This document shows, one piece after another, positions 1 to 64,000 of a stretch of DNA of 64,000 nucleotides. The notes beneath the pieces were generated by a model. The model was given only the letters and a program-made list of their open reading frames with translations. It did not search any database and was not told the DNA's origin. The translations under genes were made by a program, and so were the position numbers. The stretch is from a virus, in IMG/VR virus record IMGVR_UViG_3300008963_000001, positions 32,001-96,000 of that record, one strand, 5' to 3'. The number at the start of each line of letters is the position of its first letter. Within the stretch, counting starts at the first letter, position 1.

Positions 1-780
1 ATCTATGTCCCACGTTATCTCTTGTTCTCCGTTAAAACTGCTTCCTTTAATATATTCGCCAGGAACAAGACGATTAGGTGTAGGAGCAAAAATGCTTATA
101 TCTCTGCTGCCATTAAAACCAACACCATTTATAGTCCTGGTGTTATCTAATATTTCTGCACGACTAGCTAGGCCTATCAAATTGCCATCTATTACTGTAT
201 TATCTCTTAGAGTCATTCCCGGCGATATGCTGTCAAAACCAGGCAAATCATTAATTTCTTGATTTACATTAAAATTATTATTAGATGAAATAGCAATCAC
301 TGCGTTATCAATCGTATGCAGTATTACCGGGTAATCTTTGCCGTCTTGTCCCCTAATTTCGCTTGATACGTCGCGAGTGGTTTCGAAATTAGCAAGATTG
401 TTCGGTCCAACAAATTCCCAATTTGTGCCGTCGTAAACAAAAAGAATATTATCTGTGGTACGCAACCAAAAGGAACCCAAAGGAGGATTTTCTGGCTCAA
501 CATCTGAGCGAGCAGCCGATCCTACAGGATTCCAGGAATCTCCGTCATAACTGTTTAGTGTGTTATCTACGTTATTAAACCATAGCTGACCCGATATTGG
601 CGTGCTTGGCGGAGCATCATTGGAAAAGTTTTCTAACAGAAAAACAAAATTTTCGTTCTGTATTTCACCATAACCGGTTGTATTTCGTCCTACAAGAGGA
701 AGTGTGGTTGTTGTATCTATTGTTCCATCTTGTAAGACAGTTAATACAGCCCCGTTAAATCTGTTTATTTGATAACTCAT
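1..780 (-). CDS. Tail fibre/baseplate-associated structural protein, truncated by the window edge (paralog of the two upstream genes)
   Basis: Not in the ORF track. Manual translation from ATG at 780 gives MSYQINRFNGAVLTVLQDGTIDTTTTLPLVGRNTTGYGEIQNENFVFLLENFSNDAPPSTPISGQLWFNN, the same N-terminal module as 795..2669 and 2678..4825. GGAG lies upstream. Confidence 0.85.
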   Translation of the reverse strand, partial: MSYQINRFNGAVLTVLQDGTIDTTTTLPLVGRNTTGYGEIQNENFVFLLENFSNDAPPSTPISGQLWFNNVDNTLNSYDGDSWNPVGSAARSDVEPENPPLGSFWLRTTDNILFVYDGTNWEFVGPNNLANFETTRDVSSEIRGQDGKDYPVILHTIDNAVIAISSNNNFNVNQEINDLPGFDSISPGMTLRDNTVIDGNLIGLASRAEILDNTRTINGVGFNGSRDISIFAPTPNRLVPGEYIKGSSFNGEQEITWDID

Positions 781-794
781 TTATCGCTCCGTGT

Positions 795-2669
795 TTATGG
801 TGGTAAAATTTCATCGCTAACAAACGTCCAAGTACCGCCTAATATTTGAAATGTTTTTATTATTCTTGTGACAGTTACGGACGATCCAGCAACTGTTGCT
901 GTAGAAACATTTACATTAGTAACTGCTGGCGCTGTGCCTGTTGGTGTGACAAAAGTCGCCGTGCTTTCGTTTACTAAAGGATTTATATCTAATGTTACAG
1001 CATTATTATTAAGGATATTGCAGAGAATTCGAGCAAGAGTTCCGTTTCTGTATTCTACAGGAGGTGCTAGATTTGTTAATATTTCATTAGCAATATAGTT
1101 ATTGGGCTTGGCATCTGATAAATCAATGCTAAACACTAAGTTCCTTGTTTCAATAGTATCATCCACATACTCTTTAGATGCAGCATCTTGCTGATCGATT
1201 GGATCTGCAAGTCCTGTAATTCTAGGAGAGCCGAGGAGAGCAACATTTCCGTCTCCGTCTGGTTCTAATTCTAAATCATCATTGTTCGCGACAGTAGAAA
1301 TTTTATGATTTTCTAGGCGCATTTCTGTCACAGGCGGAATGCCAGGGCCTATATTTACTACATTCTGTGTACCAAAACTAGTAACACCAGGAATGCTTGT
1401 TATGCCGGGGCCTAAACTACTGCCATCGATAACAGTCTTTCCGTCTATTTTAAATGCTTTTCCGCTAACAAGATTAATGTGATCCGAACTTGTCCATGCT
1501 TGTGACGCTAGTGTAGGCAATAAATTTGTTCCAGTCTGGCCTTGGTCGCTCCATAGAAACACGTGATCGTTAGTTCCTTTGAGGATTAAGCCGCCGCCGT
1601 CGGCAATCTCGTCAGAATTAGAGCCGCTATCGCCGGTTTGTGCAAGCACCATGACTTTGTCTTCGATAACAAGTTCTGAAGTTTTAATTTGAGAAACATC
1701 ACCGTCGTTTATCGTTAAATTGCCTTTGATAGTAATATCGCCAGCAATTTCGATGTCACCACCGAGATTTAATTTGCTGTCTGTAAATCCAGGATATACA
1801 TTTACAGTTCTATCAGCTGGATTTATAAGAAGCGCATTTTCTTGGTTTATGCCTCGTCTTACATTTAGAATAAGATTTCTATCAGTTGCCGCGTTTCTTA
1901 AAACAACATCGCCTTGATTTTCAACCAATAATCTTGCTTGGCTACCAGAACCAACTTGAATTCCTAGATCTGTGTTGATACTAATCGAGCCGTTAATTTG
2001 ATTTGCAGTATCGGTTCTTACATAACTTGATGCAGGAGCGCCTCCTAGACTTTCGGCATTTGTAGCAGTCACATCAAACTTTAGCCCTGCTAGATTACCT
2101 GCATTAAAACCAGGAACAATATCTCCAGTAAACCCTTCTATTGTTTCTTTCGGCGTAAAACTGTCTTTAGAGAAAATACCTAACAGTATGCCATTATTGT
2201 AAAACAGAGTCACAACTCTGCTTTGGTTCAAACTGTCTAAAATAGTTTGTACTTCAATACCGCTTTTAAGCTGTGTTTCGCTAAAAGACGGTCCTAATAA
2301 TATAGTGTTTTCGCCGTCGAAAAAATACAATTGTTTATCTATGTCATTGAACCAAAGATCGCCTACACCTAATGTCTGCGGCTGGACGTTAGAAATAGTT
2401 GCAGAGCTTACAGGAACAAATGCAGTTCCTGTATATACTTTAAGTTTTAGTTCGTTTGTATCAAACCATACTTGGCCAGCAATTGGTTTTTCTGGTTCTG
2501 CTGTGCTTGCAAAATTTTCAAGCAATTGAATAAGATTTTCATTATAGGCTTCGCCGAAACCACTATAGTTTTTACCTATTAATGTCAAATCAGTAGTTTG
2601 GTCATCGATTTGGCCATCTGCTACTGTCGTTAATAGTGTTCCGTCTGTTTTGTTAATCTGATATGCCAT
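795..2669 (-). CDS. Tail fibre/baseplate-associated structural protein (624 aa)
   Basis: Long ORF with the shared N-terminal 'GKNYSGFGEAYNENLIQLLENFA...PIAGQVWFD' module. Beta-rich G/N/T/D fibre-like body, in the baseplate operon. Confidence 0.75.
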   Translation of the reverse strand: MAYQINKTDGTLLTTVADGQIDDQTTDLTLIGKNYSGFGEAYNENLIQLLENFASTAEPEKPIAGQVWFDTNELKLKVYTGTAFVPVSSATISNVQPQTLGVGDLWFNDIDKQLYFFDGENTILLGPSFSETQLKSGIEVQTILDSLNQSRVVTLFYNNGILLGIFSKDSFTPKETIEGFTGDIVPGFNAGNLAGLKFDVTATNAESLGGAPASSYVRTDTANQINGSISINTDLGIQVGSGSQARLLVENQGDVVLRNAATDRNLILNVRRGINQENALLINPADRTVNVYPGFTDSKLNLGGDIEIAGDITIKGNLTINDGDVSQIKTSELVIEDKVMVLAQTGDSGSNSDEIADGGGLILKGTNDHVFLWSDQGQTGTNLLPTLASQAWTSSDHINLVSGKAFKIDGKTVIDGSSLGPGITSIPGVTSFGTQNVVNIGPGIPPVTEMRLENHKISTVANNDDLELEPDGDGNVALLGSPRITGLADPIDQQDAASKEYVDDTIETRNLVFSIDLSDAKPNNYIANEILTNLAPPVEYRNGTLARILCNILNNNAVTLDINPLVNESTATFVTPTGTAPAVTNVNVSTATVAGSSVTVTRIIKTFQILGGTWTFVSDEILPP

Positions 2670-2677
2670 TTAATTTC

Positions 2678-4825
2678 CTATTCAAAAGTAGTCTCGAACT
2701 CGGCTGGTCCAGATCGTATTATATAATTTAGAGTCAAATAAGGGTTCATAATACCAACAGCAGTTCCTAAATTTACAGTTTCTGGTTTCTTTATACCGCC
2801 CGAATCATATAGGTATTGTGCTTGTCCAGGCTGTGTTCCGCCAAGGCCCGATACACCCGATGCGTTAATTGCTGAATCTGGCAGTACTGCACCGTACTGT
2901 ATGCCGTCTGCTATCATATCGTGGCTGTGCTCAGGAAGATTACTTAACTGTAGTTCGACGTTGCTCGCGCCGCTTGATGCGCCTAAGGTTGTTGATTCGA
3001 TGCCTTCTACGCGCTCAGGCGACGGTATGCCGCCGCCGGCGTCTACATAGGCACCTGTTGGGCTTCCTGTTAACGGAACCTGATCGCCGTTGTCCATGTT
3101 ATGTCTACCCAAAGCAAATCTTCCTCTTAGATCGGGTAGCCTAAAAGTGTTTATCCCTCGCACCGGTTCTGTTCCGTTGTATGTTGTACCTAAGATATCG
3201 AACAACTGAGGATATTTTGCAATTTCTACCTCACTGCCGTCACAAAGCAAATAACCAACTGGAGGATTTTGTCCTGCATATGGAATGATTGCGCCGATTG
3301 GCATGCCTAAGTCGCCAACAAACACATCACGTGACTGTTTGTATAAACCTGTATCTGAGCCTTCGGATCTAAATGTTAAAACAAAGTCTGATCGTTGACT
3401 TTGTGTCGGAAAAGGTTCAGGTTTATCGTTAATAATCGCAGATGTAAGCGAAGTTTGGAATATTTTTGTTCTAGTCCCAACTTGGCCGTCAAATTGTATT
3501 GGAGCAGAAGTTACATCTCCTGCCAACTGAAAACTGGTTATGTCTTGTAGTGCTGTTGCGGTTGCGGCATTTCCTGATATGTTACCGTCGATTGTTCCTA
3601 CAATTTCGTCTGCTCGAATGCGTACAGCATTAATTTCTTTCCATCGACTATTTTGCGTGCCTAAAACATATTGTCCGGTATTAGAGGGAAGTATATCTGT
3701 CGCGGTTGTTTGATCAAGCACTTCTAAAGTGCTTCCTATTTTTAAGTTTTTTGTAATAGACATCCCGCCAGCGGTAGAAATGCTACCATTGTTGAGATTT
3801 GTACTTTCCGAATTATCTTGTATCGATAATCTACCTTCTGCGATTCCTACATTGCCTACTACATCTAAGGCATTTGTAGGAGATAACGTATTGATGCCTA
3901 CCCTGTCATCTATTATACGCACAATAGTAGAAGGAATATTATTTCTATTTGTCTGTATGTCTATCGAACTTCCTACAGCATTGTTAAAAATTTTCGCTGT
4001 GTTTGCGCCGTCTGACAACAACCGAAAGCTGCTATCGATGCCAATATTAAGTCCATTATTATTTCTAATATTAAATGATTGATCAGTTGTGTTGACGGTG
4101 TCGTTACGCAAAAATCTACTCGAGGGGACTGTTTCGCTTCCTACAACTAAGCTTTCTGATTCAGTTGCTGTTCCTATTAATTTAGGTAACACTCCGCCGA
4201 AAAGTTCTGTAAACTGATTACGTTCGTTTTCGTCGCCGGGTGTAGTTATATTAATTCCTGCCGATATACTATCAAAACCAGTAATTTCTACCTTTGGTGT
4301 AAATGTGTCTTTACTTACTATAGCTACTGGGAGATCTGCCAAATAAAGTATCAATATAGATCTACTTATATTATTGGTATCAGTTATAGTTTCAACAGCA
4401 GGCCCGTATCTCAAACCATCAATTGTGCTTTCTTGAGGACCAACAAGAAGCCATCTCTGTCCAGTAAATATCCTCAGTTGCTGATTTGCAGTATCAACCC
4501 ACAATTCTCCTACATTAGAATCTTCAACGGCAGGCTGAGCTACGCCTCGTTGTATATTAGATGCAGCACGCCAATTTGTATTATCGAATATTTGTAAAAT
4601 ACCACTGTCTGTGTCGTACCACAATTGTCCTTCTACAGGGTTGACGGGTTGCTCATTGTCTGCAAAATTTTCGAGCAACTTTAGAAAGTTTTCTCCGATT
4701 ATCTGTCCATAGCCTGTTACATTTCTCCCTGGAAAAGTAAGGCTTGTGTCGGTATTAGATGTATTATCAAATACAGTAATAGGACTTTTATTTTCGCTGT
4801 CTGTAAAATTAATAATATATGGCAT
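2678..4825 (-). CDS. Tail fibre protein with C-terminal phage tail-collar domain (715 aa)
   Basis: Tail-collar motif 'PIGAIIPYAGQNPPVGYLLCDGSEV...YPQLFDILGTTY...FRLPDLRGRF'. Same N-terminal module as its neighbours. Confidence 0.85.
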   Translation of the reverse strand: MPYIINFTDSENKSPITVFDNTSNTDTSLTFPGRNVTGYGQIIGENFLKLLENFADNEQPVNPVEGQLWYDTDSGILQIFDNTNWRAASNIQRGVAQPAVEDSNVGELWVDTANQQLRIFTGQRWLLVGPQESTIDGLRYGPAVETITDTNNISRSILILYLADLPVAIVSKDTFTPKVEITGFDSISAGINITTPGDENERNQFTELFGGVLPKLIGTATESESLVVGSETVPSSRFLRNDTVNTTDQSFNIRNNNGLNIGIDSSFRLLSDGANTAKIFNNAVGSSIDIQTNRNNIPSTIVRIIDDRVGINTLSPTNALDVVGNVGIAEGRLSIQDNSESTNLNNGSISTAGGMSITKNLKIGSTLEVLDQTTATDILPSNTGQYVLGTQNSRWKEINAVRIRADEIVGTIDGNISGNAATATALQDITSFQLAGDVTSAPIQFDGQVGTRTKIFQTSLTSAIINDKPEPFPTQSQRSDFVLTFRSEGSDTGLYKQSRDVFVGDLGMPIGAIIPYAGQNPPVGYLLCDGSEVEIAKYPQLFDILGTTYNGTEPVRGINTFRLPDLRGRFALGRHNMDNGDQVPLTGSPTGAYVDAGGGIPSPERVEGIESTTLGASSGASNVELQLSNLPEHSHDMIADGIQYGAVLPDSAINASGVSGLGGTQPGQAQYLYDSGGIKKPETVNLGTAVGIMNPYLTLNYIIRSGPAEFETTFE

Positions 4826-4828
4826 CTA

Positions 4829-5467
4829 TTAAACCTCGTTGAAGCCCGTCAAACTTTGAATACGTATAGTGTAGTCTATTTGGAGCAGTCGATTAAGTGA
4901 CTTCTGAACAGGATGGAAAATAACATGTGTTAAAAGTTTGCCAGAACCGTTTGGATCAAACGATCTAAGACCCAGTTCGTCAAAAACAAATTCGCCATCA
5001 AGGTCAACGGAATTATCAAATGCTTCTTGTTCATCCGGCTCGCCATAATCTAGCAAACAGCTTACAACTATATCACTGTAAGTTGCACCACTAATATGTC
5101 TCACTTCGGTTTTATTTCTAAACGGATCACTATTTTCTATGGAATTTTGATCTATTACTTTAGAATATGTTTGATTATAAAGACTAGAATTTGTTCCAAT
5201 TGTATTTGGAGTAAGATATGTAATTAATCCCGTAGGATCAACTGTTGTTCCTCCAGATCCGAAATCCATTTGAAAAAGCGTTCCAATGCCTTGATTTGAC
5301 AAAGAATTGGCTAGTGCAATACTCATGTTTTCATAATGTATTGCATTTCTTTTGTCTATAAAAACCTCATTAGACGCAGGATCGTATATTTTTATATGGC
5401 CTTCGACATGAAAACCTGTTGTTTCGTCTGGTTTTTTAGATGGTTGCGTGTTATTTTCCATTGACAT
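4829..5467 (-). CDS. Hypothetical virion structural protein (212 aa)
   Basis: Intact ORF in the structural operon, preceded by an ATAAATA motif. Confidence 0.6.
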   Translation of the reverse strand: MSMENNTQPSKKPDETTGFHVEGHIKIYDPASNEVFIDKRNAIHYENMSIALANSLSNQGIGTLFQMDFGSGGTTVDPTGLITYLTPNTIGTNSSLYNQTYSKVIDQNSIENSDPFRNKTEVRHISGATYSDIVVSCLLDYGEPDEQEAFDNSVDLDGEFVFDELGLRSFDPNGSGKLLTHVIFHPVQKSLNRLLQIDYTIRIQSLTGFNEV

Positions 5468-5482
5468 CTCTTAATTTGCTAT

Positions 5483-5490
5483 GTATTTAT
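5483..5490 (-). promoter_or_regulatory. Late promoter-like motif upstream of 4829..5467
   Basis: ATAAATAC overlapping the stop codon of the giant gene. Confidence 0.5.
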
Positions 5491-8400
5491 TCAGGTAATT
5501 CGGTATTCTTTTCCTGTATGAATTTTGCGATAACAGAGTTGTTATCAATCAGCGATTCTCCAGTTGTAGCTGTGCTTTCGCCTCTGTCATACCAAGAAGA
5601 GCCGGTTTTCTTAATCACTGTAATTCTAGTTCCGGCCTCAGGAACAGCAGTAAGTCTGATAAAAGTGTCTTCGCCAGACACACTAAAATCTGCTTCAACT
5701 GTTTCGTCAGATTCTGGGCTGTATGCTCCTAATTCGGCATTAAACATTTGTCTAGGTGTTTTAACCAGTCGGCGACCGCCTACAAAAACTTCAACGTCGT
5801 TGCACTGATAATAGTTGTTTGGAATTGTGTTTCTAAACCAATTTTTTATATCAGTCTTTTGAGGAATAAACGGTAGAGGTCCTATCAAGTTCGAACTGCC
5901 GTCAGATACAAAATCAATTCTTTCTTGCGATTCTGAATATGGAATTATATCACTTATTCCCTGTGATACTATTTTAGAACCTGCTGAATAAGACTCACCA
6001 ATAGGCGATCCTAGTGCTCCTCTTCTAAGTTGGCTTAGTGTATTGCCTGTTTTGTTAAAATATTCAATTTTTTCGCCGTCGATTTCGATCATTCCCGGCC
6101 GATTTTTCTCTGTATCAGGTTCATATAGTAATTCTGCATTTGAGACTACAATTTCTGTGTCATAATAATTCAAATCCTGCTGTAATACAATATCATTTTT
6201 ACTGTATCTAAAGAATCTATCTACATTAAGCATGTCTTTGTGTATCTCATAGGCACTAGGCAGAGAGAATACATCATTGCCGAAGGCAAATATTTTAATG
6301 ATGTCTGATTCCGTTGTTTGACTGTTTAAATAAACACTTCTTTTGTCTGGTGACAAATAATATTCGCTGTCCAATGTTAATCGTTCTCCGTTTAGGTAAA
6401 CGTAAAGGAAACTGGCAGATACTGGTTCAAAATTCAGCTCAAATTTTACTTGGCCTCCTGAATATTCGTCGCTGATAAATTCTTGCGAAGGGTACTGTCT
6501 AAACCATGTAATCTGAATTGTGTCACTGTGCTGTAAGTCTACAGATTCTGATATAATTAAATTGTTTTCGTTAATTCTAAAATCTGTTCTAAAGTCGTTT
6601 TCTATTTTTATAACGTCTCCTTCTACAAGAGCTTCTTCATTTATAATAACAGTTTTAGTTGTTCCATTAAACACGTAATCAGTAATAAATTCTAACTGCT
6701 CATTGTTTTTAAACACAGTTAAATTAGCATTTAATATAGATCCTGCACTTTCTTCAGGATCTGTGCCAATTACAATTTCATTATTGGTCCCGTCATATAT
6801 TTTAACAACTGTGTCAACACCTCGCAGTACACGATTATTGACTTCTACAAGAACACTGCTGTTTTCAGCACCTTCTTGCAGATTAGCATAGTCAGTAATT
6901 TCAAAAGATCTCGTGCTGCCATCGTGCTGGGAAGATTCTTGGTTAATGGTCACTATGTCCGACTCGCTAGAAGTTAAATTAGAATAAGCACCAAGTGCAA
7001 CAATCTTTATTGAGTCATTAAATTCTGGAGCATTACCAAACTGGACTAAAGTTTTATCTGGCTGATCAGTTAGCTCGGTACTATCAATAAATTCAACATC
7101 GGTTTGTATTCCGTTTACTGTAACAAAAATTGAGCTTGTTAGATCAAAATTAGCACTTGTTAAAAACAGCGAAGTTTCTCCGTCGCCTACATATTCTTTA
7201 AAATCAATTATTCTAAGACCGCCTAAACCAATTGAAAATATTTCTATAGTAGATCCTGTTGCGGGCGGGTCAAAGAATTCCAATGTATAACTATTGAGAT
7301 TTAAATCGTAGTCTGTTTCAAAAGTTTTCTGCTGTTTGTCAACGTAAACTATTACAGATTTTGTTTCTAGAATCGTTTGGCCTATGTCGAAAAATCTAGT
7401 GCTTCCGTCTCCAACGATTTTACGAGTAAGTGCTGGTGTTGTACCAGAAATTGAATTCTGATAAACTGTAATTGACAAACTGTCTAAAACCTGTCCTGGA
7501 ACATTTTCTTCGGTTGCAGGAGTATTTTCTGGAGTATTATAGCCATCGCCGTCTATGGATATTTCCTCTGGCGTGCTTCCGTTTGCAGTAATGTAGGCAT
7601 TGTCTATACTGGAAAGAGTGCCTCCCGACAGTCTTGTGTCTAATACATTAATATCATTTATTGTTACAGAACCGTCAGAATCTGCAGGACGGAATATTAA
7701 GGTATCTCCGTCATTTAGACTAACGTATGACCCTATCTCAACAGTTCTACTTGTGCCATCGCCTACAAATGTAGGCATAACTGCATTTTTGTTTGTTACA
7801 AGACTAGAATCTCCGTCGGAAGCAAAATTAGGGTCGTCTATCCGTACTGTAGTAGGCATATTGAATTCCGAAGAATACTGCAAATTATCAATTGTAGGTT
7901 CCGGTATATTTTGTTGCCTTTGCAGATAAACGTTTATTTCTTGCCCTTGTGCAGGAATAAAGGGCAAATCTATGGAGTTAGTCGACCCATCTACAACAAC
8001 ATAAAAATCGGATTCGGACTCAACACTGTCCCAGGAATCCGTAAACCATGGAAGTGCATCCCAACCGCCGGTAACATCAAACGTTGTTCCTTGAATCTTA
8101 ACACCGCCATAATCAACGCCGGTCATTAGCTGATCTAAATCTTTCCCTTTCATTCCTGTTCCAGGACTGTAAAAGGAATCAATACGATCTACTGCATCGA
8201 AAATTTCTTGGTTAATGGTGTATGTAATTTCAATACTATCGCCAACAGCAGGTGGTTCGACAAAAGTAATCTGTCCTTTAAGGGCATTATAACCATTTAC
8301 GTTCTGTTTAAACAGTGTAATCGAATAATCGCTATCTAGTGCAAGTTGGTTGTTAATGCTAACTGAAATATTCTCGTTGGAATTAGACGGCGGATACTTT

Positions 8401-11400
8401 AACGAATAAACCGCAGACGAGCCCGTTCCAACAAATGTTTCAGAGTTGGTAAATTTTTGGTAATTGCCTAGCGCAGAAAGTCTATCAAACTTAATTGTTA
8501 AGTCCATTGATCTCACTTTCGAATCGCCTATTATTGCTACTGCTCTTGCAACGGTATCGCCGGTGCTTGTTCCTCCAACTAGTTTAATTTGAGGTGCTTT
8601 GGTATATCCTTGTCCTTGATTAAGTATTTTTACACCACGCACTCGGCCATTGGCAATATAGGCAATTGCCTCTGCTCCTGTGCCGTCTCCTTCAATAAGC
8701 ACTCTCGGCTGTGCCACATAATTGCTACCTGGATCGGTAACTTCAATATTGACAACCCCAAATCCGTTGTTGTCTAACCACCATCTCCACGGATATTCCT
8801 GAACAATAGGATCCGTAGATTGAGTTGGAACAACCCGGCCTTGTGTAGAATTATAATAGGCAGGCAAGTCGAAATCGGTTGTAGAAGTTCTCGACTCGTC
8901 TGTGTTTTTATATTTGCTTACAAATTCTCTAATAGAAGATCGATAGGGTTTTACTTCATTGACATAATCTTCGTAACTTTCGAGGCTGTCATTTTCATAG
9001 TTTATTTTCTGTTTTAGATTACCTACACGATGAGTTGCTTTGAGAAAACTTGTTTTAAACAACCAATCTACATATGCCTGCTCTACTAACACATATCGCA
9101 TGGTTGCAAAGAACAGTTTATTGTATTCCTGTGCGTAAGTTCCTATAAAAATGTCATTTTTAACAGCTTTTAAAATATTCCTTATTTCTTGCGAATTATT
9201 ATTGTCATAAAAGCCGCCATCATAGGCACTTGCAGAGTCATAACCTATTCCAGCTAGTGAAGTATCAAAAATAGATCTGTCAAATTGAATAGTGCCACGT
9301 TCACGACCTACTAGTGTGTATTTGTTTAAGAAATCACTTTCACTGTCGGATACTTTTTCAAAAACAGCCCAGCCGCCTGAACCGTATTCTTGTATTCTTA
9401 ACAGATCTCCTATTTCAACTTCTACAGTCGGTTCTTGTGCAACACTTTGTATTTCTTTAACGATGCTGCGTTCGGCGCTATAACCTTCCTTCCAAAAATC
9501 TGCAAACGACCAATATCTTGCGGTGTCGAACGCCTGAGATAAGCTTCGGAAAAATACTTGTCTCTGGTCGTCCCAACTGTAAATCCCCCAAAATCCATTT
9601 GCGTTAGAATCTGATTTTACTAGAACTGCAAATCTTCTTGCTTTTAAGGTAATTTCTGTGTAATTTCGACCTCTCCTAGTGACAGTCACGCCGTTTACTC
9701 TGCCCTGATTATCTATTGTAACTTCAACTTCAGCATTTTCCCCGTTACCTTCTATTTCTACAATAGGAGCAATTTTATATCCAAACCCAGGATCTAAAAT
9801 TTCTACTGTTTCCAGTTCTCCGTCGGCTAGATTGGGTTTTAAAACTGCCTGTTTTAATCTAGATGTTCCGATAGACTGTAAATCTTCAAACACATCCACT
9901 TCAGTATCATACAGATTTAGCAAAGGACTAGGTGTAGTATCTACTAAATTCAAATTCTCAAAACTGATAGTGTCTGCAAACGGTTCTTGCCTTAGCACAG
10001 TATTAACTCGATCAGTTACGATTTCTAAAGCTTTAAACCTGTCAACAAACATACTTTGTCTTGGCCTATACAGTATACCATACTTTTGTTTTGTTGGAAG
10101 ATTTTCAGCAGGGACCTTTAACCCTGCAGAGTTGTACCCTACAAGACTGTCTATCCATTTGTTTTCTAATTTTTTATTAGGAACGCTTGTTGCTACGCCT
10201 TCTGACAACAACTGCCACTCGCTGTGAACAGGATTTTGTTTTTGTAGTGATGTATAAAATTCAAAGTTTACTAACGATGTTGACTCATTAACAACATTAT
10301 CAAAATTATATAGAATAAAACTGTTGGGTCCGCTTAGGCCTATAAATGCAGATCCGACGCTTTGTGGGTTTTCAATTAAATCTCTAATGCTAGCTGCGCT
10401 AAGATTCTTGGTTAACTCGTCGCCGACAATTGTTTTATTTCTTACCCAGTAGTAGTATAAGGTTTGTGTTGGCTGTTGAGTATCGGGGTCGAACAAGGTT
10501 TTAACCGAATACACGTTGTCTTCAGGATACAACGGTTGTCCTGAAACTCCAAGGTTTAACCCTTCTGTTGTGTCGGCTAAAAGACTCCATTGGCTAGGTA
10601 GCAGGCGCGACTCGACCCATTCGTAGATGTCGATCCTCGATCCTGTCACTTGTCGATTCCAATTTCCTAATCTATAAGATAGTTCTCCTTGTTCGTAATC
10701 TAGCCACTTCGCTGTAGAGACATCCCACCAAATTTTTCCTACGTTTCGATCAGCCCACGCGGTTTGAGGATCAACCACCGCATCGAGCTCTAAGCTAAAG
10801 CTATATACTGCCGGATCGTAGCTGGTTTTAAAATCTATCTGTGATTCTGCAATGTTTAAAATTTTTCCTTTGGCAGAATCTACAACATCTAGGTCTTGTA
10901 TCTTAACACTGTTTATGTTATCGTATAATTCAGTAGATTTTACTAGATCAATATTAGTTTTAGCTTGTTGTTGCGCAATGGTCCTCAATGATTCTGCGTT
11001 TACAAGTTTATTGAAGGTTCTAAATTTCCCTCTGCCGCCATCTTCTAATCTATAGTGCGGAGATCCCACAACAATATTATTACCTTCTGCATCTACGCTA
11101 GAACCAAAACCTTCGTTTGCTTGTAAATCTTCTTGTATTTTTTCGGCTAAGAAATATTTGCTTCCTTTTAGTTCAAACAGGTAGACCGAGCCTGCATATC
11201 CCGGCTCTTCAAAAAACTCTGTAGTACGTTCGTCAAACACTGTTGAGTTGTTGTCGAATCTCACAGGTGGTGCGTAAGGAGAGTTTTTAGCTCCTACTGC
11301 AATTTTACTAGTATCCGAGCTGATAGAAATGCTGCTTCCAAAAAATTCATTAGGATATCTTTCAAAGCTGCTGATGTCCTGTGCTAGACTGAATGTGTTT

Positions 11401-14400
11401 CCAGTATTTCGAAATATGTATACAGAACCTTGATTTTGTAAGTTTATATCGGCCTTGGGGCTAGATACTACCAGCAATGATCCGGCAGCGTCAACATCTA
11501 AATCAAAACCAAACTCGTCGCCCGAGCTTATTTCTATAAACTGGCTGTCGTCGGCTAAAATCGTGCTGGTTGATATTGTCTGGTCTAAGACATATTTTCC
11601 TAGATCATTTTTCTTAAATACAAAAACTTTACCGGTCGGAGTTGCGGTGCTGTCTCCAATATTTTTCCACGGCAGGCCGACTGGTTCTTGTCCGTAACTG
11701 AATATTGAGGAATCAGATGTTTCTAGATCATTTACCAATTGATGATACGATCCTTGATATTTTACAACATCATTTTCTTTGTATTCGTAATCACTTCTCC
11801 AGACGCCTTTGTAGTTTTCAAAATATTGATCGTCGGCAAACGGTGCGCTGACAGCAAGAACAGAACCATCTGTGTTTGATTTTATTCTATGGCCAAACTG
11901 CTCGCCTTCAGAAATAAGTGGTAATACTTCTGTGTCTGTTGCGCCGAAGTTCAGTGTAGAATCAAAAAATGTTTGTGTTGTGTCTAACTGCAACATCGGT
12001 CCTAAATGACCAGCGGAAGCAATTGTCCATGCGTTGCTTTCGACCGGGTATTTGATATTTGCCTCGCTAGCAGGGAAAACATTTTGCTGAGCTTGATAAA
12101 GATTTCCATCAAACCATACAATACTGCCCACCGGATAGAAAGGATTAGTTCTTACAGTTCCGTTGCTGATAAAACCAGCCTGGTCACCGTCAATCTTTGC
12201 TATGATTCTATCACCCACAGAATAGAATATTCCAGTAGAGCCGTTAATTTCATTCCAATCTGTATCACCTAGTGTTTCTATGAGTAGATCTTGGCCTGTT
12301 TTAATTTGATTAATAGGCAAGACTGTGCCAGGATCATAAGCACCTGCAAAACTATAATCTGTAGCATGTATCCAATCATTGCCTACGTATTTGTACACAT
12401 AGACGGCACCGGTGCTGTTGTTTGCTCCGGGAGCAGAAACAAACATTGTATATTCGTCGTTGTTTTTGCTGATTGAAATTTGTGATCCGAACAGCTCTAG
12501 GTCTGTCGGTCTAGGACTTACAAAGCTAAACTCATGCTCCCATTGATCATTCTTATATTCATATATGTCTATCATCCCTTGAGATGCAAGCGAGCTTCTT
12601 CGACCGGTGAATGTTGCTGGAATGTTTTTAGCAAATTGCCATCTATCATTATATACATCAATTGTGCTGCCGTCGCCTTCGATTTCTTCTTTGGGTGTCC
12701 ATAATAGTCCATCGTGCAACACAATATCTCGACTAGAATAATTGCCTCTTGGGTCAAAAGCACCTTTATAGTTGCTTGGAACATCGCCGGCCTTAGGAGA
12801 GCCTACAGCAAGCCATTTTTCGTCAGGGCTTACAGCTATTGATTCTCCGAACGACCTTTCTACGAAGCTGGATAGGCCAGGAACAGGTTGGACAATTTGT
12901 TTTAAATCCAACGATTTTCTATTATCTAGGTAAACAGGAATACTAGCTGTAGCTGGATCTGACGCTAATATTTGCTTTTTATTTGCAATGTACTTTACAA
13001 CAGAGCCTAATCTACCCGGTTGACTGATAGCATCTTCGCTAACGTTTTTTGATTGATATAATTTTTGTTTTTCTAAGACTGACCATTTATTATTTTGATC
13101 GCTATCAACAAACAATTTAGAGCCTTCGCGAAGATGTGCAACAGCATCTTCTGGCATGCTTTCGTAATCAACAAATCTTGCTTCTTCGAGTCTATAAACT
13201 GATGCCTGGGTGCTATCGTCTGGCTCGGGATCGTCTGCATCGGGCGCCTTTAGTATGGTTACGGTTTTAGGTCCAATGCTTTGGATCTGATAGATACCAT
13301 TAAAATTTGTAATATTTTTAAAACCAACATATTCATCTGGTTGAAAATTGTGATAACGATTAAACTCAACTGTTATCGTATTGGTATCAGCAACGATTCC
13401 TGTTACACTTAGTTCAGGAGTAAGTAAAAATCTTAAAACAGTCCAATCTCTTCCGTCGAACGTAATCCAAATATGATCTCCATCGACTATATCTTCGATG
13501 TTAAGTGCCGGCAAGTCTTGTCTAGTACGAACTACAAATTCAGTTTGATCTGTTCTTACGTACCCTGCTGTTCGAGATGCATGTGTCGCGGCCGTTACAG
13601 GTATTACATCAGTAACAAACTTATCGTTGCCGATAGTAAAGTTGTCTGCATTAATTCTATAATAAAAATCGGCTGCGTTGTCTGTGTTTCCGTCAATTAA
13701 AACCAGTTGCGGGTCTGATTCGAATTTATCCTTTCTTAGTTCAATTTCATATTCTTGAGTCTGATCTATACCTCCCAAGAAGCCCGAACGAATTGCCCAT
13801 TCCTCATTTAATTCTAGACTGTCTTCGTCTGCGTTGTCACTTAATTTATCGAAAACCTTGTCTAGTGCATTTCTTGTGCCTTTTTCCTGTATAAATCCTT
13901 GATATAATCTAAATTGTGTTACAGGATCTTCCGCAATATTCTGCAGATATTGTCTAGGTTGATATCCAATATTGTGTCGTGCAAGCAGTTTTTGATTTTC
14001 GCTGATTCCGCTGCTTGTTACTTCAAAATAGTCTTCAAAGCTGTTAATTCTATAATCAAAGTTAGGAACAAGTTGTTTTTCTGGCTGAGAATCTAGTTTA
14101 GACCAATTGCTGTCATCAAAAAACTCTTTACCAGTTTGATTTCTAAGGCTTACCCAATTATAACTTTTATATCTAACAATGTCGCCTAAGTTATAGTCTA
14201 CAAACGGCTGCCAGTCTCTAATGTTTACGTTATCGAACAAGAAACCAGGAGAAGTATAATCGCCGTCCCAATCTACAGTTCTAAAACCTTGTGATTTAAT
14301 TCTACCTTGCCTATAACCTGTGGATTTGTCATATATTACATCATTAAACACTGTTCTATCAGTAAACACTGTGACGTGTTCTTTGAGCACATAATTCAAT

Positions 14401-17400
14401 TGTAGGAAGAATATGCCGTCGTTTATGTTTTCTACGCCGATTTCGAAAGATTGAAAGGATCTTTCTACGTTGATAAATTTTGGGTCAATAGTTCGTCCGT
14501 CACTCTTTAATAGATTATAAGGATAAAATCCATCCAGTAGGTTTTCCGCTACACCTACGGGCTTTCTTACTTTGAGTTTTTGCGCTCCTGGCGACACAGT
14601 AAGCAAACTTCCTATTTCCCAATTGTTTTTTGTCCAGAATAAAAATTCTTTTGCTGACGTTGTCCAGTCTTGCGGAGTTTGATTTTCAAAGTCATATTCA
14701 TCAAAAACAAAACCTTGATCGGAGAGATATTCTCCGTACCCCAGTAAGAAATCTACCACGTCCTGTATTGTAGTAAGAGTTGTTCCGTAGGTGAGTCGAG
14801 ATACAGATCTCTTGTTAAACCTTCTGCGTTTAAATGCCTGTGTGCCACCTGTTACAGGAAGTTTAGGCAACTGCGCATACAAGGATGAATCAAATGTCTC
14901 TCCAGATGTGTGTGTTTGGGTAGCACGGTAATAAGTTCCGTTTCTTTCTACGATCGTACCATTGTTATATCTTTGATTTGCAGCCCACGTTACGAACTCT
15001 TCGGATATTCCGCCAACTGTTATGACAGGATCTTGTTGGTTTGACAGAGCATCGTAGTATTCGAAAAATGGATTTATATTGTTATAACCTCTAACACTCC
15101 AACCGTTGTCCTGTTTCTCAAAAATCACACCACTATAAATCAGTGTTTCTACAGGACTGCTCACATTGAAAATGATATCGTAGTTTTCTGGCGGAATAAA
15201 AATACTTTCGTTGGTTGACGAAGGTGACTTCGAGTCTAGCAAAAATTTCTGCTGAGCCTTGTCTACAAACCCGCTCATTCTTACACTGAGATTGGTGTCA
15301 ATATTTTGTATTTTATTTTCTAGAGATTCTCTACCTACACCTAAATCACTTAGATAGTCTTTGACATAATTGATAAGTCCAGCAGTTTGAATTCCGTCGA
15401 TGCTGGGAATTTCAATGTCACTGGGTTTAAAAAATGTTTTGGTATTTGTGTCAACCAATTGTCCTAAGAGATTGCGCTCTGTGGTTTGGCGATCTAAATT
15501 AGTGGTAATAAATTTGAATGGCTTTAACAGGCACATTGCAATCACATAGGCAAATGGCAATTCGGAACTTCTTCTCCAAGCGGCTTCTGCCGGTGCAACA
15601 TCGCCTACCAAGAATGATCCTCGATTGTTGACCAATGCAAAGTTTTTAGCAAACCCGCTGTCTAACGGACTTAATAAATTGCCAGCATCGTCTACGGGTA
15701 TGTGTCCTAGTATTGTCGAACGAGCATATCTAGAATCGAAACCTTGCCTTTCACCTTGTCTGATGTACCCGCGACTGATGTCTTCCCATAAGATGAGGTT
15801 GCCACTAGTGTAAGGTGCAGGGCCGTATTCTTCTTCCCACCACTCAGGCATTTCGGAAAAGCCTAGCATTTCCCAAGGATGCACGTGCGGCTCGTCTGTG
15901 TCATAGATGTATAGATACACACCTCTCCACCAGCCTGGAAGATTTTCAGTGTTAGTATAATCTGTTAGGTTAGAATAGGTGTAGGTAAAACTGTTTTCCG
16001 AATCCAAATAGACGTTGTTAGAGTAATCTATGTTAGAATCAGTTACCCATCTTAGAAATTCTGCAGCAAGTATGCTGTCTAGGTCTTCTTTAGAAAAGTC
16101 TCCCTTGTAATAATAACCGCCAACTACTTGATCTATATCAAAGAAATCTTTATCATAATTTACTTTGATGTTATTGTAAATTCTTTTTTCAAGTTCTAAT
16201 ATTAAATCGTCTCGAAAGTCTCCATAAGTAGTAGTTAGGCTTCCGTCGTGTCCTTGAATGACTTCTCTAGGTTGTGTGAAAGTTGTATCAACATATTTTT
16301 TTGGTTTGAATCGTTTATACGAGCCTAGAGCAGTTGGCGTTGGCGGAATATAATTAGCAGAAGTATTAACATATTCTCTTATCTGTATTCTGTCGCCTTC
16401 GCTTAGGGGTGTAAGAATTGTAATAAAACCAAAATCTGTGTCAAACACATAATCTTGCCCGTGCAACAACTGTTGATCGTTTATGTAGGCATATACTGCA
16501 CGCCTTGATAGAGAATCTAAATCAAAATTTTCGTCTAATGTAAAAGTGGTTATACCCGGATCGTCCACTGTTATGTCTATTGTTGTGTACGCCCCGCTTC
16601 CTATCATGTCGCTGTCAGAGAACGGAGACGCCGGGCTCATTGTTTTTCCAAGATCAGTAATAATTTCGTCTAAGAAGTCTGGAATACTATCATTAAAATC
16701 TATTTCGACGGCCTTTTTAACAAATCTATTTTTAAAATTTGTATAGGATCTTTCAGCAAATTGTATAGCCCGTACTAAATTAGATTGTTTATCACACAGC
16801 ATCAATACACTCAAAGGAGCAATACCGCTGTGCTTTACAAAACGTGTTGCATTTTGTATGTAATTGTTTAGATCACGAACATTGGTGTTACCAGGCAACT
16901 GTCCTGTTAGGCGCGCATCAAATTCAAAAGCGGATTTTAGATGATCTGTTGCTTGTCCTAGTGTAAGGGTTGTAAGAGCCGCATTAAACGGGTTATTTTG
17001 AAGTCCAATGGGTAATTCATAATAGCCTAAGTCAGGGTCTACGTCTCCTATGACCTTAACTGTTACAATGTCATCAGAGTCAAATTGTCTTTCAAATATG
17101 AACGAGTTCTGCTGTCGTTCGTAATTGCTTGATATTTGTTTTCCGTTAACATAAAATCTTATTTCGTGGTCGGGATCGTTTGACAAATTGTCCCAATCAA
17201 CAGTTTGGAAAGTAACTGTGTTTGTCTGTTGTTCTATGTTTGCAAAGTCTACGATTGGTTGTAGATATTTTGAATCTGTTTGGCGCCAGCCGTTGCCTAA
17301 ATTGCCGTCCAAAAGATAGAATGTGGTGTTTATTGGAATTTCAAATGTTTCTATGTTTTCGCCGTATGTAACTGTGCCTCTATCTAAATGCCATTCGAAC

Positions 17401-19367
17401 TGTATATCACCTACATTGTCAATGTTTAGATAGCTGATTGAAAATCCTAACTCACTATCCACAGGCCCGTTTCCTTGAGCATAAGAAAAGATCGAGTTTC
17501 CTCTAAACGTAGACACAGGATAGACATTTGTGTTGCCCAGAATGTTACCTGCGTCATCGAAAAGATCAAACAGGGGTGCTTGGTTTACAGAATCTTTGCG
17601 TTGCGCACGCTGCCAATTCGCTCCATCAAAAAAGAACATAGAGTTACTGTATTGATCGCCTCGTCTAACAAGAACACAGTCGTCCTGTTGAGAGGTTGCG
17701 TCGACGTCTTCGGCCAAATGAATCTGCCTATTGCCATTAAAAGTAATAAACTCTACTCGATAAATTTTGTTGTTGGTTAGCGGATCGGTATCATTTACAA
17801 CAAGAAGTCTTGCTCCGTTAAACAATCTTTCACCGTCTACGCTGTACCCTGCGGATCCTTCTATGGTAGAAAGCACATCTGTTGTAAAGTCGTCAACAAA
17901 GTCCACCGTTTGTTTAGCGGTTATGCCGTGCTGGAAAAGTTTAAGGTTTGGTTTAAATTCAATAATTGGACGTTTTGCACGCAGTTCTTCCGGTGCGGCA
18001 AAATCTTGACCTCGTGTTCTATATGCTTGCTCCAGCACAGATCTATGGAACCATCTGTTGTAGCGGCTCCAGGGGTTTCGATCTCTACTGTCTCTGCGAA
18101 TTAAAACATAATCTTTTTGGCCAGGGAAATTATTGGCGTCGTCAAAAGGCTGTGTGTCGAATCCTGCATTATCAAAAAATACTTCTGGGCTTGTGCCTGA
18201 AATTTCGGGCGGAATCAAATCTTCAAAGTTAGTAAGCGTGATTCCATCGCCTACGCCCTCAATTAACCACGACCCTTTGCTGTATTTTTCTGGAACTGTT
18301 TGGCCAGTGAATTCAATTACAAGGCCGTTTGTAAACTCTATACCGTTAGAGCTGGTATAATTTACTTTTCCGATTATGTCCTTTTCAACATCTAAGAAAG
18401 TATTAGTGTCAGCATCGGCTATAATAAACTGTCCAAGTCTGTTTGGATCGTTAGCACTTTGATAATACAGCAGGTCTGGGGCGTCTAGCGGTACCTCGAA
18501 CGTTATTGTTCCTTGTTCTGCTCCGTTATTTTCAATGCCTTCATTGTACTCAAAACTGTTTCCTGTTGCATTGCTGTCAATCAACTCCCAATCCTGCGAG
18601 TCTACATCTATTGTGCTGTTGTCACTAGGAGTGTTTTCTGCTAGAGATTTAAACAATTGTCCATTTACTACAGCTAAATCGCCAGGAAAATAAGTTTTTG
18701 TGGGATCAAATTGTAGCGACCCCACATCATAATTGGTCTTTATTACAAAACCCTCGTTGGGAGAATTAACTTGGAATTTATAAGTTTGTCCACGATACAG
18801 TGTAATTGTAGGATTATTTGTAAGACCATCTGGTGTAAAGATCCAAGAAGATCCCACACCCTGAATTACTCTATATGTGCTTTGTATAGATTGTGTTTGG
18901 CCCGCAACGTCGAGCGACGGTGGCCCTAGAGGAGCCCAAAAATATTCTCTATAGTTTGTAAATTTGTCCCAATCTATAGGAGGATTCCAAGAATAATGAT
19001 CCTGATCCGAAATTAGGTCATCACGTTCGTTGTTGTTGTTAAAAAATTTAAGCTGGTTTTTTAAATCTAGATAATCATAAAAATCAGTGATTTCGTTTTT
19101 ATCGTTTTTTACATTTACACCGGGTTCAAGCTGGTATCTACTGCGTAGAGTCTCATCAGAATCTAAATAGACACTGTCCCCTCTAAATGTTTTTCCGTAG
19201 CGTTGGCCAAAATACCCTACAATACGTTCTAAACTGCCTGGTTGCGTAATAGGATCTACGACACCAGAAAAGAATTTGTTGTTACTGGCTGTTTGAAAAA
19301 CTTGTGGTAACAGCTCTTGTGTCTTTCTAATAGGGATTCCGCTGTTTGGGTACTTTTTACCAGCCAT
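5487..19367 (-). CDS. Giant multidomain baseplate wedge/fibre protein (4626 aa), positional gp7 equivalent
   Basis: Uninterrupted 13.9-kb ORF directly downstream of gp6. Contains a cupredoxin-like segment (TLYRGQTYKF...APDLLYYQ), FG-GAP-like blades, CBM-like W...Y..GD.V...G..Y repeats and GDG-S/T repeats. Confidence 0.75.
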   Translation of the reverse strand: MAGKKYPNSGIPIRKTQELLPQVFQTASNNKFFSGVVDPITQPGSLERIVGYFGQRYGKTFRGDSVYLDSDETLRSRYQLEPGVNVKNDKNEITDFYDYLDLKNQLKFFNNNNERDDLISDQDHYSWNPPIDWDKFTNYREYFWAPLGPPSLDVAGQTQSIQSTYRVIQGVGSSWIFTPDGLTNNPTITLYRGQTYKFQVNSPNEGFVIKTNYDVGSLQFDPTKTYFPGDLAVVNGQLFKSLAENTPSDNSTIDVDSQDWELIDSNATGNSFEYNEGIENNGAEQGTITFEVPLDAPDLLYYQSANDPNRLGQFIIADADTNTFLDVEKDIIGKVNYTSSNGIEFTNGLVIEFTGQTVPEKYSKGSWLIEGVGDGITLTNFEDLIPPEISGTSPEVFFDNAGFDTQPFDDANNFPGQKDYVLIRRDSRDRNPWSRYNRWFHRSVLEQAYRTRGQDFAAPEELRAKRPIIEFKPNLKLFQHGITAKQTVDFVDDFTTDVLSTIEGSAGYSVDGERLFNGARLLVVNDTDPLTNNKIYRVEFITFNGNRQIHLAEDVDATSQQDDCVLVRRGDQYSNSMFFFDGANWQRAQRKDSVNQAPLFDLFDDAGNILGNTNVYPVSTFRGNSIFSYAQGNGPVDSELGFSISYLNIDNVGDIQFEWHLDRGTVTYGENIETFEIPINTTFYLLDGNLGNGWRQTDSKYLQPIVDFANIEQQTNTVTFQTVDWDNLSNDPDHEIRFYVNGKQISSNYERQQNSFIFERQFDSDDIVTVKVIGDVDPDLGYYELPIGLQNNPFNAALTTLTLGQATDHLKSAFEFDARLTGQLPGNTNVRDLNNYIQNATRFVKHSGIAPLSVLMLCDKQSNLVRAIQFAERSYTNFKNRFVKKAVEIDFNDSIPDFLDEIITDLGKTMSPASPFSDSDMIGSGAYTTIDITVDDPGITTFTLDENFDLDSLSRRAVYAYINDQQLLHGQDYVFDTDFGFITILTPLSEGDRIQIREYVNTSANYIPPTPTALGSYKRFKPKKYVDTTFTQPREVIQGHDGSLTTTYGDFRDDLILELEKRIYNNIKVNYDKDFFDIDQVVGGYYYKGDFSKEDLDSILAAEFLRWVTDSNIDYSNNVYLDSENSFTYTYSNLTDYTNTENLPGWWRGVYLYIYDTDEPHVHPWEMLGFSEMPEWWEEEYGPAPYTSGNLILWEDISRGYIRQGERQGFDSRYARSTILGHIPVDDAGNLLSPLDSGFAKNFALVNNRGSFLVGDVAPAEAAWRRSSELPFAYVIAMCLLKPFKFITTNLDRQTTERNLLGQLVDTNTKTFFKPSDIEIPSIDGIQTAGLINYVKDYLSDLGVGRESLENKIQNIDTNLSVRMSGFVDKAQQKFLLDSKSPSSTNESIFIPPENYDIIFNVSSPVETLIYSGVIFEKQDNGWSVRGYNNINPFFEYYDALSNQQDPVITVGGISEEFVTWAANQRYNNGTIVERNGTYYRATQTHTSGETFDSSLYAQLPKLPVTGGTQAFKRRRFNKRSVSRLTYGTTLTTIQDVVDFLLGYGEYLSDQGFVFDEYDFENQTPQDWTTSAKEFLFWTKNNWEIGSLLTVSPGAQKLKVRKPVGVAENLLDGFYPYNLLKSDGRTIDPKFINVERSFQSFEIGVENINDGIFFLQLNYVLKEHVTVFTDRTVFNDVIYDKSTGYRQGRIKSQGFRTVDWDGDYTSPGFLFDNVNIRDWQPFVDYNLGDIVRYKSYNWVSLRNQTGKEFFDDSNWSKLDSQPEKQLVPNFDYRINSFEDYFEVTSSGISENQKLLARHNIGYQPRQYLQNIAEDPVTQFRLYQGFIQEKGTRNALDKVFDKLSDNADEDSLELNEEWAIRSGFLGGIDQTQEYEIELRKDKFESDPQLVLIDGNTDNAADFYYRINADNFTIGNDKFVTDVIPVTAATHASRTAGYVRTDQTEFVVRTRQDLPALNIEDIVDGDHIWITFDGRDWTVLRFLLTPELSVTGIVADTNTITVEFNRYHNFQPDEYVGFKNITNFNGIYQIQSIGPKTVTILKAPDADDPEPDDSTQASVYRLEEARFVDYESMPEDAVAHLREGSKLFVDSDQNNKWSVLEKQKLYQSKNVSEDAISQPGRLGSVVKYIANKKQILASDPATASIPVYLDNRKSLDLKQIVQPVPGLSSFVERSFGESIAVSPDEKWLAVGSPKAGDVPSNYKGAFDPRGNYSSRDIVLHDGLLWTPKEEIEGDGSTIDVYNDRWQFAKNIPATFTGRRSSLASQGMIDIYEYKNDQWEHEFSFVSPRPTDLELFGSQISISKNNDEYTMFVSAPGANNSTGAVYVYKYVGNDWIHATDYSFAGAYDPGTVLPINQIKTGQDLLIETLGDTDWNEINGSTGIFYSVGDRIIAKIDGDQAGFISNGTVRTNPFYPVGSIVWFDGNLYQAQQNVFPASEANIKYPVESNAWTIASAGHLGPMLQLDTTQTFFDSTLNFGATDTEVLPLISEGEQFGHRIKSNTDGSVLAVSAPFADDQYFENYKGVWRSDYEYKENDVVKYQGSYHQLVNDLETSDSSIFSYGQEPVGLPWKNIGDSTATPTGKVFVFKKNDLGKYVLDQTISTSTILADDSQFIEISSGDEFGFDLDVDAAGSLLVVSSPKADINLQNQGSVYIFRNTGNTFSLAQDISSFERYPNEFFGSSISISSDTSKIAVGAKNSPYAPPVRFDNNSTVFDERTTEFFEEPGYAGSVYLFELKGSKYFLAEKIQEDLQANEGFGSSVDAEGNNIVVGSPHYRLEDGGRGKFRTFNKLVNAESLRTIAQQQAKTNIDLVKSTELYDNINSVKIQDLDVVDSAKGKILNIAESQIDFKTSYDPAVYSFSLELDAVVDPQTAWADRNVGKIWWDVSTAKWLDYEQGELSYRLGNWNRQVTGSRIDIYEWVESRLLPSQWSLLADTTEGLNLGVSGQPLYPEDNVYSVKTLFDPDTQQPTQTLYYYWVRNKTIVGDELTKNLSAASIRDLIENPQSVGSAFIGLSGPNSFILYNFDNVVNESTSLVNFEFYTSLQKQNPVHSEWQLLSEGVATSVPNKKLENKWIDSLVGYNSAGLKVPAENLPTKQKYGILYRPRQSMFVDRFKALEIVTDRVNTVLRQEPFADTISFENLNLVDTTPSPLLNLYDTEVDVFEDLQSIGTSRLKQAVLKPNLADGELETVEILDPGFGYKIAPIVEIEGNGENAEVEVTIDNQGRVNGVTVTRRGRNYTEITLKARRFAVLVKSDSNANGFWGIYSWDDQRQVFFRSLSQAFDTARYWSFADFWKEGYSAERSIVKEIQSVAQEPTVEVEIGDLLRIQEYGSGGWAVFEKVSDSESDFLNKYTLVGRERGTIQFDRSIFDTSLAGIGYDSASAYDGGFYDNNNSQEIRNILKAVKNDIFIGTYAQEYNKLFFATMRYVLVEQAYVDWLFKTSFLKATHRVGNLKQKINYENDSLESYEDYVNEVKPYRSSIREFVSKYKNTDESRTSTTDFDLPAYYNSTQGRVVPTQSTDPIVQEYPWRWWLDNNGFGVVNIEVTDPGSNYVAQPRVLIEGDGTGAEAIAYIANGRVRGVKILNQGQGYTKAPQIKLVGGTSTGDTVARAVAIIGDSKVRSMDLTIKFDRLSALGNYQKFTNSETFVGTGSSAVYSLKYPPSNSNENISVSINNQLALDSDYSITLFKQNVNGYNALKGQITFVEPPAVGDSIEITYTINQEIFDAVDRIDSFYSPGTGMKGKDLDQLMTGVDYGGVKIQGTTFDVTGGWDALPWFTDSWDSVESESDFYVVVDGSTNSIDLPFIPAQGQEINVYLQRQQNIPEPTIDNLQYSSEFNMPTTVRIDDPNFASDGDSSLVTNKNAVMPTFVGDGTSRTVEIGSYVSLNDGDTLIFRPADSDGSVTINDINVLDTRLSGGTLSSIDNAYITANGSTPEEISIDGDGYNTPENTPATEENVPGQVLDSLSITVYQNSISGTTPALTRKIVGDGSTRFFDIGQTILETKSVIVYVDKQQKTFETDYDLNLNSYTLEFFDPPATGSTIEIFSIGLGGLRIIDFKEYVGDGETSLFLTSANFDLTSSIFVTVNGIQTDVEFIDSTELTDQPDKTLVQFGNAPEFNDSIKIVALGAYSNLTSSESDIVTINQESSQHDGSTRSFEITDYANLQEGAENSSVLVEVNNRVLRGVDTVVKIYDGTNNEIVIGTDPEESAGSILNANLTVFKNNEQLEFITDYVFNGTTKTVIINEEALVEGDVIKIENDFRTDFRINENNLIISESVDLQHSDTIQITWFRQYPSQEFISDEYSGGQVKFELNFEPVSASFLYVYLNGERLTLDSEYYLSPDKRSVYLNSQTTESDIIKIFAFGNDVFSLPSAYEIHKDMLNVDRFFRYSKNDIVLQQDLNYYDTEIVVSNAELLYEPDTEKNRPGMIEIDGEKIEYFNKTGNTLSQLRRGALGSPIGESYSAGSKIVSQGISDIIPYSESQERIDFVSDGSSNLIGPLPFIPQKTDIKNWFRNTIPNNYYQCNDVEVFVGGRRLVKTPRQMFNAELGAYSPESDETVEADFSVSGEDTFIRLTAVPEAGTRITVIKKTGSSWYDRGESTATTGESLIDNNSVIAKFIQEKNTELPE

Positions 19368-22300
19368 TAGTAAGTGCTTCCTCCGGTAGTGCTAGATCCA
19401 GTCATTGTACTATTCAAATCAGTAATAGAAGAAGTTACAGTAGTTGATATTTGACTAGAACTCTGTGCTGTTGTATCGCCTTCGTTGCCCAGCACAGTGT
19501 TGTTAATGCTGGTAACTATTTCTACTGTGTCGACTGTTGCGCCACTTATAAAGATTTCGTTTGGTGCGCTTTGTATTTCAAACAAGCTTCCAAATGCTTC
19601 ACCTGCTTGCTTGCTTACAATTGTAAAGTTACTTATAAAAGGCGCTAGCTGATTAAAAATATATGTATTCATTTCACTTACATAAAATCTATCGCCAAAG
19701 TCCCAATTGTTAATATCAAAAAACGCGTTTACAGCATTAATAATTCTAACTTTTAGATCATTGTCGCTTATTCTCTGCTCTGGATTCTTTACAACAAGGA
19801 ATCGAGCTTGAAGTTCTGGCTCAGCGTCTTTGCCAAAAAGCACTTTATATGCAACAGGATGATAAACAATTTCGTCAGAAATGCTCTTGATATTGTTAAG
19901 CTGTTGTCCAAACTGTATTCTTAATTCGTCTGTGGTAGGCAATTCGGGCTTTGTTGCAGTACCGTTGATATAGTTTCTAAATTGAGTGTCGTAAGAACGT
20001 GTTAAAATAAACAGGTCTATGATATTGCTGACGCTGGGGTCAATTCTTCTTTCTTCGCTTGCATTGTGAATGTATTCAAATCTTATGCCATCTCGGCCGT
20101 AGACTGCTTTAAATTCAGGCCTAAGAATCAGCGTGTTTGTATTTCTATCAACCTGTTTGACTCTATTTTGATTTACGTCATAAAAATAAATCAGCTGTCC
20201 GTTTTCTTCAGAGTTGATATCGACATCCTCTTCTGACTCTAAAATTTTAAATAGTGTAGGATCTTGATATTCAAAGCTAGTAGATCCGTACTCGTCAATT
20301 TCTCTTTTAAATATTAAGAAATTCAATTCCGAGTCTGCGCCTGCAATTTGCTCAAACGAATCTGGGTTGTCGATAACACCGTCTTGATCTTTGTCGCTAA
20401 ATGCAAGCTTGATTTCTTTGGTGCTTTCGTAACCGTCTGCAAATTTAATTGTGTCGCTTATTTCAAAATCTATATCGTTCACAAGCGGGGTTGTAAAATC
20501 ACTACCGGTATTAATACCTAGAACACTAACGGTATCTTTAACAACTTCGCCGGTGCGTGAATTATAGGATCTATCTGTGCTGTCAAAATAGAATCGATTT
20601 TGATTTAAGCTTCCGAATACATAGTCTAATTTTCTAATTCTTACTTCATACCTGTCAGCTTTCTGTACAAATGCTACAAACCAGCTAGAGTCTAAAGAAT
20701 TGTTACTTGTGTCTCCGGCAGACCCCAAATTAAAATCATCTATCAAATTTAAATTTGATTCCTCTACGAGATTCCAAGTGGCCGTGTTGTTGTCGTACCG
20801 AATACCAAAATCAAAACCCTGTAGTATTTGATTTATCATTTCATTTTCAAAACCTAATGGAAGGTTCTGAACAAATTTTGGTATAATTCGCTCCGCAATT
20901 GCGCCTGTAGGGATGCTGTCGCTGAACCTAATCGGTCCTAACCCACTTTCAAGTGTTCCGCGGCCAGCTACGGTACCGTCTCCAGATACACTTACTACCT
21001 TGGTCCATAGAGAATCACTAGACCCTTCGTGATCCGCTGGTCCGGGCATTAGTGTTCCTGCAGGATAGTCTAAATGATCCGCAACTGTTTTTGTCATAAA
21101 ATGAAAACCTGCAGGCGCTTTAAACTTGATCAAAGCATTCGGAGTTACGTATTTTAAAGCACTTGTAGAAAAAGTTCCTACTTGTAATAGCCTAGAATCT
21201 ATCCCGCTTTCAAAATACCCAGTGCTAGACCCGTCATCGTTTGTAATCTGTTGCCAGAGCGAATTGTCGTCTGCAAATAGTATTTTTGGATAATTTGTAA
21301 AATAAAAATTATAAGTGCCGACGTCTTCGAGCTCTGGTTCGATTTCTTGTCTGATAAAATTGATAACTTCATTTCGATTTGTAAAAGTAAGTGTTTTGCT
21401 TATTTCTTTGTTTTCTTTATAGATATATCCGTCAGAAGCAAACAATCTTACATCGCTGTATTTGCCTGTTGCATCTACAATATCAAAGTTTCTGCTGATG
21501 CCGCTCGAAGTTCTATTAACACTTCTTACTTTTAATATATTTTGGCTCGATGTTAAGGGAGCAAGGTTATAATCTTCTCCAGTAATCATTCTGTTTTGAG
21601 TATAATAACTCGCCGGAGCTCGGGTTCGAATACTGTCAATACTTTCAGATGCAGAAGCATTGTTGATACTAGATTGCAAGGCAAGACCTACTGTAAGTGT
21701 GTGCCTTACTCCGTTAGAATTAAAATAATCAAAAGAAATATTAATTCCTTTCATTTCATTAGGAGCAATTGTATATTCTATACCGTTGCTCACTCTATAA
21801 AAGATTCTAAACGGACCTCTTGGGAGATTTCCATACACGCCATCTGCAAACTGTAGTCTTATTCTGTCGTTTTCTCTAGTTTCGACCGCGTAAATATTTC
21901 TAACGTTGTTTTCGATACTGTTAAATGCAATATTATTCCCGCTGAGATTATTAACCTGCGTCCATTCTTGCGTTTGCACAGCGTTGGCATCTAAGGAATA
22001 TAACCAAACGTCGTTGTCGTTGATATTTTGAGCATCTACATCAACAGTTTCGTTAGTTGTGGGCGTGTCGATAGTAAAATCCGCTGTTTCTAAACTTCCT
22101 TGTTTAAAAAGAAGATAAAAACCAGTATTAGCACTGCCAGGACCTCTGCCGTCTTGTCTGTATACAAAGCCCAATTGATTGCCGGGCACAGGCGCTTCTT
22201 CATATAAAAATTCTCTGTTTTGAAAGCTAGTGCTTAAGATTTCAAAACTCATGTTCCTGCCGGCTACTGTCTTGTCAAAGCTGAATACAGGCACATCAGT

Positions 22301-22879
22301 TGATGCTGATCTAAATCTATACTGTTCTGTAGGTATTCCTTGTATAGTTGCATTCCCTTGACTTCGACCAAACTGAGTGTTGTCTGCCATTGCAGAATTT
22401 AGGATAGTTAAAAACTGTTCTGACCAGTTTTCGTTGGTGGGGTCGTTCCAAGATATAACCTGTTGTGCTAGGTTTCTGCCGTTGCTGTCGAACACTGCTT
22501 CTGTTGTGCTCACAGTAGTAAATTTAAGCAGTCCTTCCGACGGTGTGTTGCGAGATGCTTTGTAACTAAGCATTTTGGCAATGCGTAGCACACTCTCTTT
22601 GCGTTCTGCCAGTTCGATAAAATTTTCTCGGCTGGCTAGATCTATTCTAAAAGACAGGCTTTGGCCTAGAAACGCAATTGCATCGATCAGTGCAAGATAT
22701 TCTGAGCTCTCTATATAATCGTTAAAATCTTCGGGATAATTTTCTCTGAGATAGGTTATAATAACTCGACGTAGATTTTCAAAATCATAGGATTTGAAAT
22801 CTGCATTTTTAAAAGTTTGATAGATTCTAGTCCAATCTTCATTGAGAATAAGATTGTTTTGTCTTTCAGTAGTGCTCAT
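19367..22879 (-). CDS. gp6: Baseplate wedge subunit, T4 gp6-like (1170 aa)
   Basis: N-terminus 'DFENLRRVIITYLRE...DFNDYIESSEYLALIDAIAFLG...ENFIELAERKESVLRIAKMLSY' and internal 'QNRMITGEDY' are typical of gp6. Located after gp25. Confidence 0.85.
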   Translation of the reverse strand: MSTTERQNNLILNEDWTRIYQTFKNADFKSYDFENLRRVIITYLRENYPEDFNDYIESSEYLALIDAIAFLGQSLSFRIDLASRENFIELAERKESVLRIAKMLSYKASRNTPSEGLLKFTTVSTTEAVFDSNGRNLAQQVISWNDPTNENWSEQFLTILNSAMADNTQFGRSQGNATIQGIPTEQYRFRSASTDVPVFSFDKTVAGRNMSFEILSTSFQNREFLYEEAPVPGNQLGFVYRQDGRGPGSANTGFYLLFKQGSLETADFTIDTPTTNETVDVDAQNINDNDVWLYSLDANAVQTQEWTQVNNLSGNNIAFNSIENNVRNIYAVETRENDRIRLQFADGVYGNLPRGPFRIFYRVSNGIEYTIAPNEMKGINISFDYFNSNGVRHTLTVGLALQSSINNASASESIDSIRTRAPASYYTQNRMITGEDYNLAPLTSSQNILKVRSVNRTSSGISRNFDIVDATGKYSDVRLFASDGYIYKENKEISKTLTFTNRNEVINFIRQEIEPELEDVGTYNFYFTNYPKILFADDNSLWQQITNDDGSSTGYFESGIDSRLLQVGTFSTSALKYVTPNALIKFKAPAGFHFMTKTVADHLDYPAGTLMPGPADHEGSSDSLWTKVVSVSGDGTVAGRGTLESGLGPIRFSDSIPTGAIAERIIPKFVQNLPLGFENEMINQILQGFDFGIRYDNNTATWNLVEESNLNLIDDFNLGSAGDTSNNSLDSSWFVAFVQKADRYEVRIRKLDYVFGSLNQNRFYFDSTDRSYNSRTGEVVKDTVSVLGINTGSDFTTPLVNDIDFEISDTIKFADGYESTKEIKLAFSDKDQDGVIDNPDSFEQIAGADSELNFLIFKREIDEYGSTSFEYQDPTLFKILESEEDVDINSEENGQLIYFYDVNQNRVKQVDRNTNTLILRPEFKAVYGRDGIRFEYIHNASEERRIDPSVSNIIDLFILTRSYDTQFRNYINGTATKPELPTTDELRIQFGQQLNNIKSISDEIVYHPVAYKVLFGKDAEPELQARFLVVKNPEQRISDNDLKVRIINAVNAFFDINNWDFGDRFYVSEMNTYIFNQLAPFISNFTIVSKQAGEAFGSLFEIQSAPNEIFISGATVDTVEIVTSINNTVLGNEGDTTAQSSSQISTTVTSSITDLNSTMTGSSTTGGSTY

Positions 22880-22895
22880 AATACCGTCCTATATG

Positions 22896-22903
22896 GTATT
22901 TAC
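22896..22903 (-). promoter_or_regulatory. Late promoter-like motif upstream of gp6
   Basis: GTAAATAC on the minus strand, 16 nt upstream of ATG 22879. Confidence 0.5.
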
Positions 22904-22920
22904 CTTACGTAGTTAAATGC

Positions 22921-23358
22921 TTAGTTTATGATAGAGTTATTTCTATCAAAGTTAAAGGTCATGCGCTCGTTTACATTAAAGGGTATGTAAAGTAATTCCG
23001 CTTCTATTCTAATGCCCTGCTGAGTGCTGTCGATCGTCAATTGTCGCACTGACACTCTTGGATCATAATTGATTATAGCTTCGACATCTTTTGAGATAGC
23101 TTCTTTGGTTTCTTCGGTAAATTGATCGAATAACAAGTCCCAAATAATTGTTCCGAACTCTGGATTTTCTAATTTTTCGCCTTTGCGAATATAAAAATGA
23201 TTGATTATGTCCTGCTTAACTAGATCTATATCGTAGAGTTTAAAACCGCGGTCTTTGCTCTTGCTGCTAAATCCTTTGTAGGTCTGAGTAAAGGGACTCT
23301 CGTCGCCTACACTTACTGAATTTTGTCCTACTTTTTTGGTATTAAAAAGTGTTGCCAT
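22921..23358 (-). CDS. gp25: Baseplate wedge subunit, gp25/GPW family (145 aa)
   Basis: 'LVKQDIINHFYIRKGEKLENPEFGTIIWDLLF...IINYDPRV' matches the gp25 signature. Confidence 0.9.
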   Translation of the reverse strand: MATLFNTKKVGQNSVSVGDESPFTQTYKGFSSKSKDRGFKLYDIDLVKQDIINHFYIRKGEKLENPEFGTIIWDLLFDQFTEETKEAISKDVEAIINYDPRVSVRQLTIDSTQQGIRIEAELLYIPFNVNERMTFNFDRNNSIIN

Positions 23359-25043
23359 TATTTTTCTCTATCTGTGCTAGCGGGCTTTAGAAATTCTGGA
23401 GCTAGATTTTCATGCAGTGCCCACGGCTCGTGCATCGGAATGCGTTTCATAATACTATTTAATGTAAAAGTTTCTTGGTATTTTGAGGCGGCATATGTTA
23501 GAGATCCGTTTGTTACCGAATTTTCGTGTGTTATTAGATCTGTAACCACACCAGCGACGCCAGCTTGAGCCGCAGGCGGGCCGTTCATATCTATTTTAGG
23601 TGCTGTTTCTGTGTGATTACCTGCTATGCTTAAAATGTCTGTGTTTTGTGAGGCTGTAAACAAATTGTCTCCGTCGGTGTAGAGTTCAAACTTGTAGGCC
23701 GGCTGAACCGAGCCTTGTCCTGCCGCAACAGAAATATTGCCTTTGACGTTAACAGCGAGATTTCCATCTACAGGCGTGTCGTTTGCGTCTAGATATTGTC
23801 TTGTTTCAATTCTACCGTTTGCGCCTATTAGAATATTGGTATTGTAGGCGCTTTCAATCTGAACTCTGCCTGACTCGAGGTCTTCTGAATCTCTTATTCG
23901 TCCTTTGTCGTCGCTAGGTTCGGTTTTGCTGTACTCTGCGCTGGCTTTGATGTTTACGTTTCTACCAGCCTCCATGTTTATGTCTCTGTCTGCATATAGA
24001 TTTAAATCGTTTTGCGAATGCACAGACACACTGTCGTTGGCAAATATATCAATTTTTCCATCGGACGACATTTCAATCCAGCTGGTGCCGCGCGAATTTC
24101 CTAAATAAATTAAATCTTCAGAATTATGGAACAGCAATTGGTGGCCTGTTCTTGTTCTTATTCTTGTGTATTCGTCGGCAGGTATAGTAGGATCGCCCTG
24201 TTCTCCATTTTGAGTGTCTGCATATGCGTTGCCTTCTCCTATCTGGCTGGCTGGCGCCCTGCGCTGAAATCTGTCATCGCCGTCGTCAATTACAAATTGT
24301 GTTCCTCCTAGCCTGCTTACAGGAACAGGGTTAGGAGTTCTATTGAGCGTATCGCCTCTTACCGCACGTTTGGCACCGTTGCGTCTATCTAGCGGCCCGG
24401 GCGTAGAAATACCATAAACACTGTTGGGCGGTACTCTGCGAGAAGTTGTTGTGGTCACTCCCCTCGAATAATCTTCTATAAGTCCCTGCTCGAGGAACCT
24501 ATCTGCAATAGGATGCACAGGCTTTTGAACTTTATCTTCGTCTTTGATGCGATCCTGTTGACCATTGAGTCTTCGATTTATTTCGCCTACAGGCAAAGGC
24601 CCTGTAGTGCCGTATTTTTGTTGGTCTTCAGGTGTAAGCGCAACTTGATCAGTTGCTCCGATTGCAGGAACCATTCTGTGTGCAAACCTAGGCGGAATGC
24701 AACCCAGCCAGTAGCCCTGTGCAGGATCGTCATTAACAAAAACCACTAAAACATCAGTGCCTACATCTGGCGGCACAAACCACATGCCATATGATTTCTG
24801 TGTATCGTTAAAATCTTCTAGATTATTGCCTTGATGTTCGTAGGCTGTATTGCCAAAAAAAGGAAATGCAGGTCTAACAACATAAGGAACCTCGCCTTGT
24901 TTGTTGCCTTGATCTCTATATAGTGTGACCTGAAGAGCTCCTCCTAGAGTAGGATCTGCGTGTCCTATTATTCTAGCTGTTTGTATGCCGCTTAGTTTAG
25001 ACTGTGTCGTCTGATTATACGGTCTTCTTTTTTCTATGCTCAT
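23358..25043 (-). CDS. gp5: Baseplate central spike, gp5/VgrG-like, without a recognisable lysozyme domain (561 aa)
   Basis: OB-fold motif 'YGMWFVPPDVGTDVLVVF...GYWLGC', then 'RIRTRTGHQLLFHNSE...IEMSSDGKIDIF' and short beta-strand repeats. Lies between the hub and gp25. Confidence 0.85.
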   Translation of the reverse strand: MSIEKRRPYNQTTQSKLSGIQTARIIGHADPTLGGALQVTLYRDQGNKQGEVPYVVRPAFPFFGNTAYEHQGNNLEDFNDTQKSYGMWFVPPDVGTDVLVVFVNDDPAQGYWLGCIPPRFAHRMVPAIGATDQVALTPEDQQKYGTTGPLPVGEINRRLNGQQDRIKDEDKVQKPVHPIADRFLEQGLIEDYSRGVTTTTSRRVPPNSVYGISTPGPLDRRNGAKRAVRGDTLNRTPNPVPVSRLGGTQFVIDDGDDRFQRRAPASQIGEGNAYADTQNGEQGDPTIPADEYTRIRTRTGHQLLFHNSEDLIYLGNSRGTSWIEMSSDGKIDIFANDSVSVHSQNDLNLYADRDINMEAGRNVNIKASAEYSKTEPSDDKGRIRDSEDLESGRVQIESAYNTNILIGANGRIETRQYLDANDTPVDGNLAVNVKGNISVAAGQGSVQPAYKFELYTDGDNLFTASQNTDILSIAGNHTETAPKIDMNGPPAAQAGVAGVVTDLITHENSVTNGSLTYAASKYQETFTLNSIMKRIPMHEPWALHENLAPEFLKPASTDREK

Positions 25044-25086
25044 CTATTTCTCTTTAGGTGTAGTCTGTAATTTTTTTATTGTCACA

Positions 25087-27711
25087 TTAAAACGTGGAAT
25101 AAGAAGAAGAATTATTATTATTTCTATTTTCTAAATCAGCCGGATTTTCCTGCGGTTTTCTTTGCACAGTGGTTTGTGTTGCCAATTGATTATCTTGATC
25201 TATGTCAAGCGGCTGGTTATCAAAGTCTACACTTTGTCCTGGCATTCTAAGACATGTTAGGTTTTGTTTAAAGATTCCTTCTTCGAACGTGTTTTCTACG
25301 ATTACTACTTTGTAAATCCCGCTGAACGGGCTTTCCTGACCCTGCGTGGGAAATTTATATAAGCCTGTGTTTGTGTCTACGTCCGCTGGGGTTCTAAAAG
25401 TAATGTAAATGAAAACGTCTTGGCCTTCATAGTTCATCGAGCCGTCCTGTAGAATCTGTTCTGTGATTCCAGTGGCACTAAAATAGTTTGCTAGGCCGCT
25501 GGTAGAAAGATAGTAAGGATCACCCAGTATTTCCAAGTTGACTTTAATTAAATCCTGACTCGAACCTTCGATAAATGCTTGGTGAAATGCATCGGCAACT
25601 TGTTTTTCAGTGCTGGTTGTTCCGGTGCCGCCTTTGATAGACAAGTCTATTGGTTTTGGTCGTAACCTTCCTGTACCCAAGCTTGCGGCTTGCGCTCTAT
25701 CGTCGCCGCCACGGGGAGTTTCGGTCTCTACAGGCGGATCTTCTGCAATTCCTTGTTGATTGGGGTTGGCTTCGGACGTAGTATCTGCTTCGGGCGAAGG
25801 ATTGTTACCTACATAGAATAAATTGTTGATTTGAACGTCAAATTTTAATATATCTGTGTTTTGTCCTGTGTAGATATAATTGTAGCCTTTTACAATTTTT
25901 TCTTGTAGTTTTTCGTATCCAATGCCTGGTGTAGAAGGATTAGAAAACACACTTTGATGGACCAAAAACGGAACTACACGATATGTTATTTTTCTAGCAT
26001 AGTCTGCAATTAGAGGATCATAGTCTAAAAATTCTATTTGTACATCTAGTCTAAACCATCTTATAAAACCATCTACAGTATTGTCTGGATTGATTGCATC
26101 AGCTGCATATTTGCTGCTTAGAACAACTTTTGTGATAATATCGGTCAGAGTTTGCTTTTGAGTAAACTGAAAGGTTCGGTTTTTTGGATCGATGACCATT
26201 TTATCTCGTATCAATCTACCCTCTTCGTCTGTTACTTCGTCTTCTCTTCTAAAAGCAAAATTTCCTCCGTCTGACTGATCGAAACCAAAATCGCTTTGAC
26301 CTATTTCGTTCTTTCCAAAATCTGTTATCACAGGCGCATTTGTAGAAGATATCGTTCTCTGAGGCTGTCTTCTTACCGACTGTGTAGCGGAACGCTCGTT
26401 GGGAGATTCTGCTCTAATAAAATCGTTTGATTGTTCTGGAAATTGTACTTCATAGACATCAGGCACAGATATTCTACCTGCTTCGACTAAACGTTTTTCG
26501 TTTCGATTTAGAACAGAACAAAGACTGCGAGGATTTTTTGGGTCTACCAGTACTTCTTTGACCGTTCCTTCTGTGCTGGCTTCGAGGTTAATGTCTGTAA
26601 ACAAGGTGTTTATAGTGTCTCCGAATCCTGCATGATTGTACGGAATTCCTTTGACATTATATCTGCTTCCAGACTCGTCAACATTGAAATCTACATTTGT
26701 TAGACGCATTACAAAATACTTAGAGCTCACACTTTCGAATGCTTCGCCTGACTCTGAAAAGCCTTGAAAATCCAACTTTAATAGATACGGAGCATTATCT
26801 AAATAGTTTGCATAGCCTGCTTTAATAGCGGCATTTTGCATGCTTTGTAGCAACAGTCCCATGCTGTAAGGTTCGAGAATTTCGAAACTAAAGCTAACAG
26901 CGTTTTGGTTTCCGCTCTGCGTGTTTGCAGAAGTAAGCACTTTCATTTGAAAGTTATCGACAAAATATTCTGGTGCAACTTCCCCAAAAATTCCAGTTCT
27001 ATCTGCGTCGAATCTACCCGCGCTCGAAAAAACAACCGTAGAACTGTTGCTTTCACCTGAAATTTCGTTGTCAAACTCTGCTCCGGCGAAGTTATTATTA
27101 TTTCTATAGAGTTCTGGGTTGTTGAACTGTTCTGGCGTTAAACAGGCCATTGTCCATAAAGGTGCGTATGAAGCAAAATCTTCCAACTGATTTCTCTGTA
27201 GTCGAGGCAGATTAGCTGTCAGCTTAGTAGATGTTGTATTAGGATCTGATCTTGTAGGCTCGGTTTCTTTTTGTTGGCCGTTTCCGGAGACGACATTGGC
27301 AGACGCTCCCGGCTCGCTTTCACCGGTCGAAACTGATGCATTACCTTTGTTAACTTTTAAGCCGCTAGTGGACTGGGTTACTGCTGAGCCGTCGGGCTTG
27401 CTTGCCGGGAGGTTTCTCCCTGATCTTGCTTCCGCTTTTGCCCTAGATCTTGCTTCTGATTCATCAGATGTATTTCGTTGAGCTAGCTCTGCTCGAAGTC
27501 GGTCGGCTTGCCTTTGAGCTGAGCGGCTTAGACCACGAAAGTCGTTTGCTAACCACTCTGCTCTCTCTATTTGCTCACTAGGTGCGCCGCGAGCCCGCAA
27601 AGACCTGGCTGTTTGCGCAAAGTCTTCTGCATCTCTTGCTTTGCCTCTAGCATTTCTCTCATTTGATTCGATCCGAGCAAGTAAATCTTCTGTTCCTTCT
27701 TGTTCGGCCAC
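25087..27711 (-). CDS. Baseplate hub protein, gp27/gpD-like (874 aa, GTG start)
   Basis: Position between gp53-like and gp5. C-terminal 'VNLEILGDPYYL...FSGIYKVVIVENTFEEGIFKQNLTCLR' is typical of hub proteins. Confidence 0.7.
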   Translation of the reverse strand: MAEQEGTEDLLARIESNERNARGKARDAEDFAQTARSLRARGAPSEQIERAEWLANDFRGLSRSAQRQADRLRAELAQRNTSDESEARSRAKAEARSGRNLPASKPDGSAVTQSTSGLKVNKGNASVSTGESEPGASANVVSGNGQQKETEPTRSDPNTTSTKLTANLPRLQRNQLEDFASYAPLWTMACLTPEQFNNPELYRNNNNFAGAEFDNEISGESNSSTVVFSSAGRFDADRTGIFGEVAPEYFVDNFQMKVLTSANTQSGNQNAVSFSFEILEPYSMGLLLQSMQNAAIKAGYANYLDNAPYLLKLDFQGFSESGEAFESVSSKYFVMRLTNVDFNVDESGSRYNVKGIPYNHAGFGDTINTLFTDINLEASTEGTVKEVLVDPKNPRSLCSVLNRNEKRLVEAGRISVPDVYEVQFPEQSNDFIRAESPNERSATQSVRRQPQRTISSTNAPVITDFGKNEIGQSDFGFDQSDGGNFAFRREDEVTDEEGRLIRDKMVIDPKNRTFQFTQKQTLTDIITKVVLSSKYAADAINPDNTVDGFIRWFRLDVQIEFLDYDPLIADYARKITYRVVPFLVHQSVFSNPSTPGIGYEKLQEKIVKGYNYIYTGQNTDILKFDVQINNLFYVGNNPSPEADTTSEANPNQQGIAEDPPVETETPRGGDDRAQAASLGTGRLRPKPIDLSIKGGTGTTSTEKQVADAFHQAFIEGSSQDLIKVNLEILGDPYYLSTSGLANYFSATGITEQILQDGSMNYEGQDVFIYITFRTPADVDTNTGLYKFPTQGQESPFSGIYKVVIVENTFEEGIFKQNLTCLRMPGQSVDFDNQPLDIDQDNQLATQTTVQRKPQENPADLENRNNNNSSSYSTF

Positions 27712-27712
27712 C

Positions 27713-28012
27713 TTATACTCCTAAAAATCTTTGTAGATTGGATTTTTTTGGTATTTTTATCCTAACACCTGGCTCAAAATCATAGATAGGATCTTTTATA
27801 ACACTCATGTTGCGCTGAACAAACACCCACCATAGTTTGGAATTTCCGTATAGATCGTATGCAAGTAGGTCTGGTCTGTGCCTATACTGGCTTTCGATTG
27901 TGTATTCGAAGTCGTCCGATTCTGATGGTACAGGTCTTATGTTTAACAATTCGAGATATGAACGATTTTGTCTAGTGTCCGAATAAGGACTGTATTTAGA
28001 ATAAGTTGCCAT
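27713..28012 (-). CDS. gp53: Baseplate wedge protein, gp53/LysM-like (99 aa)
   Basis: 'YRHRPDLLAYDLYGNSKLWWVF...N...GVRIKIP' LysM-like motif. Confidence 0.8.
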   Translation of the reverse strand: MATYSKYSPYSDTRQNRSYLELLNIRPVPSESDDFEYTIESQYRHRPDLLAYDLYGNSKLWWVFVQRNMSVIKDPIYDFEPGVRIKIPKKSNLQRFLGV

Positions 28013-29172
28013 TAGATGTATCCTTGACCTGTTCCGCTTGCGCCGGTTGTCATAGAGCCATTAGCATACTCTTGCAAACTAAACTGACGCATTTTGCTTC
28101 TGCTGTAGATCGGCTTGCAAGTAACTGATATACTGCTCAACACAGGGACCCAGGTATTGGTCTTTTCATACTTAACATAGTTAACATCTTCGTTGAGCTG
28201 AACGTTAAAATTAGTAATAACCACAGGCACATTATTAAAGATGCTTGCACCATAACCAGACAGTTGGCAAATTATAGGCGGATTGCCGGCGTTTGTGCTG
28301 GCACCGTAAAACATTTTTGTTGCTGTTTTTAAGAAAGTAGTTGCAGCAATCCAATATTCTGCATCTGTGCTGGTTTCTGCCGAAAATTCCCCTACAATTT
28401 GTATGTCATCTACTTGGCTGCTTTTGTAACCTAGAATTGGATAATTTGTGTGCACGGGATCAATTTGATTGTAGTTTGCTGTAGTAGACACAGTTACCTG
28501 TGGAATATATGGCCAAACTAAGCCTCCCGTGTCTTCTAAACGCTTAAATAACTTGCTGTTAAACTGGTTCCATTGGCAATTGATTTTTACCCTCCAATCA
28601 TTTTTAGGTGTTGCTTTTATTTCTATGGGCTGGCCTGTAGACTGGAAAAGTTCGCCGCCCGCTGGCAGATTTGCGCCTCTTTTAAGGCTGAGTATGTTGT
28701 TGAGAGCACCTGCCGCGCCGGAAATATTGCCTAGTGCGTCTTGCACGCCCGATGCCAAACTGCCTCCGGTGATCTGTTCGAGATTGCCTGCTAGGTCCGA
28801 CGTTATGTTGGATATCGCAGGTACTGCCTCAGATAAAGTGTCTAAACCGGCTGAATCTACTCTGTTCTGCACTGATTCTATGCCAGGCCCGATGCCCCTA
28901 ACGTTCGGCGGGGCACCGCCGCCGAGGCTAGTGTTTGCATCAAACTCACTGATAGCATTGTCTAAATATGATCCCTCAAGAGGCGAAGGTCCTAAACCGC
29001 TGCCTAGTCCGCCTGCTAACTGGTTAGTAAGGCCGTCGACACCTTGCTTGGCAGCTTGCGAGATTTCCGACAACCCTTGGGAAAAACCATCTGTCGCAGA
29101 AGATGCGGCTGCGGATATTTCCGAGGAAACATTCGATACCAGTTTAGCTAGAGGGGAAGTCGATCGTGCCAT
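28012..29172 (-). CDS. Baseplate-tail tube initiator, gp54/gp48-like (386 aa)
   Basis: C-terminal tube-fold domain ('GGLVWPYIPQV...PPIICQLSGYG...FNNVPVVITNFNVQL') after a Gly/Ser/Ala-rich N-terminal half. First gene of the baseplate operon, with GGAGA RBS. Confidence 0.7.
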   Translation of the reverse strand: MARSTSPLAKLVSNVSSEISAAASSATDGFSQGLSEISQAAKQGVDGLTNQLAGGLGSGLGPSPLEGSYLDNAISEFDANTSLGGGAPPNVRGIGPGIESVQNRVDSAGLDTLSEAVPAISNITSDLAGNLEQITGGSLASGVQDALGNISGAAGALNNILSLKRGANLPAGGELFQSTGQPIEIKATPKNDWRVKINCQWNQFNSKLFKRLEDTGGLVWPYIPQVTVSTTANYNQIDPVHTNYPILGYKSSQVDDIQIVGEFSAETSTDAEYWIAATTFLKTATKMFYGASTNAGNPPIICQLSGYGASIFNNVPVVITNFNVQLNEDVNYVKYEKTNTWVPVLSSISVTCKPIYSRSKMRQFSLQEYANGSMTTGASGTGQGYI

Positions 29173-29198
29173 TTTTTTAAAAAATCTCCATATAACTC

Positions 29199-29205
29199 TA
29201 TTTAT
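29199..29205 (-). promoter_or_regulatory. Late promoter for the baseplate operon
   Basis: ATAAATA on the minus strand, upstream of the RBS and ATG 29172. Confidence 0.6.
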
Positions 29206-29253
29206 TTTTAAAATTATGTGCTACTATTATTATATAAGGAGAATATTAACAAC

Positions 29254-30102
29254 ATGACCAGAAGAGTAAAGTATCTAAACAATCGTGATCTACTAAAAGA
29301 AATACACAAAAGCAAAACTACTTATTGTAGTTACATCCAGCCTGAATATCATCAATTTGATATTATTGTTCCCAGTATCGACAAGATCAACATAAGAACA
29401 ACAGCAGAAGCCAAAAGAAATCAAGCCGCAAGAATTGCAAAAGCAAATTGGGAAGCTGCTTGCGAACAGGTTACCTCAGGCAAAAAACCTAGTCAAAAAG
29501 AATTCGAAATCGATTATAAAAAAATCAAAAAACAAGACGTAGTATTTCGTGTAATGACCTTTGAGCACATTCCGCTTGCGCCTGGACGCAAGAAAACAGT
29601 CAAGACCGTTGCAGACGCACACGAAAAAGTTAACTTTCCTCCCTTTCAGCACTGGAAGTTTGACGAAAACGATAACCTAATATGCGTGGGCAAAAGCCAC
29701 TGGAAAGGCGACGTTCACAATGGTGAATTTTCTAAAACACACGGACACACCACAGAAGAACTTGCAAAAATGTGGATGAAACTGTGTGAACGTTATGCTA
29801 CCAGAGGCAATGTGCGTGGCTATACCTATAACGATGAGATGCGCGGTCAAGCAATACTTCAGCTTACACAAATCGGTCTACAGTTTGACGAAAGCAAATC
29901 TGACAATCCGTTTGCATACTATACCGCAGCAGTTACCAACAGTTTTGTGAGAATCATTAATATTGAAAAACGAAATCAATCAATCAGAGACGACATATTG
30001 GAAATGAACGGCATGAATCCAAGCTGGACTAGACAAAACGAAGGAAGAGACAACGGCCTAGAACAGCCCCGCGCTATCTATCAGGGCAAAGAGGACAGTT
30101 GA
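29254..30102 (+). CDS. gp55: Late-transcription sigma factor, T4 gp55-like (about 282 aa)
   Basis: 'KYLNNRDLLKEIHKSK' and 'GYTYNDEMRGQAILQLTQIGLQFDESKSDNPFAYYTAAVTNSFVRIINIEKR' match gp55. AAGGAGA RBS supports ATG 29254 over 29218. Directly upstream of gp47-gp46, as in T4-like phages. Confidence 0.85.
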   Translation: MTRRVKYLNNRDLLKEIHKSKTTYCSYIQPEYHQFDIIVPSIDKINIRTTAEAKRNQAARIAKANWEAACEQVTSGKKPSQKEFEIDYKKIKKQDVVFRVMTFEHIPLAPGRKKTVKTVADAHEKVNFPPFQHWKFDENDNLICVGKSHWKGDVHNGEFSKTHGHTTEELAKMWMKLCERYATRGNVRGYTYNDEMRGQAILQLTQIGLQFDESKSDNPFAYYTAAVTNSFVRIINIEKRNQSIRDDILEMNGMNPSWTRQNEGRDNGLEQPRAIYQGKEDS

Positions 30103-30127
30103 CATATGATCGTTGATATTGTATTAT
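30099..30127 (+). promoter_or_regulatory. Host sigma70-type promoter for gp47-gp46
   Basis: TTGACA (30099-30104), 17-nt spacer, TATTAT (30122-30127). Confidence 0.75.
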
Positions 30128-30142
30128 ACATGTGGAGGATTT

Positions 30143-31153
30143 ATGTCACTGTTTAAAAAAGCCGCATGTTTTACCGACATACACTTTGGTATGAAAAACG
30201 GCAGTCGCATTCATAATTCAGATTGTGAAGAATTTGTCAAATGGTTTTGCGAACAGGCAAAACAGGAAGGTTGCGAGACCTGTATCTTTCTAGGCGATTG
30301 GCATCACAACAGAAGTAGTGTGGATGTCAGTACTATGAACTATTCTGTGTCGAATCTCGAAAGATTGAGTAAATCATTTACAGATGTGTATGTAATACTA
30401 GGCAACCACGACGAATATTACAAAGACAAGAGAGAAATACATTCGGTTGAATTTGCAAGACTGTTTCCCAACGTCCACCTAGTAAACGAAATTTTCACTG
30501 ACGGCGATGTAAGCATTGTACCGTGGCTGGTAGGCGATGAGTGGCAAGAAATCTCTAAAATCCAATCTCGTTATATTTTTGGTCATTTTGAACTGCCCAG
30601 CTTTTACATGAACGCAATGGTACAGATGCCTGATCACGGCAGCTTGCGAGCAAGCCACTTTCAGAATCAAGAATATGTGTTTACAGGTCACTTTCACAAG
30701 CGTCAGCAGAGAAACAATATTGTGTACATGGGCAATGCATTTCCTCACAACTATGCAGACGCCGGCGACGACGAACGCGGTATGATGATTTTAGAGTGGG
30801 GCAAGGAGCCTGTGTATCGTGCATGGCCCGATCAGCCCAAATATCGTGTGTACAAACTGAGCCAAATACTGGAAAAGCCAGATGAACTGCTGTTCCCAAA
30901 AATGCACTGCCGTGCAACTATTGATGTAGAATTGAGCTTTGAAGAAGCCAACTTTATCAAAGAACAGTTTATTCCGCAATATGATCTACGAGAGTTACAG
31001 ATGATTCCAGAGAAAGTTGAGGTGGATTCGCAGACCGCAGTAGTTGACATGAATTTTGAAAGCGTTGACACTATTGTTATGAATTCTCTCACAAGTCTTG
31101 ACACAGAAAGTTATGATCATAAACTGTTATTGGATCTATACAAAGACCTATGA
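30143..31153 (+). CDS. gp47: Recombination endonuclease, Mre11/SbcD-like
   Basis: Phosphoesterase motifs 'FTDIHFG', 'FLGDWHH', 'ILGNHD', 'FGHFE', 'FTGHFH'. GGAGG RBS before ATG 30143. Confidence 0.95.
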   Translation: MSLFKKAACFTDIHFGMKNGSRIHNSDCEEFVKWFCEQAKQEGCETCIFLGDWHHNRSSVDVSTMNYSVSNLERLSKSFTDVYVILGNHDEYYKDKREIHSVEFARLFPNVHLVNEIFTDGDVSIVPWLVGDEWQEISKIQSRYIFGHFELPSFYMNAMVQMPDHGSLRASHFQNQEYVFTGHFHKRQQRNNIVYMGNAFPHNYADAGDDERGMMILEWGKEPVYRAWPDQPKYRVYKLSQILEKPDELLFPKMHCRATIDVELSFEEANFIKEQFIPQYDLRELQMIPEKVEVDSQTAVVDMNFESVDTIVMNSLTSLDTESYDHKLLLDLYKDL

Positions 31154-32925
31154 TTAAAATAAAAAATCTAACCGTACAGAATTTCATGAGCGTTGGAAAT
31201 CAGACGCAGGCCATTGACTTTGATCGAGGACACCTTACATTGGTGTTAGGCGAAAATCTCGATCTCGGCGGAGACGATGGTGGCAATCGCAACGGCACTG
31301 GCAAAACAACTATAGTTAACAGTTTGAGCTATGCGCTGTATGGTCAGGCTCTTACAAATATTAAAAAAGATAATCTAGTAAACAAAATCAACAACAAGCA
31401 CATGCTTGTGACCTGTACTTTTGAAAAAGACGGTGTTGAATATCACATTGAACGCGGCCGTAGGCCTAATGTATTAAAACTAAAAATTAACGGGCACGAT
31501 CAAGTGCCAGAAGACAGCGACGAAAGCCAAGGCGACAGTCGAGAAACACAAAAAGCCATTGAAGATATCATAGGCATGAGTCACATGATGTTCAAACATC
31601 TTGTAGCTCTCAACACCTATACTGAACCGTTTCTTTCGATGCGAGCTAACGATCAGCGCGATATCATCGAGCAGTTGCTTGGCATAACCATGCTGTCTGA
31701 AAAAGCAGAAAAGCTGAAAGAAAACAATAAGTTTATCAAAGACGAAATCAAGACCGAAACTGCTAAAATAGACGCAATCAAAAGCAGCAACGATAAGATT
31801 CTAGAATCGATTCACGGCCTCGAAAGAAAACAAAAAATTTGGAACGACAACAAAACACGCGACCTTAACGATATCGAAGTGGCTATAGAAAAACTGGCTC
31901 ATATAGACATCGAACAAGAAATTGAAAATCAACGTTTGTTAACAGAATGGCGAGAGCGCAAGCGAGAACGAGAAAACATCGAAAGCATGCTGGCTAGACA
32001 AAATACTTCGGTTGAAAGGAGTCAGCGTCAACTGGAAAAATTAGAATCAGAACTTGTTCAATTAAAGCAGAAAACCTGCCATGCTTGCGGACAAGAGCTG
32101 CATGACGACACGCACCGAGAGCTTTTAGATCGAAAACAAGCGCAGATCGATGAGCTTGTACAGCAATTAAACACAGAAACAACGGAAGTTAAGGATTTAG
32201 AAACTGCGCTTGTTGAAATTGGAGATCTAGGAGCATGTCCTAGCGTTGATTATGATTCTTTAGAGGAAGCATTAAATCACAGAAGCACGCTCGAAAGCTT
32301 GCAAAAAGAGTTTATGCAGAAAGACAAAGAAACTAATCCGTACGACGATCAAATTAAAGAGCTACAGGACACTGCTTTACAGGAAATCAGTTGGGAAGCG
32401 GTAAACGAACTCACAAGAATCAAAGATCATCAAGAATTCCTATTAAAACTGTTGACTAACAAAGACAGTTTCTTGCGTAAAAAGATTATTGATCAAAATC
32501 TTGCGTTCTTAAATCAACGATTGACTTACTATCTCAGCAGAGTGGGTTTACCGCACGTAGTAGAATTCCAAAATGATCTCAGCGTAATCATAACACAGCT
32601 AGGTCAGGATTTGGATTTCGACAACCTCAGCAGAGGAGAGCGCAATCGTTTGATTCTCAGTCTCAGCTGGGCATTCCGAGATGTATGGGAAAACCTCTAT
32701 CACGGTATAAATCTGCTGTTTATTGACGAGTTAGTCGACAGCGGCATGGATGCGAGCGGTGTTGAGAATTCAATAGGTGTTCTCAAGAAGATGTCTAGAG
32801 AAAGAGAGAAAAATGTATTCTTAATCAGTCATCGTGACGATCTTGTCAGCAGAGTGAACCAGGTGTTGAAAGTCATAAAAGAAAACGGATTTACATCGTA
32901 TTCAACGGATGTAGATATTGTATAA
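31150..32925 (+). CDS. gp46: Recombination ATPase, Rad50/SbcC-like (591 aa)
   Basis: Walker A 'NGTGKTT', zinc hook 'CHAC', signature 'LSRGE', Walker B 'LLFIDE', H-loop 'ISH', and a coiled coil. Confidence 0.95.
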   Translation: MIKIKNLTVQNFMSVGNQTQAIDFDRGHLTLVLGENLDLGGDDGGNRNGTGKTTIVNSLSYALYGQALTNIKKDNLVNKINNKHMLVTCTFEKDGVEYHIERGRRPNVLKLKINGHDQVPEDSDESQGDSRETQKAIEDIIGMSHMMFKHLVALNTYTEPFLSMRANDQRDIIEQLLGITMLSEKAEKLKENNKFIKDEIKTETAKIDAIKSSNDKILESIHGLERKQKIWNDNKTRDLNDIEVAIEKLAHIDIEQEIENQRLLTEWRERKRERENIESMLARQNTSVERSQRQLEKLESELVQLKQKTCHACGQELHDDTHRELLDRKQAQIDELVQQLNTETTEVKDLETALVEIGDLGACPSVDYDSLEEALNHRSTLESLQKEFMQKDKETNPYDDQIKELQDTALQEISWEAVNELTRIKDHQEFLLKLLTNKDSFLRKKIIDQNLAFLNQRLTYYLSRVGLPHVVEFQNDLSVIITQLGQDLDFDNLSRGERNRLILSLSWAFRDVWENLYHGINLLFIDELVDSGMDASGVENSIGVLKKMSREREKNVFLISHRDDLVSRVNQVLKVIKENGFTSYSTDVDIV

Positions 32926-33195
32926 ATGAGCACAGAAAGCCACGACAAAATGATCGAAGCATTCCAGCAATACTTCAAGTGGCAAACTAATTTTGAATAT
33001 AAAGGCTCTGACGAAGCAGGTATCAAGGCACGTTATTGGCTATCACAGATACGCAACTGTGCGTCCGAACGCAGAAAAGAAATACAGGCAAAGCGAGAAC
33101 AACGAAAGGCAGCCAGAAAAGGCATGATAGGAAGGCCGAAACAAGTAAGTAAGTCTGATGACAAAGTGGACATATCGGGGAAAGGAAATCAATGA
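32926..33195 (+). CDS. Small basic protein, histone H1-like Hc1 family-like (89 aa)
   Basis: 'KGSDEAGIKARYWLSQIRNCASERRKEIQ' resembles the Hc1-like 'KGNKAAGTRARKAL..I...R..I' pattern. K/R-rich tail. Confidence 0.6.
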   Translation: MSTESHDKMIEAFQQYFKWQTNFEYKGSDEAGIKARYWLSQIRNCASERRKEIQAKREQRKAARKGMIGRPKQVSKSDDKVDISGKGNQ

Positions 33196-33613
33196 GCTTC
33201 CAAACGAGTGCGAAGGCTTTGTCTATCTTATCACTAATCTTACCAACAATAAAAAATACATAGGCAAAAAACTAGCACGTTTTAAAACTTCAAAACCACC
33301 TCTCAAAGGCAAAAAAAATCGCAGGCGCGGATATAAAGAAAGTGACTGGAGAGACTATTGGGGATCTTCAGATCATCTTTTAGCAGATGTAGAAACACTA
33401 GGCCCCGAAAAATTTACTAGAGAAATTTTACATTTTTGTCCCAGCAGAGGCGTCTTATCATATCTAGAGGCTAAAGAACAGTTTGACAGGCGAGTATTAG
33501 AAACCGACGAGTATTACAACGGTATAATCAATGTTCGCGTAGGCAGTTCAAGGCAACTTTCAGAAACACTACAACAAATATATGGAAATCGTCCACCGCA
33601 GTTGGACGATTAA
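33158..33613 (+). CDS. Small GIY-YIG endonuclease (151 aa)
   Basis: 'GFVYLITNLTNNKKYIGKK', then 'YWGSS', 'FTREIL', 'YLEAKEQ' and 'YYN', the GIY-YIG catalytic pattern. Confidence 0.85.
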   Translation: MTKWTYRGKEINELPNECEGFVYLITNLTNNKKYIGKKLARFKTSKPPLKGKKNRRRGYKESDWRDYWGSSDHLLADVETLGPEKFTREILHFCPSRGVLSYLEAKEQFDRRVLETDEYYNGIINVRVGSSRQLSETLQQIYGNRPPQLDD

Positions 33614-34085
33614 CACCGTCAATTAAGCCCCCACCGGCGCTGTTATGGTGGACTTAGACCTGGCCAGCTACGTGAGCACAGGGAATTGAATTTCCGTTTG
33701 GCGGCGGAGACTCGCATCACTACCCGAAAGGATGATGATTGGATATGCCTAATTAACCAATTTGATGCGTTTATAGAAGAATTCATTCGAGGCTAAGGAC
33801 GAGATAATCAAATCTCAGGTTTTGTATGCAAGACAGCATTTGTGTACAAGGCTGCCGTTGGACATAAGAAACTCTATCGGAACGAGCAGGTACCGGCCAA
33901 CCGCCTGTGAGGTGTGCTATAAAGAAAGTGCATTACAGTTGTATGCATTGTTTATAAAACATCATAGTTCCAATGCTGTGGTGACTGTGCTACTCAGATA
34001 ATGCGCAGAACAGTGAGCCCCGCAACGGGCTCTATGTGACCGCTTAATCTAGATAATACTTAAACTGCTTCGCAGTTAGAATATT
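33614..34085 (+). ncRNA. Candidate large structured ncRNA of about 470-520 nt (ROOL/GOLLD-like class); family, strand and ends unverified
   Basis: No ORF of 60 aa or more, in an otherwise densely coding genome. Many hairpins: 33624-33656, 33715-33737 (GAAA loop), 33801-33816, 33822-33849, 33887-33907, 34015-34032 and aactgc-ttc-gcagtt near 34063-34077. Confidence 0.65.
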
Positions 34086-34122
34086 GTTTCATTAAAAAAG
34101 CATTGAGCGCAAGCGAAAATGC

Positions 34123-34142
34123 AAACGATCTTTAGATCGTTT
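34123..34142. terminator. Perfect inverted repeat between convergent units; probable (bidirectional) terminator
   Basis: AAACGATC-TTTA-GATCGTTT, an 8-bp stem abutting the tandem stop codons of the minus-strand gp51-like ORF. Confidence 0.5.
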
Positions 34143-34143
34143 A

Positions 34144-34317
34144 TTAAAAGAAAGGCATCTGTGTTTTCTTTGTTGTTTCCAAATTGTCTTTGATTATCTC
34201 TGAAACAATTTGTCTTTCTTCGTAGCTCATATTCATGCCCTCGCTATAGGATAGTCCTCTCATATACCAACACATTTTAAGAACTTCCTTTTTGATGTTC
34301 CGAACATCTTTATCCAT
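34144..34317 (-). CDS. gp51-like/GT-type tail chaperone C-terminal ORF (57 aa from ATG; frame open from 34377 as a -1 extension of gp26)
   Basis: Manual translation: MDKDVRNIKKEVLKMCWYMRGLSYSEGMNMSYEERQIVSEIIKDNLETTKKTQMPFF. The 'SYSEGMNMSYEER' segment resembles the gp51/GT helical motif. Below the ORF-track size cutoff. Confidence 0.75.
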   Translation of the reverse strand: MDKDVRNIKKEVLKMCWYMRGLSYSEGMNMSYEERQIVSEIIKDNLETTKKTQMPFF

Positions 34318-34355
34318 ATTTTTAGCGATCTCTTGGATCTCTGATTCCGGAAGTC

Positions 34356-35213
34356 TCAGGATCCTGGCGCGAAAAAAGTCGTTTGATCCATTGTTACAGG
34401 CATGTCATAGTTGTGCTCACAGGAATTACAGGTTACAGGAATAACTTTAGCGCCACCGTTGCCTTTCATGTTTGTGATGTGATCTGAAATAGTTTGAAAC
34501 ACTTCTTTGTCTGCGTTGTTTACGAACTCTTGTATCATGTCTGGATCACTGACAGAACCTTGAGGCGTTTGTATTTCTCGAATACAACCTGCTATAACAT
34601 CTACGGTCATTGCGGTAAGTTTTACAAAGCTCTCGCCGAACATTTCTATTTTTTGCTCGTCTGAAATGGTATCGTCGTTGATCACACTGAAAATTCTCTG
34701 CTGCTCGAACGTTTTGAGATTGGTTTTTGTTATTTCGCTGTAGGAGTATGGCTTTATGTGGATAGTAAGTTCGTCCAGTTGTATTACTGATTGATACTGG
34801 AACTGAGCAGTTTCCGCCAGCCAATTTGTGAGATTGATAGCAAATTCGTTGTCTGCTTCGCATGAAGGACAAGTACTGCTTACTTCCATGTCTTCGCCGT
34901 AGGTTGCGATTCTTATGGCTATAAGAGCGGCATCTACGTCGATTGACGGCATCTGCCACGGGTCTTTTATAGCTGGGATGCAGCTTTTGATTACTTCTAC
35001 AGTGCTTTGTCCGCTGAGTAGTGCGTCGGGTGTCTTAAACATCAATTCGTCTTTTGCAGTCATTGCAAAAACTGCATATTTCCCGTCCTGAGACAGATCC
35101 AATGTGCCTTCTGGATAGAATTCTCCTCGGCTGGGTAGATCAATATAGATCTTAGGCTGTCTATAATACTGTGCTAGCGGGTTGGGGTTTGTCAGTCCTT
35201 CAAATTCGGCCAT
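34356..35213 (-). CDS. gp26: Baseplate hub assembly/tail chaperone, T4 gp26-like (about 285 aa)
   Basis: 'QPKIYIDLPSRGEFY...AMTAKDELMFK...IDVDAALIAIRIATYGE...CPSC...CNSC' is the gp26 pattern. GGAGA RBS supports ATG 35213. Confidence 0.85.
   Translation of the reverse strand: MAEFEGLTNPNPLAQYYRQPKIYIDLPSRGEFYPEGTLDLSQDGKYAVFAMTAKDELMFKTPDALLSGQSTVEVIKSCIPAIKDPWQMPSIDVDAALIAIRIATYGEDMEVSSTCPSCEADNEFAINLTNWLAETAQFQYQSVIQLDELTIHIKPYSYSEITKTNLKTFEQQRIFSVINDDTISDEQKIEMFGESFVKLTAMTVDVIAGCIREIQTPQGSVSDPDMIQEFVNNADKEVFQTISDHITNMKGNGGAKVIPVTCNSCEHNYDMPVTMDQTTFFAPGS
34371..34377 (-). other. Putative programmed -1 frameshift heptamer T TTT TTC
   Basis: Minus strand reads ACG ACT TTT TTC GCG CCA GGA TCC TGA. 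The -1 frame is open for 77 sense codons through the gp51-like ORF. Confidence 0.7.
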
Positions 35214-35224
35214 TGTTATCTCCA

Positions 35225-35231
35225 ATAAATA
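35225..35231 (+). promoter_or_regulatory. Late promoter for the tape measure/portal unit
   Basis: ATAAATA in the divergent intergenic region. Confidence 0.55.
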
Positions 35232-35247
35232 AGTAAGCTATAACAAA

Positions 35248-35255
35248 TATTTATA
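35248..35255 (-). promoter_or_regulatory. T4-type late promoter for gp26
   Basis: Exact TATAAATA on the minus strand, about 35 nt upstream of ATG 35213. Confidence 0.75.
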
Positions 35256-35280
35256 TGCGCAGATTATGGGTTTTTAATTA

Positions 35281-37932
35281 ATGGCAGTGCAAATAGACAT
35301 CCCCGGCGTTGGATTAGTAACAGCAGAAAATGCTGCGTCGGAAGCAACCCTAGAAGAACTTCTCGAAGTATTCAAAAGGTACACAGGCGACGAAGGCGGC
35401 CGCAAGCCTAAATTCGATGATTTCAAAAAAGGTCTAGGCGGTGCCAAAACCAGTTCGGACAAATTTGCAATATCTGCAAGAATGGCAGGTAGAGGTCTGC
35501 TGGATCTAGCAAATTCGTCAACTAGACTGATTAATGAGTTTGCTAATGTAGGCAACAGCATCAGCAGTGCCACACAGACACTGAGCTATATTCCAGTTGT
35601 TGGAAACACGCTGGCAAATGTTTTTACCGCAGTGGCGCGCAACGCTGAACAGCTGGGTAATTCTTTTATCAATGCCACTGCTACTGGCGCTACATTCGGC
35701 GGTAGCGTGTTAGACATGGCAAGGTCTGCAAGCGAAGCAGGCATGACCTTAGACGATTTTGCTGGTCTCATGCAGAGAAACGGTGAAGCACTGTTGGGTT
35801 TTGGAGAAACCACAGCAGACGGTGCTAGAAGATTTTCACGACTCAGCAGAACTCTGTTAAACACCAACGACGGTCTCTATAACCTAGGATTGGGCACACA
35901 ACAGATCAACGAAGGTCTATTAAACTACAGTAGACTGTTGCGTATCCAAGGTATTCAACAGGGCCTGTCTGATAGACAACTGTTGTCTGGAACGCAAGAT
36001 TATCTAAAAACACTAGATGAACTTGCCAAGGTCACGGGCGAAAGAAGAGATTCTCTAGCGGAAGAGCAGGCACAGATTGCTAGTTCTGCACAATTTCAGG
36101 CGGCATTGCAAGGAACTAGCGCAGATGTAAGGCAAAGTTTTAACGATTTAATTACGCAAATGCCAAACAACGAAATGAAAGAGTTGGCAAAAGATGTTTT
36201 AGCTACGGGCACAGTTAGCCAAGAACAAAACCAATTATTAGCTAGCCAATTTCCTAATGTTGTCTCTGCATTACAAGAATCTAGAAAAAATATACAGTCC
36301 AACACTGTTCTAACAACTCGAGATAGACAGAGAATTGACAACATTTTGATACGCGAAGGTCAAAGAGTTGCACAGTCGATTTCGGGTATTGCAGGAGCAA
36401 ACCAAGCCCTTTTTCCTGTAATGCAAACAGCAACAGCCGCACAACGTAGACAGATAGGTGCTATAATTGCAGCCGAACAAGCACAGCAGTCGGCGGCCGA
36501 GGGTGGAGATAATTTTAATCAAGTCCTTCAACAGTCACAACAAGAAGTTGCTAGAATGGGCAACTTCTTTACAGTTGCACTTGCTCAAAGTGGATTACTA
36601 CCGTTAGCGATAGATTCTGTTGTAATACTTGGTAACATAGTCAGCGGACTCGTGCTTCCGGCATTTAGATTAGTAGGTACGGTAATAACAGATTTTGTTG
36701 TTCCTTCACTACGATTCATAGGCGGAGTAATAGACGACTACTTATTTCCAATTCTCACAGGTGTTGCAGGAGCATTTATTGCACTTAAAGGCGCTGCCGC
36801 TGCCCAAGCTATTGCCACTGGTATTCAAACAGGTGTTACTGCTACCGCAACTGCGGCAACGGGTGCATTTGCTGCATTAATGGCAGCACTGTCGGCCCCT
36901 GTGCTAGCAGTAATTGCAGGTGCCGTTGCAGTAGGTGCAATTTTCAAAATTTTATACGACAAGGGATGGTCTTTAGGCGATATGTGGGAAGGCCTAAAAG
37001 ACACAGCAACACTGCTAGGACTAGCCCTAAAAAATGCCGCAGGACTAGTAGCTGGCCAGTTGCAAAAATATCTAGTTCTGCCATTCCAAGCTATTACCAG
37101 TAAAATAACTTCATTCTTTGAAATAATGTTTATAAATCTTGCAGGCGCGATCGATAGATTAAAAACAGCATTAAATCCGTTCGCAGACGAAGAAGCATTT
37201 GCATCGCGTCAACAGTTGAGAGAACAGCAGTTAGAAGAGCTTAAAAATGCAGAAGCTGCCGCAAAGATAGCTAGACAACAAGAAGTACAGCGCATAGATG
37301 AAAATAAGCAGCTGAGAGAACAAGAATATCAAAATGCTCTTGAAGATGTGCAAGAAAGAAGAAAAGCAAGAGCTGAGGAAAGGCACGACAGGGCTAGAGC
37401 ACGTTCAGAAGAGCCTGGCCTTTTATCTGGTCTTTTAGGTAACCTCACAGGCGGAGGATCGTTTACTAGAGATCTAGAAAATCTAAGAACAAGAGAACTA
37501 GATGCTAGAGAAGAAATAGTAGACGACAACGAAGATTTTTCATACAGTAATCCCATACAAAGCCTAGTAAGAACCGCAGAACAAGCCGGCACCGCAGACG
37601 AATTTAGAGCACGCACAGGCGGACAGCCTGTTGATAGAACAGCACCCATGCCGTCTCCGGAACTTGCACAGACCGGCGGCCCCGAAACCGACACCCCCGG
37701 AGCTCCTGAAGAAGCGCGTGGAGGTGGAGGTGCTGGCAGGAGAGCAAGAAGAGAAGCGCAAGGTACAGGAACAAGGCCACAGGGCCAAGAAACACAAACA
37801 GACCCTATACAACAATTAAATACTAATATAACTGAATTAGTGAGATTAATGCGTGTCAACAACGATCTAACCAGAAGAGAAATATCAGTAACTGAAGGCC
37901 TTTCTGGAGATCTCTACAAGGCCATAGGATAA
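35281..37932 (+). CDS. Tail tape measure protein (883 aa)
   Basis: Long A/Q/L-rich helical protein with a central hydrophobic Ala/Gly-rich segment and a charged C-terminal coiled coil. Divergent from the tail chaperone. Confidence 0.7.
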   Translation: MAVQIDIPGVGLVTAENAASEATLEELLEVFKRYTGDEGGRKPKFDDFKKGLGGAKTSSDKFAISARMAGRGLLDLANSSTRLINEFANVGNSISSATQTLSYIPVVGNTLANVFTAVARNAEQLGNSFINATATGATFGGSVLDMARSASEAGMTLDDFAGLMQRNGEALLGFGETTADGARRFSRLSRTLLNTNDGLYNLGLGTQQINEGLLNYSRLLRIQGIQQGLSDRQLLSGTQDYLKTLDELAKVTGERRDSLAEEQAQIASSAQFQAALQGTSADVRQSFNDLITQMPNNEMKELAKDVLATGTVSQEQNQLLASQFPNVVSALQESRKNIQSNTVLTTRDRQRIDNILIREGQRVAQSISGIAGANQALFPVMQTATAAQRRQIGAIIAAEQAQQSAAEGGDNFNQVLQQSQQEVARMGNFFTVALAQSGLLPLAIDSVVILGNIVSGLVLPAFRLVGTVITDFVVPSLRFIGGVIDDYLFPILTGVAGAFIALKGAAAAQAIATGIQTGVTATATAATGAFAALMAALSAPVLAVIAGAVAVGAIFKILYDKGWSLGDMWEGLKDTATLLGLALKNAAGLVAGQLQKYLVLPFQAITSKITSFFEIMFINLAGAIDRLKTALNPFADEEAFASRQQLREQQLEELKNAEAAAKIARQQEVQRIDENKQLREQEYQNALEDVQERRKARAEERHDRARARSEEPGLLSGLLGNLTGGGSFTRDLENLRTRELDAREEIVDDNEDFSYSNPIQSLVRTAEQAGTADEFRARTGGQPVDRTAPMPSPELAQTGGPETDTPGAPEEARGGGGAGRRARREAQGTGTRPQGQETQTDPIQQLNTNITELVRLMRVNNDLTRREISVTEGLSGDLYKAIG

Positions 37933-37936
37933 GTCA

Positions 37937-39646
37937 ATGAGTTGGAAAAAATATTTTAGTCCTGTATCAGCGGACAATTCGGGTTCTTACAGCCCTGTAG
38001 GAAACGGAGGCGGTGCTGGTCCTGCAAGATCAAACTATTCGTCATATCTTCCTGATGTATACGCAGGCTCTCCCAACAGAACAGAGCGTTATACACAGTA
38101 TGAAACAATGGACATGGATTCTGAAGTCAATGCCGCGTTGGACATACTGGCAGAATTCTGCACAGACAAAGACAACGAAAACGGAACGCCATTCAAATTT
38201 AAATTCAAAGGCAGTCCAACTCCGACAGAAACACGCATGTTGAATGACGCACTGGTTAAATGGAGCAAGTATCAGGAATTTGAAACTCGCATTTTTAGAA
38301 TGGTGAGAAACACTTTTAAATATGGCGATTGCTTTTTTATTAGAGATCCAGAAACACTCAAACTGCTATATGTTGAACCTGCCAAAGTTTCAAAAATCAT
38401 CGTAAACGAAAGCACTGGTAAAATACCAGAGCAATATGTTATTCAAGACCTTAACTTCAATTTTAAAGAAAATGTTGCAGTTACTCCTTTTGGAACACAA
38501 AACAATGCACCGCACGGCACCAGTTCTTATGTAAGTGGCGGTGCATTTGGCCGAGGTTATGTTGGTGATGTAAATCAACCGCCTGGCACGCGCTTTCAGA
38601 CCAATCAAAACGAAGTCACTGTCGATGCCAAACACATGGTACATTTGAGTCTTTCAGAAGGCATCGATTCTAACTATCCGTTTGGCAACAGTCTGCTAGA
38701 AAGCGTTTTTAAGGTATACAAACAAAAAGAACTTTTAGAAGACGCTATTATTATCTACAGAATTCAGCGTGCACCAGAGCGACGCATTTTTTATGTTGAT
38801 GTTGGAAACATGCCTGCACACATGGCCATGCAGTTTGTTGAACGTGTTAAAAATGAAATTCAGCAGAGACGTATTCCCAGTGCCAGCGGCGGCGGACAAA
38901 GTGTTATTGATGCAAGTTACAACCCGCTTTCCACAAACGAAGACTACTTCTTTCCTCAAACAGCAGAGGGCCGTGGATCAAAAGTTGAAACACTGCCTGG
39001 CGGCACAAACCTTGGTGAAATAACAGATCTAAGATATTTTACAAACAAACTGTTCCGTGCCCTGCGTATACCCTCTAGTTATTTGCCAACAACGATCGAC
39101 GAACAACCCAATACAGTTGCAGATGGCAAAGTAGGCACGGCATATATTCAAGAACTGCGCTTTAACAAATACTGTGAACGTCTACAGAGCACTATTGTAG
39201 AGGTATTTGATCAAGAATTCAAGTATTGGTTACATCACAATGGATATAACATAGACAGCAGTCTATTTGAAATTGACTTTAATCCGCCGCAAAACTTTGC
39301 CGCATATAGACAAGCAGAATTAGACGCAACACGTGCAAATCTATATGGCCAGATAGCAGACATTCCGTTTTTAAGCAAGCGTTTTGCTATGAAACGCTAC
39401 CTTGGTCTAACAGAAGAAGAGATTGCAGAGAATGAGAGACTGTGGCGCGAAGAAAACACAGGCAGTCTCAAAAACGAACTAGATTCTGAAGCGCAAATGC
39501 GCAGTGCTGGAGTAACTCCTGCTGGAATCGAAGCAGATCTTGCTGGAGAAACAGAAGAAGCACCTGCCGATATCGAAGGTGGCGACGAGGGCGGTGAAGC
39601 AGAAAGTCCGCTAGGTGGCGAAGAAGGCGGAGCAGCAGAAGGATAA
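37937..39646 (+). CDS. gp20: Portal vertex protein (569 aa)
   Basis: 'LLEDAIIIYRIQRAPERRIFYVDVGNMP', 'EDYFFPQTAEGRGSKVETLPGG' and 'YFTNKLFRALRIPSS' are gp20 signatures. Confidence 0.97.
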   Translation: MSWKKYFSPVSADNSGSYSPVGNGGGAGPARSNYSSYLPDVYAGSPNRTERYTQYETMDMDSEVNAALDILAEFCTDKDNENGTPFKFKFKGSPTPTETRMLNDALVKWSKYQEFETRIFRMVRNTFKYGDCFFIRDPETLKLLYVEPAKVSKIIVNESTGKIPEQYVIQDLNFNFKENVAVTPFGTQNNAPHGTSSYVSGGAFGRGYVGDVNQPPGTRFQTNQNEVTVDAKHMVHLSLSEGIDSNYPFGNSLLESVFKVYKQKELLEDAIIIYRIQRAPERRIFYVDVGNMPAHMAMQFVERVKNEIQQRRIPSASGGGQSVIDASYNPLSTNEDYFFPQTAEGRGSKVETLPGGTNLGEITDLRYFTNKLFRALRIPSSYLPTTIDEQPNTVADGKVGTAYIQELRFNKYCERLQSTIVEVFDQEFKYWLHHNGYNIDSSLFEIDFNPPQNFAAYRQAELDATRANLYGQIADIPFLSKRFAMKRYLGLTEEEIAENERLWREENTGSLKNELDSEAQMRSAGVTPAGIEADLAGETEEAPADIEGGDEGGEAESPLGGEEGGAAEG

Positions 39647-39649
39647 ATA
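39643..39649 (+). promoter_or_regulatory. Late promoter-like motif
   Basis: ATAAATA, 5 nt before ATG 39655. Confidence 0.55.
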
Positions 39650-39654
39650 GTAGT

Positions 39655-39897
39655 ATGCTTTTGAGAGAGTTTTTGGCCTTCGACCAAGATAAAAATGATT
39701 TTGCAAATGATCGCAGATATGACAATCGCCGCGACAACAGTGTACTGTCTCGAGGCGACACCCGCAAGGTAAAACTTACTCTAGGACAAATAAATCAGCT
39801 GAGACTACAAGCTGAAGCCCACAAAGCAGAGCACGAAGCCGAATCGGGCTTCATACAACAGATGTATGGAAACCCAAGTGGCGAAGAAGAGGCTTAG
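39655..39897 (+). CDS. Hypothetical protein (80 aa)
   Basis: Compact ORF in the head operon, starting 5 nt after ATAAATA. Confidence 0.7.
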   Translation: MLLREFLAFDQDKNDFANDRRYDNRRDNSVLSRGDTRKVKLTLGQINQLRLQAEAHKAEHEAESGFIQQMYGNPSGEEEA

Positions 39898-40585
39898 AAA
39901 ACTAAGGGAACAACAGGCAACTAAAAAACCAAACATTGCACACGTTGAAAAACCCAAAGTTGTAAAAAAAATCCAAAACATACAAAGTCAAGACATTGCG
40001 TTTGTAGTAGGCAATGGCACTAGTAGACTGTCTGTAGATCCACAAGAACTTCAAAAAATAGGAACCGTTTATGGCTGCAATGCTCAATATAGAGAATATG
40101 AGCCAGATTATCTCGTGTCGGTAGACGTTAAAATGGTCAACGAAATTGTTGCTAGCGGGTATCACAGAAATCATCAGGTTTGGACAAATCCAAACAAAGG
40201 CATAAACGCTAAATCTGGTATCAACTACTTTTCGCCGCACAAAGGCTGGAGTTCTGGACCAACGGCACTGTGGTTCGCAGCTACAAATGGCCATAAAAAG
40301 ATCTTTATTTTGGGTTTTGATTATCAAGGCAACCGAGGCAAACTCAACAATGTGTATGCTGACACATTCAATTATAAGAAATCTACAGACGCCGCAACCT
40401 ATTTTGGAAATTGGTTAAATCAAACTGAAAAAGTGGTAAAAGAGTTTGTGAACACCAAATTTTATAGACTAATACCAGAAGGTGGCTTTGTGCCAGACAA
40501 GCTCAGCACCCATAGAAATTTAGAGCATATTTCCTACGATCAAATGCATGAATTGTTCGATTTGACTATATATTCCAAAAAATGA
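39866..40585 (+). CDS. Glycosyltransferase-like protein, CstII (GT42)/Maf-DUF115-type fold (239 aa)
   Basis: Motifs 'AFVVGNGTSR', 'VYGCNA', 'PDYLVSVD', 'SSGPTA' and 'IFILGFDY' parallel the GNGPS/CN/S-G/GxD pattern of GT42 and Maf proteins. Confidence 0.6.
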   Translation: METQVAKKRLRKLREQQATKKPNIAHVEKPKVVKKIQNIQSQDIAFVVGNGTSRLSVDPQELQKIGTVYGCNAQYREYEPDYLVSVDVKMVNEIVASGYHRNHQVWTNPNKGINAKSGINYFSPHKGWSSGPTALWFAATNGHKKIFILGFDYQGNRGKLNNVYADTFNYKKSTDAATYFGNWLNQTEKVVKEFVNTKFYRLIPEGGFVPDKLSTHRNLEHISYDQMHELFDLTIYSKK

Positions 40586-40626
40586 ATCAAAAAAGTACCA
40601 TTTAAAGCCAAAAATGTTAAAATATT

Positions 40627-40633
40627 GTAAATA
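40627..40633 (+). promoter_or_regulatory. Late promoter-like motif for the core/protease/capsid genes
   Basis: GTAAATA in the intergenic region upstream of 40668. Confidence 0.55.
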
Positions 40634-40667
40634 GTACTACAGCCTTACAACTAGAGGAGATTAAATT

Positions 40668-41492
40668 ATGTCAGACAAGACACTTGAACAGATGCTAGAG
40701 CATCTTGTAAACGACGAACAAGACAAAGCGGAAGAGCTTTTCCACGAGTATGTGGTAGCTAAGTCGCGCGAAATTTATGAAAGCCTAATCGAAGCAGAAG
40801 AGGGCGAATTCGAAGAAGAAGTCGAAGAAGCTGCTAATGATGCAGATGAAGACGAAGACGACAAAGACGAGGAAGTCAAAGAAGAAGACATGATGGATCT
40901 TCCAGACGAAGAAACAGGCGACCTCGAAGACGAAATCACAATCGATGATGAAGAAGGCGAAATGGACGATGAAGAGGGCGAAGAAGATCCTGAAGAACTC
41001 TTCCAAGACCTTGAGTCTATTGTAGACGAACTACAAGCCAAGTTCGACGAACTCAAAGGCGAAGAATCCGAAGAAGAGCCCGAAATGGACGCAGACATGG
41101 AAATGGATGCTGAAGAAGAAGGTGAAGAAGAAATGGAAGGCTTTGCAAGTGAAGAAGATCAAGCTTTCGAAGCAGAACTTGCACAGGTACGTGAATACGT
41201 AGAAAAGATGGACGGCAAAGGTGCTTCCAGTTCTGAAACAGAAGCAGACAATACAGATTCTGTAGTCGACAACATGAAGAACGACATGGGCGGAACAACC
41301 GAAAACATCCTCAGCGGCGGCGAGGGTGAAACAGGCGGTTCTTCAGAAACACCAAAAGACATGAACACAGGTAATGTCAACAAAGTTGGTGGAACAAAGT
41401 CGTCTAGCATGTATGGCAAAGCGCCAGCAGGTGCAGACAGCAAAGAATCCGGTGCAGACAACACCGACAGCGTTCTCCGTAGCAAGCGATAA
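40668..41492 (+). CDS. Highly acidic prohead core/scaffold-like protein (274 aa)
   Basis: Extreme D/E content. Occupies the gp67/68 position between portal and protease. GGAGA RBS and GTAAATA upstream. Confidence 0.6.
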   Translation: MSDKTLEQMLEHLVNDEQDKAEELFHEYVVAKSREIYESLIEAEEGEFEEEVEEAANDADEDEDDKDEEVKEEDMMDLPDEETGDLEDEITIDDEEGEMDDEEGEEDPEELFQDLESIVDELQAKFDELKGEESEEEPEMDADMEMDAEEEGEEEMEGFASEEDQAFEAELAQVREYVEKMDGKGASSSETEADNTDSVVDNMKNDMGGTTENILSGGEGETGGSSETPKDMNTGNVNKVGGTKSSSMYGKAPAGADSKESGADNTDSVLRSKR

Positions 41493-41502
41493 GGAAATTT
41501 AG

Positions 41503-42129
41503 GTGAAACAAACTCTTGCAGAACATTTGAGTTTCGACCAGGCTAAGATTGTCTTGGAGCGACAAGAAGAGGAAAACGGCAAATCTCTGTATATGAGCGG
41601 TATTTGCATACAAGGTGATATCCGCAATCAGAACCAGAGAGTTTATTCTTCTCGTGAAATTGGCAAGGCTGTTGAGTCGCTCAACGAACAGATCTCTGGA
41701 GGATATTCAGTCTGTGGAGAAGTTGATCACCCTGAGGATTTAAAAATCAATTTGGATAGAGTCAGTCACATGATTACTAACATGTGGATGGATGGTCCAA
41801 ATGGCTACGGAAAACTCAAGATCCTCCCGACTCCCATGGGGCAACTAGTGCAAACCATGCTGGAGTCGGGTGTGAAATTGGGTGTTAGTTCGAGAGGAAC
41901 AGGAGAAGTAGACGGCGACGGCAATGTAAGCGGTTTCGACATTGTAACTGTTGATGTTGTAGCACAACCGTCTGCTCCGGGTGCATACCCGACAGCAGTT
42001 TATGAACACCTTATGAACGAAAAAGGTGGATACAAGGCAGTGCAAATTGCACATGAAATCAAAGGCGATCCAAAGGCACAAAAATATATAGCAGAGAGTC
42101 TGAAAAATATTATTTCGGGGCTCAAATAA
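41503..42129 (+). CDS. gp21: Prohead protease (208 aa, GTG start)
   Basis: 'GICIQGDIRNQNQRVY', 'GEVDHP', 'INLDRVSHMIT' and 'GVSSRGTG...VTVDVVAQPSAPGAY'. Confidence 0.95.
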   Translation: MKQTLAEHLSFDQAKIVLERQEEENGKSLYMSGICIQGDIRNQNQRVYSSREIGKAVESLNEQISGGYSVCGEVDHPEDLKINLDRVSHMITNMWMDGPNGYGKLKILPTPMGQLVQTMLESGVKLGVSSRGTGEVDGDGNVSGFDIVTVDVVAQPSAPGAYPTAVYEHLMNEKGGYKAVQIAHEIKGDPKAQKYIAESLKNIISGLK

Positions 42130-42143
42130 AGTAGGAGAATCAC

Positions 42144-43232
42144 ATGCTAGATTTTGTACAAAACCTATTAGAAAATGATGTGATTTCCGAAGAAATGAAA
42201 TCGGAAATTGAATCTGCTTGGCAAAACAAGATTCAAGAAAACCGTGATCAAGTCAGCGCAGAACTTCGTGAAGAGTTTGCTCAAAAATATGAGCACGACA
42301 AAGCCGCGATGGTAGAAGCAGTCGAAGCAATGCTTGAAGAGCGTCTTCAAACAGAGCTTGGAGAATTTGCAGAAGACCGTCAAGGACTAATCGAAGCACG
42401 TGCCAAATACGTTGAGAAAATGAAATCAGATTCTCAAGCATTTGAATCGTTCTTGCTCTCCAATCTCAAAAACGAGATTGCAGAACTTCATGAAGATAAA
42501 AAGCGAATTGCAGAAAATGTCAATAAGCTAGAACAGTTTATTGTGGACTCATTAGCGAAAGAAATCGCAGAATTCCAGTCCGACAAACAAGATCTTGCAG
42601 AAACCAAAGTTCGTTTGGTTAAAGAAAGCAAGGCCAAGTTTGAAGAAGTCAAAAAAGACTTTGTTAATAAGTCAGCCGAAGCAGTTAAGGAAACAGTATC
42701 GAAAGGTCTGCGTTCTGAAATGACTCAGCTGAAAGAAGACATTGAAGCAGCTCGCAAAAATGACTTTGGTCGTAGGATCTTTGAAAGTTTTGCAAGTGAA
42801 TATGCAACAAGCTATCTCAACGAGAAGAGCGAAACTGCTAAACTAATGAAAGTTGTTCAGCAGAAAGAGCAAGAACTCGAAGAAGCAGCAAAAATTGTTG
42901 CAGAAAGTAAAAAAGAAGTAGAAAATCGTGAGCGTAAAATCAAGCAAATTAAAGAGTCAGCAGAAAGAAAAGAAGTTATGAACGAGCTTCTTGGAACGCT
43001 GAATCGTGACAAGCGTGAAGTTATGTCAGAATTGCTAGAATCAGTGCAGACCGATAAACTACAAGCTACCTTTGAAAAGTATTTGCCAGCCGTTATGGAC
43101 GGGCATACACCTAAGAAGAAGGAAGCGTTAACAGAGGCAAAAGAAGTTACAGGCGATAAACAGGCACAAACAGTCGAAGCGGAAAAGAAAACCGCTGACG
43201 TATATGACATCCGCAGGCTTGCGGGACTTTAA
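42144..43232 (+). CDS. gp22: Prohead core scaffolding protein (362 aa)
   Basis: All-helical E/K-rich coiled coil between protease and capsid genes. GGAGA RBS. Confidence 0.85.
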   Translation: MLDFVQNLLENDVISEEMKSEIESAWQNKIQENRDQVSAELREEFAQKYEHDKAAMVEAVEAMLEERLQTELGEFAEDRQGLIEARAKYVEKMKSDSQAFESFLLSNLKNEIAELHEDKKRIAENVNKLEQFIVDSLAKEIAEFQSDKQDLAETKVRLVKESKAKFEEVKKDFVNKSAEAVKETVSKGLRSEMTQLKEDIEAARKNDFGRRIFESFASEYATSYLNEKSETAKLMKVVQQKEQELEEAAKIVAESKKEVENRERKIKQIKESAERKEVMNELLGTLNRDKREVMSELLESVQTDKLQATFEKYLPAVMDGHTPKKKEALTEAKEVTGDKQAQTVEAEKKTADVYDIRRLAGL

Positions 43233-43255
43233 AAGTTTTAAGGAGATATAGAAAA

Positions 43256-44427
43256 ATGTCACAACTACTCGAGTCACGCTGGTCGGAAACCTAAGACGCA
43301 CTTCTTGAAGGTCTCCAAGGCAACAAGAAGACAGTTATGGCAACAACTCTGGAAAATACCCGCAAGTATCTTGCAGAGAGTGCCACAGCTGGTGCTACTT
43401 CTTCCGGCAACGTAGCAACCCTAAACCGTGTAATTCTACCAGTAATTAGACGTGTAATGCCAACCGTTATTGCTAACGAGTTGGTCGGCGTACAGCCAAT
43501 GACTGGTCCAGTAGGTCAGATCCACACACTGCGTGTTCGTTATTCGGACGCATTTGACAGCACAAGTGGCACTGACGTAACAGCAGGCGAAGAAGCACTT
43601 TCGCCATTCAAGATTGCTGAAGGTTATTCCGGTGCAGCAGACGACAAGGCAGCTTCTACAGCCGCTCTTGAAGGTGTTGCTGGTAACAAGCTTTCAATTC
43701 AGATCTTGAAGCAGACTGTTGAAGCCAAAACTCGTAAGCTCAGCGCACGCTGGACTTTCGAAGCAGCGCAAGATGCACAGGCTCAGCAGGGAATTGACGT
43801 CGAAGCAGAAGTAATGGCCGCGCTAGCGCAGGAAATTACTGCTGAAATTGACCAGGAAATTCTTGCTTCTCTAAGCACGCTAGCTGGCACAGCCGCACTG
43901 ACATATGATCAGGCTGCTGTTTCGGGTACTGCTACATTCGTTGGTGACGAGCACGCTGCACTAGCTGTTCAAATCAACCGTGTTGCAAACTTGATTGCAC
44001 AGCGTACACGTCGCGGTGCTGGTAACTATGCTGTTGTTTCGCCAACAACACTCACACTGCTCCAGAGTGCAACTACTAGTGCGTTTGCTCGTACTACAGA
44101 AGGCACTTTCGAAGCTCCAACAAACACCAAGTTCGTTGAACACTCAACGGTGCAATGAGAGTGTATGTAAACGGCTATGCAACATCTGACGATGTATTGG
44201 TTGGTTACAAAGGTTCGACTGAATCAGACGCACCTGCGTTCTACTGCCCATACATTCCGCTGATGAGCAGTGGGGTTGTACTTGACCCAACTACGTTCGA
44301 GCCAGTCGTAAGCTTTATGACACGTTATGGTTATGTTGAGCTTACAAACACAGCGTCATCGCTAGGTAACGCTGCTGACTACCTCGGCAAAGTTGCGGTT
44401 ACTTCCAGCAACCTACGCTTTGCATAA
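43256..44427 (+). pseudogene. gp23: Major capsid protein gp23, interrupted as assembled (TAA at 43292-43294, one missing base near 44138); restored length about 390 aa
   Basis: AGGAGA RBS then ATG 43256 'MSQLLESRWSET*DALLEGL'. gp23 motifs 'ELVGVQPMTGPVGQIHTLR', 'TVEAKTRKLSARWTFEAAQD', 'EITAEIDQE', 'FYCPYIPL' and 'FMTRYG' are spread over ORFs 43337..44158 and 44155..44427. The lesions may be assembly errors. Confidence 0.9.
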
Positions 44428-44449
44428 GTCTACACTTTGTGTAAACTGG

Positions 44450-44476
44450 AAAGGGCCTTTACAAGGCCCTTTTTTT
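44450..44476 (+). terminator. Rho-independent terminator after the capsid gene
   Basis: AAGGGCCTT-TAC-AAGGCCCTT stem followed by a T-run. Confidence 0.9.
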
Positions 44477-44492
44477 ATGCTTAAATATTCAT

Positions 44493-44771
44493 ATGAAGAT
44501 AGAAAGCGATCAAGACTTCGACAAAATCGAACAGCATATTAGAAAGTATAAAAAAAATTTTCCTATTTTTATCAAAGACATTAAAAAAATAGAAAATACA
44601 ATCGAACAATATAAAAAAGACTATGGCAACTTCATGGTGGCGCATAGACAAAACAAAAATCGTGCCAGCCTCGAGCGTGCTCAAGAACAAATCAACAAAA
44701 TCAGTCATCTGCTGGACATGCTAGATAAAATCGAACTGTTTGCCCTAATGGCCAAGCACGGATCTAGATAA
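44493..44771 (+). CDS. Hypothetical helical protein (92 aa)
   Basis: ORF starting 5 nt after TAAATA. Confidence 0.65.
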   Translation: MKIESDQDFDKIEQHIRKYKKNFPIFIKDIKKIENTIEQYKKDYGNFMVAHRQNKNRASLERAQEQINKISHLLDMLDKIELFALMAKHGSR

Positions 44772-44774
44772 ATA
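44768..44774 (+). promoter_or_regulatory. Late promoter-like motif for the fibre operon
   Basis: ATAAATA followed by a structured leader of about 85 nt. Confidence 0.55.
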
Positions 44775-44863
44775 AAATTGTCTACAAGTGTGCCGCCTAC
44801 CAGTGGTGGACTTATGCGGATACCCACCGCGTAGACCTAGAACGTCACAACAAGGAGAAACAA

Positions 44864-45307
44864 ATGGGACGCCCGATACAAAAAAGAAAAATTGGCGCAG
44901 GTGAAGCCAAAATACAAGTAACATCAGCTTATTTTACAGGTGATGGATCTGCCACCACAGGTGGTACTGCTACTCCTCTTTATATTGAGAGACAAAGAAG
45001 CTCGCGGAGATTTAAAGTAACACAGGTAGGAACTGGCAAGACCGAAGTTCTACTTATGACGCCAAAAGCAACTCCAGCAGAAGGCGAATTCAGCATTCAA
45101 ATTACACTAGATAGTGTTGCAGATACAAATCTAGATGATTCGTCACTTTACTATGCATATCGTTTACACAATAGAACCGTTAGTTGTTGCCCTGACGATG
45201 ATGAGTCAAATATGATCCACCTTCCATATACATTACAAGACGGCGAAAATGATCAGGAACTGTTAGCTGACGGATTTATTTTAGCAAACATTGACACGCA
45301 GGCCTAA
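44864..45307 (+). CDS. Hypothetical virion protein (147 aa)
   Basis: AAGGAGA RBS. First gene of the fibre operon. Confidence 0.7.
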   Translation: MGRPIQKRKIGAGEAKIQVTSAYFTGDGSATTGGTATPLYIERQRSSRRFKVTQVGTGKTEVLLMTPKATPAEGEFSIQITLDSVADTNLDDSSLYYAYRLHNRTVSCCPDDDESNMIHLPYTLQDGENDQELLADGFILANIDTQA

Positions 45308-45313
45308 TTGTAA

Positions 45314-46285
45314 ATGAGCAAGGTTATTCAAACCAACGGTGACTTTTCGATAAAGACATCGGATGCAGGAAACATACTCCTCGACACTGGTCAAGGTGTC
45401 GGGGAGGTCCGCATCACTGGCAATTTGAATGTAGAAGGAGAAACTTTCACAGTTTCTGCAGAGAACTTAAACGTAGAAGACAACAGCATAGTTTTAAATT
45501 TTGGTGAAACAGGCGCTGGTGTAAGTTTACGTTATGCAGGAATCGAAATTGACAGAGGAAGTCTGCCTAATGCATCTATAATCTTTGATGAAAACGACGA
45601 TGTTTTTAATTTTGCAAAAGGATCAGCAGATACCGGAACGCTAGATTATGCCGACAGTAAAATAAGACTTAAAGAAATATTAACTAATAGCACTACTGAT
45701 GATGGAGATCTTATACTAATCGGAGAAGGCACAGGTGTAGTAAAAGTTTTAGGCACTAATAACTACGAAGATCAAGTTACACAAGACGACGATATTCCTA
45801 ATAAAAAATACGTTGACGATGCCATTAGAAATAATCCAACCTTCCAGATTATTGACGACGATACTCGTGTTATAGTAACAGATGTCGATGTAGCAGGATC
45901 TGAAGACTTTCTTTTGAATAATGTAGGCTACTCTACGTTTGGCGAGAGTGCTGTAAGTGTTGTGGTTAACGGCGGATTAACTGCTCAATTCTATAGAGAC
46001 TTTGTGCAGTTTCAAGACCTTGAATTTAATAAAAATGAAATTACAACCGCAGGAAATACAAACGACAATATCGTTGTGAGAACGCAGGGAACAGGTAAGC
46101 TGGAAACTAACTACGGACTACAGTTAGAAAAGTTAACACTGACGCCTGCGTTTGTTAATGGGTCTGTAATCTTACACGCAAAAGATCCAGACATCGGAGA
46201 CACTGGATTATATTTTTCAAACTCAAAAGAAACTGGAGAATTAGTAAACAAAAACAGGGCACTGCTTTTTAGTTTAATATTTTAG
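45314..46285 (+). CDS. Fibre-like structural protein (323 aa)
   Basis: 'GNLNVEGE...LNVEDNSIVLN...GIEIDRG' resembles the segment 'GNLTIN...LVIEDKVMVLA' of 795..2669. Ends in hydrophobic 'ALLFSLIF'. Confidence 0.65.
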   Translation: MSKVIQTNGDFSIKTSDAGNILLDTGQGVGEVRITGNLNVEGETFTVSAENLNVEDNSIVLNFGETGAGVSLRYAGIEIDRGSLPNASIIFDENDDVFNFAKGSADTGTLDYADSKIRLKEILTNSTTDDGDLILIGEGTGVVKVLGTNNYEDQVTQDDDIPNKKYVDDAIRNNPTFQIIDDDTRVIVTDVDVAGSEDFLLNNVGYSTFGESAVSVVVNGGLTAQFYRDFVQFQDLEFNKNEITTAGNTNDNIVVRTQGTGKLETNYGLQLEKLTLTPAFVNGSVILHAKDPDIGDTGLYFSNSKETGELVNKNRALLFSLIF

Positions 46286-46293
46286 GATAGATT

Positions 46294-46674
46294 ATGATAT
46301 ACAATAAATTGGTAACATCAACATCAACATCGGTTCCCGAACTTGTTTATACCAGCACAAATACCGGTGATACTGTTGCTAACGGAGCAACAGAACAGGA
46401 AAATGCCATAACAACGATGGTGCTGTGTAATACAGGCACGCCCGATATCACAGATGAAAGCGTCAACAGTGTAACTGTAAGCATTCACATTGTCAAAAAA
46501 GGTGATGCATATGGAGCCGAAAATAAAATTGTAAGCAATTTAATTGTTCCTGCAGGGGAAAGTGTGTTCTTTAGCGACGAAAAAATTATACTAGACGGCG
46601 GCGACGAAATTTATGTAGGAACCAGCACTGCAAGTTTAATCAGTGTTATGGTAAGTTCGTTCAAGGTTAACTAA
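46294..46674 (+). CDS. Small beta-sandwich structural protein (126 aa), paralog of 50657..50989
   Basis: Shared pattern: 'VLCNT...VSIHIV...LIVPAGES...EKIILDGGDEI' versus 'INLANT...VNVFVI...IPIPPATS...EKLILPETAGL'. Confidence 0.7.
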   Translation: MIYNKLVTSTSTSVPELVYTSTNTGDTVANGATEQENAITTMVLCNTGTPDITDESVNSVTVSIHIVKKGDAYGAENKIVSNLIVPAGESVFFSDEKIILDGGDEIYVGTSTASLISVMVSSFKVN

Positions 46675-46675
46675 T

Positions 46676-47203
46676 ATGAAGTTTTTAAAAAGCCAAAACA
46701 CATCTAGATATAGCCCGTCAGACAACACTTTTTTTGCAAACCCATATGGACGAGTGGTTATAGATGCAAACGGCGGTTTACTTATACCTAAAGGAACAGA
46801 AGCACAACGCCCTGATCTGGTGGGGGTAAGACAGCCCGAAGATGCAAACGGAACTATTCGATACAATACAGATACTAATGAAATCGAAGGGTATGTAGGC
46901 GGCGCATGGGAAACCATACGAGCACCGGGTGCTAGCACTATATCGATAGAAACATTTGGACCCGGCGATGCCGACGAAACTGTGTTTGGTCCGTTAGCTA
47001 ATGTGCCATCTAGTGCAAACAACATAATTGTGTTGGTAGAAAATGTAATGCAGATTCCTACTACCAACTTTACTCTAGAACAGAGTGTAGGCGGAAGTCT
47101 TACGGGACCTAATGCACCATATGCAGACGGCTGGTATCTAAAATTTACATCCCCTGTTCCTTTCAGTAAAAACGTGACGGTGTTTTTTGGATTCGCTAAC
47201 TAA
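46676..47203 (+). CDS. Structural protein (175 aa)
   Basis: 'IPKGTEAQRP...GTIRYNTDTNEIEGY.G.W' motif is shared with the C-termini of 47203..49485 and 49601..50653. Confidence 0.7.
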   Translation: MKFLKSQNTSRYSPSDNTFFANPYGRVVIDANGGLLIPKGTEAQRPDLVGVRQPEDANGTIRYNTDTNEIEGYVGGAWETIRAPGASTISIETFGPGDADETVFGPLANVPSSANNIIVLVENVMQIPTTNFTLEQSVGGSLTGPNAPYADGWYLKFTSPVPFSKNVTVFFGFAN

Positions 47204-49485
47204 TGGCACAGCAACTTGGTAGAATTGGAGGGCATCTACTTAATCCAAACCTTGTAAGAGAGGGGGTAGACCTTGCCTTTAAAAATACCTCGTTTGATTC
47301 CGAACCTATATTATTTTTAGATGTCGAAAATGGACGTGTGGGCATAAAAACTGACAGTCCCGTATATGACTTAGATATTCGTACCGACATAAGCACTACT
47401 AATTTTGGCGCAACTGATCAAATGGAAATTGATCAAGTATATATCAATGCCGATGGTTTTTTTACAACAGGCACAGGTCCTTTACAGATCACCCCAAGCG
47501 GACCTGATCCTATAATTGTACTAGAGCGCCTTATCAGTGACAATATACAAATCACAGACAACAAAATTTCTACATTTGATAATTCGTCTGTAGAGTTTGA
47601 CCCTAACGGTACAGGAACAATAGAACTACAAGCAGATGTCAATTTAGTAGGCAATATTTCTACAACAGAAAACATAAACATTAACGGTGATCTTTCTACA
47701 GCCTCTAACATTATAATTGGTGATAGTCCACTAGACACCGTTACTATTACACCAGAATTAGAGCAAGGACTAACCACCGGTTCTGATTTACAATTTAACT
47801 TAGGATCATCTTCGCGTCGCTGGGCAGAAATGTATTCTCCCGATATGACTAATATTGCTAATGTAAGACCAGAGGCAGCCCGCGTAAGTTCTCAAATGTT
47901 GATCGATGGTGTTAACAATGAAATTAATACGCTACAATCAAACGATAGTATAGATTTAATAACTGGTTTTCAAAATTTTGTAGTAGATGAAATTGTTAAT
48001 CCTAATATTTTCGGAACAGAAGAAAACGATAATTTTGGGAGATCAGTAGACACAGTAGAACAATACTCTATAATCGGAGCGCCGAGCGAGGACGACGGTC
48101 TAGGTTTGTCTAGCGGAGCAGCTTACATTTTTGATAATTTTGAAAAAAGAATAAAACATAAGATTTCTAATCCTAATGCCGAACGAACATCTAATTTAGA
48201 TCGATTCGGATCGTGTGTAGCTATTAATAGCACCATATGTATTGTTGGCGCCCCTTTTGAAGATAGCCAAAACGGCACTGGAAGTTTTGACGAAGGAAAA
48301 GCTTATATTTTTGATAATTTTAGCGGAGAATTACTTTTTACACTTAATCAACCTACAACTATAGTAACAGATCCTCAGGATAATTTTGGTTTTGATGTTG
48401 CATTAAATGAATCATATATTATTGTTAGTGCTCCCAAATTTAACAAAGACGGAGTTAATAGCGGCGCTGTTTTTTTGTTTAATACAAGCGGCGATCTTCT
48501 ACATACATTTTTAAATCCAGACCACGATAATAATCCGTTAAACGATAGATTCGGAGAGTCTATAGCAATATCTAATCAATATGTAATAGTAGGATCGCCA
48601 AATGAAAATTCTAACGAAAGTAACAGCGGAAAGGTTTACATATTTGATTTAGAAACAAGATCTTTAATCCATTCTATATCTAACATAAATGCAATAGGCT
48701 CGGAACAAGATGATAAATTTGGATCCAGTGTAGCAATATCTGATGAATATTTTGTTGTGGGTTCTTACAATGAAGACAATTATTCTGGAAGGTGTTATGT
48801 GTTCGAAACAAAGAATGGTAATCTAATACACACTCTTTCAAATCCTTTAGGATCTTTTGGAGCATTTTTCGGGTTTGATGTAGATATCTCAAAAGATATA
48901 ATACTAGTTGGTGCGTATAAGCAGAATGATTCTTCTATTATAGATAACGGAAAAGCGTTTGTTTTTAATGCGCGCACAGGAAACCTATTATCGACAATTG
49001 ACAATCCAAATCCAGTAGGCTCTGGAGATGAAGATTTTTTTGGAAGGGCTGTTTCAATATTTGTAGGTAATAATACTACGAATAAATTTAACCAGTGTTT
49101 AATTGGTGCTGATCTAGCAGATAATCAACTACCAAATAGCGGCAAAACCTATCTCTTTACACAAAATAAATTTCCTTTGGAAATCGAGTCAACTACTTGG
49201 CTTAACAGCATCATAACAAACAATTTAAATACCCCCTTAACTCTAGCAAGCACCGGTATAGGATACACTAGGTTTATAGGATCAAACGGAATGATAATTC
49301 CTGCAGGAACAAATGCGCAACGCCCTGCCGTACCTGAAATCGGAGACACTAGATGGAACACAGATGAACAATACCTCGAGTGTTTCGATGGTAGTGTCTA
49401 TATTGTCTCTATCGGAGAAGGCGATCCTGTAACCGAAGCAGACATGGAAGATTTTGGAACAATCTACAGCCTCTTCCTAGGCTAA
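47203..49485 (+). CDS. Fibre protein with an inserted 7-bladed FG-GAP beta-propeller (760 aa)
   Basis: Seven 'D.FG..V.I......VGA......G.AY.F' repeats, flanked by sequence collinear with 49601..50653. Confidence 0.8.
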   Translation: MAQQLGRIGGHLLNPNLVREGVDLAFKNTSFDSEPILFLDVENGRVGIKTDSPVYDLDIRTDISTTNFGATDQMEIDQVYINADGFFTTGTGPLQITPSGPDPIIVLERLISDNIQITDNKISTFDNSSVEFDPNGTGTIELQADVNLVGNISTTENININGDLSTASNIIIGDSPLDTVTITPELEQGLTTGSDLQFNLGSSSRRWAEMYSPDMTNIANVRPEAARVSSQMLIDGVNNEINTLQSNDSIDLITGFQNFVVDEIVNPNIFGTEENDNFGRSVDTVEQYSIIGAPSEDDGLGLSSGAAYIFDNFEKRIKHKISNPNAERTSNLDRFGSCVAINSTICIVGAPFEDSQNGTGSFDEGKAYIFDNFSGELLFTLNQPTTIVTDPQDNFGFDVALNESYIIVSAPKFNKDGVNSGAVFLFNTSGDLLHTFLNPDHDNNPLNDRFGESIAISNQYVIVGSPNENSNESNSGKVYIFDLETRSLIHSISNINAIGSEQDDKFGSSVAISDEYFVVGSYNEDNYSGRCYVFETKNGNLIHTLSNPLGSFGAFFGFDVDISKDIILVGAYKQNDSSIIDNGKAFVFNARTGNLLSTIDNPNPVGSGDEDFFGRAVSIFVGNNTTNKFNQCLIGADLADNQLPNSGKTYLFTQNKFPLEIESTTWLNSIITNNLNTPLTLASTGIGYTRFIGSNGMIIPAGTNAQRPAVPEIGDTRWNTDEQYLECFDGSVYIVSIGEGDPVTEADMEDFGTIYSLFLG

Positions 49486-49499
49486 TTTTTCGATTAGAC

Positions 49500-49505
49500 T
49501 AAATA
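49500..49505 (+). promoter_or_regulatory. Late promoter-like motif
   Basis: TAAATA followed by a structured leader of about 95 nt. Confidence 0.5.
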
Positions 49506-49600
49506 CTATTGTCAGCAAAGACCAACGCTGACCTTTTACTGTGGTCAACCCGCAATGTAAGGTGGTTGGAGGGACAAGATCCCCGTGGTAAGGAGAGCGA

Positions 49601-50653
49601 ATGGCTATTGGTCGTATTAGTGGTCCGCTCTTAAAAGCAAATCTCGTCCGCGACGGGATTGATCTAGCTTTTGAGAACGATCTACTCTATCTTGATGTAA
49701 ACAATGCTCGCATTGGAATTAATAATTCCAGTCCAGCCACAGATTTGGATGTCATAGGCACAGCACGTGCAACAACAACCGTAGTAGACAACGAAGTCCA
49801 AGTAGGTAATCTTACTGTATTTGGCAACACAATACAGAGTGACTTAAACACTATAAGTTTTCAACCAAGCGGTGATGATCCTGCTGTTTATAATGCCAAA
49901 CTACAAGTAGATGATTTTCAGATACAAGGAAACAAAATTTCAACTTTTGTTTCTAATTCTAACATCGAAATAGAGCCAAACGGAACAGGAACTATCGAGT
50001 TTATCGGCAATACAAACATTACCGGTAACTTAGGTGTAACCGGATCTGTTACGGCAACAGGCAATATAACAATACTAGGCGATATTACTATCGGTGATGA
50101 AACTACCGACACGATCGAATTTAACGCCAGCATTCAAAGCGATATAATACCAGAAGAAGACAACACTTATAGCATAGGTAGTCCTACAGCAAGATGGTCT
50201 ACAATACATACTAACGATCTTTTTGCCGACTTTTTAAATTTACCAGAATTAGATATTGGAAATTTAGAATTTAGAGACACGTCGATAACTACTACCGTAA
50301 ACGATTCGATTTATATAGACGGTAACGGCGTAGGCGGAGTTCGTTTAGCTAATTTTGAGATAGTAGGAAACAAGATTACAAATGTTTCCAATAATGCAAT
50401 TACGCAAATTGCACAAACAGGAACGGGTTATTTTAAAATTGGTACAACTAATGGTTTTGTGCCGCCAAGAGGCGGAAACGAAACAAGACCTACAGCTTAT
50501 GCTGTTGTAGGTATGACAAGGTACAACACCGATTCAAATGCATTAGAAGTGTGGGATGGCAACGCATGGGCAAGTCCAGCAGGTGCGTCCGGTGCTGTGT
50601 CTGAAATTCAAGCAAACGACATTGCTGCAACATTTGCGCTAACCTTAGGATAA
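49601..50653 (+). CDS. Fibre-like structural protein (350 aa), propeller-less paralog of 47203..49485
   Basis: 'GRISGPLLKANLVRDGIDLAF' versus 'GRIGGHLLNPNLVREGVDLAF'. AAGGAGA RBS. Confidence 0.75.
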   Translation: MAIGRISGPLLKANLVRDGIDLAFENDLLYLDVNNARIGINNSSPATDLDVIGTARATTTVVDNEVQVGNLTVFGNTIQSDLNTISFQPSGDDPAVYNAKLQVDDFQIQGNKISTFVSNSNIEIEPNGTGTIEFIGNTNITGNLGVTGSVTATGNITILGDITIGDETTDTIEFNASIQSDIIPEEDNTYSIGSPTARWSTIHTNDLFADFLNLPELDIGNLEFRDTSITTTVNDSIYIDGNGVGGVRLANFEIVGNKITNVSNNAITQIAQTGTGYFKIGTTNGFVPPRGGNETRPTAYAVVGMTRYNTDSNALEVWDGNAWASPAGASGAVSEIQANDIAATFALTLG

Positions 50654-50656
50654 AAA

Positions 50657-50989
50657 ATGCCAACAATTTTTAGACAATCAGTAACAACAGGAATAGGAAC
50701 AACTCCGGTAGATGCTGTACAGATACAGCCTGGAGTTCGTGCAACAGTAGTAGGTATTAACCTTGCTAACACAACCGAAAATGATTTGGTTGTTGTCAAC
50801 GTTTTTGTTATAGACGAAAATTCAACACAAGGTAATTATGTGAAAGACATTCCTATTCCGCCTGCAACTAGTCTAAAAGCAATAACTCAAGGCGAAAAAC
50901 TAATTTTACCAGAAACAGCAGGTTTGCGGATTGTGTCTGACGTTGAAGATAGCATAGACGCAACTGTGAGCTACGTTGAAATTTCGTAA
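50657..50989 (+). CDS. Small beta-sandwich structural protein (110 aa)
   Basis: Paralog of 46294..46674. Follows a gene with a hydrophobic C-terminal helix. Confidence 0.7.
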   Translation: MPTIFRQSVTTGIGTTPVDAVQIQPGVRATVVGINLANTTENDLVVVNVFVIDENSTQGNYVKDIPIPPATSLKAITQGEKLILPETAGLRIVSDVEDSIDATVSYVEIS

Positions 50990-50998
50990 GGATATATC

Positions 50999-51418
50999 AT
51001 GGCTAATACATATTATTTAGGAAGAGATCCAGAACAGGTTCTAGGCGAAAGCACAAGATTCTTCTATGCTCTTCGTCGCAATGAAGACGGTGAACTATTC
51101 TTTCAACGGATAGACCTGTTAAAAGATCAAGATGTGGTAGATGTCAACAGAATAGGTGCTCCTGAAGATACTTTTGAAGACTTTGAGGAAGGAATCGACT
51201 TTTTTGAAGGCATCGACGATGACCATGTAAATCAATATCCCAATTTGATATATCCACAATACAGATGGGATGATAGATCAGTTTTTTACTATATAGATGA
51301 CGAAGGAAGATTTGTGCAACAGATCAACAGAGGATACGATTATCCGGAAGGGGTATCATCAGATGAGTCTGAGAATCCTGTATCCCAATCAACAAACGTA
51401 GGAGGCGCTTATGGCTGA
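50999..51418 (+). CDS. Hypothetical acidic virion protein (139 aa)
   Basis: AAGGA RBS; tightly packed in the operon. Confidence 0.65.
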   Translation: MANTYYLGRDPEQVLGESTRFFYALRRNEDGELFFQRIDLLKDQDVVDVNRIGAPEDTFEDFEEGIDFFEGIDDDHVNQYPNLIYPQYRWDDRSVFYYIDDEGRFVQQINRGYDYPEGVSSDESENPVSQSTNVGGAYG

Positions 51419-54400
51419 GTTTAAATTTAGCAGGCTTAGATATAAGTGGAAGGGAAACTGGAATACATCGATTGATTACAATCGCGATGATGTAATACAT
51501 TATAGAGGAAAAAGTTGGATTTGTATTCGACAACATACATCTACCGATTTTGCTGCAGATGTGAATTTTAAATTTCCAGGGGACACAAACACTTCGCCGG
51601 CTTGGTTGCTTATGGCAGAAGGATACGAGTGGAGGGGAGACTGGACAGCCACTACACTTTATCAGCCAGGAAATTTAGTCTTATTCGGAGGCACAATTTT
51701 TCTTTGTGTTATTTCGCACACCGGGACAGTTTTCGAAGATGATGAAACTAATTGGACTGTCTATTCTCAATCTGACAGATACAGAGGAAATTGGAATGAC
51801 AACACTACCTATGGACTTAGCGACGTTGTAAGAAATAATGGCATTGTTTATAGATGCATATCTACACATACTTCCCAAGCTACATTAGAAGACGATTTGA
51901 ATAAGTGGGAGGTAGTATACGATGGTATTGTATACAGGGGAGTATTTGAAGAAAATACCTATTATGTAACCAACGACTTGGTAAAATTTGGACCTACGAT
52001 TTTTAGATGCATTACTCCACATTCTTCTAATGCTAGTTTTGCAGATGAAAACTTTCAAATTGAGTTTTTTGGATCTACGCATGCAGATGATTGGCAATTA
52101 GATGTCGCATACGGTATAGGTGATATTGTTTTACATGGCGGTTATCTCTACATAGCCGTTCAAAATTCAGCAGGAGAAATTCCCGATAGCAACGAAGGAA
52201 TCACTAATCCGTCCTGGGCAGTCCTATCAGAATCTCAACGATATCAAGGTATATGGAATGTCGATACTGAATATAAAGCAGGCGATATAGTAACACGCGG
52301 AGGAATTGTATATAAAGCGAAAGTTAACTCTTTTGATGACGGTTCTACACAGGATTATCTCGCAGACGATTACTGGGAAGTTGTAATTCCTGGTAATAAT
52401 TGGCGTAATTTTTGGCATACTGAATCGCAATATTTTGTAGGTGATATCGTATCCTATGAAGGAAATGCTTATAGATGTAATTTTACTCATTTTTCTAGTA
52501 ATGAAAATTATCCCGGCGACAACGGAAATGGATTTGATTTCTGGAATTTAATTTTACAAGGTAGTGATAACACAGCACTTTCTAAAGAAGGCGATCTTTT
52601 GTCATTTGGTCTGTCAAGAAGCAGAACAGGAGACACCAGCACACTTGGCGCATCTCCTATTCCTATAGGAAATCCTGGCGAAATACTTACTGTAAGCACA
52701 AATGATGATTTTGAATATAAAAAAATAGGGCAGTCGGAAAGATTCTTTTATGTTACGCTTGATGGAATTGATGATGATCTTGACGCGGAAAGAGGAATAA
52801 GTCCATTTAAACCTTGGAGAACAGTTGAGTTTGCATGCGAACAAGCAAACGATAATTATCCAGGTCTTACCACAATTAATATTGGTCCAGGATTATACGA
52901 AGAAGTTTTACCGATAGTTGTGCCTAAGCGAACCGCTATTAAAGGAACAGAATTAAGAACAACAACAATAACGGTCAACTCTCCCATAGAAGATTTAGAT
53001 ATAACACAATTTGTTAGAAAACATCATTTATGCATTGATAGAATTTCAGATTTAATGGAATCTCTCCTAGTAGACAGAGATGTAGAAAAAACAGAAACAA
53101 ACCCAATAGATCCTGTTTATTCAGTGCAAAGAAATTTAACTTTCGACGGAACAGGAAATCCGGTAACTGATCAAGAAGGAAACTTAATCTTTGAAACAAT
53201 AGATCTTGCAAGTGACAGCGCAACTACAGATGATATAGTTGAATTACTAGCAGACATTAAGACTTATGTTAATTTTAACGGTCTAGGAACAGGATCTAAT
53301 GTAGTTGTAGACGGATCTAACAGTTCGGTAAACACAGAAGTAGTCAATAATGCTATTATTAATATAAATGACAATGTAAACTTTTTGATTCAAGAGGCGA
53401 TTGCATTTGTTGAGCTAACTAACATTTTTTCATCGCAGGAAATTTCATTACTTGAACAAACTATAAAAAGGTACCTTAACGCATTTACAAAAGATTTAAG
53501 ATCTCCTGGCAATTACCATACAGTCAAAGCGGCAAAATATCAAACGAATCTACTGATAGGATCGGCTGGAACTGACATGTTCTATGTAAGAGATTCTAGC
53601 GGAATCCGTAATCTTTCATTAGAAGGACTACGCGGTGACTTAAATCCAAGCGGTGTTTTTGAACTATTTCAAAGACCGACAGGCGGATCATATGTATCTC
53701 TAGATCCAGGTTGGGGTCCAAACCACGAAGATTGCTGGATTATGAATAGATCCTGCTATGTCCAAAATGTAACAACATTTGGTTATGGTGCAGTCGGTCA
53801 AAAAATAGACGGAGCTTTACATAATGGCGGCAACAAATCAATTGTATCGAATGATTTTACACAGGTAATTTCCGACGGTATTGGCGCATGGGTATTAAAT
53901 AACGGAAGGGCCGAGCTAGTATCTGTGTTTACATATTATGCACAGGTCGGATATTTAGCGGAAGACGGCGGTGTTATTCGTGCAACAAACGGAAACTGCT
54001 CGTATGGTAACTTTGGAGCATACGCAACAGGATTTGACGCAACAGAAGTATATTCAACAGGTTTTGTTAATAATCGCGCACAAGATGCAATTATCGACAA
54101 AGCGTTTGCCGGAGAAGTAAACGACGAAATACTTGCGTTAGAATATATTAACGCCGGAATTGGATATTCTCAAGCTCAAGCTAGTTTTCTCGGAGCTGGA
54201 GTAAACGTAGATGTTGAATACGATGATTTTAGAGATAACGCAATATTCAGATATGAAATTACCAATCCGTTAGACAGCGGAGTTCCCGGCGGCGGCGGAT
54301 ACACACAAAATCAAAATAACGCACAAACAGGCGATGAATTTACAATTACAATCGCATCAAGTGATGAAAGTTTAGAATCTGAATTACTAGGTTTACGTAT

Positions 54401-57017
54401 TTTGATTACATCAGGAACAGGTACAGGACAATATGGTTATGTACAGGCCTATAACGATATCACCAAAGTTGTCACAGTTTATCGTGAAAGCGATAATCAA
54501 CCAGGTTGGGATCACATAGTAAGTGGGACTCCGCCAGTGCTGTTAATGGATACTTCTACTCTTTATAAATTTGAAGCAAGGCCAGTAATAGCAGACCCTG
54601 GATTTACATCCGAATCGGTGGACTTAACAGTAAACACAAATTGGGGAGCAGTTGCATTTGGGCCTACTACAGAACAATTTACAAATGTAATTGCATCATT
54701 AGGTTCTGGCACAGTAGTTACAGATGACGGCCTCGAAAAGACAGGTGCGTCTTTCGATGTAGATAAAATTGGAACTGATTATTCTGTTAGTTTAAGAAAC
54801 GGTGGCGCTGGATATGCTGTCAATGATACTATTATTATTAGCGGATCCGATCTAGGCGGCATATCGCCCGACAATGACATCGAAATTATTGTATCCTCTG
54901 TAAGTGATGATAGCACAAATGCAATAGTAACTTTCTCGGCATCTGGTAATGGAACAACAGGACGTTTTGTTATTACGTCAAGCGTAGGAAATACAGTTGC
55001 ATATTCAAGTAACGGCGATGATTGGGAAATTTCGCTATTGCCATTTAACGGGAACTGGAGTATACTACAAAGCGGCGAAAATAAATTTTTAGCTCTTAGA
55101 CCCGATGAAGACCCAAATAATGTAGGAGCAGTAAGTTCAGATGGAATAAATTGGACGTCATTTTCATTACCTACAATAGAACTTTGGCGCGATATAGTTT
55201 ATGGAAATGGTATTTGGTTAGCGGTTGCATCATCAAATAATAGAGGAGCATTTAGTGTGGACGGCGGAGAAACTTGGTCATCTACAACATTACCTGAAGC
55301 TCCAGATAGTTCGTTGAATCAATGGGTTAGCGTAACTTATGGCAGAGGAAAATTTGTAGCTATATCTAATAGTAATAATGTTGCCGCTGTAGGCACATAC
55401 AATACCCAAACTGGAACATTCTCATGGGAACTAGAAATATTAGATGTTATATCAGACTCTTCGCAAAAAGACTGGATAAGTGTAGAATGGGGTAATAACA
55501 GATTTGTTGCACTGTCTAGCCAAGGAGATATTGCATACAGCTTTACAGGAGACCTTTGGCTTTCTGCTACAATGCCAACTCCCGATGGGTCTACGCAGAT
55601 GACATGGACGAATTTGTATTATGATCAAGGAATCTTCTTTGCAATCTGTAATACTGGAGGAAGAACTGTTGGGGGCGATGAAACAACAGGGCCCACGAAT
55701 TATTGTGCTACTTCCAAAGACGGTATAGTATGGACAAACAGGTTCATGGAAAGCGAAGCTAACTGGGTAGATTTAGCATACGGCGGTGTAGATATAACCG
55801 TAGGTGATTCTTCTATACAAAATAGAACTCCTACTTGGATAGTAATTACCGATGATCAAACCGCTTCTGCTGAAAAAGTGTTTACTGGCGCAAAAGCAGA
55901 GGCACGAGTAGAGGTATTAAGTGGAAGGCTGATAAAAGTTAACATATGGGACCCCGGAAGCGGATATAGATCCATGCCAGATATTGATTTTGTTGATCCT
56001 AACAACACCAGTGATGTTTTTGTAACACCAAGAATCGGCGACGGTGTCTTAGCACAGCCTTCATGGCTCGAAAGAGGGCAAGGATTCAGGACGTCGTCGA
56101 CTACGGTTACAATTACTGGTGACGGCGTAGCTGATGTTATTCCGATTAACAATCAATTATTTGTTGACGGTTTGACTACGTCACTTGGTCCGGGATCGCA
56201 ATTATTAATAGAGGGTTTGACTGAACCTAGAACTGTGGTTTTGATTACTGAACTACCGCCAAACGCAGACGGAACATTGAGAGCAAGAGTGCAAGTTGAT
56301 CCAGGATTTACCACAGAAATAAATCCAGAACATCTAGCACCTATTCGTGTGAGAGAAAGATATTCTGCCTGCAGAATTACAGGACACGATTTTCTTGATA
56401 TAGGAACAGGCAATTTTGTTGAAACAAATTATCCTGATATATATGCCTCCGGCGAATTCTTTGTGTTTGCGCCGGAAAACGAAGTTACAGAAACAGACGG
56501 CGGCAGGGTTTTTTATACTAGTACAGACCAAGACGGCAACTTTAGAGCTGGCGAGCTCTTCGCGGTTGAGCAGGCTACAGGTGTTGTAACAATCAGTGCT
56601 GAATTTTTTGATTTAGATGGTTTAAGTGAATTGCAATTAGGCGGCATTAGAGTTGGTGGTTCAGGTGTTGTAATTAGAGAATTTTCAACCGACCCACTCT
56701 TTACTGAAGATTCTAACAACGTTATCCCAACACAACGAGCAATTGCGGCATATTTGCAGAATCAATTAAGTGTCGGCGGTTCGGAACTTACCTTGAGTAA
56801 TTTTATTGCAGGAACAACGAGTGTCGGACCCGATAATATTAGATCTAGTGTAGGCAATTATGTTAGATTTCCTGAGCCTTTGAATTTCCAGGCTGATATT
56901 AATGAACTAGATGAAGAAGGAAATATAATCGAGGATCAAGGGCAGGTAAAAGGAACAATTCTAGCACATACATTATTCAAGGCCTCGTTTAACGACGATC
57001 CGGACAGACAAACATAA
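51411..57017 (+). CDS. Large fibre/tailspike-like protein with 7 CBM5/12-like repeats, a pectin-lyase-like beta-helix and a propeller-like C-terminal region (1868 aa)
   Basis: Repeats 'W.G.W.....Y...D.V...G..Y.C...H.S'. 'FYVTLDGIDD...G.S...PWRTV...GLYEEVLPIVVP...I.G.ELR' is typical of beta-helix N-caps. 'S.DG..W' (BNR-like) repeats near the C-terminus. Confidence 0.75.
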   Translation: MAEFKFSRLRYKWKGNWNTSIDYNRDDVIHYRGKSWICIRQHTSTDFAADVNFKFPGDTNTSPAWLLMAEGYEWRGDWTATTLYQPGNLVLFGGTIFLCVISHTGTVFEDDETNWTVYSQSDRYRGNWNDNTTYGLSDVVRNNGIVYRCISTHTSQATLEDDLNKWEVVYDGIVYRGVFEENTYYVTNDLVKFGPTIFRCITPHSSNASFADENFQIEFFGSTHADDWQLDVAYGIGDIVLHGGYLYIAVQNSAGEIPDSNEGITNPSWAVLSESQRYQGIWNVDTEYKAGDIVTRGGIVYKAKVNSFDDGSTQDYLADDYWEVVIPGNNWRNFWHTESQYFVGDIVSYEGNAYRCNFTHFSSNENYPGDNGNGFDFWNLILQGSDNTALSKEGDLLSFGLSRSRTGDTSTLGASPIPIGNPGEILTVSTNDDFEYKKIGQSERFFYVTLDGIDDDLDAERGISPFKPWRTVEFACEQANDNYPGLTTINIGPGLYEEVLPIVVPKRTAIKGTELRTTTITVNSPIEDLDITQFVRKHHLCIDRISDLMESLLVDRDVEKTETNPIDPVYSVQRNLTFDGTGNPVTDQEGNLIFETIDLASDSATTDDIVELLADIKTYVNFNGLGTGSNVVVDGSNSSVNTEVVNNAIININDNVNFLIQEAIAFVELTNIFSSQEISLLEQTIKRYLNAFTKDLRSPGNYHTVKAAKYQTNLLIGSAGTDMFYVRDSSGIRNLSLEGLRGDLNPSGVFELFQRPTGGSYVSLDPGWGPNHEDCWIMNRSCYVQNVTTFGYGAVGQKIDGALHNGGNKSIVSNDFTQVISDGIGAWVLNNGRAELVSVFTYYAQVGYLAEDGGVIRATNGNCSYGNFGAYATGFDATEVYSTGFVNNRAQDAIIDKAFAGEVNDEILALEYINAGIGYSQAQASFLGAGVNVDVEYDDFRDNAIFRYEITNPLDSGVPGGGGYTQNQNNAQTGDEFTITIASSDESLESELLGLRILITSGTGTGQYGYVQAYNDITKVVTVYRESDNQPGWDHIVSGTPPVLLMDTSTLYKFEARPVIADPGFTSESVDLTVNTNWGAVAFGPTTEQFTNVIASLGSGTVVTDDGLEKTGASFDVDKIGTDYSVSLRNGGAGYAVNDTIIISGSDLGGISPDNDIEIIVSSVSDDSTNAIVTFSASGNGTTGRFVITSSVGNTVAYSSNGDDWEISLLPFNGNWSILQSGENKFLALRPDEDPNNVGAVSSDGINWTSFSLPTIELWRDIVYGNGIWLAVASSNNRGAFSVDGGETWSSTTLPEAPDSSLNQWVSVTYGRGKFVAISNSNNVAAVGTYNTQTGTFSWELEILDVISDSSQKDWISVEWGNNRFVALSSQGDIAYSFTGDLWLSATMPTPDGSTQMTWTNLYYDQGIFFAICNTGGRTVGGDETTGPTNYCATSKDGIVWTNRFMESEANWVDLAYGGVDITVGDSSIQNRTPTWIVITDDQTASAEKVFTGAKAEARVEVLSGRLIKVNIWDPGSGYRSMPDIDFVDPNNTSDVFVTPRIGDGVLAQPSWLERGQGFRTSSTTVTITGDGVADVIPINNQLFVDGLTTSLGPGSQLLIEGLTEPRTVVLITELPPNADGTLRARVQVDPGFTTEINPEHLAPIRVRERYSACRITGHDFLDIGTGNFVETNYPDIYASGEFFVFAPENEVTETDGGRVFYTSTDQDGNFRAGELFAVEQATGVVTISAEFFDLDGLSELQLGGIRVGGSGVVIREFSTDPLFTEDSNNVIPTQRAIAAYLQNQLSVGGSELTLSNFIAGTTSVGPDNIRSSVGNYVRFPEPLNFQADINELDEEGNIIEDQGQVKGTILAHTLFKASFNDDPDRQT

Positions 57018-57021
57018 ACAG

Positions 57022-57028
57022 ATAAATA
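57022..57028 (+). promoter_or_regulatory. Late promoter-like motif
   Basis: ATAAATA upstream of the GGAG RBS and ATG 57050. Confidence 0.55.
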
Positions 57029-57049
57029 ACATAACGGAGTTAGTATACA

Positions 57050-59377
57050 ATGGCAGAATTTAGACTTGGTAGAATTAGGTTTGTTTGGAAAGATGCATGG
57101 CAACCAAACAAAGAATATTTTGTTGATGATGTAATTAGATATGGCGGCAAAGTTTACATATGCCAACAAGGACACACCAGCGACCAAGATTTTTACACAG
57201 ATTTAGATATTGTTCCATCGAAATGGAATTTATTAGCCGATGGTTCTGCCTGGAAAGGTTTATGGGATGTTGATACATTTTATAAATTAGGCGATATTGT
57301 AAAATATGGAACTACCCTTTATATTTGTAATACTCCCCATACTTCTAACTCTGATTCAAGTCTTAGTTTAGAAGCTGATCAAGAAAAATGGGACCTGTAT
57401 GCATCTGGTTTAGACTATAAAGGTGAGTGGACAACAGATTTCTTTTATAAGAAAAACGATCTAATAAGATACGGCGGAGTAACATATGTATGTAACACGA
57501 CACATACATCTGCATCGACAAATGTTTTAGGGCTAGAAGACGATCAAGAAAAGTGGGATATTTTTAACCAAGGGTTTGCATTTCTAGGAAATTGGGAAGA
57601 CTTAGAGATAAATTCCAGAGTCAAACAGAATGATGTAGTAAAATTCGGTGGAGGTTTATTTCTAGCAACAGCATCACATAATAAATCTTCTGATTTTTTA
57701 AACGATTCTGCTAATTGGGTAATCTTTGTAAATGGTATAGAATTCGAAAATGATTGGAATATTGCAAGACAATATAAACCGGGTGATATTGTAACATACG
57801 GTGGATATCAATATATTTCAAAAACAACCCACACAGGAGCCATTCCGTCTACTGATACAACAAATTGGGGTGTGTTTTCATATGGATTTAAATACGAAAA
57901 CGAATTTGAATTTTCTACTCCCTACAGAATAGGTAATGTAGTAAAACAAAGAGAATACACTTATCTTGTAACACAAGATGTAAATCCACAAAATGATGTA
58001 GTTAATACAACTTCAGCGTCAGATAACACTTTTCATGTTACTTCTACAACAAATTTAGAAGTAGGATTTGCAATCAAGTTTTTTGGAGCAACATTCGGAA
58101 GTGTATTTACAGCAGGTGATAGCGCATCAAGTGCAATTTACTACATCAAGTCTATTGAGGATAGCACCCGCATAACTATAACCGATGAGCCAGGAGGCAC
58201 AACTTTTACTCCTACAGACGGATCGGGTTCTATGGGTGTGTCGTTTAGTCCTATTCCACCTAACACAGATTACTTCGCCCCTCTCAGCAGTGGCATAAGT
58301 TGGCAGGGTGAATGGCAAGATGATTTTGAATATTTTGTCGGAGACGCTATCCGTTATAATAATAACGCATATCTGTGTGTCAAAAATCATAGATCCGAAG
58401 CTGATGACGGATCAACTATTAGGCAACAGGGCGGTGGTTTAACAGATAGCAGACCTGATAATGACACAGCAGGAATGTATTGGAACCTGCTGGTTTTAGG
58501 CAATGAAACTACAGTATTACAACAGACAGGCGATTTGGTTTACTTTAGCGGAGCCGGTCCTTCCAGACTGCCGATTGGGACAGAAGGGCAGGTCCTACGA
58601 GTAAGCTCCGACCTTACTCCAGAGTGGAGGACACTAGGACAAAGTATAAACGGGTATTATGTGGCAGAGCACGGAACTGATGGCACTGCTCCTGTGCATG
58701 GACTGTCAATTGATAAACCGTTTAGAACAATTCGACATGCAGCTGAACAGGTCGAAAATGGCATAAAAGTCCCTAATGCTAGAAAGCTTTTAGAAAGGAA
58801 CAGAGAGTTTATAAAACGCGAAGTAACAGAATATGTAATTTATGAAATTGCGCAAAATATTGAACCATTTGATAATTTTGATGGTTTTGATGATGCAATT
58901 TTTGAAAGAGATATGGGTTTTCTATTAGATGCTGTTATTTTTGATCTAACTCACGGCGGTAACGCACAAACTAGAGAAGAAACTTTTGAGACTATACAAG
59001 ACATAGGACGCTATAAAAGCAACGATCCTAAACGAAGCAAATCTACATTAACGGTTGTAGAGAGGGGAAGATTGTTTGAAAGTTCTATGAGACTGCAATA
59101 TATTGAAGCAATTGCATATCTAAACACATTAATAGGAAATGTTTTAGATCAAGTTGCGCCTGAAGTAAATTATCAAGTTTTAAACGGGGATAATAGTTCT
59201 GCTATTATCGAACAATATTTTGACCCTACTATTACAGTTGAATCGGATTACACAACGAATCCATTCTCCGGAGGAGGGTATGAAGGATCATCATATACAA
59301 CCAACACAACTAGCAATAATGATTCTTATTCATTCGGCGGCAGTAGCAATAACAATGGACAATACGGAGCATATTAA
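57050..59377 (+). CDS. N-terminal half of a paralog of 51411..57017 (775 aa; 7 CBM-like repeats)
   Basis: 'MAEFRLGRIRFVWK' versus 'MAEFKFSRLRYKWK'. The same repeat array, ending shortly after the 'YYVAEHG.D...KPFRTI' motif. Confidence 0.8.
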   Translation: MAEFRLGRIRFVWKDAWQPNKEYFVDDVIRYGGKVYICQQGHTSDQDFYTDLDIVPSKWNLLADGSAWKGLWDVDTFYKLGDIVKYGTTLYICNTPHTSNSDSSLSLEADQEKWDLYASGLDYKGEWTTDFFYKKNDLIRYGGVTYVCNTTHTSASTNVLGLEDDQEKWDIFNQGFAFLGNWEDLEINSRVKQNDVVKFGGGLFLATASHNKSSDFLNDSANWVIFVNGIEFENDWNIARQYKPGDIVTYGGYQYISKTTHTGAIPSTDTTNWGVFSYGFKYENEFEFSTPYRIGNVVKQREYTYLVTQDVNPQNDVVNTTSASDNTFHVTSTTNLEVGFAIKFFGATFGSVFTAGDSASSAIYYIKSIEDSTRITITDEPGGTTFTPTDGSGSMGVSFSPIPPNTDYFAPLSSGISWQGEWQDDFEYFVGDAIRYNNNAYLCVKNHRSEADDGSTIRQQGGGLTDSRPDNDTAGMYWNLLVLGNETTVLQQTGDLVYFSGAGPSRLPIGTEGQVLRVSSDLTPEWRTLGQSINGYYVAEHGTDGTAPVHGLSIDKPFRTIRHAAEQVENGIKVPNARKLLERNREFIKREVTEYVIYEIAQNIEPFDNFDGFDDAIFERDMGFLLDAVIFDLTHGGNAQTREETFETIQDIGRYKSNDPKRSKSTLTVVERGRLFESSMRLQYIEAIAYLNTLIGNVLDQVAPEVNYQVLNGDNSSAIIEQYFDPTITVESDYTTNPFSGGGYEGSSYTTNTTSNNDSYSFGGSSNNNGQYGAY

Positions 59378-62300
59378 ATGGCAACAGTAAAACAACAAAT
59401 TCAAAATTTGACAGATATATTTTCGGAGGCGATAGAAAACGATAATGTAGATACTGTTCCTGCAAGACAGGTAGAGGATGTCAGTATATTTGTTAAAACA
59501 GGAACTTATAGAGAAACTTTGCCTATTATTGTTCCAGAAAGCACAGTTATTTTAGGTGATGAACTTAGATCGTCAAATGCCGGGCCTAGCAGCGGTGTAA
59601 CGGACAGGTCTGATGCATTTTACAGCCAAAATTCTATGAATCATTTATCCAGCATTGTTAGAAGCATTGTGGTAGGGGATACAGTCACTCCTTCGGTGGG
59701 TAATACTGAAGTGCAAAGTCAAAAATTTCCTTTTGCAGATACTCCACAACAATCAGATCTTAAATTGTTAATCCAAACAATTCAAAATAATATAGATTTT
59801 AGAATTGGCACAACGAACATGGCAGAATATAATTTTCCTGTAGGGTATAATGATACCTTTTTGCCTACTTTTGGTAATGCACGTAAATTGTTGTCATACA
59901 ATAAAGAATTTTTGAAAGCAGAAGTTGTAGCTTATATAAAAAACAATTTTCCTAATATTTTATACAGCAAGACAAAATGCGCACAAGATGTAGGTTATAT
60001 TGTAGATGCTATTGTTTATGACATGACTTATGGCGGAAACACACAATCTATAATAGCAGGACTTGCGTATTATGACGGCAACTCCTCGAATTTAGCAATC
60101 GATTCAACAGAAAAATCAGCTACAATATCTGCATATAACTTTTTAAAATCTAGAATAGAAACTGTGATCACTGGGTTTTTCCTACCATCGCCTCAGCAGT
60201 CGGATGTAACCCAGTTTACAGATACTGCGGGTAATTCAACAAGTATAAATTATGCTAAAGATTTAGTTGATATAATCATTTCTATCTTGCAAAATGGCGT
60301 ATCTGCCGCTCCTAATGTAACTGTTGTGACTATTACAGGAGCCGACACTCTAAATACAAGTGTTGCACACGGTTTAGAAGTAGGTGATTCGTTTACACCG
60401 AGAGCAACTATAAACGGTCTTGTTAAAAACAAAAAACATTGGATTGTTGATGTTCCTACAGCCACTTCTTTCAAAGTAAGCGAGTCGTTTGGCGGATCGA
60501 TATTATCTCTAACAAACGGATCGAATTTGAATTTAATCGGTGATGTTATAGACTATCCTGTTACTACAAATGGAATCACGACAACTACAGCATTAATTAC
60601 AGCTGCAGAAACTTTAGATGCAGCTCAAGAGCAAATAATTAGAAATGTTATAGATGATCTTAACAAAGTTGCATACAATTTTGATTTTACTGTAGATGAC
60701 GTAAACCTAACCAACGATGATTTTCAAATTTATGTAGGAAAAGATGATTACGCCCACACATATGTAAGCGGAGGTACTGTTACCAAATCAAACGGAACAG
60801 TTTTAAATGTTTCCAACTTTGTTTATAATGAAGCTACAGGTTACGCTACAATTACTACGTCAGTAGATCATGAACTTGAAGCAGGCGACATAGTTGACAT
60901 ACAGGAAATTACTGTTGAAGTTACGTTGAACGGACAACCGATAACTTTTGAATTCCCTAGTCCTACGAGCATAGACGGTAGCCAAACAAAGGTGCTATAC
61001 AGACGTTCCAAATGTGAAAGAGATACAAGATTAATTCTTGAGGCAGTGATGTTTGACTTTATGTTAAATTCAAACTTTCAGAGTCTTAAATCAGGTTATG
61101 CATATCTAAGAGCAACTTCATCCGAAGTATACGGATTAGATCAAAAGCAAATAACAAGAGATGCTCTCGATAATGCAAGAACAGAAGCCTTAGCTAATGT
61201 CGGAGGAGATAGTACAGCCCAGTCTAGAATAACCCCGCTTATGGAACTAATAGATGCAATTATCTTTAGTGGATCCATAGAAGGCACAAATAATGCAACC
61301 GTATTGAGAAACAATGATTATGCAATTCATCAGTTGGAGATGAATAAAGATTTTATTGTGCAAGAATTAACTTCTTATATTCAAAGCGAATATTCGGACA
61401 CAGTTAATCTATTGCAAGACTCTACATCATACATTAGTATATCTGATACAAGTTGGTTAAACAGAGGAGCCAGTATAAGATTTACAGGCGATGTACGGAG
61501 CACCATTGAAAAAAACAAAATTTATTACGTGCAGAATATTATAGACGAATACAATTTTACAATTTCAGAAACACGTTATTCAAACATTCCTTTTGTGTTT
61601 GATGTAAATGACGATGAAATTCTTGATGCAGAACTTGCAACTAATTTTAGGGTAGAATTAGTATACAACACAGCTTCTTGTGAAAGAGATGTGTCTGCAT
61701 ATCTAGCGGCACTTAAATACGATCTAAAATACCCTGGAAATTATAAATCACTTTACGCAGCCAGATATTATGGTAATAGTGTTATTGGATCTTTAGAAGA
61801 AGACATGTATTATGTCAGAAACGGAACCGGTATTCGTAATCAAACATTGGAAGGCTTGAGTGGAGATGTCTTAGCTGTCAATGAATTCGGAACAAGTCGC
61901 GTTAGTGCAGGTGCATTCGTATCGCTAGATCCGGGCTGGGGGCCAGATGACGATAGAACTTGGGTTAAAACACGTTCTTGCTATGTGCAGGGCGTAACAA
62001 CATTCGGTTATGCGGCAGTCGGACAAAAGATTGACGGTGCCCTGCATAATGGTGGTAATGACAGTATTGTATCTAACGACTTTACGCAGGTAATATCTGA
62101 TGGCATAGGCGCATGGGTAACCAACAACGGTAGAGCTGAGCTTGTATCTGTGTTTACATACTATGCTAGAATAGGCTACCTGTCAGAAAATGGCGGACGG
62201 ATTCGCGGAACAAACGGTAACTGTTCTTATGGAACATTTGGCGCAGTAGCAGAAGGATTTGATGCAACAGAAACTCCAATTGAGGCAGTGGTAGATAATA

Positions 62301-64000
62301 GGCAAGGCTTTGATGCTGTAATTGGTAGTGTTTCAACAGATGGAGATAAGATACTAGGCTTCGAGTTTGACCATGCAGGTAATGAATATACAGAAGTTGA
62401 ATATATAATTACAGGCGGCGGCGTTAATTCAGATGTAGAAAACGATGAATTTAGAGATGATGCAGTTTTCGAAATACGCGGATTAGATCTAGGTAATGAT
62501 TCATCAGGACAATTTGGCGGTGATGGATATCTTACTAATGCAAACACAGCACAGGGAGGAACTACAACTAAAATATCTTTAGCAGCTGTGGATCAGGAAG
62601 TAAGTTCTGCTTACATTGGTATGAAAGTCGTGTTAGATGGCGGGAAAGGTGCCGGACAGTTTGGTATTGTTACCACATACGACTCAGGAACCAAAGAAGC
62701 AACTGTTGTAAGAGAAAGTGACGGCCAACCAGGGTGGGACCATTTTGTTCCAGGAACTCCTATAGTTGCGCCCGATCCATCAACAACTTATGTTATGGAG
62801 CCGGCAATATCTCTAAGCTCTCCAGGATTTTTATCCAGTGAAGTAACAATGTCGCAATCTGGGGTGTGGTCAGAATCTGTTTACGGAAATACATCAGAAG
62901 AGTATCTTGACAAGGCTGTAGATTCATACGAAGGTAACGGAACCGGAGCAAGCTTTAATATAACAAGAGTTGGCACAAAGTATTTTGTTACTCTAGAAGA
63001 CGCAGGGGAAGGATATGCCAGACTTGACACACTGACAATATTAGGCAGTTCACTCAACGGAGATGACGTAACCAATGATATTGTGATAACATTGACTTCC
63101 GTAAATTCAACCACCGGAGCAATTTTAGAGTTTGATTTTGAAGGTTCGGCATTCGGCGGAAGATTTGTAGCTGTTACTACATCTAACAACAACGGATCAT
63201 ACAGTAACGATGGCGAAACATGGCAAGCAATGACACTGCCAACAGCCGCAAACGGTTACTCGTCCGTTGCGCACGGACTTTTAGATGACGGCTCATCCTT
63301 GGTTAAGTTCTCTAAATTTGTTGCAGTATCACCAAACAGTGATATAGCAGCTTATTCGTCAGACGGTATAACTTGGACGGCATCAACATTACCTATTAGC
63401 GCAAACTGGACAAGCGTAGCATTCGGAAATGGAAGATTTGTAGCAGTAGCATCTGATTCAACAACTGTAGCAGTTTCTAACGATGGAGAAGTGTGGGATT
63501 TAACGTCTACATTGTCAAGAACTGGCGCAAATGAAGTTGCCTATGGCATGGGACGTTGGGTAGTTGTTTTTGATAACTCGTCCAGCGGGGATGGCGTGAA
63601 TTATTCAGCAACAGCTTTAGGTAATTGGAATGCACCCGACAATGCGGACGAACAAATGCCAACCGGGGCAAACTGGACTTCAGTAACATGGGGACAAGGT
63701 GCATGGGTGGCAGTAGCTAGTGATACAAACACAGGAGCTATAAGTATTGACGGCATAAATTGGAATTCAATGACTGTAGGATCTCCTGACTCTACTGATC
63801 CTGCCGGATACAACAAAGTCAGATACGGCCAAGGTTTGTTTATGGCCACACTAGAAGACACAACTGCTGGAATAACTGGCTATTCATATATTGCTAAATC
63901 AGAAGACGGGCTCTTCTGGGAGTTTGAAGGTGTTAACGATAACGGAAACGCTGTGAACGGGTACAATGCAATTTCGTTCGGTAATCCTAACTCAACAGGT
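59378..64000 (+). CDS. C-terminal half of the paralog: beta-helix and propeller-like regions (more than 1541 aa, runs off the window)
   Basis: Not in the ORF track. Manual translation 'MATVKQQIQNL...KTGTYRETLPIIVPESTVILGDELRS' continues with 'SLDPGWGP...SCYVQGVTTFGYAAVGQKIDGALHNGG', nearly identical to the 1868-aa protein. The frame is consistent at the start, near 61.8 kb and at the last base; I spot-checked it rather than reading every codon. GGAG RBS at 59366-59369. Confidence 0.85.
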   Translation, partial: MATVKQQIQNLTDIFSEAIENDNVDTVPARQVEDVSIFVKTGTYRETLPIIVPESTVILGDELRSSNAGPSSGVTDRSDAFYSQNSMNHLSSIVRSIVVGDTVTPSVGNTEVQSQKFPFADTPQQSDLKLLIQTIQNNIDFRIGTTNMAEYNFPVGYNDTFLPTFGNARKLLSYNKEFLKAEVVAYIKNNFPNILYSKTKCAQDVGYIVDAIVYDMTYGGNTQSIIAGLAYYDGNSSNLAIDSTEKSATISAYNFLKSRIETVITGFFLPSPQQSDVTQFTDTAGNSTSINYAKDLVDIIISILQNGVSAAPNVTVVTITGADTLNTSVAHGLEVGDSFTPRATINGLVKNKKHWIVDVPTATSFKVSESFGGSILSLTNGSNLNLIGDVIDYPVTTNGITTTTALITAAETLDAAQEQIIRNVIDDLNKVAYNFDFTVDDVNLTNDDFQIYVGKDDYAHTYVSGGTVTKSNGTVLNVSNFVYNEATGYATITTSVDHELEAGDIVDIQEITVEVTLNGQPITFEFPSPTSIDGSQTKVLYRRSKCERDTRLILEAVMFDFMLNSNFQSLKSGYAYLRATSSEVYGLDQKQITRDALDNARTEALANVGGDSTAQSRITPLMELIDAIIFSGSIEGTNNATVLRNNDYAIHQLEMNKDFIVQELTSYIQSEYSDTVNLLQDSTSYISISDTSWLNRGASIRFTGDVRSTIEKNKIYYVQNIIDEYNFTISETRYSNIPFVFDVNDDEILDAELATNFRVELVYNTASCERDVSAYLAALKYDLKYPGNYKSLYAARYYGNSVIGSLEEDMYYVRNGTGIRNQTLEGLSGDVLAVNEFGTSRVSAGAFVSLDPGWGPDDDRTWVKTRSCYVQGVTTFGYAAVGQKIDGALHNGGNDSIVSNDFTQVISDGIGAWVTNNGRAELVSVFTYYARIGYLSENGGRIRGTNGNCSYGTFGAVAEGFDATETPIEAVVDNRQGFDAVIGSVSTDGDKILGFEFDHAGNEYTEVEYIITGGGVNSDVENDEFRDDAVFEIRGLDLGNDSSGQFGGDGYLTNANTAQGGTTTKISLAAVDQEVSSAYIGMKVVLDGGKGAGQFGIVTTYDSGTKEATVVRESDGQPGWDHFVPGTPIVAPDPSTTYVMEPAISLSSPGFLSSEVTMSQSGVWSESVYGNTSEEYLDKAVDSYEGNGTGASFNITRVGTKYFVTLEDAGEGYARLDTLTILGSSLNGDDVTNDIVITLTSVNSTTGAILEFDFEGSAFGGRFVAVTTSNNNGSYSNDGETWQAMTLPTAANGYSSVAHGLLDDGSSLVKFSKFVAVSPNSDIAAYSSDGITWTASTLPISANWTSVAFGNGRFVAVASDSTTVAVSNDGEVWDLTSTLSRTGANEVAYGMGRWVVVFDNSSSGDGVNYSATALGNWNAPDNADEQMPTGANWTSVTWGQGAWVAVASDTNTGAISIDGINWNSMTVGSPDSTDPAGYNKVRYGQGLFMATLEDTTAGITGYSYIAKSEDGLFWEFEGVNDNGNAVNGYNAISFGNPNSTG

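What the first reader, a model, noticed from the sequence alone, without database searches (positions are those of the whole stretch)
33614..34085. About 500 nt of ORF-free, hairpin-dense DNA: candidate large ornate phage ncRNA
Seen: this is by far the largest non-coding gap in a window where genes abut or overlap, and it is tiled with stems. Examples are TAAG..CCACC/GGTGG..CTTA (33624-33656), CATCA..CC-GAAA-GG..TGATG (33715-33737), GAGAT/ATCTC (33801-33816), TTGTAT/GTACAA enclosing TGC/GCA (33822-33849), CAGG..CGG-CCAA-CCG..CCTG (33887-33907), GTGCAT/ATGCAT near 33928-33948 and GAGCCC/GGGCTC (34015-34032). Known: phages carry 500-800 nt structured RNAs of unknown function (ROOL, GOLLD). The segment AGGACGA...GCAAGACAGCATTTGTGTACAA...TGCCGT reminds me of ROOL, but that is an unverified recollection. 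Inference: this is a conserved functional RNA, either a divergent ROOL/GOLLD member or a new class, sited here by recombination genes rather than tRNAs.
Basis: partly seen in the sequence, partly recalled or inferred. Interest (0 to 1): 0.85.

Follow-up and report, generated by a model that had tools for sequence, protein, structure and literature searches.

The report
Large pseudoknotted phage RNA beside nuclease
The gap is a real, roughly 530-nt, heavily pseudoknotted non-coding RNA of an uncultured aquatic jumbo phage; its first third is the known Rfam motif Polynucleobacter-1, it always sits just downstream of a small GIY-YIG nuclease gene, and its function is unknown.

Summary
Window 33614-34143 (+) is a conserved structured RNA gene. 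It is not ROOL or GOLLD, and it is not an entirely new class. Bases 33626-33772 match Rfam RF01718 (Polynucleobacter-1) end to end at 107.8 bits (cut-off 37). Weinberg's 2010 raw alignment already covered the central hairpins. I found no earlier description of the rest.

- The RNA has three covariation-supported pseudoknots.
- It has a 3' core with two hairpin loops that carry the same 7-nt word. That word changes from phage to phage but is identical in both loops in 63 of 63 RNAs.
- It ends in a tail hairpin and a terminator-like hairpin.

On 34 relatives, 95.3% of cells pair and 46 of 71 pairs show compensatory change. No shuffle out of 500 reached these values. The 3' core is found more widely than the Rfam-detectable 5' domain. 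All 70 RNA loci that could be evaluated have the same GIY-YIG gene (PHROG 447, homolog of PSSM2_218) directly upstream. Loci with the canonical core also carry a small helical basic protein.

The carriers are uncultured phages whose portal resembles that of the jumbo phage PA5oct. blastn found no match in 50,697 isolate genomes. Expression could not be tested.

My best guess, at low confidence, is that this RNA is the RNA subunit or regulator of a nuclease RNP. Other first-stage readers of this scan noted the same stretch.

The parts
32926..33195 (+). Small (89 aa) helical-hairpin protein with a disordered basic tail (GRPK, AT-hook-like). First gene of the conserved module.
   Evidence: Homologs lie directly upstream of the GIY-YIG gene in 48 of the 58 loci where an upstream ORF could be called. 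It is present in 34/34 GIY loci with the canonical RNA core and in 0/21 loci without it. AF2 model pLDDT 81: two helices (4-26, 29-66) and a disordered tail. No Pfam or PHROG family matches; there is only a weak Atlas lead to Hc1.
33158..33613 (+). Stand-alone GIY-YIG nuclease domain protein (151 aa), PHROG 447, often mis-named 'NAD synthetase'. Homolog of P-SSM2 PSSM2_218.
   Evidence: Pfam PF19835 SegE_GIY-YIG, E = 1.5e-33. PHROG 447. The FVY...YIG, R, E and N columns are invariant in 23 relatives. The best (weak) fold match is the I-TevI catalytic domain. PSSM2_218 confirmed as the homolog.
33614..34143 (+). The whole structured RNA (~530 nt).
   Evidence: About 77% nt identity across the whole gap in syntenic relatives. 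nhmmer finds 127 loci, 96 of them unique. Covariation. The many G-U pairs fix the strand as +.
33626..33772 (+). 5' domain: the Rfam RF01718 Polynucleobacter-1 match (helices P1-P6).
   Evidence: 107.8 bits against a gathering score of 37, model positions 1-141 of 141, E = 3e-24.
33616..33622 (+). PK1 5' strand (CCGTCAA), 2 nt after the stop codon. Pairs with the loop of hairpin P3.
   Evidence: 7 pairs, 94.5% of cells paired, 5 pairs with compensatory change (CG<->UA). Not part of the Rfam model.
33698..33704 (+). PK1 3' strand (TTGGCGG), the loop of P3 (33693-96 / 33705-08).
33801..33816 (+). Hairpin P8. In this window it contains a third AGATAAT word.
   Evidence: 3 core pairs, 100% paired, all with compensatory change. 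Already present in Weinberg's 'tail' alignment.
33819..33852 (+). Long hairpin P9. Its loop (33834-39, CAGCAT) is the 5' strand of PK2.
   Evidence: 12 pairs, all with compensatory change.
33857..33861 (+). PKa 5' strand (GTTGG).
   Evidence: Pairs with CCAAC at 33897-901. 5 pairs, 100% paired, 3 with compensatory change (GTCAG/CTGAC, GTTGT/ACAAC, GTCAT/ATGAC).
33887..33907 (+). P12 (CAGG...CCTG), which encloses the PKa 3' strand CCAAC (33897-33901).
33880..33883 (+). P11 5' strand (GAAC). Pairs with GTTC at 33967-70 across the variable insertion.
   Evidence: 4 pairs, 100% paired, all 4 with compensatory change.
33908..33966 (+). Variable-length AU-rich insertion hairpin.
   Evidence: Absent or 15-130 nt long in relatives.
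33967..33978 (+). P11 3' strand (GTTC, 33967-70) and PK2 3' strand (ATGCTG, 33973-78).
   Evidence: PK2: 6 pairs, 100% paired, 3 with compensatory change (CAGCAT/ATGCTG <-> TAGCGT/ACGCTA).
33986..34007 (+). Box 1 hairpin. Loop word CTC-AGATAAT at 33993-34002.
   Evidence: Closing pair C-G in 50/53.
34015..34032 (+). P13 hairpin, mostly with a GNRA loop in relatives.
   Evidence: 47 distinct stem-loops among 70 RNAs, all complementary. Counts.
34046..34057 (+). Box 2. Loop word TCT-AGATAAT, the twin of Box 1.
   Evidence: Identical to Box 1 at every variable position in 53/53 and 63/63 RNAs, with 6-7 changes per position on the GIY tree.
34063..34077 (+). P14 hairpin (AACTGC-TTC-GCAGTT).
   Evidence: 100% paired. 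One pair shows all four Watson-Crick types (CG 41, UA 6, GC 5, AU 1).
34100..34122 (+). Tail hairpin with the conserved loop GAGCG-NN-AGCGAA.
   Evidence: Conserved. The MAFFT alignment is too poor here for pair counts.
34123..34142 (+). Terminal hairpin. Terminator-like, and shared with the convergent minus-strand ORF in this window.
   Evidence: 6 pairs, 5 with compensatory change. The terminator scan scores it on the minus strand.

Best explanation
Identity (near certain): window 33614-34143 (+) encodes a ~530-nt non-coding RNA, which is the full-length form of the Rfam candidate Polynucleobacter-1. It has three parts. The 5' domain (the Rfam model) is locked by an extra pseudoknot to a leader that starts 2 nt after the GIY-YIG stop codon. 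The central domain has two further pseudoknots. The 3' core presents two hairpin loops with the same 7-nt word on either side of a GNRA hairpin, followed by a small hairpin, a tail hairpin and a terminator-like hairpin.

How it is made (inferred): in this phage it is probably transcribed with the upstream operon (gp47, gp46, small protein, GIY-YIG), because no promoter precedes it. A divergent subfamily has its own sigma-70-like promoter.

Mechanism (inferred, low confidence): the RNA works together with the products of the two genes it always follows, the domain-only GIY-YIG nuclease and, in the canonical form, the small helical basic protein. In this reading it is the scaffold or specificity-and-control subunit of a nuclease RNP, and the twin loops engage a partner that has two equal sites: a protein dimer or a repeated nucleic-acid site.
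For: Shown:
- RF01718 matches at 107.8 bits over the full model.
- The whole gap is conserved in relatives.
- Curated structure on 34 sequences: 95.3% of cells paired against 79.6% in shuffles; 46 of 71 pairs with compensatory change; covariation score 0.485 against 0.188 (0 of 500 shuffles reach it); slid controls 0.07-0.11. The three pseudoknots are 94-100% paired.
- P13 and P14 covary across 53-70 RNAs.
- No conserved ORF.
- The GIY-YIG gene lies directly upstream on the same strand in all 70 loci that could be evaluated, at 47-100% identity.
- The small protein is present in 34/34 loci with the canonical core and in 0/21 without it.
- The GIY-YIG catalytic columns are intact and the protein has no DNA-binding domain.
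- The twin loops are identical in 63/63 RNAs across at least 15 changes of the word on the GIY tree.
- The same gene link was reported in 2010.

Inferred: co-transcription (no promoter found; the leader abuts the stop codon) and the RNP role.
Against: - There are no expression data and no protein-RNA binding data.
- Close GIY-YIG homologs exist without the RNA: Melnitz at 78% identity, P-SSM2, and the L061-type relatives. The nuclease therefore does not need this RNA as an obligate cofactor.
- The divergent L068-type RNA lacks the small protein.
- The gene-RNA associations are not phylogenetically independent.
- No fixed-length variable 'guide' segment is visible.
- The partner of the twin loops was not found.
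Confidence: 0.4

Rival explanations
1. This is an autonomous ornate RNA with its own, unknown function, possibly a self-assembling homo-oligomer like ROOL, GOLLD or OLE. The GIY-YIG gene is then a free-standing homing endonuclease that settled next to, and perhaps targets, this conserved RNA gene, as T4 SegB does in the tRNA cluster.
For: Size, pseudoknot density and GNRA loops resemble the ornate RNAs that cryo-EM shows to be RNA-only oligomers (PMC12286853, found). The Box 2 core AUCUAGAU is an 8-nt palindrome in the commonest class, and AUCUGGAU is self-complementary with G-U pairs. Pfam files the protein under a Seg-type homing endonuclease domain. The gene downstream of the RNA differs between phages. 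The SegB analogy rests on my own knowledge.
Against: No RNA locus lacks the GIY-YIG gene (70/70), which is unlike the patchy spread of selfish endonucleases. The protein is strongly conserved (47-100% identity) and diverges in step with the RNA. It lacks the DNA-binding domain that homing endonucleases carry. The palindrome is lost in the GC and AC box classes. Box 1 is never palindromic, yet it always copies Box 2.
Confidence: 0.25
2. This is a cis-acting 3' UTR element of the GIY-YIG mRNA. A compact knot begins at the stop codon and controls expression of a potentially toxic nuclease, for example by stabilising the mRNA against 3' exonucleases or by coupling folding to translation termination.
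For: The PK1 strand starts 0-9 nt after, or overlaps, the stop codon. No promoter lies upstream in the window. The link to the upstream gene is strict while the downstream gene varies.
Against: 530 nt with three pseudoknots and twin loops is far more than stabilisation needs. The L068-type relatives have a sigma-70-like promoter (TTGACA, 17 nt, TATATT) between the stop codon and the RNA, so there the RNA is its own transcription unit. The most conserved part is the distal 3' core, 350 nt from the ORF.
Confidence: 0.2
3. This is a ribozyme, for example one that cleaves itself out of the operon transcript or processes another RNA.
For: The pseudoknotted core contains invariant unpaired nucleotides (ACUC, GUGAC twice, AAUCU). 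Its position at the end of an mRNA would need a 5' processing step.
Against: No known ribozyme family matches at E <= 10. Catalytic residues would be invariant, but the loops' words vary. There are no data on cleavage.
Confidence: 0.07
4. This is not an RNA gene. It would instead be a decayed protein-coding region, such as a frameshifted zinc-finger domain, or a DNA-level element such as an origin or a set of promoters.
For: CxxC-like strings appear in three different frames. GATAAT resembles a -10 hexamer.
Against: Compensatory base-pair changes, including G-U pairs, occur on one strand only. No frame is conserved. The spacing of the GTGAC and GATAAT words (10-11 nt) does not fit a promoter (read from the sequence). 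Rfam matches a structure-based model at 108 bits.
Confidence: 0.02

Closest known systems
Polynucleobacter-1 RNA motif (Rfam RF01718; Weinberg et al. 2010, PMC2864571)
   Same: The 5' 147 nt match the whole model at 107.8 bits. The gene context is the same, downstream of a PSSM2_218-like GIY-YIG gene. The habitat is the same: freshwater, estuary and marine metagenomes. Weinberg's raw alignment also holds the central hairpins P8, P9 and P12, and its unaligned flanks show the same 3' core.
   Different: Rfam describes a 141-nt sRNA; the unit here is ~530 nt. PK1, PKa, P11, the twin-loop 3' core, P13, P14 and the tail are not in the model. The 2010 pseudoknot, marked '?' there, is replaced here by PK2, which covaries. 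In 2010 the motif was found in no purified phage. Here it lies on phage contigs that carry T4-type structural genes.
ROOL, GOLLD and OLE: large ornate bacterial and phage RNAs
   Same: A large (>400 nt), multi-domain, pseudoknotted RNA of unknown function, carried by phages and found in metagenomes.
   Different: No sequence or structure match. It is not next to tRNAs: ARAGORN finds none in the window. It is tied to a nuclease gene. Oligomerisation is untested.
omega RNAs of IscB/TnpB (HEARO and IS605-orfB motifs)
   Same: A large structured RNA encoded immediately beside, and at its 5' end touching, a small nuclease gene that lacks its own target-recognition domain.
   Different: The nuclease is GIY-YIG, not RuvC or HNH. 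There are no transposon ends and no fixed-length hypervariable guide. Only the two 7-nt loop words vary.
GIY-YIG homing endonucleases beside structured RNA genes (I-TevI in the td group I intron; SegB in the T4 tRNA cluster)
   Same: A phage GIY-YIG nuclease physically linked to a conserved structured RNA.
   Different: There is no intron and no interrupted gene, and no group I model matches. The protein has only the catalytic domain. The linkage is universal rather than sporadic.

Membership tests
Polynucleobacter-1 (RF01718) | Covariance-model score above the curated gathering score over the full model | tested here: met
   107.8 bits against 37, model positions 1-141 of 141, no non-canonical pair flagged.
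Polynucleobacter-1 (RF01718) | Lies downstream of a GOS11034 / PSSM2_218-like gene | tested here: met
   The upstream GIY-YIG protein hits P-SSM2 at 176735-177136, which is locus tag PSSM2_218.
Polynucleobacter-1 (RF01718) | The optional 'tail' (central hairpins) of the 2010 alignment | tested here: met
   P8, P9 and P12 are present and covary.
ROOL / GOLLD | Match to the Rfam models | tested here: not met
   No hit even at E <= 10 in 33400-34400.
ROOL / GOLLD | Frequent neighbourhood of tRNA genes | tested here: not met
   ARAGORN finds 0 tRNA or tmRNA genes in the 64-kb window.
Group I intron carrying a GIY-YIG homing endonuclease | Intron core (P3-P9) detectable, inserted in a host gene | tested here: not met
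   No Intron_gpI hit. The flanks are complete genes.
omega RNA / OMEGA nuclease | RuvC (TnpB/IscB) nuclease, transposon ends, guide segment | tested here: not met
   The nuclease is GIY-YIG. There is no HEARO or IS605-orfB hit. The variable regions differ in length by 10-60 nt.
Type III toxin-antitoxin | Tandem-repeat RNA antitoxin upstream of an endoribonuclease toxin | tested here: not met
   The RNA is downstream, has no tandem array (only the two 7-nt twin words), and the protein has a GIY-YIG fold.
tmRNA | tRNA-like domain plus tag reading frame | tested here: not met
   ARAGORN and Rfam find none.
GIY-YIG nuclease superfamily (the neighbouring protein) | GIY and YIG motifs, conserved Arg, Glu and Asn, and the alpha/beta fold | tested here: met
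   PF19835, E = 1.5e-33. Invariant columns. The model's best match is I-TevI, but weak (prob 0.84, E = 0.13).

The most novel reading that the evidence does not exclude
The module is an RNA-directed GIY-YIG nuclease. The two loops carry the same 7-nt word and would base-pair with two equal half-sites, such as an inverted repeat, in a foreign DNA or RNA. That would give target specificity to a nuclease that has only a catalytic domain, with the small AT-hook-like protein as the third subunit. The loop word would then be a programmable specificity determinant that phages change in both loops at once.
Probability: 0.08. Interest if true: 0.95.

Novelty: new member of a known kind. Interest (0 to 1): 0.6.

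Why it matters
Polynucleobacter-1 has sat in Rfam since 2010 as a 141-nt candidate 'sRNA' with no known carrier or function. This window shows that the natural unit is a ~530-nt RNA with at least three pseudoknots, carried by an uncultured clade of aquatic phages related to jumbo phages, and fixed in a two- or three-gene module with a minimal GIY-YIG nuclease.

That makes a concrete, testable system: three parts that can be expressed together. It also offers a sharp structural handle. The twin loops changed their word at least 15 times, always in both loops, which points to a bivalent partner. If the RNA proves to control or direct the nuclease, it would be a new kind of nuclease RNP. If it proves autonomous, it adds a phage-borne class to the few known ornate RNAs.

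Tried and rejected
- **Other Rfam families at E <= 10.** ROOL, GOLLD, HEARO, group I/II introns, RNase P, tmRNA and ribozymes were all in the library searched. Only two chance-level hits appeared (rliE, Plastid-rpoB).
- **ARAGORN.** No tRNA or tmRNA.
- **Pseudogene reading** (CxxC strings in three frames). Rejected because no frame is conserved.
- **RNAalifold pairs 471-474/661-664 and helix P10 (281-283/301-303).** Rejected in favour of PK2 and PKa, which are 100% paired and covary.
- **All-96-sequence MAFFT alignment.** Too noisy for helix detection.
- **An intramolecular partner for the twin loops.** A duplex scan, flank duplex energies (S1:S2 -3.5 against -2.5 kcal/mol shuffled; S1:S3 -3.2 against -2.9) and a covariation scan gave no consistent partner.
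- **Pairing of Box 1 with the tail GAGCG.** Contradicted by A-C mismatches in L004 and the L194 type (read).
- **Loop-word complement as inverted repeats in the phage's own record.** None found. The count of the word in the window is uninformative.
- **blastn against 50,697 phage isolates with three divergent RNAs.** No match.
- **Melnitz**, the closest isolate by GIY-YIG. No RNA.
- **Genome contigs pattern scan.** 4 hits, of which only a 1.7-kb contig binned as Flavobacteriales is real.
- **Public RNA runs.** No RNA holder was listed.
- **Complex prediction** for small protein plus nuclease.
- **Fold search of the small protein.** Only generic helical hairpins.
- **PDB sequence search of the nuclease.** No hit.
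- **Covariance models of my own.** None built, because the model length limit would have split the pseudoknots.

Full report
**What is there.** The window comes from a 128.7-kb IMG/VR virus record. It carries T4-type genes:
- a late sigma factor at 29218-30102;
- gp47/gp46-like recombination nuclease subunits at 30113-32925;
- a T4-type baseplate protein at 34356-35225 on the minus strand;
- a gp20 portal at 37937-39646.

The portal is about 50% identical to those of the jumbo phages PA5oct (287 kb) and Phosso (469 kb). CheckV rates the record 36% complete. The carrier is therefore probably a large to jumbo myovirus. Between the stop of a 151-aa GIY-YIG gene (33613) and a convergent small ORF (34144-34317) lie 530 nt with no conserved reading frame.

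**Check of the observation.** The segment folds better than any of 100 dinucleotide shuffles (z = -2.89). One lies in a variable insertion. One (CATCA/TGATG), together with several sub-details, is not the conserved pairing.

**Identity.** Rfam places 33626-33772 in RF01718, Polynucleobacter-1, at 107.8 bits (gathering score 37) over the whole 141-position model. Nothing else matches in 33400-34400 at E <= 10, including ROOL, GOLLD, HEARO, introns, RNase P and ribozymes. The 2010 paper that defined the motif reports three things:
- it lies downstream of genes like PSSM2_218 of cyanophage P-SSM2;
- its '3' half is not always detected';
- it was found in no purified phage.

I confirmed that PSSM2_218 is the homolog of the GIY-YIG gene here. 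The paper's Stockholm file shows that the authors had already aligned a 'tail' (my P8, P9 and P12) with a questionable pseudoknot. It also shows that the unaligned 3' flanks of their sequences, including Polynucleobacter NC_009379.1, contain the same 3' core that I describe. The Rfam model is only their 5' 'search motif'.

**Conservation.** Seven IMG/VR contigs with RF01718 hits align to the window at about 77% identity across the entire gap. An HMM of that alignment finds 127 loci, 96 of them unique, among the loci fetched by a 16-nt pattern and by the GIY-YIG protein. Many GIY-YIG loci lack an RF01718 hit (only 2 of 50 have one) but still carry the 3' core: 34 of 80 by nhmmer. Eleven such loci have no RF01718 hit at the gathering score. 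Six loci found through the 3' hairpin do have the 5' domain at 85-118 bits. More divergent forms exist. L081 is one. L068, L097 and L113 form another, with a TTGACA-17-TATATT promoter right after the stop codon.

**Structure.** I used a 34-sequence alignment (A2), RNAalifold and an exhaustive helix scan. These gave a model of 14 helices and 71 pairs, including three pseudoknots:
- PK1 joins the leader 33616-22 to the loop of Rfam hairpin P3 (33698-704).
- PKa joins 33857-61 to 33897-901.
- PK2 joins the loop of P9 (33834-39) to 33973-78.

P11 (33880-83 / 33967-70) bridges a variable insertion. Counted on A2, 95.3% of cells pair (79.6% in shuffles). 46 pairs have changes on both sides. The covariation score is 0.485 against 0.188, reached by 0 of 500 shuffles. 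Slid controls give 0.07-0.11. G-U pairs are frequent, so the RNA is read from the + strand. In the wider set, P13 appears as 47 different but always complementary stem-loops, mostly closed by GNRA loops. One pair of P14 shows all four Watson-Crick combinations. The caveat is that A2 is a sequence-based alignment of related phages, so the shuffle control overstates significance. The slid control and the number of distinct pair types are the safer measures.

**The twin loops.** The 3' core contains two units of the form GUGAC, then 7-11 nt, then a loop, on either side of P13. Box 1 (xA-CUC-NNAUNAN, 33992-34002) is the loop of a hairpin. Box 2 (xA-UCU-NNAUNAN, 34046-57) is its twin. The 7-nt word differs between phages:
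- AGAUAAU, GGAUAAU, GCAUAAU, AGAUGAU, GGAUGAU, ACAUGAU and ACAUGAA in the main family;
- AGCGAAA in the 2010 Polynucleobacter-type sequences;
- GUCAAG, GUGAAG and GCCAAG in the L068 type.

Within each RNA it is the same in both boxes: 53/53 at three variable columns and 63/63 on a GIY-YIG tree, where each column changes 6-7 times and the word changes at least 15 times. The 2010 flanks and L068-type sequences show the same pattern by eye. The copies are direct repeats, so they cannot pair with each other. I found no complement inside the RNA. This calls for a partner with two equal sites, or one site bound alternately. It remains unexplained.

**Context.** In all 70 RNA loci that are not cut by a contig end, a GIY-YIG gene (47-100% identical to the window's) ends just upstream on the same strand. 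The downstream gene varies. In 48 of 58 loci a homolog of the 89-aa ORF 32926-33195 was called directly upstream of the nuclease gene. Among 80 GIY-YIG loci, it is present in 34 of 34 with the canonical core and in none of the 21 without the core that have enough flank. The L068 type, however, has a divergent RNA and lacks it. The small protein is predicted to be a two-helix hairpin with a disordered basic GRPK tail and has no informative structural or family match. The nuclease keeps the GIY, YIG, Arg, Glu and Asn columns, carries a very basic loop, and has no DNA-binding domain. Homologs of the nuclease occur without the RNA in Melnitz (78% identity) and in P-SSM2.

**Distribution.** blastn with three divergent family members found nothing in 50,697 phage isolate records. 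A strict pattern scan of 185,579 species genomes gave one true hit, on a 1.7-kb contig of a Flavobacteriales MAG, which is probably phage DNA.

**How it most likely works.** Shown: it is a conserved, pseudoknotted RNA fixed downstream of the nuclease gene. Inferred: it is co-transcribed with the operon in this phage (no promoter; the leader abuts the stop codon) and is independently transcribed in the L068 type. My preferred reading, with a probability of about 0.4 including its vaguer forms, is an RNP in which the RNA scaffolds, regulates or directs the GIY-YIG nuclease and the small protein.

The rivals are:
- an autonomous ornate RNA beside which a homing-type nuclease settled (0.25);
- a cis-acting 3' UTR device (0.2);
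- a ribozyme (0.07);
- not an RNA at all (0.02).

The strict one-way dependence argues that the RNA needs the gene, or its transcript or product, rather than the reverse: no RNA occurs without the nuclease gene, while the nuclease gene occurs without the RNA.

**Limits.** No RNA run was listed for this sequence. No covariance model of the full RNA could be built within the size limit. The pairing of the core flanks (S1, S2, S3) differs between subfamilies and is unresolved.

**Verdict.** The element is real and conserved. It is a full-length member of a known but barely characterised family, and its published description is incomplete. It is not ROOL or GOLLD. I score interest at 0.6: a specialist would want the twin-loop and nuclease-module observations followed up, but the family itself is not new.

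Noticed in passing
window 44793-44866 (+): Second Rfam hit in the window: freshwater-2 RNA (RF02980, cis-regulatory candidate), 51.3 bits against a cut-off of 49.9. It ends at the start of ORF 44864-45307, in the head-gene region.
   Followed up: no
L068:3405-3995, L097:3415-4060, L113:3405-3960: A divergent subfamily of the RNA has a sigma-70-like promoter (TTGACA, 17 nt, TATATT/TAGTAT) directly after the GIY-YIG stop. Its twin mini-hairpins have loop words GUCAAG, GUGAAG or GCCAAG, again equal in both. It has no UUCG-type hairpin and no small helical protein upstream.
   Followed up: partly
L061:3425-4120, L070:3425-3930: GIY-YIG relatives at 79% identity have a 480-680-nt gap with different content: an antisense small ORF and a GC-rich conserved stretch (GTGGTACGTTAAGGTCTAACCCACC...). 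This may be another RNA.
   Followed up: no
A2 columns 5-16; window 33600-33615: The word AGGCAAAA just upstream of PK1 is conserved as nucleotides whether it is read as codons (KKAK-stop) or contains the stop itself (TAG). The RNA's 5' edge therefore seems to overlap the end of the nuclease ORF in many relatives.
   Followed up: no
relatives, 10-40 nt after the terminal hairpin (A2 columns 715-745): Most relatives have a T4 late-promoter-like TATAAATA followed by a same-strand gene. In the window the next gene is convergent instead.
   Followed up: no
L256 (JBBALS010000479.1, 1746 bp): A 1.7-kb contig binned into a Flavobacteriales MAG carries the RNA (nhmmer E = 1e-36). It is probably mis-binned phage DNA.
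   Followed up: partly
window 5487-19367 (-) and 37937-39646 (+): There is a 4626-aa ORF, and the portal is 50% identical to those of the jumbo phages PA5oct and Phosso. The RNA-bearing clade appears to be uncultured aquatic jumbo phages; CheckV sizes imply about 350 kb.
   Followed up: partly
PMC2864571 supplement, NC_009379.1:2130672-2131206: The Polynucleobacter chromosome copy has the full architecture, with twin boxes AGCGAAAG. Whether it sits in a prophage next to the two proteins was not checked.
   Followed up: no
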